64,000 bases of DNA from Tubiluchus corallicola. Taxonomy: Eukaryota > Animalia > Priapulida. The first letter of the stretch is position 1. Each line of letters starts with the position of its first letter. The stretch spans positions 432,639-496,638 of the forward strand of contig JAQGDQ010000148.1 in NCBI GenBank assembly GCA_030141605.1. Reading direction: 5' to 3'. The notes beneath the pieces are model-generated. The model worked only from the letters and a program-made list of their open reading frames with translations, was not told the origin of the DNA and did no database searches. A program made the translations under genes and the position numbers. This document shows, one piece after another, positions 1-64,000 of the stretch.

Positions 1-290
1 TAGCACATTTTATACTAATTCAGTGCCATAGTGAGTGAACTACTTTTTTCTTTGAATAATACTAAACATTTAAAGTAATGCACTTAGTTTAACAAAACTT
101 TCTTGGGGCTGTTACTCTTGTCATAGAATTCAGAGTATAAACATTTTCTAATTATGTGAGTATGGCCGTTTTGTACGACAAATAAATGTAAAAAGTATTT
201 GTATATAGTTTAATTAAATCTTGTGTCTCATCATTAATAATGTAATGTAACATGATTAATTATCTTGCGGTCATTGTACTTACCTGCTAG

Positions 291-515
291 GCTCCCGTGC
301 AGGTGCGATCAGCAGCGAGGCAAAGGGAGGTCGTTTCAAGTTTCTGAAAAGTTTAGGCTCTCGGACAGATTCTTCTAAAGACTCGACGTCTACATCCCTC
401 ACTGGAACTTTACTGAGGCGTAAACCGAAGGATGCTAAGCTCAGTGGTGAACAAGAGATGAGGAGCGATCTCTCATCTGATCATGGACCTGTGTTTCCGC
501 AGATCAGCGTAACTG
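291..515 (+). CDS. RyR: RyR exon (divergent region before SPRY3)
   Basis: ag|..[30 protein letters not shown]|gtacgg, phase 1-1; alternative in-frame acceptor at 303. Confidence 0.75.
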
Positions 516-3500
516 GTACGGGCCCTATTGCTAACTTGGAAATTTTTTGTGTCAATGACAAAACAATGTAATTAGTAAATACATCAGTTTTGTCAACACA
601 TTAGTTTTGTCAAAGACTGAAAAAGTTTTCTGTTTTGTGGAAGAGATTGAAAATGTGCAATTGTTTACTAAGCTGAGCAGAACTGCCTGTTTCAAGTAGT
701 TTTATCTCATTTGTATTAGGTACTGAGGGAGAAATGTTGATCCCGCCAGAAATGCCTCAGCAGAGCTCTATGCCAATTAAAAGACAGTCGATGGCAACTC
801 CTAGCTCACCTCGTCGCAATCTTTCTGGCTCACTGAGTGTGCAGAGTCAGGATTCTATTGACATTGAGTTGGAGTTTGATCCTAATGCACCTGCCGATGT
901 GGACGTGTACTTTTATGCTGTTAGGATATTTCCTGGACAGGTGGGCTGCTTTTCATTTGTAGCTCCTAGTAACACCCTCGGGAGTTGTAGCTATAGCTGC
1001 CGCTGCACAGTTTAAGAATTAAACGTTTCTTTTCTATGTAGTAGGTTTGCAATTTACTTTTGAGTAGTACATACTCCGTATTTGGAAAAATGATTGTAAA
1101 ACATCATTTGTTCAAGCTAAATATCTTTCATTGTTTCTTTCACTTTTGCTTTATTTATTAAGTGTTTTAATTTTTGTAAATATTGTTGCACCAGTTGTTG
1201 TTCTGTTGAACCATGTACTGGTCTGACAAAATGTTAAAAAGTAGAGATAATTTTAGTCTGAAAACAGCTTTATCTGCACAATCTAAGTTCAGCATTTGTT
1301 ATTTTTGATGACGAAATGCTGTAAATCTTAAGTGATCGTTTATTTTAAAATTTCACAGGATCCATTGCATGTCTTTGTTGGCTGGGTGTCGCCATCCTAT
1401 CATTTCTTTAGCAGTCAGTTTGAGAAAAACTCTACTCGCAAGGTAGTTTTTGAACCACATGAAAGTGCAATCAAAAACAGGTTAGTATTTTGTGGATACG
1501 TTTTAGAGGTTATTATTTACATATTTCTTGTTGTATGAAAGCTTGAACTAGACGAATTTTAATTAGTTAGGTAAGTGAACTTAACATATTTTAGCTAGCC
1601 TGATGCCATAGCCAAAATGCTTTATTTAATTTAAAATTTTATGGTATTGCACTTTAATAAAGTATTATGCACTTTTGCATGCTGTAATACACCAATTTAT
1701 ACTTTAACAGTAAATGTTAACAGTTTAACAGTTTATTTTTACTTAAACAAATAGTAAGTTAGAATTCAATAAACATAAAGTGTTAGTTTTAAGCAACTAA
1801 TTTGTTTTGCACCTATTTTTTACTCTCTTTACAAGTCAGGTTTTAGGCACTCATTAAAATCGAGTCATTTTTTCCTCGTAATTGACAGTACTGCTTACAG
1901 ACTTTTATAAAAGGGCTGAAACGAGCTGAGTAAAAAGAAACAGCTAAGGAAGGGAGAGAAAAAATATTCAAAGTCCTCATTTAAAAAGGAAAAAGATTGT
2001 TTATCATTTGTGTGGTGTGTTATTCTCATCTTCTTTTCATTCTTAGTAAGAATTTGTGCTAACTCTTCTGAGGCTGAAACATGGATGTTATGAGGCATGA
2101 CTGTTTTACAAATTTGCATGTGTATCTATACGATAGCTATACGAAAGAAACTTCTTATTACTTCCTTTTCTTTTTTTACATAGGCTAGCTTATGGAAAAT
2201 TCATTTAATTCCTGTTTTAATATTTTTATTTTGTCATTAAGTTTCACTTCACTATTCTTCTCACTGTAAACTATGATGTTATGTTTGCATGTTACATGCT
2301 TCACAGATTCTCTGTCTTTAATTCACAGTTTTTCAAACTACGCTGGCGGTGGGTACGTATAGTTGTGTGTTTCTATGTCATTTATTTTTTTGCTTTGCTG
2401 TCTGTTTTATTGCCCCTTACTGTATTAATTGTGTTTGCAGATCAAATCGCTACTCGAGTAACGCTTAGTAACGGCCTTTATCATTATCACGGCACTGACT
2501 GCAGCTGTTGTATGTAGTTTTGATTGGAACATGACTAAATACAACTTAATTATGGTGTTTGTTGTTCTTATTAAAACTACATCCTTTACAATATTTTTCT
2601 GCTGGAAACACTACTGTCTAGTGAGCTTACTTGTCTCTATGGACAGTGTCTTATGAGTTCCTTTTTATTTTTATATTTTATAGTCTCTTTTTGCTACATT
2701 TTTTCTAGAAAATTAAAAATAAATAATAAATTTTGTTCTGAATATTTTATTCATATTCTTCTTTCGTTTATTTATCTAATTCACTCTGTTGTTGTTTTTT
2801 ATATTTATTTCCTGCTGTCATGTCTTGTGAGTGGATTTTTCTATGCTCCTGCTATACTTTGCATTAAATGTATTGCCATTGCCATTTTTATCCATCTGTG
2901 TTGCTTTAAAATAATATAAAGACTTTTGTAACTTTTAAAAAAATTGCTATGTCCTATGCTGTTCTTGCTAAAATATTATCTATTCACGTGGCCCAAGAGA
3001 TGCTGTTAAATGTTAATTATTTCTACTAAAAACAATGTAGTAAGTTCTTAAGTCCTCGCTTAACAGCTGTAACATAACACTGAGTCTCTACTGTAAGTCC
3101 ATACTGTAAAATATTGAAGCAATTTTTTTCTAGTGTCAAATATAATATTTTTCTAACATAGGTTTCCAAATTTGGTTCTGATGTTATGAAATTTTCTGGT
3201 GTTCTGGGGTTTTATTTTTATTTTATTAGCTACCTGTGTTTTCTTGTTCTTGTGACAACATAGAATTCAAACAAAATCTCGATTGGACTAATGAACGACT
3301 AACTTCCTGAAAATACATTTATGTAAGCAGACAAATGTATCAGAACTGGTACTGAGCAGTCTTTAATGGAAAAGTGGGCAGTTTTATTATGTAGATGCAC
3401 AGGTGTCTGTCAGCAACTCATCACCTGACCTGAACCTGCAACAAAATGAAAAGCCTTAACAAGATAGATTTAATTACTAGTGGGTCTTGTAGGATATTAT

Positions 3501-6500
3501 TACAAGCTGAATAATAAACATTTTAGCGCTTTAAATAACTTAAAAAAATTGTTGTTAAACAAAATTTTTATTATTACGTGTAAAAACTTTGGGCGTCTCT
3601 AACATTCGAACCAAAGCATTGGGATTTGAACAAAAGCATCGCTAAGCGAGGACTTACTTTTCTGGTAATTTTATTTATGCACATTATGATAATTTGTTTA
3701 TTATTAGTTTATTTTACCTTTAACACAGTTTTGTATGTAATTGTTTATTTAGCGTTCTTCGTCAAAACTGTTACATGTTGAATGCCAAGGAGCTGCAGAC
3801 AGCTGCGGCATCATCTGGTTCTCGTAAGATATCCGCTCATGGACTGCTAATTGGTTGTTATATTGACACTGCGAGTGGGATGCTAACATTTTCTGTAAAT
3901 GGACACAAGACGGATATAAAATTTCAGGTAGGCCAAACTGCTTTTTCAAGCTGTAAATGCTAGACTTTTACCAAAACTAGAAGCCATTCATTTTATGTAT
4001 ATTTTCATTCAAATTTTTTCTTTTGATTTTATTCAAGTATTTTAGTTTCTGCCTTTTTCTTGCAGGTAGAGCCAGGTACTAAGTTAATGCCAGCAGTGTT
4101 TGTTGAAGCAACCAGTCGAGAGATGCTCCAGTTTGAGCTCGGAAGAGCTAAGGTAAAACTTTCTAAACAGAAATACAGTTGAGCTAGAACAATATCTTGA
4201 ATATGTCGACAAACTCATTGATTCTATTAGCTTATGGATTTTATCCATTAGCATCTAGTTATTTCTATATCTTAATGTATTTTGTTATTGCTCGCTGCAT
4301 TTTGCATAAATTTTGTAGCTTTGTATCAGTATGCCGTGATTGCCTTTTTCAAGAGAACTGCTGCAGTAAATATCATCAAGTGATTGCACTTTGCTCAGCA
4401 TTTTCGCTTTACGAAAATGAAATTAGTTGATACGTACTTTATATCTTATTTTGTTCTCTAAAAAACATTTAAATTTGATCTATGAAAATTTCGTTTCTTT
4501 TCACATATTTTTTATAGCCAAATCAATTTAATAATTTACTATAATTTGTTTAGAACACATTGCCTTTGTCTGCTGCATTGAATAAAGGTCCTATTAAGAA
4601 CCCAGTGCCACAATGCCCATCTCGTCTAGCGGTACAACACTTGAAGTCTTATACCTGGGGCAGAGTGCCGCAAATCTCTCTCAAGGTGCACACACTGAAA
4701 CTGTCTGATATTCGTGGCTGGAGTATGCTTTGCGAAGATCCAGGTGAACTTATTTAAAAATGAAAAAATACGAATTGCAAGTAACTGTTAATTGATGGCA
4801 GAAAGAACAGATTGTACTAAACAAGGATTTTAATATTTCTAGTTTTTACTGCTTGGAAGTATTCAATAATTATTAGCATGAGAACGAGCAAATCTAATTT
4901 GTACTTTTGGTGTTCCAAAGGAAATTGTTGTGAGTTCACTTCTGAAACAAGAGTGTCAGTTTTTTTAGATATGATTATAAAGTATTTTGTAAGGATTAAT
5001 GGCATTAATATCCATTAACTTTCGACAAACAGTACACAGTAACTACTAAAACGTTAATTCATACTTTATTCTTTTGCAAAAGCATCTCTGGGACTGCTTT
5101 GGTGATGTTGTTTAGTTTAGCTAAGGCAAAAGCAGAAAATTTGTCAAAGATTTTAATTTTTGAGTAGTTGAGTAGATGCAGAATAAACTACCTGCTAAAG
5201 TTTAACAATGATTTGGTTACATAAAATGTTTAAATCATCTACCTGGTGATTTAATAATTTCTAATAATTCGATTTTGATAGTTGTTTTGCCGTATTTTAT
5301 AACTACACTTCCTCATCAGTCCATTACACATGTCAATAGGGTTGTTACTTTGAAGATTATTTTTCTTTTAAGCTATGCTACTCAGCTTGTCATTTGTCTT
5401 CTATGACAGTGAATAGTGTTTTCTACACTATTTGGGAATTAAGACCTTTTGTTTAAAATAGAGAAACATAGTTTTCTTAGTGGAAGGCTTGAAGCATCTT
5501 ATGAAACTTTACAGAGTTAACAGCTAGCTTAATATAAATTATCTGACTTAAACTAAATAACAATGAAATTTGTTCCATAAATTTTAATTTTTGGCACTTA
5601 GAATTATTGTTGTGTATTTTCAGTTTCAATGGTAGCTGTACAAATACCCGAGGAAGATAGATGTATTGACATCCTTGAACTCATAGAAATGGAAGATCTT
5701 CTGGAGTAAAGAAAGATTTGTCATTTTTCTAAAATATGCTTTAACTTTAATATGTAATTTAGTTCACTGTGTGTTGATTTTAGCTTATAACTTGGATTGG
5801 TTTGATATGCTTAATTATCAATTTTTTAGTTTGAAATACTGTCTTGCTGTTTTGAACATGTTTGCTTCTTCTTTAGCTTCCATGCTTATACGCTGAAGTT
5901 GTACTGTGCCATCTGTTTCCGTGGCAACCATCGTGCAGCTCACATCTTGTGTGGGCACGTGGATGAAAGACAATTGTTCTATTGCTGTAGATCAGAATGT
6001 GAGTTTTGCTTTAGTAAAGTGTAATTACATTTTGTTAACTGGGTTTACAGTAATATGCATTACAGCATTAACTATGCTGCTACTCTTCTTTTTTCATTGT
6101 TGTTTCAACTGAAATCGGCAGGTTTGGAAAAGGTTTGCAGTTTCATGATTTCGAAAATGGTTCTGAAGGAAAATTTATATGGCAACATCACCAACTAGTG
6201 GAGCGCAGTTTTAAGTTGGTAACATTTGAATGAAATTTTGCAAAACCTAAAGTTCATTATTTCAAAATGGATTGCTATGTAATTTTACAGAATGACAGAC
6301 AAATATATTTCATATTGACTGAAGAAGCACAAATATTTGGTCTGGCTTCGAATGTAATTCCAAGGTGGCCGCAATACATATATGTATAATGTTATAGTTA
6401 TTTAAATGAAAAATAATTGAGCAATACAATAAATTACACCATGTCAAGGTATAGGGTTTCTTTTAGTCTTTTAGTGGAAGCAATGCCAGACTTAGTTAGT

Positions 6501-9500
6501 AAATGGATGTGTGACTAAAATCACTTCTAGTGATTTCATTTACAATCCCGCTTCTCTTATTAACCTTGTTGAGAGAGGATGTCTAAGAATTGCAAATGGC
6601 CAAAACACCTCTGTGGTTCAGTGTCTCATCTTAGAGGATTATACTTAATAACAAACAAGGTTCTGGTCCCACTACAGCTAGTCAACATTAGTAGCACGCC
6701 CTGCTGGGTGTTTGATACCTGCAAGTGAAGCAGCTTTTTATATCAACTTTCAATTGACTTGTTTAGGCTAATCATTGTAGAGAAAATAGTAAAGATAATA
6801 ATTGTTTATTTTCAATTAATTACTTACATCTTGATCAAATAATCATTTGCTTTTTATGAGTTTGTTTAAAACATATCAGATTGCATAGTATTTGTATAAT
6901 TCCATAAGTTTTGGATAGTGTTAGGAGTTAGTACTTTGTTGGCGAACTGCTGTAGTTCTGAAAACAGCTAGAGAAAAACGTTTAAACATTTTTGAAATGT
7001 TGTCTAGTTATTTGCCTGTTTGGAATGTTGTCTAATTATTTGCTTTAGATCTTGCTGGGCCGTTGCGAAATGGATTCCATGATTTACTCATTGCAGTGCA
7101 TCTTTCTGCTCATGTGGATGCTAGGTAAGCAACATGTTTATTATTTAGTTTATTTAAATGGCACAAGCCAAGCAATTTTTTCAATTGTTTTACACGTGAT
7201 TGTTTTCAACTGCATACTGAATTTATATGCATAATCTCTTAATATATTTAGACCGTAAAAGAAGCTAGACTTGTGCTAAACATAGAAAGTTAGAAACTCA
7301 AATTTAAATAGTTTCTAAGAGTATGTTTTAAGAAGCAAATTTTGTAGTTTTAATTTTCTTTTTTTTTTGACAGTTTGTTGACTCAAAATGAATACGTGAT
7401 GGCATTGTCAAACAAAATTCAATCCCTTCAGCTGTTTAGTGGTCACAATTCGGAGAATGGTCACTTTCTGCCTTCCATCAGTTCAAACATCTCTATTCGA
7501 CCAAGAATGAAAACATCAGCTGTAACAGAAGAAACTAAAAAGTATTTTGTTATGATTTTTAACCTCCAGATATCAGTGCAAAAGTACGATATGTTAACAG
7601 TTAATTGTAGAAAGATTAACATTTATTAACAGTATGACAAGATGAAATTTAATGGAAAGAAAGGCATGTTCTCATGTATTGCAAACCACAAAATTAATCC
7701 ATATGAATGTTTATGAGTATTGTTAGGAAGCTGACAATTTCCACGCTAGTAATAGAGTCACTACTGGCTCTTTGCTGCAGCAAGTCAGGTTCTTTAATAC
7801 TGGTAGTTGGCTGTGCCAACATATGCATTAGTGATGAGCAAATGAAAGGCGCCACTTACTTTTGTTACTTTTTATTCAGTCAGTGTTCATTTAGCAATGG
7901 TTTGGTGATCAAACATCAAAGTCAGCAATGCTAACTCAGTTAAAGCCAAATTGTCCTCTTTCTCTTGGAAACAGTTGTATTGATCAATATATATTTAACC
8001 TGCCTAATTTGCTTGTAATAGTATGTCCCAAAAATATTGCTTTGCAAATGAAGCTTTGAAGCTCATTCAAAGTTCTTGAAGCTCATGACAATTTAGCTTT
8101 TACTGTTTTCCGGTTTTATAGTATGTATTCTGAAAATATAGATAAAACCGATATGGGATCTTTAAGGTGTGTGTCCTTTCTTTTCCATATTCATTCTCAC
8201 ACTTTTTCTGTGTTTTTTTCTTGATTAAATTTAATAATTTAATTAATAGTGGTATGTGTCTTCCAACATTTTTGTTTTTTTTTTATGTGAATGATATAAT
8301 ACAGTTACATAACAAGTATTACTAGTAATTTTTATTCAGGGGTCAGATTGATTGATGGGAACCCATACAAAGTTTACCACCTTTGTGTTGGTCAAAGCAA
8401 TATTTAAACTAATGTAGAATAGATGCTATGCAATTGTAAAGTCTTTTTGAGCCAACTTGTTTGCAGATCAAGATGTCCAGTTGTTCTGACAGTTTCTTGG
8501 AACTATCGTGATTTCTCTTTTCTCATATTGAGCTTTTTCTTGCTTATAGAGGATGTAGCATTAAAGGTCTGTTCACACCGTTGTTTAGTCTGGAAGAACT
8601 AAAGGCTCATGTCATGGCAGCTTTGGCAGTAGGTACCAGAAAAGGAATAGCGCATTGTAGAGACCCAATTGGAGACTCCTATGAGAACTTGTTTGTGTGA
8701 GTTTTTACTAGTGTTCATTATGCAATTGATGGTAAAACAGGACATGTGTTTCACGGGATTGCTAAGTTTTATATTAATAATTTTGTAGTATTCTTTATTC
8801 TTTTAAGCAGAACCTTAAAATATTAGTCCTACATCATTTTGTGATACTATATAACAATGTTATGGCTATGCTTAATACAGTTTTTATCTATTTTTGTTTT
8901 GTTTATAATGATTTTTACATGCCATTCAAAAGAATTATAATTAAATTTGCTTTTTACATTTTGCATGCTGACCAATGTTTTACTATGTTGCAGGCCATTG
9001 CTGAAGCTAGCTGATTGTCTATTAATAATTGGGCTCTTGGATGATGATGATATCCAGCAGCTGCTTATACTTCTTGACCCCACGACTTTTGATTCTGAAG
9101 GTTTGTGTTGGATTATCATTAGTCAATCTGGCTAAATGTACAGACTGTCTTGATAGATGTCTGTGTAATTCTTTCTCAGTGTGAATAGTATACACAAATT
9201 TGCTAAAGCCTTGCTCGCATACACAATAGAACATATTTAAAAAACTTTTTTTGTGTATTTGTGCTATTTATTTAGGTGTAAGTTCACACAAGAAGGGACT
9301 CCTGCACGTACAACCTTTAGATGAAGGAATCAAACTACAAGTATGTCTTTCAAACCTAATACTGTATTATCTTGGCATTTTGTACAAAATGTGGGAAAGT
9401 CATAGATTATGTACTATCTATACAGTACGTTTTAAATGTTGATGTGGATATAATTATTTGCCTGGCTGATCTTCTTAGCTCTTAATTTTCCTATATTTAC

Positions 9501-12500
9501 TGTGCTGTGTTTTTGATATTACCCTATTAGCACTGCCTTATTTGAGGCATTAGGTTCTATTCTCATGCTTTTCAATTTTTTCCAGCTTTGTCAAATTTTT
9601 CATCATCTTTGTGATATTTTGCTGCGACATCGCGTGGAGGCCGTTATTGGATTCTGCAATGACTGGGTTGGAAAAGTACAGCGGGTGAGCAAGCCATTTA
9701 TTGATAAATTTATGTCTTTCATTTTCTTTGGGAGACATTTAGTTAGTACTTTTCTTATATGGAGTGAAATTTAAGATGGGCTTCCCGAAAATTTGTATGC
9801 TCGTATTAAAATGCTTACTGTTTGAAATTTGTGCAGTTGTTTTGCTTTCAGTAAGACTTCTTTTTTGTTTTAAGGATCAACTAAAACGATATATTGAGAT
9901 CAAGAAGTCAGATTTACCTCCAGCTGTCGCAGCCAAGAAAACGAGGGAATTCCGATGTCCTCCAAAAGAACAAGTAAATCATTATTTGGTTATGAGAAGT
10001 TTCACTAGTTTGTAAACTGTTCATTTTATAATGAAGGGCTGTTCCTAATTAAGAATACTTAGGCAGATTTAATATATATACCACAGCAGTACTGTATCTT
10101 TATAACTCTACATTTTCTATTGGAAGATAACATCATAATTTTCTGAAAGAAATTTAATTTGTATTTTCCTTGAGTTTTGTTTTTTAACTTGTTCTTGCAG
10201 GTCCTAAATTAACACAGCCTACATATAAAAATAATGCAGTCTTTCATTTTCCTCAGAATAAAACAATACAAAAAAATCGTAGCATTTACCAGTTTTACGA
10301 CACTTTAAATATATATCAGGTCATTTGCAAGTTTTTTTTGGTAACTGAATAGAACAGTAATTAGTTGCTTTTTCACCCGAGCACGTAATAGCAATATCTA
10401 GAAAGCTGTGATTTGTCAAAAAAAATTGCTCAAAATATGAAAATATTATATACATATGAACTTGTGCTTGATTTGATAATCGAGCTTTTATATCTTGATA
10501 ATAAAAATTTAAGTTTGTTTGCAGAAGATTTGAGCTCAGCTAATAAAAATTTAATTTCGTTAGTCAAAATGAAACACATGTTGGCCAGCTCATCAGAAGA
10601 GAAGTTAGAAAACCCTGATAAGATTAGTTTACTTTTTAGTTATCTCTCTTAGTAAAGTTCAGTAAAGTCTTAGGAACTGTTATATTCAGGAAGTTATAAT
10701 GAAGAACTAATGTATATGTCGAAACTTAATGTTTCCGATTATCAATATTTTGTTTCACTAGATGCGAGCGATGTTGACGTTCCGTGCATCTGAGGATGAA
10801 AGTGTCATCACTTCGCCCTGCAGCGAAGAGCTGCAACAGCAACTCATGGATTTCCACAACAGCATGGCTGTAACGGCTGGGGTAAACACGGAGGAGGAGG
10901 TGATTGAGGAGGAAGAGAGGAGCTGGCAGGAGAGGTTGATTAGTATGATACTGCAGAGAAAGGATGATTCCCCAGCTGTGGAACAGAAACAAAATTTGGA
11001 GCTGCCTTATAGTGGGCAACAAGGTTATTTTTTAGTGATTTTGTATGCGTGAGCTTTTCTAATAATTTAATAAATATTACAAACAACACTCAAAGCTAAA
11101 GTAAAGTAATAAATCAATGCAGTGTGTCACAAGTTAATACACCCACTGCATTGTTTACTTGACAGGCTAAAGAAGACTGCAGTAAGACGTTAATGCATTC
11201 CAGCAAAACTTGTCGTCATATTACATGTTATCAACAAAACATTGTTACCTTCCATATAAAACAATGTAAAAACATTTGATTGCATTCCCCACCCAAAAGA
11301 TCAATAATGCTTGGCTCATAAATCAAACACCATATGATGTTTATTCCTGACAATTTTAGCTAAAAGTTAAAGAGAACTACAGTTTACAGCGAGAACTCAA
11401 ATTTGAAACGTAGCTTTGGTTTTTTCATGCATCTTCCTCTTTGTTTTCTTTCTGTGCTTGTTCTTTAGAAAAGGTTTTAGTGTTGACTGCATAGGCTGTC
11501 CTTTTTTGCTAATGCTAAAATTGTTTTGTACCCTGTAAAGCATTAGCTTCACAGTCACTTATGAACTTCGCTCTGTCTAGGTTATTTTCACAAAAAAAAT
11601 TCAAGTCCAGCATCAATTCTGTACTTTTGAAAGCTTCGTGCAGATGTTTAACACTAGCCATTTCTGAATAACAGACTTTTCTGTTTAACACTCCTGAGAA
11701 ATATTTTTAGTGTTGTTTTTCGAACAACATAAATACAAATGGAATGCGTACAGCAATAATTAACTCAGCAATGTATCACATGGCAGAATTTTATCAGAGG
11801 TATTCCATCTCTAGTGGGAAAGTGCCAGCACTTAGGGAGTGGCTAACAATGGATCATCGCTTCATGTGTCTGACTGTTTTATAGGACAAATTATTACCAT
11901 TATTTCTGTTAATGGGGATTCTTCATGAAGTGCAAGTGCAGCAAAACAGTATGTTAGCGATTAAAGGAGAGAAAAATTTGTTGTTAAACTGAACTGTATG
12001 TTATTAAGGGAATAAAAATTATCAAAAAAGATCAGTGTCGTTAAAACGAAACTTCGTTAAACAAGACATTGTTAAGTGAGATCTTACTGTACTTCACTTA
12101 AAAGTTTTAATAGGCCTAAGCTTATATGCTTATTTGCTTACTTTTTGACAAATTCGCAATGTATTTTTATTTTACCAGACACATTCAATCAGTTAGTTGC
12201 ACGGACTATGTTGAAATGGGCAAGCGAAGATTTTGTTGAGGATCAGGAGTTAATTAGAGCCATGTTTAGTGTACTGCATAGACAATATGATGGCATAGGA
12301 GAGGTAACACTATTTTTCACATCCCGTTTCACTTTTTGCAGTTTGAACTACTAATAAATTTGCCAACACTGATTGTCACAGACAACTTAAAGGCTGTTTT
12401 TTTTCTAGAAATTCTAGTGCTACAGTGTGGCACAAGAACTTTAAAAATTTGATCATTTTGTGAAACAAAGGATAAGAGTGTAACTTTATCCTGTGTATTG

Positions 12501-15500
12501 TTCCTTAAAGTAATTTTGAAATTCAAAGTGAATTTCAATATAAAATTATTCTCAATTAACCTCACAGAATTTTTATGTCTTAAGCTTGTTTTGTGTCATA
12601 CCATATATGGCGATAAAATTTTGGTAAATTAAGCGTTTTATTCTTGATTTGGAGACTAGTTTCATTTACCATTAGTCGTATATACCTTAATGATATGATA
12701 GATATAATGATATCAATAATGGTTATTGATAAAATGATATAATGATATAATTAATGTTTGCCAATGAAAAAGAATTTTAACAAATTTTGTTAATGTTTGT
12801 TAATCATGCACTGTTTATTTCCTTGCACACTTGGTGAATTTAATAATATTAATGTGTTATTGGAGTATCAAACACACTACATTAAAAAACTGTTTTCTAT
12901 TATTTACACCTTTGTTAATCTGGCTATGTTAATTTGACTTTATGTTATGTTGCGTTACGTTACATATCTTTACGTTACATTACATTGTGATGTGTTACAG
13001 TTATGCAGAGCTTTGGAGAAGACTTACTGTGTGAGTGCAATCAGTGAGGAGGACTTTAAAAACTTACTGGTCAACCTAAGTCAGATACGTGCACTGCTTG
13101 AAGTACAGATGGGACAGGAAGAAGAAGTTGTGCTCAGAGACGCCCTGTGGTACATTTTGATTTGTCTCTTTTACTAATCATTTCATATTAAGTTGTTTCA
13201 TCTGAATTATCTATTTCTTGAATTTATAAAGCTTTTTTCTAGGAAACACTGTATTTATGTGTCATATATTCAAATAATCTTGAAGGTCCAGTTAAGCCAA
13301 CCTTTTAATATTTTAGAATATAGTTAAAACAATGCAGAGCATGCATCTTGTTTTAATATGCATGTCATACAAATAAATAAGCTGCTTAGGTTAAAATTTA
13401 TTTTATGTTCTTACATAAAATGAAGTATAATTTTACATTGGCATTTTGGATTTTTGTGTCTGCAGCTCACGGAATGCCAAACTGCAAAACTTCTTTATAT
13501 ATTTCTATTAGACTAAAATAGAAACATTACGTTTACCAGCTTGACCTTATCTGTGCAAAATCATGATTTGTAGTTATTAAAATTATCAATCACAACAATC
13601 TTCAGACTTAATCACAGAAATTGCACCAATATCAATACTGATAGACAGAGAATATAACCTACCATGCCGCAAACAGTTGTTTTTGCTTTTCTTGTCCTAA
13701 TGTGAATGTCCTTTTAAAGGATGATATAATGGAGAGAAGTGTTAGATGGTATTATTCCATTCGACTTTGTTTCATTTTGTTCAACTTGAATTTTGAATGA
13801 AATGGGACCTAACTGTTCTAATAAATGAACTAAAGAAAGAAATAAACCCTAACTTTGTTAAAGAAATAACCTGTCAATTTTACTACCTGCAGCCCAACAT
13901 ACATGGTTTTTAGTGTTCCCATAGAAAGAAATTTTTATTTTTTGGTCTTGCACAGCAAAATGACTTTTTTATTTATATGTATTGATAAGCCATTTCAACA
14001 TAAATTACATATTTCATGGGATTTGAAAAGATGTGTCAGTGTGTTTTTACTAATTATGGTACGTGAGGGATGCAGATTTACATGGAACTTATTATATTCT
14101 ATTTTGAAATCAGCACATAGCAAAATGATTGACATTTATTCCAGGGATTTGATGAACAACAAAATCTTCTTTCAACATCCAGACTTGATGCGAGCACTTT
14201 GCGTGCATGAGAATGTCATGAAGGTGATGATCAACACTCTGGGCAAATCTCAAGTACAGCAGTCTAGCACCGGAGAGATGGGAGAGGGTAGTGAAGAAGA
14301 GAGTGAAGCTACAGCACAGGTAAGACAGGTGAAATGTCTAGTGAATTAAGTTCATGTTGGGCTAGCTCCACATACAGATAAGCTTTAGTATGACGTAATA
14401 GTTTGAACTTTGTTTACCTCTGTGCACCACAAAATATTTGAACAGTAATACTAAGGTTTTGATTAAGGTTTTGCTTTTAATACCTGCAAGCTTTTATAAT
14501 GTTTTTATTGAAAAGTGTTCTTCCATTGAAATTTGCTAGTTTTCACTTGCCATTTAGAAGTAGTGAATATACTTGTAGGAGTGAGTAAACGCTGTAGTGA
14601 TCATTTTTCCTGCACAAACTATCAGTCCAGGTTATACTTGTACAGATTGGTGAAAGTTTCGTCTGTTAGGTCTCTGAAGATTTTAATTAATTTGGATGAT
14701 CTCTGAATATGTGCCTTGATTTTAACAGGATTGTTCAGAGATGGTTACATCCTGCTGTCGATTCCTATGCTATTTCTGCAGGTCCAGTGCCTCTAATCAG
14801 AGAGCTATGTTTGAACATTTGGGTTACCTCCTGGATAACAGTACCATGCTTGTTGGTTTGTATTCTACAATTGATAGTTGAAGGTTGTTTATTAAAAAGA
14901 ATTTTTATTTACTTGCTATTGTAGTTGGTGTAATTATTTGATTTGGATTTTGAGGAAGACCAGATATTATCAGTTTTGTCAGTTTAAAGTAATACAAGTT
15001 GCTAATAGCTTAATTTGTGTTTTTGTAGGTGGCATGACAGTGGTGTAAATATTAAGCTGATTTTATTGAATCTTATTGAATGTAAAAAATTCACTTTGTC
15101 TAGAGTACTAGGTGACTTGATTGCAGTGATTAATTGTACATTTTCATTATAATATAGCAATTTGCTTTACTGTATGCTTGGTCATGTGTATATACTTTTT
15201 TAATTATATGTTTTATTATGTGTTAATTTGTTTGTTTGTGCGCTATTTCTTTTGTTTATATTTTACTATGGTTATTTTTAGCACGTCCTTCTCTGAGAGG
15301 AGCAGCTCCGCTGGACGTTGCCTACTCCTCTCTGATGGATAACAACGAGTTGGCACTAGCACTACGTGAAGCTCACCTTGAAAAAGTATGTGAAATTACT
15401 TACATTTTATCTTTGTTTTTTCTTTTGTATTGCGTTACAAAATTGTGGTTGCTGAATATGCTTCTGTTAGCGTTACATTGTCTAAATTGCAGTTATCAAT

Positions 15501-18500
15501 TATTGCACTAGGTGGCAGTGTACATGTCCCGCTGTGGACTGCAGAGTAACACCGAACTTGTCGCCAAGGGTTACCCAGACATTGGCTGGGATCCAGTGGA
15601 AGGAGAAAGATTTTTGGATTTCTTACGTTTCTGTGTATGGGTTAACGGTGAGTGGTTTTTGCACTTCCAAAGGTTTTAAAAGAAAATAGTCATAAATAAT
15701 TAACGCACAACAAACAGTTATGTTTTGGCCTGCTTGACTTTATAAATTACATTGCTGTGTTTAACAGTTGAATAATGTGTACATTGGCAGCATGAGCAAA
15801 GGCAATGTAGGTTTTTTAAAGACATTTAATTTTGTTTCAATTTCTGACACAGAAACATACTGACTTTAGTTGCTTAATCCAAACTATCTATGATTTTAAA
15901 AACCCTAAACTTTTTCTGGAAACTAAATTGCACTTTCTTCATTTGTAGTTGAACTGATAAGAACTGTTTTGTAATACAGTTTTGAGTTGTTCCATATTAC
16001 AAAAATTACAGAAAATAATAAGATCATTGCATTTCAAAAGCATTTATACAGAGATCTACTCGCTATCAAGTGACCGAAAAATTTCAAACAAGAACTGTAT
16101 ACTTTAACATATTATAGCATATTATTAACACATTAAGCATTTTGTTGTTAAGTTGTACGGCATTTACACAAAAACCTGCTTAATGCAAGGTTTTATAGGC
16201 ATTGCATGCAGGCAGTTGTTGATTATGCATTTGTAGGAAAGAGTTAGTTTTTGCCAGCTGCCACATGTCCAGATTAAGTGAATAAGTAAATTCAGCAAAT
16301 AATAATTTTGAAAGAAGACTTTAGAAGTTTGTAATATTTACTTAGTAGTGTATGTCATTGCTGTCATCTTCATAACAGTTATACTGTGTTCTACCAATCT
16401 ATACACATGTATTACTCCATGGTGTCTGGCGTTATTGCTGTAATTTTGCTATGTTTTTACAATTTAATATTCTTACGTTTAAACACATTACATTACAACT
16501 TACTCTGTCTATCACGCTACGGTGTAACAGTGTAATGGATAATGTGTTTGCATCAATCTGGTATTTATAGCCAGGGATAAAGGTTTCATACTAGGCTTGT
16601 GTGTTATCTGTTAAACTTAAAATTGACATTTATTTCTGAACTGTAGGTGAATGTGTAGAGGAAAATGCTAACCTTGTCATTCGTTTGCTGATCAGACGCC
16701 CCGAGTGTCTTGGACCTGCACTTCGTGGCGAGGGTGGGGGTCTTTTGAAGGCTATGAAAGACGGGTGTGACATGTCACGAGAGATTGCCAGGCAGAATGC
16801 GCAAGCGTAAGTGTATTCATCAGTATTCTTATGGGTTTCTTGATTGTACTGGCAGTATGTCAGTTCCTATAGAATGTGCAAGCATTTATAACACATGTAA
16901 AATTTTTACACCGTTTTCTCCTCAGAGAAACACCACCAGAAGATGATGAAGATTATATTGACATGGGCAGTGCCATACTGACATTTTATGCAGCCTTAGT
17001 AGATTTATTGGGTCGTTGTGCACCAGATTCTACTACAATCACACAGGTAAAATCCTCATCTCATTTTTACAAATGTGCTTTTTACTGTGATCATCGATGT
17101 ACTCAGATATGCTAAACATTTTTTACGAGCGCTTGAATATAGTTATTTAGTCTTATCAGATTAAAACATTGGCTTTGTATTGTTGTTAATTCTTAATTTA
17201 GTTAGCACACCACAAACAGTTGAGGATATGAGTGTATTGTTTATGTTGAATCCTTTGGGTGTTGAACATCTACAATTATGTAGATTATAAAAAACCCCAG
17301 AAGTGTAAAATAAAGTCTAATTAGTTCAGATTTACAAAAGTCTTTTATTGATTTCTTTTAGAAAAAGTTGATATCATTTTCAAAGTTAATAAAATATGGT
17401 TTTAAAGTGTTTTAGATCTAAGTAAGGCACTAATGTTTTTTTTGTTAAAGTGGATTGAGAAAAATAAGTTAGAGCTCACACATGGTCTAGTACTGCAAAG
17501 TTTATTTCAGTGGTAGTATGGACAGTATTTTAAGCTTTGACTCATGCTGTTACCTATCATACAACTTTTAAACTAAAGTTTTCCTTATTATTTTTGACAG
17601 GGAAAAAGTGATTCTATTAGAGCTCGTGCTATTCTACGAAGTTTAATTTCAATGGAGGACTTGGAAGGTGTTTTGAGTCTTCGGTTTATGCTACCACCTG
17701 TTGTGCAACCAACACAACCAGCTGATGGTAGGACCTTATGAAAATTCTCTAGGGATAAAGAACGTAAAAAAAAGATAAAGAGTTAAAAGTCTATAAATAC
17801 TTTCATATTACTGATAGTCTTTATATTCCTGAGTTTCTGCTTTAGTTTACGTTTCTTTACCAAGTCTTTTTTAGTTCTAAAGTTTTTCATTTTGAAATTT
17901 GAATTTGGGAATGTAAACTGTTCACTATGATGTTATTACTCACACTACTGCAATTTTATTTATCCAGTACAGCACAGTTTGAGCTGGTGTGCAGCATTTA
18001 ACGAAGGGCTTCTTATTTTACTGGTTATAGCAGAACCAGTATCTATAAACTCATTATCAAAGATTAATCTAGAAGGATACTGGATTTGCACACTGTGTTA
18101 GTAGGCTGCACATGTATTGCATCTCAGCTACCGTACAGCTGTAAGTAGCACAGTAAATAAAACTACCTAGAAGTAGTTTTCAAGAATACAGCAATCATCC
18201 ATGCATTTACTAAGCAGACCCTGTGCTGCTTAACTTCGTAGTCAATCTCACGTTGTGACCATCGACTATTGCAATCGCTCAAAATTGTGATTTGATAATT
18301 TTATTAATCAAGTGGTACTTTTTCATTGATTCAGTAATGCATTTGTTACTGTTATCGCATTTGACTGTGTTTTAATGTTAAGCTGAGATAAAGCCCGAGG
18401 AAAGAGACAGTAAAATATTAATGAAGGATAACTCGCAAAAATCTTGGTAGCAAAAGTAACGGTTACTATCCACCAATTATTTTTATTAAAGTTTTATTGA

Positions 18501-21500
18501 ATAGGTTTATAAAAAATTACTTATTTTCTATTTAAGCTCTGTTAATTAGTAACAGTTAAGTCAGCTCAAAAATGTTTCAACTTTATTACTTTACCTTACA
18601 ATAGTTTAAAAGATTTCATACCAATTATATTACAATGCAAACATTTGAATCTTGCTTCTTGTGAATTATTGATTTTCGTAATTGTGACATTAGTATTAGT
18701 TGACACCAGCCTACATTAGAATAATTTCATAAGTTTTAATTCCTCACTGTAGTATATAGACATTGTCTTTTGGTGTTTAATGTTTTGTATGCTCTAGTGC
18801 TTTGTTTTACAGGTGATGATGGTATCAAAGGCGTTGGGTTGCCACCAGGATTGCTGCCTGTTCACAAGCAAGCTATCCTTCTGTTTCTGGATAGAGTTTA
18901 CGGTGTGCCTGACCAGGAGACGTTCTTCAGACTTCTAGAAGATGGACTCCTGCCTGATATGCGAGCAGCTTGCATTCTTGACTGTGTAAGTTGATCTGTT
19001 AATAAAATTTGAAGTGAATTTTATTAAACTTTAAATGGATTGCCTGAGAAAATTTATTTGAAAAATTGTTTAAAAACATTTACACATAGGTTTTATACAA
19101 ATTGCGCCATTCAACAAGCAGCTTGATAATAGTGTTATGTAAAGCTTGAGGTTTACAGCTGTTGTTTACTGCTTGAGGTGTTGTTTATAATAAATAAGTA
19201 AATCTCTCTTCATGGGTCTAATAAAGATAGTGGCTATGGCCATTTCTATTTTGCAATTTTACAGCTTGGTAATGTAGAAATGGTGAAATCATTTTTGAAT
19301 CCAGTTGAAAAACTGTGTTGAATCTTGTGGCATAGTTTGCTAAATAGCAGGCAGTGTATTTTTGTCTTTTTCAGAGTAAAAACTAAAAATTAATTAAGCA
19401 ACTAAAATAATCACCTGTGGAAACTAATGAAACAAAAAGTCAAACTTAATGGTGCTGTTTAATCAGCAGAATGTGTCAGTGGGTCTAAAGAAAGATTCAC
19501 TCATTTTTGCACCTCACAATTAATGTCTTTTATGGCTTTCCCGCCTGCGAGAATTATTAGCTTTATTAGCTCAGTAGAAGAGTTACCAAGTTTTTCAGTC
19601 TTGAAGTTTCTCTAACCCTTTCTGATTACTTTCTTCAAGATAGCCAGAAAAGTCTAAATCTTTTTAATCTGTTGGCTGGTGATGAATCTATTTATTTATA
19701 TTCTATTTTGCCTGCCACAATTTAATAATTATTAATTTACGCTTTCTTAATTTTGATCTCACTAATGAATATTCTTGTTTGTTTTTTAGCCTGGTGCTAA
19801 TGATAGTGATCTGGCATTAGCTCTCAATCGCTATCTTTGTAACAGTGTGCTGCCTTTGCTCACTCATTATGCTAAGTTTTTCTCTAATGCTGAACATTAC
19901 TCGGAGTTACTCGAAGCGACTCTGCACACAGCTTACCGAATTTCTAAATGTTCAACACTCACTAAAGTGCAGCGGGAAGTCCTATCCGAGTTTCTTATAT
20001 CATTCACTAGGTATTTGCTTTGTTATTTTTATGGGAGTATTTTAGATTGTCTTCTGATTTATTTCTTGCATAACTTTATTTCCATTGAAATTTACTGTCA
20101 CAGAGAAGAATAAGATTTTGCTGACTGTGATAAGTGAATAAGAACACAAATGAATAGACAAAGACATAGACAATTTGTTGTTGTTATGTATTTAAGTGTT
20201 GCCTTAATTCTTCAGACATTCTTTATTATGCTAAAGCTAGCTAATTACTTGTAGTAGCACTAGTTAAATTGTAGTAGTATCTGTAGTTAAATTAAAGCTA
20301 AAATTGTACTTACGTGCAGTGTTTTTTTGCTTTAATGTAAACGATATGGAAATTTATTTCAGGGAGCTGCGTCCTGTTATGATGCTACCTTTATTGCAAA
20401 AGCTTACATATGATGTTCCGTCTCTGCATGAGTACACGCATGTATCACTGAATATTCTCAACCTGCACTATGAACGGTGCGGACCATATTACGGTGCTGC
20501 TACAGGATACGGCACGGCTAGTGAGGGAGAGAAACGTCTCACAATGATGCTGTTTTCAGGAATTTTTGAGTCCCTCGCTAACAGGGTAAGTTGTTTTTCA
20601 GTTCGTTCCAATAATACAGAAATTTTGAGTTATCATGTTGTATTTCATTAATAAGCCTTTTCACAGTTCCAGCGATTGTTGATGATCGTGGAAATGTCAA
20701 AAGTTAAATGTACCAGACAACGCATTTATGTTCACTTAACAACGTTTCGCAGCCAAAGCTATTGTAATAGTAATGGTTTTAACAGTTAGCTAAAACCTTA
20801 CCTAGTTCATTTTTTCTTGTTTCCAAGCAAGATCCATCTAGTAAGTCACTCTACGTACAGACTAATGCATAATTAAGTAAAATCCATGTAAAACAACTGA
20901 AGGTACTAAACTAATGCTTTGTGTTACCCACATGTCACTTGACAATTGTAGTTAACATGTGTGTTGCTGTGGTACACTTAACCTTTGACCTACAGCAACT
21001 GCGCATTCGTACAACAAAACTGTGAAAAGGCTTAGTACAACAAGAATAATGATTCAAGCCATTTATGTTGTTAGTCATCTAGTCATCAGTAACTTGTTAA
21101 GACAAAAAACTGCAGTACATGTAGTAACATCTGCAGTATAATTGTGACAGTAACCATAACAAAAATAAATTATAACAACAATGCAACAATGACAAGAAGA
21201 ACACTGTAATGACAACAGCAGCACCAGTAACAACAACAACAACCATGGCAGTAGTCGCCTCGTTAACAATAAAGCAGGAGCAACAAACAATGTCATGTCT
21301 GATACTTTTATAACAGTAAAAATCAGAGGTCTTGTCAAACAGAGGTCTGAGCCAGTTTATAAATTGTTAACAAATTTTGAAGCCGAAACATGTTTTTGTT
21401 ATTAAACTTGTGAAATATTATTCTCGGGATTTACTTCCAGTTTACCAGCCATCTCGAAATTCCTTTAGTACATAATTTTGAGGTGCATACGTACCCTACT

Positions 21501-24500
21501 CATGCTAGTTTCAAAATACATTATTACAGAATGCCAAAATTCTTTGAACAAGCTTTAGAGTTAAATATATACAATTCCGAAACATATTAATAGGCTTCCT
21601 GATTATATGGAAACAAAATTCTACGCTACTAGGAACTGTTGTCTAAGGAGCGTCATTAATAAACTGAAAAAAATATTTCCTCTTAAGTTATGTAGAGACT
21701 CTTGTATAATTCATCACTGCTGTATCTGTGAGCGTAATTAGCATCTTTGTCCTTTTGAATGTCGATTCACTCAAGTTTTTTTTATTAATTTTATTTTAAT
21801 CTACATTATGTAAGTCATGTCAGAATGTCTTACTTATTGTGAATTTGTATCTAATTCAAACTCTACTCTACTCTACTCTACTCTACCCTACTCTGCTCTG
21901 CTCTGCTTTGCTCTGCTCTGCTCTACTCTACTCTACTCTACTCTACTCTACTCTACTCTACTCTACTCTACTCTACTCTACTGTACTCCTAGTTTTTGTT
22001 AATATTTTGCCTGCATTTCAGTTTTATATAAACAATAAGCTTAGTTTATGGGAAAACAGACTCTACAGAAACAACAACCTAAGGATTTTCGAAATTATCT
22101 GGTTACATTTTAGCACTCGAACTACAAAAACTTTTGGTTCATGCACTTTAACTTTTTGGATATATTACCTTTATATGCAGAACTTCATCAAGCCTAACAG
22201 ACTACATAACTATCTTTGACAAAATTTGACAAGTTTTAGCATAGAAATGTTTAGTTAGCACACTACAGATACTTAAATTCTGCTTCACCAAGCTTTATAA
22301 TTCAAAGAAATTCTGTGTAATTGATGAAGGGCATGGGCAGCTGTAGAGTGAATCTGAATTGAGCACTATGCAAATATGAAATACATTTTTCGTGGAGAAT
22401 ATAAAGTAGCATTTACTAAACCTCTTATGCATTGCTGAGGGAACTCTCATAATTGCGTTGTTGTATTAAGTACTATTCTAGTTGCATTTAGGTTTAAACG
22501 AAAGACTAAACAAATCTACACTTTGATCCTTAGCTTTTTCCTAGTTCTTAATCTTCCAATGTTAGATTAAAAAGATTTCCTAAATTAAGAAAAGGATAAA
22601 ATAAGTCTAGTATAAGTCAAATAAAGCCGACCATAGAATAATCTTATATTACCAATTAAAAGTAATATTAGACTTTCATGCATGCAGTTTATTAACAAAG
22701 CATGTAGTTATCAAAATTTTAGATTTATTTGCAAAATAAAATTTCGCATAGTATGGCACAGATGTATGAAAAAACAAAAATGGCAAAAAAAAGCAAACAA
22801 ACAGTCATTTCAGATAATTATACAGCATAACTCAATGAAAAGAACTAAGTTTTTCAAGTAAATAGTTGTTAAGTAAGTTATATAAACTTTTCTTTTTGAA
22901 AGTGTATTATATAGACTGTAAGAGTTTGAATTATACCCATTGCATTAAAATTTAGATTTCACAGAATTTTAAATGCTAAGATTGTTAAATAGATTGGCTT
23001 GCTTGTGTAAAGTGCTCTGCAATATCAGAAAAATTACCGCGATCGTAATAAACCATTATGAGAGATACAACAAATATGTTTATTTTAATCACTCCATTCC
23101 TTATTTAAGAGATAGAGTAATTAACATGTTTGGTTACTTTGTTTGGAGGATGCTGCTTTTGAAGAAGCAGTAATTAGCCATTGAACATAATTCATTGCTT
23201 TATACTGGATTTAAAATCAACTGAAAATCTGCAGTTATCTTAGTTTTGTCATAACAGTATAATAAAGCTTATATTTGTTTAAACTCTGATGTTTCGTTGG
23301 TTTCTAACTTCCTTTTATTTGGTCTAAGATTTTCCATGTTGTAATTTGAAGAACTGACAGAATTTACTAAAGATATCACAACAAATTTACCTAAGGGTTA
23401 CAACAAGAATATGCAGGTGCAGTTTATCTTTTCATTATTTCAGGCGTACGATCCGGATTTGTTTGCGAAAGCATTGCCGTGTTTAACATCTATTGGTTGT
23501 GCTTTATCGCCAGACTATACGTTGACTCCATGTGATGATATAGAATGGCGCAAGAAACAGTATCTTACTTCCGCTGGAATTTACAAACCAATGCCGTGCG
23601 ACACAAGCAGGTGAAATAAATTACATTTGCATTTATACCATGTAAATTTGATGTAGCCCACACTGTCTGTCAGTGGGTTTAGTAAATTGAGATGTCAGAC
23701 AAATTTAAATTTGTATTAAGAAAGATGAGTGAAAGAAATGTGTCAACTAAACAGGGAAAAGAGTATAGGAGAGAGGTGGGCATAAAAAGGAAAGAAATGG
23801 CGTAAATTTATATGTAATTTTTTGTAGGGTTCAGCTTCCAGTAGAATTGTTTGACTTTGTTACAAGGTTTGCAGAGCAGTACCATGATGCTTGGGCTTCT
23901 AGAAAGGTAAATACAATTTTGATAGCTAATTTTTTAACAGATAAACATTGTGGTGCTTTATGTTAGGTGAACAAGTTATCATGATGATAAGCTAACGATG
24001 CCTGCTGAATGAAGTTTGGATTTAAAATTACTATAGTCCAAAATTTCAACTAGTATCTAATCGCATAATCAGATTTGCTGCTGAAGATTTTTTTTATTTG
24101 TTCAACATTAGAACAAGCATTCAATTTACTGTAGAACTTGTTTTTTGGCTAAATATTTTGAGAGGATCAGTGAAATATTAATTAAGATGAAGTTAAAAAC
24201 TGTGTAAAAAATAAGTCATACAAAAGCCACTGCATCAAAGCAAAACAATGAGAAAAGATGAAAACATGAAGAAGAAAGTATGGGAAAATTTAACGTTATA
24301 CTATAATAGGTAGCTGCGGAAACTTTATTTAGATGAGAATAAAAATCAAAATAATATGAAATGTGTTTGTATAACAAATCCTTTTAATTAATTTGATTGC
24401 TCCTTCTAAACTTTCTCAGCAATCGTTTTAATAGGAAATTTTTTACTTTAGATTGACAGAGGTTGGACGTTTAGTGATAATTATGTCCCAGAACGCAAAC

Positions 24501-27500
24501 TTCATCCGCGGTTGAAACCATTCGACATGCTCACTGATTTTGTAAGTACAAACAAAAAACTTGATAGTTTTAGGCATAACATTGTACTAATTTATAAAAA
24601 CAGAGAATAACTACAAGATTTTTTGGCAAGTAATTTTAAAGTTAACTATTGTCTAGCTAGGTTAAGTTGTTTTTAAGGACACAAATTTGAATCTAAAATT
24701 GCCAACATGTTTTTTTCTGCATTTTAGGACAGAAAGATGTATAAGGAGCCCATTGAAGCTTCCCTAAAAGCTATGATAGCTTATGGTTGGAGTATTAAAA
24801 GCACTGGTGCCAAGGGAGCAGCAGAGGGTACTGGAAAGCGTCGTAGCAGCATGCAGACTAAATCCATTGGCAAAATGGTACTTATCTACTTACTGACATT
24901 GAGTCACTTTAACAACCAATAATCCTATCAGTTTTTAGAATATTTGAATATGTATGGTATTTCATATTGCAGCGTATTCAGAAAAATTTGTTGTGAACTA
25001 ACTTTTATTTTGCATTCTTGACCAATTTTGTACTAAGATACCACAAGCAATTATGAAACTCATCTGTGCTCAAAAAACATTTGCAGCTGTTAGGGTAGTT
25101 CAACTTGCTATCATGCAGCTCTATTGTAATACCTAATTAGCATATACTAATTAAATCTAGCCATAAACTAGCAGCAGTATTCTTTATTTTTCAGTATTGA
25201 CATCTATTGCATGAGAGTAATAATATTTACATTAACAGTGATGCTTTATTTTATAAATCAAGGTCACAGGGACGAAAAGTAATAAATTCACCATTTTGGC
25301 GTTCTTTTTCTTATTTCAAGTTTTGTTACACTGTTGCTTTATTACGATGTAAAGCAAGCAATGGTATTGTTTCACTCCGTGATGCACGGACAATGTGTCT
25401 TGAAAAATTTGCAATGTGTAATTTTGGCGTGATTGTGCTTTCATTACGTGTCGTGGTGAAGTCGTGACATGTATGCACTAGCATTAGTAATAGTGTGGAT
25501 GCCACATTAGTTTTGAGAATACAAGAAACTGATGGGTGATTGAGCTAGTGTTACTTGGAGTCCATAAGATGGTTTGTGTTGTAGGTTATTTACATTTTAT
25601 GGACATCCACAGTTGTGTGCTATTGATATTTTTTCGACCACATGTACTCAAATTTGTTTCAAATTTTAAAACACTATGTTCAAAAAATATTTGCATGTTA
25701 TTCTGTGAGGTCTTGAAAGGAACAAATCTTTTCACAGTTTCAGCGATTGGTGATGATCGCAAAAAGGTCAAAGATTAAGTGCACCAGACAAGACAATGTA
25801 TTTGTGTTCACTTGACAACGCCTCGCAGCTGATGCAGTTGTAATAGTAACAGTTTTAATATGTTTTAACAGCTAGCTAGAACCTTACCTAGTTCATTTTT
25901 TCTTGTTCCCAAGTAAGATCCTGCTGGTAAATCACTCTACACACAGACTAATAGAATTAAGTAAAGTCTATGTAAAACAACTGACACTACTGAACTGAAG
26001 CTGCAGATGGCTTTGCTTTATCCCAAGTCACGTGGCAGTTGTAGTTGAGGCGTGTTGTTATGGTGTAATTCACCTTTGACCTACTGCAACTGCAACTGCA
26101 CGTGCACACAACGAAACTGTGAAAAGGCTTATTCTATAACTTCTTAGAAGGAAAAACTGGGCTACAATATATCCTGTGGCATGCCAGGGTTACATTTTGG
26201 TGATTTGTTTGAAAACCTGTAGAACACATAAGCCATTATTGTTACATCAGTTATTCTTGTCTGCCACATAGCTCTTTATTACGTGAACTCAGGCCTATTA
26301 CTGTCATTAATTGGTAAGCAATTTACATGAAATATGTGTATATTAATAATGTCGCTTTTAATCCAGCTGTGAGTTAAATGAATGTTTTTATGATGTCTTT
26401 TTTGTAACTAACTTGATGAAAGTAAATATTTTTTGTTCAGGATTTTGATGCACTGCATGGATACAGTCCTAAACCTGTGGACATGACAAACTTGAGTTTG
26501 AGTAAAGAAATGCAGGCAATGGCAGAGAGATTAGCTGAGAACGCGCACGACCTGTGGGCTTGCAGAATTATGGATGAGCTTAGAAATAAAGGTATGAATT
26601 ACTGAATTCATTATTAAGTTACTGAATGAAACTATTGAAAGGTAGACTTTTAAAGGCTTAATCTGCAATAGCTCTTGAGCCCATTAAGTTTACAATTATA
26701 TAAGAAACTTACTGTATTTTTATATTTTTGACCACCTGCATAGGAGGAGGAAGTCACCCTCATTTGATACCCTACGATATGATGACAGAAAGAGAGAAAA
26801 GAAAGGAAAGGCTGCGGTCACTTGACATGCTGAAATTTTTGCAATTACAAGGTTATAAAGTTGAGAAGTAAGTACATAAAGAATTTATACGGTAGTGTAT
26901 AACAGTTCTATGCAATTAATGTACAAATATAAAACTTTTGCTAACGTTTTAAATTTTATTTTTACTAGGTTTGATGCATCATTTTTCCATAGAAGTTTTG
27001 ACAAAAATGTTTCTACATTTGCTTTCTGTTTCAATATTTTCGTTATTAACTTGTTCAATCAGTGGGCAGAAATATTTGCATTTTTTTAGAATAATGGACA
27101 ACAAATTACATACAGAATTAGCTGGACAAGATTTGAATGAAGAATCAGCAATTGAAAAACGGTTCGCTTACAGTCTTCTCACCAAACTGCTAGAATACTT
27201 GGAAAGAGCTGCTCAAAATCTTTGCAAGTTGTACAAAGGTCGGTTGTACACTCGTCGTAACAGCTATGTATCTGCGACCGAAGATGTGAAGTTTTTTGGA
27301 AAGGTGAATTAGAAATATCTGAACATTCTCGACATAATTAATAAAAACGTATTTATCTTTCAGGCTGGAACAGCAACAAATGTTCTTGGCAGATATACTA
27401 ATGCAAAATAAAAGAAATGGCATCAACTTCTTTATTGTGTATAATCGCTGTATGATCGCATTGCAGTTGTAGCAGATCATCTTTAGTGCAATTGAGGTTT

Positions 27501-30500
27501 TTCATGCAGTCTTTGGTGTCATTAAGTAAACTTACAAAACTTTGTAATAATAGGAATTTTCTTAGCAAAGATTATTACAAGTATTTCTAGAGTTCATACT
27601 TTATCTTAGGTGTAAAGATTTTCAAATTATGTGTGAGATCTTAAATTTGTTAACAATACAAGTCCTAAAACACTGCCACAAACTGATAGCTGAGTTGTCT
27701 ATTATTTAAATGTGGTGATTAATGATATTTAAAAGTGGTTTCTGCGGATGATGCTTTCTTGCTTTTTCCAGTAACATGTTCTGTGTCTTTTACGCAGGTT
27801 GCATTACCTTTGGTTGAGAAGTATTTCGTGTCACACAGAGCATACTTTTTAGCCAGCAGCACTTCAGGGCAGACTGCACATGCTTCTATACAAGAGAAAG
27901 AATTAGTGGGCAGGTAGGCTCTTTATTTTCTCAGAGGGATACATTTCAAAATAAGAGCTGATTAAATCACTTTACATAGACATTCTTTTGTCTACTTTGT
28001 TAATAATTGATGCTTTACAAACCCAAACTTGACAGCCTTTTGCTGCCAGGTCAATGCAATTAAGGACGTACGCGTTGGTTTGAGAGGTCGGCAGGTGACA
28101 TCTCATAAAAATAAAGTAAGAATAGTCAAACAGAGAAAGCAAAACATAAAAGAAATTATCAGAGATGGGTCTTGTAAATTTGAGCAGGCTCCTGTTTGTT
28201 TCAGGATAGTCTTACAAGCTTTTTGTAAGCTGAATAGTTATAATGTTTACTGAGTAAGTGGTCAGAAAATTAACATTCAAATACTGTGATAAATGTGACA
28301 GGCTACCTCATTTACAAGACACTAAAAGGCTGTATTATCATCATAAAATATTTTTATGTTTTATTATCTTTAGATTCTGTGTTCTGCAGCAATGCAAATT
28401 GTTTATTTTTTAGCTTGTTCTGCAAGTTAGCACAGCTACTGAGGCACAAGTTTAATGCCTTTGGTTCCGCTGGTTCTGTAACAGTCCGATGTCTGCAAGT
28501 TCTGGTTCAGGCTATTGATGCAGGGTAAGTAGATGTCACCATTGTGTATTGTGACAGCTTTTTTTCTTGCACACTTGAGGTGACTGATTATTTCTTGCCA
28601 TTACATAGCTCTAAATTGTATGCAATAAAAGAAGCATTAGTACTGTAAGTTAGAAACAGTTAAGGTATCTTTCATAAATACATTTGTAATAAAGTATTAC
28701 ATTTTATTACATTTATGCTTACATTTTTAGATCTGTGGTGAAAAATCGTCCAGATTTCGTCAGAGCTCTCATGCTCCCATTCTTCAATAATGCGGCGGAA
28801 GATCTGGGTGCCATGGTGGACAGTCTCCGAGCTGGTAGTCTTCTAAGTGTTAAGGTTAGAGAAATGTTTGCATTAAGTGCACATAGTCTGCCCAACTAAT
28901 ATATATGAGGTGTATATTTAAAACCTCTCTTTTTTATCTTCTTTATATGCTTAAATCTGTTTTTATTACAAAATTTCTTAAATTTCACATTATGTGTTTG
29001 CTTTCCATCATTTTAGTTCATTTATATATTACTACATGTCCAATATATATTTACTTAGTAATTTTTATATATTACTATATATTTATTTATTATTTATATA
29101 TTATGTATTTTAGTAATATTTATATATTACTATATATTTATTTATTATTTATATATTATGTATTTTAGTAATATTTATATATTACTACATGTCCAACACC
29201 ATTCACTTGAAAATATTTCATTACCAAATTACACGGGCACAGTAATTAATTAAAAATTATGCGATTTTAATGAATTTTGATCTGTGTTTTAAATTACCTG
29301 TTAACTTTAATTACTTATAGGAAACAGCAAGAAAAAGCTATTGCACACTCAATTATGCGCACATGGTTTTATTACCAGTCCTGACGTCCATGTATCATCA
29401 TTTGGGAGTTTGCAACTTTGGAAAGGATTTGCTGGGTAAACAGATTATTTTTCTATGAGACTCATACATGTTATTTAGACAGCTTAACTGAACTAGACGT
29501 GACTAAATGCGCTTTGTATGGAATCTATACGTCTTAGCTTTATGAAGCTTCATAATTTTGTATTATCAAAAGAAATACGCAAAACTTTTCAAAGTTATAC
29601 ATAATTTTCCAAAGCCAAATGAATATGAAATGTTGTCATAAACTTGGCAAATTTAAAATAGTACGCGAAATTTTTTACATATTAAGAAAAATGGGCAAAT
29701 TTTCCATTCGTTCTAAACAGCATTATAGTTTATCTCTATTTATTTCATTAACAGCAATAACATAGCAACAGTTGTGTAGTTTTTCATCTGATTTCTAAGG
29801 TGAAGGTGCACAACTGTATCATTAAGCATTCTTGTGAGTTACACAAAAAATATAAATGTTCATAGCAAAACGCTTATGCACGTGTTTCGAGAAATCTAGT
29901 TAAGATCTTACCTGCAAAAAATTTTTAACATGCTCTTGCAAATTACAAACCTTTGGGTAATTTTGGTCGTTTTAAAAATGCTGGTCTTGAAATTCTAAAA
30001 TAACTTTGACAGTTTGTGTCACAATTATTTGTACTTAACAAAACTGCCACAATAGTTGGCAGAACATGGTCTATTGTTACATCCCGAGAATTTGCACCAG
30101 AAACTATAACAATCTCTTCTGTTTCAGTTGATGAGATTCAACTTGCTTGTTACAAGATTCTCAATAGTCTCTACACTCTGGGTGTTTCTGCATCACAGTT
30201 TGCTGAGTACAGAACCATTAAAGCTGAATTAGATAAGTATGTGCTCTTTTGGGTTGTGCTGAAACACGTATGTGTTTTTGAATATTTGCGTATTGTCTTG
30301 TAGACATTTTTAAGCACTTAGAGATCTTGTCTGTTGGTGTTGCCATTTAACGAACTTAAGATTAGAATTGTAAATAAACCTTTTGGAGTTTGGTTTTTTC
30401 TTTTTATTGTGCTATGATTCCGTTCTTTCTTACAGACATCGACCAGCTTTAGGTCAGTGTTTGGCTGGTTTTGCGGGAACATTCCCTGTTGCTTTTCTGG

Positions 30501-33500
30501 AACCAGAATTAAACAAGAACAATCAGTATTCTATACAGGGGAAAGGAGAGGAGCATTCTCTGGAAGCACAAGGTTAGCCTAATTGCTTATGACTTTTGTT
30601 TTGAATCTGATTGCATTTATTGAATTTATGAGGAAAGATTTCAGTGTTAATAATTTCAGCTATTTTATAACATATTTTATAACAACTGCTATCACTTCTG
30701 AATTTTACCCTTTTTGCTCTGTGTTTTTACAGATGTCTTCATAACAAAGCCATCAGTGCCTATCTGTACATTCTGATTTTTTATTAAGTTGCAACAGAGT
30801 ATTTTTGTGATTTATTAAGTTGCAATTTTTATCCATCATCACTGGGTCACCACGAAATGGTCACTTGATGGTTCTTGTCTTTGTAATAAAACATTGGCTT
30901 TTTCATCAGAAAATTTGAAGTGTGAATCTAGAAAGAATGCTAAAAAAGGCTGTTAAAATAATCGAGCAGTACAGTGATTATTTTAATATGTGAACGGCTA
31001 CAAGCCAAAGTAAAATCTCAAATAGTTTAGGAAAGTCAGTGTTGTGAGATTTTTAAGAGGAGATACTATATGTAAACAAAAACAAATGTTTAATTATTCT
31101 TTTTTGAAGATGTTCATTGACAATCTGAATTTTTTGTTAATGTTTTTCTACATTTAATGTTCCTGACTGAAAATGCACTTTACACTTAACAAGTAAATAT
31201 CCCAGATAACAGAAATATCTGAAGTATTAAGCTAGAAGTCTATAATTATTACGCTTAAGGTTGACCATAAAAATATTCTTGTTTATGCATTTTAACAGAT
31301 ATTATGAGCAAGCTAGCAGCCAGCATTCCAACCTTGGAGGGGACAATCAGTGAAGTGGAGAAGCCTTTTGTGTACGAACAGGCACCACACGTTATTGAAG
31401 TAATGCTTCCTATGCTGTGCAGGTGAGATTTCTGATGGACTAATCATAACAATTATAGAAAAATTTCAAAGTCTAAAATTTAAGTCAATGGAAACTCAAT
31501 TTGCTGCTGTGCTACACAAAGCACCTTTTTTAAATGTTTGTTATAACTTGTGCCTTTCCTTTTTTCTGTGCCTCATCCCCCTTTTCAACTGTGCAATGGT
31601 GCATCTGCATAAGGTTACTGGGTCAAGAAAGCTTCATTCTTGAGACTGATCAGCTTTCTATTTATCAGTTTATTACAAAGGAAATGGGAAAAATGATTTT
31701 AAGCTTAATATAAAGATTTTTTACCCCAAGGAGCTACTATAGAATATGTCTGTAAAGATATCTCAGTTACACTGAGTTTAGAAATTTATGAATTTTTATG
31801 TTGTAGCAGTTTGAAATCAAATATTTTTATACAGTTTTTGTGCAAACAGCTTTTGAGACAACTCACATTTGCATTTAATAAAAACATCTATAGCAACCAT
31901 TACTACATAGTGCTTCAAGAAGCTTTAATGAATAGGTAGTAACATATTTATTATGTAACCAAATTGCCAAACTGCAAATGGCTTATGCGGTCCTCAAGAA
32001 ATAATTACTTGTTATGAGCACCCCAAGTTTAGCATCCACCATAGGCATCACCATAGGCAATATTTTCTAGTAATGGCATTATTAATACTGTCAGTAAATG
32101 AAATGAAAATAGTAATGGAAAGCAATATAATCGTACCCTTTATAGTGTTAATAGTGTAAGACAAATGCTTTTCAATTTCTCTTTACAACAAACAGATGCG
32201 TTACATCAAAATTGAATGACATTATCAAAGGAGAAAACTGCTGCAACAACGAATATTAATGATTTTAGTGACAATAATAAACTCATTGTTAGAACCTTTT
32301 TGACGAGTGACACCTTAAATATATAATCACTCACCATTGTAAGAAGTTGAAAATCATGATTTTTAAGGTATATGAGGCTACTGAAGTTTTTTACAGTTCT
32401 TCTTTTCGTATTTTTGTAGTTATTTGGCCCATTGGTGGTCAGAAGGACCAGATAATACAAGTCTCATGCAAGGTGGTCATGTTACCATGGTAACAAGCGA
32501 ACATCTGAACACAGTGCTGAGCAATGTGCTGGCAATTATAAAGGGTCATACTGGACAGACAGAAGCTCCTTGGATGACAGGAATTGCAGGTGATTTGCCA
32601 TTGATTCCCAACGTGTTTTAACTCGTAATGCTGATATATAGCCGTCTAATAAAAGCTTATAAACGATTCAAAGAAAATGAGGTCATAATGCTGGTTGCTT
32701 CAAGCGGTAATCCACATTTCTCTTTTTAATGTGTTTAATAAAGCTTTATTTATGGAAGACTTGCTTTTTTACAGTGTCATTATTATTGCTATTGTTACCA
32801 TCACTGCAATTACCATTGTTACAAATATCATGATTGTTATCATCATCTTATCATTATAATCATTGAATCATCATTAATCTCATTGCCACTGTTATCATCG
32901 TCATCATCTCTGTTATGTTAAGCATCATCATCATCCTTGACATCGTTATCATTGTCATCGTCATGATCATAATTACAGCCATCATTATCACATGTAGCTA
33001 TGAGCTAGTATTATCTAAAAGTACCAAATATTTTTAGCTTGTTCACTTGGCATCGTATCGAATTCCACAGCTGATTTGTTGAATGAGTATCTAGTGCCTA
33101 TAGCACTGCTTCTGCGAGACAGTGCTGAACGCGTGTACAAAGATGAAGAAAATATGAAGATGGGACGGGCCGCTCATGAAGATGTCACAGAAGCAGAGGA
33201 AGAGCTACAAGCTGTGAGTAATCGGTTAACTCTGTAAAAACATTTTTATTTGTATCATTATTTTTACAAACAGTAAAAATTCTTATTGAATCGAACAATA
33301 AGCGCTTCATAAGAAACACTAATTTGCACTTTTATATACAAGTGAAGTTGTGTTCTAGATTAGAAGTTACTATAGTTTAAGAAAAAGTTCTTTAGGCACG
33401 AACTTTTGAAACAATTCTGTACTATGAGAGATACAGATAATAATGTTAATATATTAAATTTTATTTGATGTGTTTTCAATAATTCACACTTGTTAGTTTA

Positions 33501-36500
33501 TTACATTCTTATTTAAGAATGTTTAAGCAAAAAAACAGAAGCTACACACGCAAAATCATTATTTATAATGAAATTAATTACATTAATACTATAACATTTA
33601 AAAGCAAAAAAAGACCAAAAGCCAAGACCAAAGGGATTCATTTTGAGGTCAAAACTACTTTTGAGTATCATGCCTCTTTTCCGAATGAAGTGCATATTAA
33701 TTTGTAATTATATAGAAATAAATTAAAATTTGTATAAATTGGCAATATGGTTGTTTCTTAAAGGAAAGTATGATGATTTTTCATCTGGTGCCGTATTCTG
33801 AAATCCAGTAAAAGTATACATTTTAACATTTATAATAATGCTAAAGGATTTCTGATAATTAAATAATAACTTAAGAACTTAATGGCCAGAGTGCACAATG
33901 TTGATGACATCAGAAGCAAGCATAATTTTGTAGCACGCAAACATTTCACAAATATGTAGCACGTGTGTGCAAAAACGAAATTGAAATACAGAGCTACTGT
34001 TCAGCATCGACAGTGTTACACGAAAACTCTGCAAATTTATGTCGACAAATTTAAATTTCAAGTTTATTATCGTGCCATCACGAGATTTCATAACAAGTCA
34101 GAACTGAATTGAGAGGAACAATGCCTGATTTTGTGCAACGCGCTTCTGTGCAGGCGCCGTGTCCATTTAACTGTAACATGGATGTAACAGGCACAAACCT
34201 GTAATTAAACTTCCGTGGTTATAAATCTTTCATCTAAGTAACTCTTAAAAAAACAATTTTGTTCTCTTTCATTATTTTATACATTAGACTATTTTGAGCT
34301 GTACTTTAATAAAATTGGGTCCTGTTCCCCTTTAAGTTTCACTTTACCATTCAACATATTACTTTTACAAATCATCTATGCATTTATCTATTTTAATTCT
34401 GTTTGCTTATGAAGTATCACAGTCTATCAACTTTTGATGTCATAAATGTTTTCAGGACTACCAGGTGCTGGTGCGTGATCTGTATGCTTTCTACCCGCTG
34501 CTGATAAAATATGTAGACTTGCACAGGTAACCTAAACTCAATTCTTAATAATTCATAATGTGGCTTTTATTTTTTTAAATTATAATTTAATTTGTTTGTT
34601 TTTCATTAAATTTGCATTTTTTGTTTCAATAGCCATTTGTTGTTTTTGCAGATCTCACTGGTTGAAACATCCACGGATTGAAGCAGTGGAATTGTTTACT
34701 CATGTAGCAGAGGTATTCACCTACTGGCATCAGTCTCAGGTAATCTGAAAAATAAATAATATCTAGATTGTAGAACTGTTGTTGCTATCTTATTTCTTAG
34801 TAGTGTTTAATTTTATTGCATCTTAAGCATGTTTTTAAGAGCTGATTTTTGTTCTAAATAAAAATAGGCTACTACACGAACCACTTTATTAATTCATTTA
34901 TTAAGCTGTATAATCACACATTCGTTTCTTTGTTGCAAAGTATGTGTATTTACTAATGTAGTGTTTGTCCTTAGCGATTTGTTATTGGCAGTGATAAGAA
35001 AAGAATGATTTTTTGATTCTACTTTGCTTTGCATTAGAATTTTAAACGTGAAGAACAGAAGTTTGTGTCGTCTAACGAAATCAACAACATGGCTTTAATT
35101 ATGCCAACTAGCTCACAAGAGGGCTCCGCGGTATCTTCCACTACCAGCACCAGTGAAAGTTTTCATCGCAAGAAGAAACGGTAAGCACTTACAACTTTTT
35201 TTCTGAAGAAGTTCGCCTTCTAAGGACTGCTTTTAGTCAAAATGTGTTGTAATTTCCTTAAAGAACAACCTTATCCCACTGTATCTTTTTATCTCACTGT
35301 ATCTCATTGTAATAAAACTTGTTCCATTTTCACCCCAGTTTGATACGCTCTAAATATTTTCGCAAATACTTTTTATATTCACAAGTTAGCACAGTACAAA
35401 CCAGAAACCTGCACTCAGCAGGCCTACGTAATATAGTTTATTGTGATGAGCCTAAATCCTAGCTTAATATCAAGGACATTCTTCTAAAGTCAGACTCCGA
35501 ATTGGCAGAATCACCTTAGTCATGTCTGTGTATCTTTCTTCAGCCAGGTTTTGCGAATAGCGTGGACTAGTGTTTCAGATGAAAAACCACCCAGAGCCAA
35601 TTTGCTTGATGTCGCCATCCATTTACTGACCAGGCCGTGAGCAGTAGTGAAACTTTGAAGTTGTTGATTTCACTTTTTATTGATGTTGTTTATGCATTAT
35701 TTACAGAATGAACAAGGATCCTAGCCAGAGCTTAAACGTGGCTTGCTTGAAGCGAATGCTTCCTATAGGACTGACGTTGTTTGGCGGTCGGGAACAAGAA
35801 CTGGTCCAACATGCCAAGCAAAAATTACTTGATGTAAATTACTATTATTTTTGTTTTATACTTCATGTGAAGTATCATGTATCTATACTAGAATTAAAGA
35901 TGTTGAATTGTAAGTCTAAGTGTCGTTATATAGCAGTGAATCCAGACACTAATAGTGTTCACATTTTTTCCATCCGTATTTTGTGTTACAGTTATAATTG
36001 CAATATGTTACATGATAGTTTTAACTCAGCCCTTTGCTATGATGTTGTCATGTTATTCTTGCAGCACGAGAATGAAGAGTTGGTGGAAGAATATGTCAGG
36101 ACATCTTTGCTAGATTCCACAACTATGGTAATTAAAATTTTATTCTTGCTCTTCAGTATTATTAAAACCACTTGTAAAGAAAGAAGTGATAATGTCTGTG
36201 TTGAGTCAAATGTGTGACAAATAGATGCACTTTTTTATCAAGTTTTGCACACTGCAGACTGGTGTCCAGCACCAGACATCATTCTCATGTATCATGTTAA
36301 TGGCTGTGGTGGGATTGAAATTTAGCTCATTGTCAAAAACAATTCTCTGAATTGAGGCAGCAGCATAATAAATCTACGTGTAAATCCTCCCTCTGTGAAG
36401 GAAACATTGAAACAAATACAGCAAGTGAACCTGTTGCCCGGAAGCAGTTCTTCTGATTACACACATCTGTATATCACCCACTGATTAATGTGTGTAGCAT

Positions 36501-39500
36501 ACCAAACACCATGACCACTCTGCTGTTCCTTGCTCCTTGACAACTTATACTTGATCGTTTAGACAGTGAGGCAGTTACTCAAACAAATGGTATTGTTTTT
36601 GTGGATGTATTGCATATAATGTTTAGTTTTAACTTGTTTCTAGTGTTAGCAAACTTGTATTATCATTGTGTAAGTTCTGTCATGTGTCTACTCTGTTATG
36701 ACACCATCATATAAGGTATGGTTTCTCCAGTGTGTAATTTGCCAGCATTTTTCATTAACTAAGCTAATTTCAATTTGACATACAGGTGAGTTGGGCTTAA
36801 TATCAGACTGCAACACTACATTTCTGCTCTGTGAATATTTTATTTGACTGTTTATTTGCAGGCTGATCCTTATGATAAAAATAACTGGCAGAGAGTTCTA
36901 TATAATAAGATTGGTAGCAAGAACGTTGTTGGGCTTGAAGATCTTCCCCGTGACGTCAACAGTACCATATCAAAAATCATGTTTACTTCTAAAACTCTTG
37001 AGATCTTGCACATTGTGAGTACAATAAAGCACATCTCATTTAATAGTTTTAAAATATTAATGAGTAAAATTATTAGTTTTGGTTTACAAACACCCAAAAA
37101 CCTTTGCCAAAAGCATAAAGTCAAAACTAACGAACATCAGGCCTATTTTTTAGTATGCATTTATTTATGATATTATTTTGAAGTTTTCATTTTTATATGA
37201 ATAATTTCTTTACCTGATTTAATTCATTGAGTAAGATTGTAAGCCAAGTGACAAGTATTGTTTTGTTTTAGTAATATGTGCTTAGATTCTTTTTGTGGCC
37301 AAAGTGTATTGCATTCACGCCATTAAGAATGTTTAAAAGGTAAAATATAATTTTTTAATGCTGAAAAGAAACCCGACGTATCCCAAGTTGTGGTAGATTT
37401 TAACAATTTTTCTTGATTTTTTTTTGTTAGTATAAAATTTTGTCTGATTGTGCATGCAGTGTCATAAATGTGTCACCTAGCTTTATATAACCATTACACT
37501 GAGTAACGTTATTAATTGTTGTTATTTGTCATTCCTAGTGCTATTGCCAGTTGACAGAAAAGCATAGTGGAATCATAACTGTCTTAATTTTGTGTTGTAG
37601 TGGGACTCCACCTTTACTAAAATATTTTTATGCAACAGTCTGCTATAAGTATATGGACATGGCATAGAAATAATTAAGTCACTCAATGTGGGGATTTCCT
37701 AATCACTTATTTGTCACAGACTTTGCAATTAATTTAGTATTTTTGATAGAGCACATAAATATCCAGGTGTAATTTAGTTGAGTTGAAAAGGTGGATTAGA
37801 CTTGGTGAAGGTTTCTGAGGCTTATTGCATGACACACTACTTAACTACATTTGCTCGTCATTTTTTTGGTCAGGCATAAATTGACATGTGAAGGCCAGCA
37901 CATTTTCAATAAATACTTTATAAATGCATAAAACTATTACTGTTGCAAATAGATAGCATCTATATAACTATTACATTATTTTAAGAAATGGCTTAGCTCA
38001 AAAATAGTTTGTAGGATTGTGTAATATTTGACTTTATGCGCTGACTGTAATAATATTTCATGTCCAAAGTCTTTTTTGCATGTTATTGTGTTTGTGCATG
38101 TCAGAAAAGTATTGTTATTTAACTGTCATATCTTTTGTCAGCACATTCACCTTACAACTCTTTTTTCGTGGCATAACGTGTCTGCCTAAAACTGAACACA
38201 TATCTTTGCTAATTTCACAAGGCATTATATCTCTGCAAATCTGTTGCACGTAGGTTTGCATCACCTGAATGTTTCATTCGTTTCTATGAGAGAAGTGTTA
38301 CTAACATTAGCTATTAATAACTTTTTTTGTGCACTCTATAAATAAAATTGATTAACCACTAATCAGTTAATTATAACTATTGTTTATATACAAGTTAATA
38401 TTTTGCAGTATTGCAGTACTGATTTGCTGCTGTTTGTGCCATTTAACAAGTCATTTCAAGTTAAACTTTTACAGCTTAAGCCTAATGCTTCATTTGTTGT
38501 AGTTTATCATAATTTTAACTGTCATAATTATCATGGTTTATTTGTTAGTGTTGTTAGTAGCATCATAACAAATGTAGTTCCGTGATTCGTCTATAGGTGG
38601 AGCACCCTCACTCACTAGGAACTAGTGCTTGGCGTCGGATCATCACCACGCAGCGTAAGCGTGCCGTAGTAGCTTGTTTCCGTATGATGTCTCTACACAG
38701 TTTGCCCAGGTAATCATCGCGTTTATTATATGTGCAGGTACAAACAGCGCACCTCACGACTCATGCCTCCGCGTGGCTGCGGATAGTCTCCATACAGAAA
38801 AGACGCAAAGTACTGGAATGTCTAAAGTTTTCCGTACAGTTACACAATTTACCAAGGTAACCCCTCGAGCACACGTCTGTCTCTTACACACACTAGAAGT
38901 TTTTCCCAACATTACGCACCATGGACGGATACTATTATGCTGTCAATTGGTGCAGTCGTGTGGGGAGAATTTCGCTTAACCACTTGATGCAATATCTAAT
39001 AATATTTTGGCTCCGTGCACCTTGCTGCTATTCATACATAAGTCACAGTACAAAAATAGCTTACACTAACATTTAAACAAATATATCCTCTCTTACTGTG
39101 CTTTTAGAAATTGCAAAGCTAATTAATTTTACTTGCATGATTACAGAAGTGTAAACTGAGCTCTTCTTGGCCACATATGATTGATCAATATTTTATTTTT
39201 CGCTTACAGTATCCAGTTGCTGCTTTATTATCAGAAATTCCTTGGGAAAACATTTGGTTGACTGGCATGTAGTATTTGTTTCCTCGAAATCCCTATGCTG
39301 GTTTTTCCCTTGTCTGTTGTTGGTGCCCTTTGTGTAAAATAAATTTTTGTGTCGTTTTTACTTCGCAAGTTCGTAGTTTTTGTCTCAAATTTACTTCTGT
39401 GTTCATCTTTGCTTCAGCAGAATGGCAATTTGTGGTACAGTACTTAAAATTGGACCTTGTGTTACTAAGAATGTTACGTTACTGTTTGAAAAGTTGGTGT

Positions 39501-42500
39501 ACTTCTCTTTTGTTCCCTCCCTCATCCAAGTGATTTATACTGATGCTTATTTCTGTATTTGGAGTGGATTGAAGTGTTAATATCTATGACTTGTAATTTT
39601 ACTATTTTTGCTTTACGTGGTTGACATCATTGTCGTTTTTCTTTTGATTCTACTATGTTTTGGTTTGAATGCATAGTAAAATTTGATTATATATTGAAAT
39701 TGGTTCAGTTTTTCTGAAATATGTACTCTGATCTTCTCTACCATGAAAACAGCTGGAAAAAGTTGTTGTTATGTTTGTTGAAATGAGTTTCAACTGCTTC
39801 GGTGACTAAGATTCTAAACAGCATGAAATCTTAGCAATAGCAACTGTGATTTGCTTGTTACACTTTCTTACCATCAAAGTTTTCTGGGATGTACTGGGAC
39901 GTTTTCTTTACAAATCTACTTGTACTTGTTTTAGCCTACACAAGCTGCTAGCCATTCTTATGTTATAGTTAAAATATGAGGTATACAGTAATGTGACTTG
40001 TGATATTTTTCTTGCATTTATGTCTGTTGCACAACAATTTGGGAATGTCAGCATGGTTCATTGTTAGTTGACTGGATCTTGGACTTTCGACCACTTTAAA
40101 CATGTGGAACTATTCTAATGGTCCGTTTTTCTTAACACTAATATTTCTGGAAAAAAAAAAATTGAAAAAATTTTAGATGTTACAAATGGCAAAATATTTT
40201 GAAAAATGTTTTATTTACCATGTCTCACGTTTCATTAGCCTAGTCGTAGATGAATCCCATTGTAAAATGGAACCATTCGACTTTGACATTTTTTCATTTA
40301 ACTACATTGAGGAACAGAAGTGTGCGTGTAGGGTCTACCTAGGTTGATAATGTCTTTCTGTGCCCAGTAGTAAAAAAGAGCTCATTGCTAATGAAATTTT
40401 ATGCTTTCTTCTACGTAACTTTTTAGTATAGACCAGTCTAGGTTTAACTTTACAGTACAAATTATTAGGTACTTGTATCAACTAAACTAGTCTATGTTTT
40501 GCATAGGTTGTATACATTTTTCTGTGCATTTGTGTAGTGATAAATGCTAGTACTTTTGCAAAACACATAAAGTAGCAGATATGGCTAAGGCAATTTGTGT
40601 AAATAATAGGCTAAGATGGTCAAAGGCACGTTGTAACTTTGTTTAATATGAGTGAGTTATTATTGACTTGTTTGATGTGCTAGACTAGTTGAATGTATGG
40701 TTAAACTGGTCACAAAAATTTAGGCTTTCAGTAATAATCAGATGCACTGTCTTTTAACTTTTGTCATGGAAGTTCATAAATGCCAAAATGAAATACTGTT
40801 TTTTTTTACATTTGGCTAAAATTGTAAACAAATCCGGATTGCTCCTTGAAACAATTCATGTTTTGCATAGATAAACACTACTTGCTGTTTTTTTTGAAAA
40901 ATTCAATTAAAAATTGAAGTGATACAACTTGTTTAGAACAATATTGCAGGGTAAATGGTGATTGGCTTTTTGTTTCCAATTAGTGCATTTCATTTCATCC
41001 TTGTTTTGTGAAGGACCATATTTAAAATAGAATTGAGTTTGCCACCCTCAAATTCTATTCAGCGTCATACACATACGCAAATAGCCAACAGGTAATATGG
41101 AAAAAAGAATTTCCTATGTGATATTTTGCTTTAGCATTATAAACAGAATTTTTTTTAAAAACTGTGGTACTGCCTATTTCAAACTGGGGTCATTTTAAAC
41201 TAACATTTTTATGTTGGCTGGCTCAGGCATCGTTCTATGAACCTGTTTCTTCAAGCATACATGGAGAAATGGTTAACTGCAGATGCAACGGGACAGGAAT
41301 CGCTTGTTGAAGACATTACTGTAAGTATTTTCTTTACATCAAGCACTACAGGATAAGCATAGTATTATTATAATATTACAGGATAGTTTACTTTCACTGT
41401 TACGTACAGGACTACACCTCCATTTGTTCTCATGTAACTATAGGTCATTATAAGTCACTATGTGATCTCTAACATATTGCCTTGTTTAACACAAGTTGTA
41501 CTCATATATAAACATACTAGTGAAATTAATATTTTGATCGCTAGTCTTTATAGCCTCTGTTTGGTGAAAGTGAACTGATCGTTGTTGTTGTTGTTACTGT
41601 AACTTTTGTCTTTTGTGGGTGTATCTTCATCATGACATCTTGTCTTGTGTGACTATTTAATTTCTCTGTTGTGTCTGTATCGTTTTTTCTGTATTGTGTA
41701 TATAGTTATTTGAAGCTTTAAGGGTATGCAGTGTGCATCATTAGTTTACATTCATGTCATGTTTTGTAACGTTAATTGAATGTCACTGTTATCATCTCGT
41801 TGCCACTTATAACTCCATAGTGACTTGGAGTTATAATTCCATAACTTTTAATTATCACCTATGTTAATGTTTGTTCTTTATTTTGTTTTCATGAAAAAGC
41901 ACTTTTTTAATTAAATTTCTTCTTGCATTTTAAACCTGACGTTTGCAGACTTTGCCGGTGCTGGAAAAGAAGGAGAAGGATGAAGAAGAAGAACGACCCG
42001 ATCCACTCAATCAATTAGTGACTGCTTTCAGTCGACATGCGACCACCGAACAGAATGCACTATCTGATGACTTCTTGTACATGGCTTTTACTGAGCTCAT
42101 GAGCAAGGTTTATGATTCTTAATTTTCATTTGGTTTAGCTTTTCAAAGAAAACAGTGAATTTACATTGTAATTGGACTTTTAATCTTTGCACTTATCTGT
42201 CAGCAATTAACCATTTAGTTATAGCATACCTGAAGGGTAATTAATTCACATATTAAATTGTTTTACATTTGATATTGAATGCAGTACCAACAGCCCAAAA
42301 CCAAAAGTTTAACTACATTTCAGTTTGATATTTTGTATTTGTTTACAAATGTCCTGGTCCATATAACTGAAATAACCGCATGAAAACCTGATAAGATTGG
42401 CTAGTAACATAAGATAGTCAGGTATCAATTTGTACAGACTGGTTACGAAAACTTAACTTGTTTGTTTATTTTACTTTAGAGTTGTAGTGGCGAAGAGGAT

Positions 42501-45500
42501 GATGATGGCGGCGATGACGATGAAGAAGAAGAGGAAGATGAAGGACCTGCTCTTTCTTTTCAGGTAAAATTTTTATTTTTTTTGTGTGTGTCTATATGAT
42601 TTGCGTTAGATAATTGTTAAGCAGATTGCAATTTGTTCTTGTTTTTGATTTCGCTGTATTTAATGATGCCTGAACCCAGTTTATTTGTTTTTTTGTTCAA
42701 TTTGCTTAAACAAGCTTAATCTCTAACATTAATTTACTGCAATTCTTCTGCTTGCACGTTTGTTTCTGTACGTTTTCATTTTGTTTTTAGGAACAGGAAA
42801 TGGCCAAGCAGAAGCTGCTGTTCACGCAAAACCGCTTGGCTGATCGCAGTGTGGCTGAAATGGTGCTGCTAAACATCAGCGCTTGTCAGGGTGAACAGAG
42901 CAACATGATGCTTTGTAACTTGTTGCTCGCAATTGCTTTATTGCTGGATGGCAATGAAAGTGTGCAGAAGGTAATATAGTAAATTGCAAATATCTTGATT
43001 TTTAGCTTTATTTTGATGTATATTATAACTTTGTTTAATTATTAATGCTGTTCAAAAATTTTTATCCTGTGCCATCGTGTAGTAAATACTGAAATCTATG
43101 ATGTTACATGTGCTTATTGATTGTATCTTCATTAAATTAATTTCAATGATTTTTTTTATGAACTGAGTACTGCATCTTCATTAAATTAATTTTAATGAAA
43201 TTTTTTATGAATTGAATGAAAATTTGAATTGTAGTTTATTTGTCATCTCTAATTGTATTTGTAGTATGCTTAATTAACTATACCTTACTTCTGTATTTGT
43301 TACACATGCTATACAGACCATACTATTCTGCTATACCTTAAATGATTTTTACTCTATTTCTATTTCAGAAAATGCTGGCACATCTGCAGGAGAAAAAGGA
43401 CACCAGATTTTTTACTTCTGTTTCTGGTCTAATGGACAAATGCAGGTGTGTAATAGTTTTTGTTCTCTAAGCTTTTTTTCAATTAGTGTGCAAACTATTA
43501 ACTCTCCACACTAAAGAGATTTTTGCACTGCTCTCCATTTTTAAATAACATAAGTGCTAGGTTAATTAGTCTGTTATGTATCATTTTAGCGTGCTGGATC
43601 TTGATGCATTTGAGCGAAATACCAAAGCAGAGGCATTAGGTGTCGGTCCTGAAGCAGCCGGAGAACAGAACATGCATGATCACGTGGTCACCTGTAAACT
43701 GTTTCGTTTTATTCAGTTGTTGTGTGAAGGCCACAACCTCGGTAAGTGCTAAATATTCTTTAAATTTGCTTACAGTAAAGTGTTCTAAATATGGTTTTCG
43801 CATTTTCAAGATCTTGAGTCAACATCATTTTTTTCTTAAGAGCCTCAGTGCTGTTATTAACCTTTGTATTCGTCGGCAGATTTTCAGAATTATTTGAGGA
43901 CGCAGACAGGAAACACTTCAACGGTGAATTTAGTGATCTGTACAGTGGATTACGTGCTTCGCCTCCAAGAATCAATCATGGACTTTTACTGGCATTATTC
44001 CAGCAAGGAGGTTGTTGATCAGCAAGTAAGAACAGCAGTTTTTTAAAAATCTGACGACGTTAAATCATAGGATGTTAAATCATAGTTAAAAACAGTTGGT
44101 GGTTGTATTGTATCTGGCTGTCATCATTGGAAATTGTTTCGTCTATAAACTTCCATAAATAAAAAGTTCAGACAACTTCAATGTGTAGCTTAAATTGACT
44201 TCTTTTAACGTTTAATATGCGATTTCTTTCTGACGAATGTTTTACAGATCCATCATTGCGAAACATCGGGTATTAACTCCCCACCTGCTTGCTTAGTTTA
44301 ATTTAATTATATAATTTCGGGCAGGTGGCGCCACAGTACTATGGTGTTTAACTCTGATAAAATTAATAATGCCAAAATCCTCTACAGAAATCTATGAAGT
44401 AAAATTATGAAAACTGCTTGCCCTTAATCAGAATTAGTACTTCAATGTTTCAGTAGTAGATTTGTTTGCCTCATTTTGATTGGGAAACTAGTATCAATCA
44501 AAGTGCCCACTGTTAACATAACTATATGATTGTCCTCCTTACAACAAGACTATCACGTAACATGCACCTATTCCCATTCTTGGAAGTCTGGTCATGTTTG
44601 TCAGCTGTATATGTCATAGCTGTATAGTGCAGTTTGATCATGTGCTGATCAGTATGCTGGGTACTTGGGATTAACTGTCACTGACTATGCCAGATCCAGT
44701 GCAGTTTGCTCATGTATAACTGATAAGAATAGACCGGGGCCCAAGTTTTAAAAGTGGGGACAGGGCCAACACTGCAATTCTTGAGTTTTTGATTGTTTCA
44801 GAACTCTGATACAACAAATGTTAATTAAGTTATCTCTTAGATAATTTTTGCACAGCAGACTAATCAGAACAAAAAATGTTATTAAACATTAATTATCAAT
44901 AATTTTACAATATTTGTGCCAACATGGACATTAATTCACAATCTTACGCTCTGAAAATTTTCATAGTTGTAATTACGGTGAATTCAAGTTGTCATAGTCA
45001 CTGTCAAACTAGTTGTAGTAATTTACAGAAATGTTCTCATTCATAACTGAAATTAGTTGTAACCATTAAATGGGCTTAGTGCCAAATTTTTTAAAGATCT
45101 TCCCAGCACAAAATGTGTCATACTGTTTTAGTGGAAACCATTTGACTATAATTAATCAGCAAGTTACATGTTTGAATCTTAACCAATTTTTTCCTGAGTT
45201 TGTGTTTTCGACAGGGTCAGCTGAATTTTAAGAAAGCTATTAAAGTCGGTGCACAAGTATTTGCCACTTTGACTGAAATGATTCAAGGTCCGTGTTCCGG
45301 AAATCAGATGGCCTTGGCTCATAGCAGATTGTGGGATGCTGTGGGTGGTTTCTTCTTCTTCTTTGCCCACATGCAGTACAAACTTTCTAAGGTAGAATTA
45401 CAGCTGTTACTTGTGCGTATTAATTCTCTTGGCTATAGAATTAGTACCGTCAAATATACTGTGTTAAGTAAAAAAAACTAAATAAAATTTGTAGGTTACA

Positions 45501-47372
45501 TTAATTCTTATACAATTTCTCGCTTTTTCTTGATACTAAAAGAAATTATCACAAATCGTTGGTAATACACATAATCAAATGTAACGTGTGTAACAAACTA
45601 CATGTGTTTAGCTTGTAAGTGAAGAACTGTACGTAACTTGTTGGTATAAATTTTGTTTGTAAAAGCTCACATTGTTCGTGCTGATTTCAGAATGCCTCTC
45701 AGCTACAGTTGTTGAAGTCTATCTTACAACTTCAAAATGAGATGGTAACAATGATGATATCAATGTTGGAAGGTGCGATTCAGTTACTTTTTATTTTATT
45801 TATTATTACTATTTTTGTTTTTTCTACTATCACTTTTTTATTACTAATATCGATGTTTCACTAAGCAAATAAATGTTTTTTGTTCAAAAAATACCAGTGT
45901 TTGTGGTGTTCTCATAAAACAATGTCAAGTGAAATTCAAAAATGATAATATTTTCAGCTGTACTTTTTCATTTCTGTGCTCAGGTAATGTTATGAATGGA
46001 ACTATTGGAAAACAGATGGTGGACACTCTCCTTGAGTCCAGAACTAATGTAGAGGTATATATAATTATGTTTTTCGACTAATAGGAAGTATGTATATGAC
46101 ATGTCTTGCCTACACATGTCCTCTGAAATGGCTGTTCTTGTCTCCCCTTTTATATTAAGATTTTGGGATTCCAACTATCATTCTATTTATTAAGCTTTTC
46201 ATTCATTTGCATGTGAATCAATTACTGACTAAAATCTTGCACTGGTCATAAAACAAACTTTTTTCTCAGTAAAACCAGATAATTTTATAGGTAAGACATA
46301 GAACACCAGGATAGAGAAAATTATTCATTATTAATTAGTGATTGATTGTCATTTATTATTTTTTAACAAAAAGAGTATTTCAATTTTTTTTACTTTGAAA
46401 TGGTATGCCCTTTATTTCTTAGGACATAATGCTGAGAACAAGAAGTCAAATCAGGCAGTGCTAAGCCTGGTCATCAAATAGATATGTGACCACTGGGAAA
46501 CGTTTTCCATGCAGTTTCGTCTGCCATACTGACCTAGGCTGTTTCTTAATTAATAAGAATAATTTACTACGTTAATTAATAAGAGTGAACTCAAAAATGA
46601 TAATGCTTATATCACAAGTGTGAGTCCTAGGGTCAGTAATTAAATGCCTGTATATGCATTCTGTTGTTTTGTTGGCCTATTTGTTGCTTATGTTGTTGTA
46701 CTTTGCATTTCATAGATGATACTAAAGTTTTTCGACATGTTTCTCAAGTTGCAAGAAATTGTCGAGTCTCCCGGATTTCTGGTATGTAAGAGTTTATGTA
46801 CTTCTAAATTCTATCATCTTACAATATATGTCTTACATAAGTATGTCTAAAGAACTGCTAATTTTCTAAGACATTGTTACTTCAATAATCATAGTGAATT
46901 TACTTTGCTTGCTTATGTTGCATTTGGATATCATGCCGGTATTGTTGTTGAATATTTTTTAATTTTTTTAACGCTTTCACGTGGTCCAAAGGGTAAGTTT
47001 TAAAAATTTTGAAATAATGATAGTGGTAACGTATTAATAACAATAAAAGTTATTATTTTTCTAGCCGGTTTTTCTTTCATAAACTAATCACCACATGTGT
47101 TGGGATGACTGCACTAATTGTCTAATTGTGCTAGCAATATCACTTTTAATATGCTTTGTGTTCCCAAAATAAAACAGTTGTGCATTTTGATATTAATTAA
47201 TTGTCCTCTTTAGGAATATACAAGGGAAGGTTTTATAACTCCCAGAGACTTTAAAAGAGCCATGGAAGCTCAGAAAGTTTATACACAGTAAGACAACATT
47301 TCATTTTTCTTTATTGTATTCTAGATTATCCAAAGAAATTATACACCCAATATTTTATAAGTAGATTTATTG

Positions 47373-47407
<35 letters not shown>

Positions 47408-50400
47408 CAGCTTACTCGAGCTCTCCAGGAATCCTGCAAAATGTAGAACTTGATTTTGCACTAGTTTGTCTCCATTATCACAGTATCAGATATCCACTTG
47501 TTAAAGTACTTTGAAGAAATTGCTAATTATTGCACCCTTTTAAAACTTGTAAATTTGTGTTTTTATTTTATTTTAGAGAAGAAATAACTTTCCTGACGGA
47601 GTGTGCTGCCCCAAGAAATGCTGAGGGTAACATTGACTATAATGAATACTGTGAACGATTTCATAATCCTGCCAAAGACATCGGCTTCAACTTAGCTGTC
47701 CTGCTTACAAATCTGTCTGAGCACATGCCTAATGATCCCAGGTGATGTATTTTACTTTCACATTTCTTACACTATGAGTTGTTTTACAACCATAGAACTT
47801 ATTTTATATAGTACTAATGCTGTTTCTCTCAATGTCCAGGCTGTCACGGTTCTGTGAAAATGCTAGCAGCTTCTTGGAGTATTTTGAACCCACACTTGGC
47901 AGGATCGAGATCCTGGGCAGCGCTGGTCGTATTGAAAGAGTTTACTTTGAGATAAATCCAGATCACAAAACACAATGGGAGAAACCACAGATTAAGGTAA
48001 CAGTAAAGCAGAATTTACTCTCACTTGCATTATTTTCAGTTGAGTTCATTATGTTTCGATTATTATAATTTAAATGTTAAAAAAATAATTATTAAAAAAT
48101 CCCATTGTTAAAACCATGTTTGATAAATTTTTGTAAGGGACTTTTTTCATTCTTATTCTTGATCATTTGTGATTTTTATGGTGTATTAATGTATTTCCAA
48201 TATGTTGGTTTTGCTCAATGGCTTTGTGCTGTCCATGTTTGTATCATGCATTGATGTTTGAACTGTTTTAGGAGTCAAAACGATCATTCCTTCACAGTTT
48301 AGTTAATGAAGGTGGCGATAAAGAAAAACTAGAATTGTTTGTAAATTTCTGTGAAGATTCCATATTTGAGGTAAGTCGTAGCAATAATGCTCAAGTGTAA
48401 CTCAATCTTATGTTATTTTACTTTTTCTCGGAAATAGGTCACTTACGATTTTTTCACTACGGTCATTTCTAAAGCTAAAACTAATGTTAAATGCAGAAGT
48501 TTAGAATTCGGGAAACAAAACAGAACTTTATTGCAAGAGGCTAATAGCATTTCATATTGTCATTCAGGGCTCTCTGTGGTATGGTATCTCGAAGGGCTTT
48601 GTTAAAATCTATTCAAGTTCTATTCATTTGCACTTTTGGCTGAGTTGTAACTTCTAAACCGCCACAATTGCCGCCTTATTTTGAGATCGATTGATGTTTC
48701 TAAAATTATGCCTATACGTAATTAAACACAGTTATCTCTAATTTATGATGTACAGATGCAGCATGCCAGCAGCATTAGTCCCGAAGAGGAGGAGAGTAAG
48801 CCAACTGCGCCGGCAGACAGAGTCGGCATTATACGCAGGTACATTTATAGTTTATAAGCAGTTTTATATGAACAATTTGAAGTTATTCTGTACTCATTGC
48901 CTTTTGATCTTACCGTTTTCCTGCATAAGCTTTTAGTACTGCAACTTGCATATTGCTCAGCTAGTGATTACAAAATGCAAAGTTTAACATAGCATTCTTT
49001 AAGTGACATTTTTGGGTGGCTTCATTATTTTATTTCTTGCTTCGGTAATCAATATCAAAAACTTTGTAATATAATGCTTCATAGATTTTTGTAGTTTGGT
49101 TTTTACTAGAATTAAACTTCATATACTGCAGTTATGTGACTTATATTAGTTGATGAAATAATATAAAAGCACAAAAACTTAATCTACAGCATTAGTATAG
49201 TTCACTCTTGCATTTTTTAATAATAATTCCATCTGTTAATAATAATAATACAAAAGACATGTATGTACGTATCCACTCTAGTTTTCAACATCCATGCCAC
49301 ATACCACACCCTGCCAAGTATTTATGTTGTTTCGATCTTCGTGGCCTGGATGGTGGCCACGTGGTTTTCGTTTCTTCATACATTAGTATTTTTTACAGGT
49401 CCCGGTAAAGATTTACATTTTTTAGGCAACTCGCCAAAAATGTTTGTAAAGCACCCCGTTAGTTAATCCCTTTCTTTTAACAAAATGCTCTCTTTTACCA
49501 GGTCTTCATCTGGTCGGGTTGGTAGAAAAAGAGAAAACTTGCACTGTGTTACTGAAATGGCCTGCAAACATAGCAAGCAGCAAGTCAAGGGTTTTTTGTT
49601 ACATATTTTAATATTTTATTTAATTTCAGCAAAGTCATTGAGCCTGTAAAGGCAGGTATTGGCAGTGTCTATGTATTTATCATGAGCTTCTTGGTACTGC
49701 TTCGCTGGTCTAATATAAGGTAACAAAAAATTGTTGTTTTTAATTACATGGAGTGATTATGGAATCAAACTGTACACCATTTTACGATACTAAAATGATA
49801 ATAGTAGCTGAAAAAGAATGCCATCAGTTTCTTATTATAAGTGATGAAACACTGATAATGGTACCCTTGAATAATCATCTTAACCTGTGATAACAGCAGG
49901 AGGGCAAAATTTCTTTATTATTTCATTTTTCTTTTTGAATGTTGTTGATTGGATTATATAAAACTGCTGCAATTCATTATAATTCTAATTAAATTACAGG
50001 AAGCATTATCAAATGATAAGAAAGATGAATCGCTATGAGTTAGCTGTTGGTGCTATGAAGCTCACTTGGTACTTAATAAACAGGTTCTTCTGGATTACGT
50101 ATCTAACTCTTGAGTAAGTAACTTCATTTTCACTGATTTAACCAAAAGTGTTTTACATATAATGTGAAAAGATTTATCTCTTTCAGTTTTGCCAGCTTTG
50201 TAAAAATTGGTTATGTAGTTACATAGTTACTGCAAGATTGGTTTTTACTGAAAGGGTTGATTTGGTCATGCTTCATTATTCAACTATAATTTTAATGGTT
50301 TTTTTGTGTATCAAGTATAATGTTGTCAGGACAGTTTATTTTTTTGATAAATTAATTAGAAAATTTGGCAACAAACATTAACAAAGTTCTTCAGTTTAAA

Positions 50401-53400
50401 GCATTTTCTTTTCAAGAAAATGGTGAGGATCAACGTTTCTTATCTTAATTTTTTAATGATGCTGATTCGAATTTATACTACACACTGCTAGTCTTCACTG
50501 TTACAACTTACACTACAAGCAGTAAATAAAGTTGCTTCGTAAGACACTATAGGTCATCAAGCAGTTAACACTTTATTAACAAAATTTAAATAAGTAGTCG
50601 TGGTAAATGCTTCTATATAGTGGGCAAAAACAAGCTTCATAGAAAGATTCCTTTTTTCCCAGTAATAAATTCGTTAATGCAGGTTGTTATCTGAGAACAT
50701 TTAATTAACTTGTAACCTATTTAATAAAGAAATAAACAAATTGTAGTAATTGATGTGTAATTAAGTAATCAGAATTTTAATTAATTAGTCCATTCAAGTT
50801 GTGGAATATTTTACTTTTAGGACCTTGTATAATTTTATCTCTTTGATGATGAGTGGTGCACCACGTGTGAAGGAAATTAAAGTACCGGAACATAAACACC
50901 GCCATCATAAGCATTTACCACACTCTCCAGTTAGCGACATTTTCTTTGACGATTTTCAAGGTCCGCAGTCAGTCTCAGCATTTGGACTTTCCATCAAAAC
51001 GCCAGAAGTGGAACTTGTGTAAGTAATTCTGGTTACACACATCAATACACTTTATTGTTGTTTTTTGTGGAATATTACCAGTAAATGCATTTTGATTTTC
51101 CATATCCTAATATTACTACTTATGGTAATGCAGCATGCAGCAAACTCCTTACAGTCACCATAAATCAGAAAGAGTATAAAAAACTTGCAATAACATTCTG
51201 AATTACCTGTTTTTCTTATGGTGTGTAGGCATGCAATGATACTGTGTGTAATGCGTAAATTTTCACAGAGTAAAAGATGCATCCTGTGTTTTGAAAATGA
51301 GACGAATTATTGGCATTAGAAGAAGTTTATATTTCTGAGCAGTTCATTCTGGTTTCAGCTTAGTCTTGGTATCGCCACAACAAGAAACATTCGTTTACTC
51401 ATCAAATAACAACCAACTTCTTGTATAGATCAATTGAATTGGAATAACAATAAAGGCTTAAATTTATTTCATGTGCACAAAAATGTTCAATTCTGAGTTT
51501 GTTGGTTTGTTTATCAGTCTTTCATTCTTACATTTATACTTTTCTGTATTTAGACCAAGTGCTGCTGTAGTCTATGCACCTGAGAATGCTTTAGTAGATC
51601 AAGTCGACAGGATGGAGCCAAACGGTGATGTGAAGCATCTACGAGAAGAACAAATGAGTGACGGCATGATACCTCACATGGATTTAGAATTATCACCTGT
51701 AGCTGTAAGTGCACCTCTAATTTGCTTACGTCAGCAACTTTGTTTACTACTTTTCCAAGTCATTATGATTCACTGAAGCTCTTTTTGGTGGCTTCATTTG
51801 ATGTATCTACATCTGAAAAAATGTAAAAATAAACACATATTTCTTACCTACTTATGACAGCATTTTATGAAATCATGTTGACATAGCTGTTCAGTTTCCT
51901 TGAGGTAAGTGAAAAGAAGCAGCTAAAGTACTTACAATTAGCTTTAGCATGTATTAATAACAATTTGCCTAAGGCACTGCAAAGAGATAGTGGACTGATT
52001 GCATACCTGTATGGGTGCATACAGTTTTCTACACTAACTGAATGTGGAAAATATCAACTCTTGGATGCTCGCTTCAGAATTTTATTATCCCACGTGTATT
52101 CATTGCTTCATTTTCCCCATCAATGTATTTAACATTCACGGAGTAATGTTTTGCTGTAACTGTAGTCTAGTAGGAGAGATATTTAGGAGATATGTCTGCA
52201 TCACTTTTTCTAAATGTGGTGTTTTAAATATATTAATATTCCATTTAATGCATAAGTAGTGTACTTGTCAATGTCGATGACTTTAAGTTGTCAGTGCTAA
52301 GTAATGGTAAAAGTAAAAAGTTTAACATGAAAGCCTTCAAACCAATATGCACTTCATGTTGTATATGTAGTGCCTTTATAACTCAGTCTTGTTTATTTAT
52401 TTTAGTTTTAGTGTCATATTCTATGTTTAATGTCCCAGCCTTTTTAAAAATGAATTGTTTAAATGCATTTTTTTCGATTTTATAAAAACCCTTTCATTGC
52501 TCATGATTTGCCGAGTATGATCTGCTGGTTGATATTGTGGTAAAATATCTGGCGCTTTTGCATTTCTCAGTAACACGCATCGTTACAGTACACTACTTGT
52601 CCAAACATGCTATGTACAGCATTGTAATATATCTTTGATGTTAGTAGCTGTTTATTATAAATGACTGTTCAGACGTGATAGCAGTTTAGATTTACCATTC
52701 TTATTGTTGATTAGATTATAAAGAACTTTGGAATGATATGACTTTTATTATTACAGCAGGAGCTAGAGGTACCACAGCTGGTTATGCCGTCAAGATCCAA
52801 AGAAGCTTTGAATGCTCCAGTTGATGAGCAGATTTATAGGTACTTAGTCGTTTAATCTATCTGTTTGTCATTCATAAGTGGATATTGGTATATTTGATGT
52901 GAAGTAACATTTGCAATCTGCTGAAGCCACAGTTGATTTCAGATCTCATGCACTGTGCCCAGGAAGAGCATTATGCTACAAATAATTACGACGTTTGTCA
53001 AATGTATCACTCTGTTTCTGATAGTATCGACTTCTCTACGATTTTAATCTTTTATTGTTGTATAATTATTTATTAGTTGGTGGGTCGGGCACTTAGTGCT
53101 TGTGACCGCTTTATGCTTTAAATTAGCATGATTTTATTGTTGTCAAAGTTACTTTTGTCGTGACGAAGCAGTTGAGAATTTGAGTGGTCTTTTGGGGAAT
53201 GCTTGATTTGTCGGTTTTATGAGTTTGATGTTATAATTGACAGATTTTGATGTATTTAAAGCATATTGTATCAAGAGAAAGACTGAGAAATGTCAGCTAC
53301 AAAGGTTTTTTTATTATTATAATTTTTTCTAGATGCACAGCAGTCCCATTGTGTAATTTAGGAACCAATTAGTTATAATTCCGTGAAAAATACTTGTTTA

Positions 53401-56400
53401 GTGTTCAGGTACTTAGTTTGTAAAAAAGAAATGTGTCTATATTGGTGCTGTGCAATGTTTGATTATACATGTTGCAAATTTTAAAACTTTCCCTTTCAGT
53501 GGTGAAGAACCAGTGTTGGTTACAGGACCAGCAGGTGGGAAAGCAAAGGAGAGTGAAGAAGTAGAGGGGGAGGGTGGCACCGATTATCAGCAAGCCATAC
53601 TGGTGAGTTGTGAGCAGATTAAAGACAAGGATAAAGCTTGGATAGTTTGTTGTGCCCTTGAGGGGGTTAAGCTAGATTGCAAAGAGATTGCATTAAGATG
53701 AAATTTGGAAACAAATTTTTTGGCATTGTGTTTATTGTTAGGAGAATAATTGAGAAAACTGTGAGCGTAAACTGTAGTTATGTGAACTCAAATAAATTGA
53801 AATTCGAATTCAAAGTCTTAGAACAGTGTGATTTTAATTTTGCTTAAATTTAAATAGAAAGTCTTTTAAATTTCTGTTAAATTTCAGCAGAAGTATTAAA
53901 TTCAACAATTAATGCAAAGAGTTGAGTGAGATTTGCTACTACTACTTGCTGATGTGGAAAATTTTTGATGTTTTTGGATTTTGTAATCAATTTCTTCATC
54001 TTTCAGCTCTTGCATGTGCTGTTTGTAGGTTATAAATTATAACTGGCCACCGCTCTGCTGCTTCTGCTTGATATTATTTACATAAAAGCTTTGCTTTTAA
54101 CAAAAGTACATCATTCAGCCTATCAGTGCATTCAAAGGTTTTGACTTGCATTATAATTTTAGCTTTATCCTGCTTAGTTACCATCTTTTAGAGCAGTATA
54201 TTAACTGTTTAGGGAATAGTCAACTAATATTGCCCCCTTTCTTTCAGGTTGTACGATTCCTGCTGTCTGTCAAGGTTAGCTCTGCGGCATTGACGCTGTA
54301 GAATATTTAGCCATAGTTCAGTTAAAAGTTTTCAATGCAAAAGGCGCATGCTTGACTATTGTTTAATAGCTGCCTTTATATAATAAATTTGTTTTTATTT
54401 TATATGTCCACTGCTTATGCGAATTGTTCTAACTTACATTTTTTACAGGATTTGTGAGCATGGACTTGAGGACTACTTTGTGTCTCATTTATAATTAGTG
54501 TATTGTGACTAGACTTCAAAATTTTCATTAAGTTTTTAACAATATACATAACAGCATGCCATTCAGTAACAACTAACAAATTGTCAATTGGCATTTAAAT
54601 TATGTTTCAAAGGGAAAATCTCCTCGAGCAAAATAAGAAATCTTTAGCGCAGAGTAAAATATGAATTCAGCATACCTCAGACAGCATTAAATTTTCAATG
54701 TCTTACTTGAAAAATTTAAATTTTTGTAATTCAAGATTGGCCATGTTGCTGTTTTAGATATAATGCCATTATTATAGAATATAGAGCACATTTACATCAT
54801 TGAAATGATTGCAACTGGAAATAATATATATATGTATACATGCATTGATAATTTTTGTTATATTATTCGTAATTTTGCCATTTTTATATTTAGCATATAT
54901 ATAGTTCCTTTCAAACCAATAAAAAAAAAACAGGTTTTGTATAACCGAGTGGTTTTGCAGCTAATAAGTAGGCATGTGAAGGTCTTTTTTTGGTGATTTT
55001 AACATAGTAACAATAAGCTTTATCAAGGTTCCACAATTGCAAGATGCCCTTCTTTTGTTCGTAATTTTGAAATTTAAATCATTAAAATTTTAACATGTAT
55101 TTACCGAAATGATTTTTTTTCTGTTGCACATTTCCCATATATTAACATAATATCTTCACCCGTTGTTTATCAGTGTAATTATTTTAACCATTCAAATTCT
55201 GAAAGTGCAGTCATTCACAAGATAATTATTTTCCATTGGCAACAAGATCAATATTCACTCAGTTACTTACCTGTCTAAACAACATCTGCATGTTCTCTGG
55301 CCAATTATTTTCACATCTCTGTTTGTTATTTTTGTATCAATATTGCACCATTTTCGGACAAGAATTTTTGACTTCTTTTAATATCTCACTGACCAGTTCA
55401 CAGTTGCTAAATAATAAAGGTTGTTAATGAATTTAATCTTTCTTTTCTTCACTTACCACAGGTCTTTCTTATTCTTTTCTTTAAACTTTAGAAAAATTTC
55501 CTTGAGTAATAATAATTTATTAGAAAAATTGCTATATATAGTTGGTCATCTTATTTGTATTGCATATAATAAAATCTTATAATTTGGTAGCTAGTTTTTA
55601 ACTGTTCACAGTAGAGTAATTAGTAATCTACTCAAATTAATCATGAAATTACCATGACTTAATACTGCTGCTAAGGATAATATATAACCATCTTTTAGAG
55701 ATTATCTGATTTATGATCTTGCGTTCCTTTACGGTCCCACTCACACATGAAAGACGTAAGGATAATGTATGGGTGTCTATAATTGTTGTATCAAATCTTA
55801 CATTAATAATTCATGTCATTTTGCAGAGTTTCTTGGCAAGGAATTTCTACACACTGAAAACATTTGCTTTGGCTTTGGCATTTTGCATAAACTTCATATT
55901 GCTGTTTTATAAGGTTTGTGTTTTAATTACTGTGGAAATGTATATCTGTTACTCGATTTTTAACTGCTGCAGAATTCGGTCTCCATTCGTATTCCTAACT
56001 TGGGCGGTAAATGGATAGGCGACTGTTAGGGGCATAATACTAATTGCAAAAAGTGTTTTAACGTATTGATTCTGGTTATTTCACACATTTATGGAGGATG
56101 TATTCATTTCCAGACGTGCCTAAGATACATCTGCCAGTACAGTGTCTTATTTTAAAGGGTCAACCAAATGATGAGCTAGCTTCCGGTCCTGCCACAACCA
56201 TCCATATTAAGCAAACAGGTGGAGCTTTTCCACTGAGTGTTGGATTCCATTTAACAATATGCTGAACTGATTATTAAAAGCTACTTTATAGTTTCAAAGA
56301 TGATAACACATTGCTGATTTGTCATTCGTCTGACTGCTGGATCACAGACCATCTGTGTGTTTCAACAAAAATTGTGCACCTTGATCATTTAATTTCTTTA

Positions 56401-59400
56401 TCAAACTTGCAATTTTTTAGAAGCTTGCTGGAATCAGAGCGAAACAATGGCTTTCATTTTTTCGACAAAATTTGTGAGTTTGTCTTGCTGTGAAAACCTA
56501 CATCAATCTGCAGGGACTGAGTCTTGAAACTCAAATTTTGTCCTTCTTTACCAAGCATAATCTTAGAGCGACATTGGTGGATATATATCTATGGTTAACC
56601 TTTGTAAATTTTAAAGTAGTCAATGAATTTTCTTAATAGTCCTTTATACTTGGCTATTACTTATTAACTATTTTACCTACCTTGTACTTTGTTTCTAAGT
56701 TTGCAGCCCTTGCATAAATCATTTTTGACCAATGGAATAAAAATTTTGCCAAAAAACAAAAAGTGGCTGGAGTTTTGAAATAAAATTCATCACATTACTC
56801 CAAGGCCAATCTAATGTTTTTTTGATGATGATACTTCATGCAGACCTTGTATTTGCTATCTAGGTGTCAAAACTCGGAGGTGGTGAGGCAGAGGAGGGGG
56901 ATGAAGGGGGTACCCAAGAGGATGATGATGATATTCCAGAAGTGGTGAGGTTGGAGGAAACTCGCGGCTACCTTGAACCAACTATAGCTATCTTAGCATT
57001 TATTCATTCGTGCGTTTCATTCTCAATGCTCGTTGCGTACTACTATCTAAAGGTAATTTACAATGGAATTTTGATGTTTAATGTTACTTAATGAAGAAAA
57101 ACGACCCTTTCTTAGCATAGGACATATGTAAGTTTTTAGTAGAATTGTTCAAAAATTATGAACAATAATAAAAAATGTGTGTATACTTTAAAATATACTT
57201 GAGTAAGCAAATTAATTGGGGTGAACTACTGATGAAACTGCATTATATTGAAACAAACATGAATGAAGACATAAATTTTTATTTATAGAATTGCCTTTAT
57301 TCTGTAGTTGGTTTTGCATTTATAGCCAGCCATATGCAATGAAGTAAATAAATCCTCATATTTTATCCTTTTTAATTTAACTAATGTTCTGTGGATTATG
57401 CACAGGTGCCGTTGGCAATCTTCAAGCGCGAGAAGGAAGTGTGTCGACTCCTGCTATTTGATGGTTTGTACATAGCGGAGCAACCAAGTGAAGACGATGT
57501 CAAAGCTCTTTGGGATAAACTAGTCATCAGCACTCAGTCTTTTCCTGAAAATTACTGGGATAAATTCATCAAGAAAGAGGTGAAATTATTCTGCCAAAAT
57601 GTTACCTATTAAATTATGCATTGATTATCATTTACTAAAGTAGTACAATGTAGTTGACCATGTATTTTGCTCGTTTATATTTTATTATGTAGTACATGTA
57701 TGCTGTGTGCAATAATGTCTTCAAAAATTTGCTTCTTACAATTCCTTCAATTCACGGGCAGGGCACGTAGTACAGACATTGAGACCAGTGCTGTACAACT
57801 CAGTAATACACACAATAGGCCTAAATGAAGCCAACATATAATAAAAGGAACAAGTGGATCTTTACTTAGTCATTATACCTGTTAATTTTGTATAATTCCT
57901 ATGTCATTTCTTTGATAACAATGTATTCCACGATGACTGTTGCATGTGCTTCTTTCCGTCATTCTTGTTCTGCAGATGTTCATTTTCGCTATTATGGCAT
58001 TGTAATTGTACAGGTAAGAGAAAAATACAGCGAGCAGTACGATTTTGATGCAATAACTGCTCTGTTGGGCATGGACACCTCTGAAACTGTTGAACCCACG
58101 ACCAAGAAGAAGGAACGAGGTGGCATTATTTCATTGTAAGTTAACCTATTCTGGTTATTGTTGTTGTTTCAGTTATTTTATAATCAGTAATAGTTAACAG
58201 GTGCTAGTTTGTGTAATTGCACTCTGCATCATTTATATGTCTTAAATGACATGATTGCAAAATTCAATGTAAATTTTAAAATCATCTGCAGTTGAAAAAA
58301 AGCAGACATATTTCAAAATCAGTGCATTTACTGTAAATCTATCACCACTTGTTTTTGAGCGTAATCATAATAATTTCATGAAGGAGCATTATATGGCTAG
58401 CTCGTCTACCTGTAATTCTACTCTTTTGCTTACTTCCTAAATTAAAATTTATTGATTTTTTGTGTTAGTTTGAGTTCTATTGACTGGAAATATCAGATAT
58501 GGAAATCTGGAGTTATTCTGACTAACAATGTAAGTAGCTCATGCTTCCCTCTTTGTAAAATAATTGTGCAGTGGATTGGTCTCTAAATTGACAGTATATC
58601 TACAACAACAGTGACTGTGTTCGTTCAACAAAATTAATTCAGGCTGTCTCAGCCCATACAGAGAATAGTAACCTTGAATTAGGTTGCTGTTTGCCTTTAA
58701 CTGACCAAATGTTAGAAAAATATTTTTTACTTTCAAATTAAATATTTTCATTTTTTAATCTTTCAAGAACCTAAAACCAGTTTAATCAAGCTTTGGGTTA
58801 TAAATTTGGCATTTATTAAAATTATAATTTCTTGAAAATTATATGATGCAGATTATAATCTGTTTACCAGTCTGTGTTCGGTGCATTGAAAGATAGTTTA
58901 TGTTTTATTATCTTGTTTTATTTCATATAGTCATTCCTTTACATTCTGTGGTACTTTCTCTTCTCCGTACTGGGAAATTTCAACTATTTTTTCTTTGCTG
59001 CACACTTGCTGGACGTGGTGATTTCCATCAAAGCCCTCAGTACGATCATGCAATCCATCACGCACAATGGAAAACAAGTAAGCTATGTGTTAGTTAACTT
59101 TTCTGCAAAACATATTTTTCTGAGAATTGCAAATTTATGAAAACGTATAACCAATAGTGTCATAGTTTGTTAGCTAACAAGCGAAAGAAACCTGGCCATA
59201 AAGTGCTAAAAAGTTCCTGTTAAAATCTGAACTGTCTGTCAACCTTTTCCACACCTGCCAACCGCTTGACGAGAAAATGACTGTGAAATGTAGAAAGCCC
59301 AGGGGACATCTCACCCTTGGCAGCTGTCCCAGTGGGGTGAGAATTATACCCCAGAAATTTTTGCTTTTGTTGGTTTCAAAATCAAATTAACAAAAAATAA

Positions 59401-62153
59401 CGTTATTTTTGGGTACTACTGAGCTTTCTTTTGTTGTTGTTGCATGTCACTATGCTTCATGTATAATTGTGCTCTTCTGTACACATGAAAAAGCTCAATA
59501 ACACCCAAAAGAGCTTAATTTTCAATAAACGTAATATCATTTGATGTAATATATATCGTGAATTGTGTTGTGGTTGATACTGATAGCAAAGGAAGCCAGA
59601 TGATTTGCGAACTTACTTGTGAAGTTGTAAAATGCATGAGAACTGAAATTTGATGTGCTGCGTATGTGACATGTGTAATGCGTAAGAGTTGGCAGGTTTG
59701 CTTTTTACCCTTTTCATCAGTTTGTAATGTTATGACTGAGAGCCAGAGTAGCAATCATTCCATGTTCTTAATCTTTTCTCATATAATTTTTCACCTCTCT
59801 AAATCGTTACAACCAATCTGTGTGTGCATTCAGTGGACATGCAGTTCTTCTGTGATTTTCTAAATGTGGACCTGTGTTTTTGCTGTATCATGGATATAAA
59901 CTAATGCAGTACAACTGTTATGCAGCTGCTGTTGACACTTATGATGATGACAATAGTTGTGTACATCTACACGGTGCTAGCATTCAATTTCTTCCGCAAA
60001 TTTTACTCTACGGAAGGCGAGGATGGAGGGGAAGCAGAAGACAAGTGCCACACAATGGCTACGGTAAATGTGTTAGCTCATTTTATTGGCATTATTATAT
60101 TTAATGCGAATTGTAATCTCCTTGGCCAGCTGGCAGTTAGTTGCAATCAAGCATATTACATTTGCTAATTACTCTGATTAAATACCTGAAGTTGTTCCAG
60201 TGCTGTTGCAGTCATCATTTTTGTATCACTATTCCTCTTACAGTGCTTTCTCTTCCATCTATACGTGGGTGTGCGGCAGGGAGGAGGAATTGGAGATGCC
60301 ATTGGAGAACCAGATGGTGATGATTATGAACTCTATCGAATCATTTTTGACATTACGTTTTTCTTCTTCGTCATTGTCATCTTGCTGGCTATTATACAAG
60401 GTGAGTATTGCTACTAATCAATGATAAAATCGACCACTCACTGCTCTAATCCGGGTCCTGGCCCTTTAGTGTTACAATTTCAAAGCCATTTTTGCCATAC
60501 TGTATATAATGATGTCACAATCACACTTCAATTTGATGTGCAGGTTATATGTTCTCAAAAGTACCTAGCAAAATGCTTATATATGGTTCAAGTTCAACAT
60601 AGTTTAGTTCTGGAGTTTTGAGTCTAATTCTTCATTCTACATCACTTCTTTATTTAATCTAAATAATTTTCATTGTCTAGCATTTGAACTCTTATTGACC
60701 CCTGCTGTTTTATTCCCTTCTTTAGGTTTGATCATCGATGCATTTGGTGAATTGAGAGGCCAGCTGGAGCAAGTCAAGGAAGACATGGAGGTATAAAAAA
60801 TGATAAAATTTCCTAAATTTATAAAACCAAATTGTACAATTATATATCTGTTTATCATGCTGAGCGTGCAAGTATTATGGACAAATGCTTAGTGCTATTG
60901 CAAGCATAGACAAGGCTAGTACAAAAGCACTCTTTGTACAATGCCATATTATTTCACACTGCACTACACTCACTGTACAATACGATGTCATCATTTACCA
61001 TATCTGTACCTAATAAGCTGAATTTCCTGTCTTTGGTCTCATGTAATTATTGTATTAAACTGGAGCTATTTTTATTACAGTCACAATGCTTCATCTGTAG
61101 TATTGGCAAGGATTATTTTGACAAAGTACCTCATGGTTTCGACATTCATGTGCAGAAGGAGCATGATTTTGCAAACTATTTGTAAGTTTATTTATTAGAA
61201 ATTAAAATTGGAATGTAGATATCATATCACATTATGCGATCTATGATATCACATTGTATGCAGGCTATAATAGTAGTAACCTCTCCATTCGGACTGCTCG
61301 TACAGTATACAAATTCTAACATTTAGTGAATTAAAAAAATCACAATTAGAAAGCAAGGAAAAAAGCATGAAAAAACACATTTCAAACTATGGGATTTTTT
61401 AATTCATTGCTACTATTCTTATCTTTAAAAATCAATCTGCATTAAACTCTTACATTTGCTGGTGAAAGAAAAGCAATGCAACATTTACATTTGCAGATTT
61501 TCTATTCTGTTAGCCTTATCAACAACCTTAACTCCTGTCCAACATTTTTTTCATTTTCGCTTGTTCATTATTTAGGTTCTTTCTGATGCACTTGATAAAT
61601 AAGCCTGATACAGAATATACCGGACAGGTAAGAAAATAGAGACTTTACAATGTTATTTTTTATTTTATACTTTATTAGCAATGAAATTCCCTAATGTGCG
61701 CGTGCATTGAAAATATTTCGTTAAATACCTCGTTCTTTGGAATAGCAAGGCCTTGCAAGACATAGAACGGACCCTTCTCTAAACAGTAATGACGTCGCAT
61801 TCACTATCACTATCTTCGTCATGATTCATCATTGTTTTGAACCAAAAAAGTGCTGCAGCAACATCAGCTGTGACATCATAGTGTTACTACTGCAAGTCGA
61901 TTTTGCCAAGTTTATTTTCCTGTTGTATAATTTTAGCTGTTGTCCATCATTTAAATTGTCAAGCTTGTCATCACCCGAGAACAGAATAAGTTTATACAAC
62001 AATTTATCCTGTATTTTGTCTTCACTGCCACTATCTGTTGTCTATTTACAGGAAACTTATGTATACGAACTATACCAGAAGAGATCATGGGATTTCTTCC
62101 CAGTTGGTGACTGTTTCCGCAAACAGTATGAGAACGAATTAATGCAAACGTAA
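291..62153 (+). CDS. RyR: Ryanodine receptor, 5'-partial multi-exon gene (85 exons traced in window)
   Basis: Spliced translation gives RyR hallmarks in order: YAVRIFPGQ (SPRY3), [33 protein letters not shown] (CaMBD), LCEGHN, IQGPC, GGGIGD pore, [21 protein letters not shown]-stop. All introns are GT-AG with consistent phases. Confidence 0.98.
720..940 (+). CDS. RyR: RyR exon (SPRY3 start)
   Basis: [21 protein letters not shown]|gt. Confidence 0.9.
1359..1480 (+). CDS. RyR: RyR exon (SPRY3)
   Basis: [16 protein letters not shown]|gttagt. Confidence 0.9.
3753..3927 (+). CDS. RyR: RyR exon (SPRY3)
   Basis: [33 protein letters not shown]. Confidence 0.93.
4066..4152 (+). CDS. RyR: RyR exon (SPRY3)
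   Basis: [29 protein letters not shown]. Confidence 0.95.
4554..4743 (+). CDS. RyR: RyR exon
   Basis: [27 protein letters not shown]. Confidence 0.95.
5624..5705 (+). CDS. RyR: RyR exon
   Basis: [26 protein letters not shown]. Confidence 0.93.
5877..5998 (+). CDS. RyR: RyR exon
   Basis: [33 protein letters not shown]. Confidence 0.95.
6475..6520 (+). mobile_element. Degenerate 5S rRNA-derived fragment
   Basis: gaagcaatgccagacttagttagtaaatggatgtgtgac resembles the 5S box C region and the 18185-18250 copy. Confidence 0.35.
7049..7124 (+). CDS. RyR: RyR exon
   Basis: [18 protein letters not shown]. Confidence 0.93.
7374..7541 (+). CDS. RyR: RyR exon
   Basis: [18 protein letters not shown], phase 2-2. 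Confidence 0.88.
8550..8696 (+). CDS. RyR: RyR exon
   Basis: [28 protein letters not shown]. Confidence 0.92.
8994..9100 (+). CDS. RyR: RyR exon
   Basis: [26 protein letters not shown]. Confidence 0.93.
9276..9340 (+). CDS. RyR: RyR exon
   Basis: [17 protein letters not shown]. Confidence 0.9.
9586..9684 (+). CDS. RyR: RyR exon
   Basis: [23 protein letters not shown]. Confidence 0.93.
9875..9973 (+). CDS. RyR: RyR exon
   Basis: [25 protein letters not shown]. Confidence 0.95.
10762..11023 (+). CDS. RyR: RyR exon
   Basis: [22 protein letters not shown]. Confidence 0.9.
12179..12303 (+). CDS. RyR: RyR exon
   Basis: [33 protein letters not shown]. Confidence 0.95.
13001..13149 (+). CDS. 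RyR: RyR exon
   Basis: [26 protein letters not shown]. Confidence 0.95.
14145..14319 (+). CDS. RyR: RyR exon
   Basis: [25 protein letters not shown]. Confidence 0.95.
14729..14855 (+). CDS. RyR: RyR exon
   Basis: [27 protein letters not shown]. Confidence 0.95.
15282..15385 (+). CDS. RyR: RyR exon
   Basis: [29 protein letters not shown]. Confidence 0.95.
15512..15647 (+). CDS. RyR: RyR exon
   Basis: [27 protein letters not shown]. Confidence 0.96.
16647..16806 (+). CDS. RyR: RyR exon
   Basis: [30 protein letters not shown]. Confidence 0.96.
16926..17046 (+). CDS. RyR: RyR exon
   Basis: [26 protein letters not shown]. Confidence 0.95.
17601..17727 (+). CDS. RyR: RyR exon
   Basis: [29 protein letters not shown]. 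Confidence 0.95.
18185..18250 (-). mobile_element. 5S rRNA-derived fragment (SINE3-like or 5S pseudogene)
   Basis: Reverse strand reads cgaagttaagcagcacagggtctgcttagtaaatgcatggatga, resembling the 5S internal control region (gaagttaagcag..ttagta..ggatggg). Confidence 0.55.
18813..18985 (+). CDS. RyR: RyR exon
   Basis: [26 protein letters not shown]. Confidence 0.95.
19790..20010 (+). CDS. RyR: RyR exon
   Basis: [30 protein letters not shown]. Confidence 0.95.
20363..20585 (+). CDS. RyR: RyR exon
   Basis: [37 protein letters not shown]. Confidence 0.95.
20652..21034. mobile_element. MITE (non-autonomous DNA transposon), copy 1
   Basis: Perfect terminal inverted repeat taagccttttcacagtt (20652-20668) / aactgtgaaaaggctta (21018-21034); no coding capacity; homologous to copy at 25725-26131. 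Confidence 0.8.
21350..21690 (+). mobile_element. Possible decayed 3' end of CR1/L2-type LINE
   Basis: Broken reading VHTYPTHAS..(I)W(N)KI resembles the HxYxTR..LWN tail of CR1/L2 ORF2; many stops and frameshifts. Confidence 0.25.
21861..21980. repeat. (CTCTA/CTCTG)n pentanucleotide microsatellite
   Basis: About 24 tandem units. Confidence 0.95.
23444..23610 (+). CDS. RyR: RyR exon
   Basis: [24 protein letters not shown]. Confidence 0.95.
23828..23906 (+). CDS. RyR: RyR exon (Repeat3&4)
   Basis: [20 protein letters not shown]. Confidence 0.93.
24452..24541 (+). CDS. RyR: RyR exon (Repeat3&4)
   Basis: [22 protein letters not shown]. Confidence 0.93.
24728..24877 (+). CDS. RyR: RyR exon (Repeat3&4 phosphorylation loop)
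   Basis: [27 protein letters not shown]. Confidence 0.92.
25725..26131. mobile_element. MITE, copy 2 (same family as 20652-21034)
   Basis: cttttcacagttt..aaactgtgaaaaggctta ends; shared internal blocks such as aaccttacctagttcattttttcttgtt and cactctac..acagactaat. Confidence 0.8.
26441..26591 (+). CDS. RyR: RyR exon (Repeat3&4)
   Basis: [35 protein letters not shown]. Confidence 0.95.
26744..26867 (+). CDS. RyR: RyR exon (Repeat3&4)
   Basis: [27 protein letters not shown]. Confidence 0.95.
27090..27303 (+). CDS. RyR: RyR exon
   Basis: [23 protein letters not shown]. Confidence 0.93.
27798..27913 (+). CDS. RyR: RyR exon
   Basis: [27 protein letters not shown]. Confidence 0.95.
28414..28524 (+). 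CDS. RyR: RyR exon
   Basis: [28 protein letters not shown]. Confidence 0.95.
28731..28854 (+). CDS. RyR: RyR exon
   Basis: [25 protein letters not shown]. Confidence 0.93.
29025..29196. repeat. AT-rich tandem repeat (~55-57 nt unit)
   Basis: Repeated tatattactatatatttatttatt..atatattatgtattttagtaatattt; bounded by two attactacatgtccaa copies. Confidence 0.8.
29321..29435 (+). CDS. RyR: RyR exon
   Basis: [26 protein letters not shown]. Confidence 0.93.
30128..30236 (+). CDS. RyR: RyR exon
   Basis: [18 protein letters not shown]. Confidence 0.95.
30436..30572 (+). CDS. RyR: RyR exon
   Basis: [23 protein letters not shown]. Confidence 0.95.
31299..31422 (+). CDS. RyR: RyR exon
   Basis: [19 protein letters not shown]. 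Confidence 0.93.
32420..32589 (+). CDS. RyR: RyR exon
   Basis: [27 protein letters not shown]. Confidence 0.95.
32780..32990. repeat. Degenerate (ATC/ATT)n microsatellite
   Basis: Run of atc/att/gtc triplets. Confidence 0.8.
33038..33213 (+). CDS. RyR: RyR exon
   Basis: [19 protein letters not shown]. Confidence 0.92.
33879..34170. mobile_element. Possible TTAA-flanked non-autonomous DNA element
   Basis: GC-richer block bounded by ttaatggcca..tgcaca and tgtgca..gtgtccatttaa (imperfect inverted ends, TTAA both sides). Confidence 0.25.
34456..34526 (+). CDS. RyR: RyR exon
   Basis: [23 protein letters not shown]. Confidence 0.95.
34652..34739 (+). CDS. RyR: RyR exon
   Basis: [19 protein letters not shown]. 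Confidence 0.95.
35038..35180 (+). CDS. RyR: RyR exon
   Basis: [27 protein letters not shown]. Confidence 0.93.
35707..35833 (+). CDS. RyR: RyR exon
   Basis: [30 protein letters not shown]. Confidence 0.95.
36065..36127 (+). CDS. RyR: RyR exon
   Basis: [21 protein letters not shown]. Confidence 0.88.
36862..37014 (+). CDS. RyR: RyR exon
   Basis: [25 protein letters not shown]|gtgagt. Confidence 0.92.
38597..38709 (+). CDS. RyR: RyR exon encoding calmodulin-binding domain, variant A (canonical)
   Basis: [38 protein letters not shown], phase 0-2, 113 nt. Confidence 0.96.
38738..38856 (+). CDS. RyR: RyR duplicated calmodulin-binding-domain exon, variant B (mutually exclusive with A)
   Basis: tgtgcag|[40 protein letters not shown]|gtaacc, open, phase 0-2, 119 nt, 28 nt after exon A. 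Confidence 0.85.
41227..41320 (+). CDS. RyR: RyR exon
   Basis: [22 protein letters not shown]. Confidence 0.95.
41949..42107 (+). CDS. RyR: RyR exon
   Basis: [27 protein letters not shown]. Confidence 0.95.
42480..42563 (+). CDS. RyR: RyR exon
   Basis: [28 protein letters not shown]. Confidence 0.92.
42791..42970 (+). CDS. RyR: RyR exon
   Basis: [33 protein letters not shown]. Confidence 0.95.
43122..43215. repeat. Tandem duplication (~49 nt x2)
   Basis: tgtatcttcattaaattaatttcaatga..ttatgaactga then tgcatcttcattaaattaattttaatga..ttatgaattga. Confidence 0.8.
43369..43445 (+). CDS. RyR: RyR exon
   Basis: [25 protein letters not shown]. Confidence 0.95.
43590..43741 (+). CDS. RyR: RyR exon (contains Ca2+-site Glu, CEGHN)
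   Basis: [28 protein letters not shown]. Confidence 0.96.
43880..44025 (+). CDS. RyR: RyR exon
   Basis: [26 protein letters not shown]. Confidence 0.96.
45215..45391 (+). CDS. RyR: RyR exon (second Ca2+-site Glu)
   Basis: [28 protein letters not shown]. Confidence 0.96.
45691..45772 (+). CDS. RyR: RyR exon
   Basis: [25 protein letters not shown]. Confidence 0.93.
45984..46054 (+). CDS. RyR: RyR exon
   Basis: [23 protein letters not shown]. Confidence 0.95.
46441..46502 (+). mobile_element. Degenerate 5S rRNA-derived fragment
   Basis: gaagtcaa..gcctggtca..agatatgtgaccactgggaa resembles 5S gaagttaa..gcctggtta..ggatgggtgaccgcctgggaa. Confidence 0.4.
46716..46781 (+). CDS. RyR: RyR exon
   Basis: [22 protein letters not shown]. 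Confidence 0.95.
47214..47287 (+). CDS. RyR: RyR exon (EF-hand 1)
   Basis: [24 protein letters not shown]. Confidence 0.92.
47375..47405. repeat. (AT)n microsatellite
   Basis: About 15 AT units. Confidence 0.95.
47577..47741 (+). CDS. RyR: RyR exon (EF-hand 2)
   Basis: [37 protein letters not shown]. Confidence 0.96.
47840..47996 (+). CDS. RyR: RyR exon
   Basis: [28 protein letters not shown]. Confidence 0.96.
48272..48370 (+). CDS. RyR: RyR exon
   Basis: [28 protein letters not shown]. Confidence 0.96.
48756..48838 (+). CDS. RyR: RyR exon
   Basis: [13 protein letters not shown].. Confidence 0.9.
49630..49719 (+). CDS. RyR: RyR exon (divergent region 1)
   Basis: [29 protein letters not shown], phase 2-2. 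Confidence 0.82.
50000..50113 (+). CDS. RyR: RyR exon (divergent region 1)
   Basis: [27 protein letters not shown], phase 2-2. Confidence 0.82.
50821..51018 (+). CDS. RyR: RyR exon (divergent region 1)
   Basis: [24 protein letters not shown]. Confidence 0.85.
51554..51704 (+). CDS. RyR: RyR exon (divergent region 1)
   Basis: [22 protein letters not shown]|gtaagt. Confidence 0.8.
52757..52839 (+). CDS. RyR: RyR exon (divergent region 1; CAGCAG tandem acceptor)
   Basis: [27 protein letters not shown], phase 0-2. Confidence 0.78.
53500..53602 (+). CDS. RyR: RyR exon (divergent region 1)
   Basis: [34 protein letters not shown]|gtgagt. Confidence 0.85.
55827..55913 (+). CDS. RyR: RyR exon (TM S1)
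   Basis: [29 protein letters not shown]. Confidence 0.96.
56864..57052 (+). CDS. RyR: RyR exon (S1-S2 loop, S2)
   Basis: [28 protein letters not shown]. Confidence 0.95.
57406..57579 (+). CDS. RyR: RyR exon (S2-S3)
   Basis: [25 protein letters not shown]. Confidence 0.96.
58014..58135 (+). CDS. RyR: RyR exon (S2-S3)
   Basis: [21 protein letters not shown]. Confidence 0.93.
58469..58529 (+). CDS. RyR: RyR exon
   Basis: [20 protein letters not shown]. Confidence 0.95.
58931..59077 (+). CDS. RyR: RyR exon (S3, S4, S4-S5 linker)
   Basis: [49 protein letters not shown]. Confidence 0.96.
59926..60063 (+). CDS. RyR: RyR exon (S5)
   Basis: [34 protein letters not shown]. Confidence 0.96.
60244..60400 (+). 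CDS. RyR: RyR exon (pore helix, filter, S6)
   Basis: [52 protein letters not shown]. Confidence 0.97.
60726..60790 (+). CDS. RyR: RyR exon (S6 cytosolic)
   Basis: [22 protein letters not shown]. Confidence 0.96.
61081..61181 (+). CDS. RyR: RyR exon (CTD, C2H2 zinc finger)
   Basis: [33 protein letters not shown]. Confidence 0.96.
61576..61627 (+). CDS. RyR: RyR exon (CTD)
   Basis: [17 protein letters not shown]. Confidence 0.96.
62052..62153 (+). CDS. RyR: RyR terminal coding exon
   Basis: [36 protein letters not shown]. Confidence 0.97.
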
Positions 62154-63316
62154 CTCTTGACAGAAATGTGCAAAGTGTAGAAGAAATGGGAATGATAATT
62201 TCTATTACACTATAGATTTTAGAGGATAAGCTCAAATGATATTTATAAACCATTGCTTGTCTAGTCCAGTTATATCTAGTCATCCTGTTTTGTTTTTTGG
62301 TGCTAATTTTTTTTCTCAAATGTCCGTTTTTTGGTGCTGTAACCATTTGACTTCTTTTAATATGAATGAAGTGAGGTTGTCCAGACTACAACCTCTATAG
62401 CATGCACCCTTGTTGCAGCATTGCAAGAGATTGATAAAAATATGTAAAAAGTGGATCATGTGTAAAAGAAAAGGAATTATAGTTTTTTGAATACTTGATC
62501 CAATTGGCTGTATTTTTAAGTCAAATATTTTTTGTTTTGGATGCCCATGTAAATTGTTGTTAGTAAGAGTTTTTCAACTAAAAGAACTAGTAAAATTATC
62601 AGCTTTAGTGCGGCAGGATTTTGTATGTAAACTGGTATCCATCTTGGTTCTCGTTGAACTTTGAGATGGTAACAAGAGCTGCAGATATATTATTGATTTA
62701 CAGCCAAAAAAATTAGTTATCTTTATTTATTTGCAGTGCATGTTTGTAAAAACAAATCATTTATTTAGAATAGGCAGCTTATTGTTTTTTTGTTTTTTAC
62801 TTTACCATTTTATTTGTAACTTCATCTAGTCATTTTACACCTTTTTTGTGCAAAATGTGAGTTACCATTGATGCTTACAGTACTGTAGCACCTTCACAAA
62901 TTATTGTAGAATGCACTTATGTCTCCATAATTATGTTTTTAGTTTATTCAACTGACTTGCTTATACAAATAGTTACAAACAACAGGATTTCAAATATTTA
63001 TTGTTTGTTTAACGCTTTTGTATATCTAACACTTTTATTGCATTTTTTAATGAAAACAGAAAATTTCAACATCTTGGACAGACTAAGATTTCTGGAAGAT
63101 TGCAGAATTCATATTCAACTGATATTCATATTCATACTCAACTGCTTGACCCAAATTGCAGCATAAGAAGATTCAAGAACATGTTGCAAGTTATATTACC
63201 AAAATTCTTATACTTTACCTGTTGTTGAAGTTGAGTAAAATATACAGATTTATAAAATTGAAAATGTCTTTTGTAAGCATTCACATTAAATTTGCTACAG
63301 AAATTGAGATTGCGTT

Positions 63317-63322
63317 AATAAA
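63317..63322 (+). promoter_or_regulatory. Candidate polyadenylation signal of RyR 3' UTR
   Basis: AATAAA about 1.16 kb after the stop codon in AT-rich UTR-like sequence; other AATAAA/ATTAAA hexamers nearby make the choice uncertain. Confidence 0.3.
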
Positions 63323-64000
63323 ATTTTTTACCTAAAAATTCACATTGTTTACATACAATAATTTCAATAATCTACACACTAAAGTTGCACTACTCAATGT
63401 TACGTATCAAACATGCCTTTGTATCTCTCCCTTTCTCTGCTGCTGTGTGCTTCCAATGCTGTTTTACACAGTGCTAGGTATTTCTTGATGCGAGGGTCTG
63501 AAATACGAAAGTTTAAATGCATTTTTTTGTTAAGAAATAAATTAACCAGAATGGGCTGCAACAAAACTTTGCAGCCAGCTACCCAGGTAGCAAACAGAAT
63601 TAATTTACTTGCGTGCAATTTCTATAGTTAATACAGGACGCTTGTAACATCAAGCGTGATATTCGTCATTCAAATACGACTAGGTCATCCAAATGTGACA
63701 ACAATGATATTGATTCTGGGACTGTAGTCAAGTGTTTGCTTTAGATTTATGATAGTCAAATGTGACATAGGTCTGTCAAATCTGAGAGGCTTGAAATTAC
63801 AATTATTCTTTGTTATTTCATTAGTTTAAAAACAAATTTATTATTGTTCTGCATAAACTGCAGATTAGGCCATGGAAAGACAAGTTTACTAGTTTAGCAA
63901 ATAAAACGCGCTTGAAAAACCTGTTAGGAATCAAGCAGACAACTTGGAGTGTGATAAAAAGAACGCTCAAACATTAACATCAGACTTCGGGGAGGATTTC

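Follow-up and report, generated by a model that had tools for sequence, protein, structure and literature searches.

The window, that is, the whole 64,000-nucleotide stretch of Tubiluchus corallicola DNA analysed here, carries most of a ryanodine receptor (RyR) gene (Table 1). The coding part within it runs from the equivalent of about residue 1490 in an insect RyR of 5100 residues to a stop codon near 62150. The splice model comprises 78 exons, which were built from 78 of 81 exon seeds; the other three seeds had wrong coordinates and were discarded, and the model omits a few divergent exons. Phases are consistent in 70 of the 77 joins. The join from exon A to exon B is one of the seven inconsistent ones, and some of the other six lie next to discarded seeds or to exons missing from the model. 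Spliced contigs of run X2, which we guess to be RNA, join several RyR exons and are ~93–95% alike over neighbouring exons. The donor of the downstream constitutive exon is joined to 41949 in this run, and its contig cover is absent over 36340–40777, the stretch that holds A and B; no RNA junction of either exon was seen, a blank that is neutral as to their use.

Table 1. Features of the RyR locus, in window coordinates.
Feature	Position	Strand	Details
Host gene, ryanodine receptor (RyR)	761..62153	+	tblastn with P0094 and P0003; splice model; spliced contigs of run X2
Upstream constitutive exon, ending in phase 0	36862..37014	+	splice model; 75% identical to Priapulus
Exon A, ancestral-type CaM-binding helix (CaMBD2)	38597..38709	+	113 nt; tag acceptor, gtaatc donor
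Gap between A and B	38710..38737	+	28 nt; carries the splice donor of A and the acceptor of B
Exon B, diverged copy of the CaM-binding helix	38738..38856	+	119 nt; cag acceptor, ag|gtaacc donor
Downstream constitutive exon	41227..41320	+	the final codon of A or B ends on its first base

Other features of the gene were recorded in passing. Several exons at 51018–55827 are unmodelled and may be alternatively spliced; this part matches the divergent region preceding the membrane part. The Priapulus models X1 and X2 (P0003 and P0006) differ by 15 residues near residue 1027, in this same divergent region. Two high-copy repeats are intronic, at 33810–33883 and 42046–42679 (depth in run X1 about 1450 and 500, respectively), and many loose ends of run X1 occur at the first of them. 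A dispersed intronic DNA repeat has two copies, at 20655–20873 and 25717–25995, which were seen as translated self-matches.

Exons A and B lie in tandem between two constitutive exons. Both run from phase 0 to phase 2 with GT-AG borders, matching the upstream exon that ends at 37014 and the downstream exon that starts at 41227. An earlier sequence-only reading had located the pair, and its coordinates, 28-nt spacing, exon lengths, phases and splice sites for B all hold. It had also named A as the canonical RyR calmodulin (CaM)-binding helix, CaMBD2. This assignment is borne out by a match of A to the CaM-binding helix in solved RyR2 and RyR1 structures (E 2.4e-7) and by its motif, which places W at anchor 1, C at position 16 and F at anchor 17, i.e. 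in the 1-17 spacing. The borders of exon A are the same in many animals. Exon B is 42% identical to A (16 of 38 residues). Its motif retains W1 and C16 and carries K12, E15, L17 and K18, with one extra residue after position 18; the changes that had been claimed for it, F to L and AVVA to KVLE, are present. The sole match of B among solved structures is the RyR1 peptide of 2BCX, and this match is weak (E 0.53).

The prominence of B was compared with that of other segments of the gene. Scored against its neighbouring exon, B reaches 71 and the next best candidate 25, in a set of 23 open, same-phase segments with flanking splice sites, drawn from the introns next to 77 exons. The A-B match is the top coding self-match among 971 stop-free segments (E 1.3e-4, two DNA-repeat matches set aside), and no further duplicated exon, EF-hand exons included, was found in the window among the 77 modelled exons. 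With weight matrices derived from the 76 other exons of the RyR gene, the acceptor and donor of B outscore 57 and 51 of the 76 other sites, and those of A outscore 37 and 59. The splice-site scores of A and B are at, near or above the gene median, and both scores of B are above it. A protein word search with B alone, over proteins of 71–2000 residues, gave no match even though the Priapulus orthologue was within range, and this blank is thus attributed to limited sensitivity. A profile search with A and B together returned 98 matches, among which only three unrelated repeat-like rows fit B better than A; rows P0043, P0045, P0057 and P0088 were excluded from this set as non-RyR.

The reading frame computed from the splice model is open with A alone or with B alone. 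Joining A to B leads to a stop 53 codons past the upstream exon, a break that the sequence-only reading had foreseen. Retention of A, the gap and B together places a TAA stop directly after A, and skipping of both exons leads to a stop after 27 codons. The 28-nt gap between A and B is the shortest of 77 in the gene, the next being 98 nt and the median 418 nt, with gaps that hide an unmodelled exon being overestimates. Judged by its length, this gap is very likely too short to splice and would enforce exclusion in addition to the frame. In the proposed mechanism, the gap would be too small for the spliceosome, blocking double inclusion of A and B, and the branch point of B would have to sit in or beside A's donor. 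Mis-spliced products would be removed by nonsense-mediated decay, with the frameshift as a second guard.

The usual branch-point distance is ~18–40 nt, which would put the branch point of B inside A or no more than ~10 nt from A's donor. Between 11 and 45 nt before the B acceptor there is a single NTRAY branch-point-like word; it sits in A's donor, with its A at 38713. Because such words are barely enriched in the RyR gene (YTRAY in 33 of 76 windows and in 22 of 76 control windows; GTAAT in none of 76), a branch point at 38713 should be read as a hint. Steric exclusion has been described for the C. elegans exons egl-15 5B/5A and let-2 9/10, with gaps of 14 and 30 nt (PMC4165533), and for 57 human clusters in which the donor-to-branch-point distance is below 50 bp (PMC5740500). 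Such pairs resemble A/B in having a gap below the minimum intron length and a frameshift upon double inclusion. They differ in belonging to other genes and in having RNA data, whereas exclusion in the RyR pair is deduced. The A/B pair has means of exclusion in its short gap and its early stops, of which the steric block is what we infer.

Over the 18 exons common to all references, the window's RyR is 79% identical to that of Priapulus, 65–66% to those of arthropods and 53–59% to those of three spiralians. A nearby-exon search gave three matches among 30 candidates, the best being the Priapulus caudatus RyR (76%). Both RefSeq Priapulus RyR models (XP_014664678 and XP_014664679) have a B-type exon with the same neighbouring exon on either side, which argues that B is conserved and not debris. 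When the Priapulus models were aligned to the window with tblastn, they matched B (54%, E 4e-7) and not A. An insect query onto the window prefers A (E 1e-9) over B (0.083), so RyR homology would not have steered a gene finder to B. By this argument the Priapulus B-type models, which are predictions, may rest on transcripts. B and the Priapulus B group together in three trees (support 100/99 and 100/98, and 98/96 under the mixture model). Few exons are as poorly conserved as B, which is 46% identical to Priapulus versus a median of 81%. No A-type sequence was found among the Priapulus RyR protein models; B may be the sole CaM-site exon in Priapulus, and the A exon may be missing from that assembly. 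The either/or pair proposed in the sequence-only reading is thus upheld, as a conserved pair, by the frame, very likely by the gap and by the B orthologue in the Priapulus models. On sequence grounds, A and B are a genuine, conserved exon pair and very likely form a live either/or switch.

The pattern in Priapulus allows another history without a live switch: in priapulids, B took over from A as the exon that is always used, with A surviving as a relic, or the roles are the other way round here. Both Priapulus models use B and none bearing A was found, as this history would predict, yet we consider it improbable. Exon A retains 12 of 14 conserved core residues, its frame is open and its donor outscores 59 of 76 others, and B keeps its derived residues though the window and Priapulus RyRs are only 79% identical, a distance over which an unused copy should have decayed. 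The blank word search with B alone would suit B being a young duplicate that is not used or an artefact of the assembly. This reading is highly improbable and is refuted by the Priapulus orthologue of an exon only 42% identical to A. A contig of the DNA-like run X1 also spans 38677–39566 with a single difference, which lies outside B; run X1 may be the window's own source, so that this contig argues only against local misassembly. Joint use of A and B, or use of a single long exon across the 28-nt gap, is scarcely credible and has no observation in its favour, since for a full-length protein it is excluded by the stop at 53 codons in the first case and by the stop right after A in the second. 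The preferred reading of A and B remains that of one RyR gene with two tandem CaM-helix exons, which are with good probability spliced one at a time and would yield two channel forms predicted to differ in CaM docking.

Exon A corresponds to the CaMBD2 helix of mammalian RyR1 and RyR2, including the W/F pair in 1-17 spacing (2BCX; PMC6340113, PMC11180167). In RyR2, the C-lobe of apo-CaM is reported to contact residues 3593–3606, and Ca2+-CaM wraps the helix (PMC11180167). By alignment of A to the solved structures, these residues are motif positions 7–20, with the Trp anchor as position 1. K12, E15, L17, K18 and the extra residue after position 18 are common to both B copies; at the same four positions, the 34 canonical rows have A (34/34), A (33/34), F (33/34) and R (34/34). 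Compared with a vertebrate-type row over positions 7–20, identity is 12/14 for A, 4/14 for B and 3/14 for the Priapulus B, and the two B copies are identical to each other at 9/14. The 1-17 motif on a basic helix is present in both exons, as W/F in A and as W/L in B; the net charge is +6 in A and +5 in B, and the hydrophobic moment is similar.

The sequence-only reading had laid weight on the F to L change at anchor 17. The change itself stands, but the weight on it is weakened. In the RyR2 peptide, W3587A causes a 30-fold loss of CaM affinity and F3603A hardly any (PMC6340113), and F to L alone should consequently matter little for peptide affinity. Because B keeps the Trp, Ca2+-CaM binding should persist, via the C-lobe. 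The larger change in B, by sequence comparison, is at positions 7–20, the apo-CaM contact in mammalian structures. The difference between A and B is predicted, by analogy with mammalian channels, to lie at the resting-state surface, and part of it may be silent in binding assays, given F3603A. By rebuilding positions 7–20, B would likely retune the docking of apo-CaM in the resting state and the N-lobe clamp. The choice between A and B would probably be set by tissue or stage.

A live switch could instead leave CaM affinity as it is and change how the helix packs into the channel, through subunit contacts or redox sensing by C16, or how it binds another partner such as a protein of the S100 type. 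The near-silent F3603A peptide fits this possibility, as do the retention of W1, of basic charge and of a similar hydrophobic moment in B. S100A1 is described as sharing the CaM site in RyR1 (PMC6087734), which favours the other-partner version. We consider this explanation rather unlikely, although it is the strongest of the alternatives, in that the changes in B cluster on the segment contacted by apo-CaM and introduce an acidic residue at a position that is Ala in 33 of 34 canonical rows. A switch acting on CaM docking is preferred here.

The sequence-only reading was not aware of such a switch in an RyR. One had in fact been predicted: in Troczka 2015 (PMC4309888), mutually exclusive exons are predicted at the CaM-binding site of insect RyR, as a second such site, on the basis of isoforms predicted in Apis, Musca, Ceratitis and Drosophila, and tuning of CaM sensitivity is proposed as their role. 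The insect pair is mentioned again in PMC6026295. It shares with A/B the exon position, borders, phases, the order with the ancestral type first and the proposed role (PMC4309888). In an insect cluster of 251 RyR proteins, 219 could be scored and 32 could not be parsed; 10 of the 219 have the diverged exon only, and two mis-joined models have both, in the order canonical, then diverged. In these two models (P0149 and P0226, from Homalodisca and Diaphorina), CaM-site exons or parts of them are wrongly joined, which is a warning for annotation. Both kinds of isoform are annotated in six insects (Tribolium castaneum, Schistocerca gregaria, Anopheles darlingi, Bradysia coprophila and two Leptopilina), and a barnacle RyR model also carries a diverged copy.

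The arthropod diverged copies resemble B in W1 (11/11), in L at anchor 17 (11/11) and in the absence of the N-terminal HP. K12, E15, K18 and the inserted residue are found in B and are absent from the arthropod diverged copies; conversely, Q8 is kept in B and replaced by A in 10 of the 11. B does not group with these copies in any of the three trees, and the 28-nt gap contrasts with 158–310 nt in four arthropod-like loci. Among the canonical arthropod rows, the Trp anchor is replaced by Tyr or Phe in 12 of 14, and the insect alternative copy keeps Trp. The priapulid pair retains the Trp anchor in both A and B, unlike most insect canonical copies.

Splice switches occur elsewhere in RyR genes. 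Insect exons a and b in SPRY2 are mutually exclusive (PMC3989282, PMC4204029, PMC6026295), and regulation by stage and tissue has been shown for this pair in Bactrocera. The SPRY2 exons resemble A/B as tandem duplicates in a single-copy RyR gene of which one is used at a time. They differ in lying in another domain, upstream of the window, and in having cDNA evidence; for the CaM-site pair, the basis is gene models. C. elegans unc-68 is described as having five further alternative exons (PMC7644089), which may include the CaM site. No priapulid RyR splice form and no functional test of a CaM-site pair were found in the literature searched, which covered few subscription papers. A switch of the A/B kind had already been predicted for insects, so the system as such is not of a new kind. 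What is new is its likely occurrence in a non-arthropod phylum, a lock of 28 nt, the residues K12, E15, L17 and K18 on the side that faces apo-CaM and a hint of repeated origins.

Metagenome loci were used to follow the site more widely. A second copy is present in 16 of the 74 loci that hold a CaM-site exon, many of the remaining loci being short or intronless at this exon. Splice sites were read in 14 loci, of which four are arthropod-like, two nematode-like and eight spiralian-like (L019 and L020 were omitted as copies of L018). Gaps between the copies are 69–1461 nt in these loci, and the 28-nt gap between A and B is the shortest seen. The two loci that we take to be nematode-like from their sequence type (L002:2532-3278 and L006:969-1375) have a canonical exon followed by a strongly diverged copy in the same phase, the borders of the copy in L002 being uncertain. 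The spiralian-like loci, labelled by their best matches to flatworm and other references, are L022, L027, L031, L046, L048, L050, L060 and L062, with gaps of 69–1461 nt. Both of their copies keep HP and F17, and this pair is possibly a separate duplication; no description of it was found in the literature searched.

Trees were built from 47 rows and from 43 rows (18 near-duplicates dropped and 14 locus rows added), the latter also under a mixture model; the alignment has 38 columns and the branches are long. The arthropod and nematode-like diverged copies group together on long branches (98/99; 96/92 under the mixture model), with priapulid B apart. Requiring a single origin for the whole set of diverged copies lowers the log-likelihood by 1.9 and 9.7 units (p-AU 0.386 and 0.259), and requiring a duplication in priapulids only lowers it by 0.6 and 1.7 units (p-AU 0.458 and 0.394). 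A presumably false control grouping has a p-AU of 0.09, so the power of the AU test with 38 columns is low. From these sequences we lean towards a separate priapulid duplication over one origin. In a tentative scheme, with somewhat less than even chances, the CaM-site exon of the single invertebrate RyR would have been duplicated independently at least three times (in priapulids, in arthropods with nematodes and in a spiralian group), and every duplication would have produced a splice switch on the same helix, with the priapulid version separate, locked by 28 nt and rebuilt on its apo-CaM face. If this is true, the priapulid pair would be a natural variant that separates resting-state from Ca2+-loaded CaM control of RyR.

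Vertebrates are described as varying their CaM response through three RyR genes (PMC7644089), and the vertebrate-type loci seen have a single CaM-site copy, unlike the A/B pair. Invertebrates seem to obtain by splicing what three RyR genes give vertebrates. The CaM site looks like a repeated target, with pairs in priapulid, arthropod, nematode-like and spiralian-like loci. Exon B keeps the Trp anchor for Ca2+-CaM and alters near-invariant positions on the apo-CaM face, and an A/B swap could serve to probe the action of apo-CaM versus that of Ca2+-CaM. The A/B pair would either date the switch to the ecdysozoan ancestor or add a case of convergent splicing in an ion channel.
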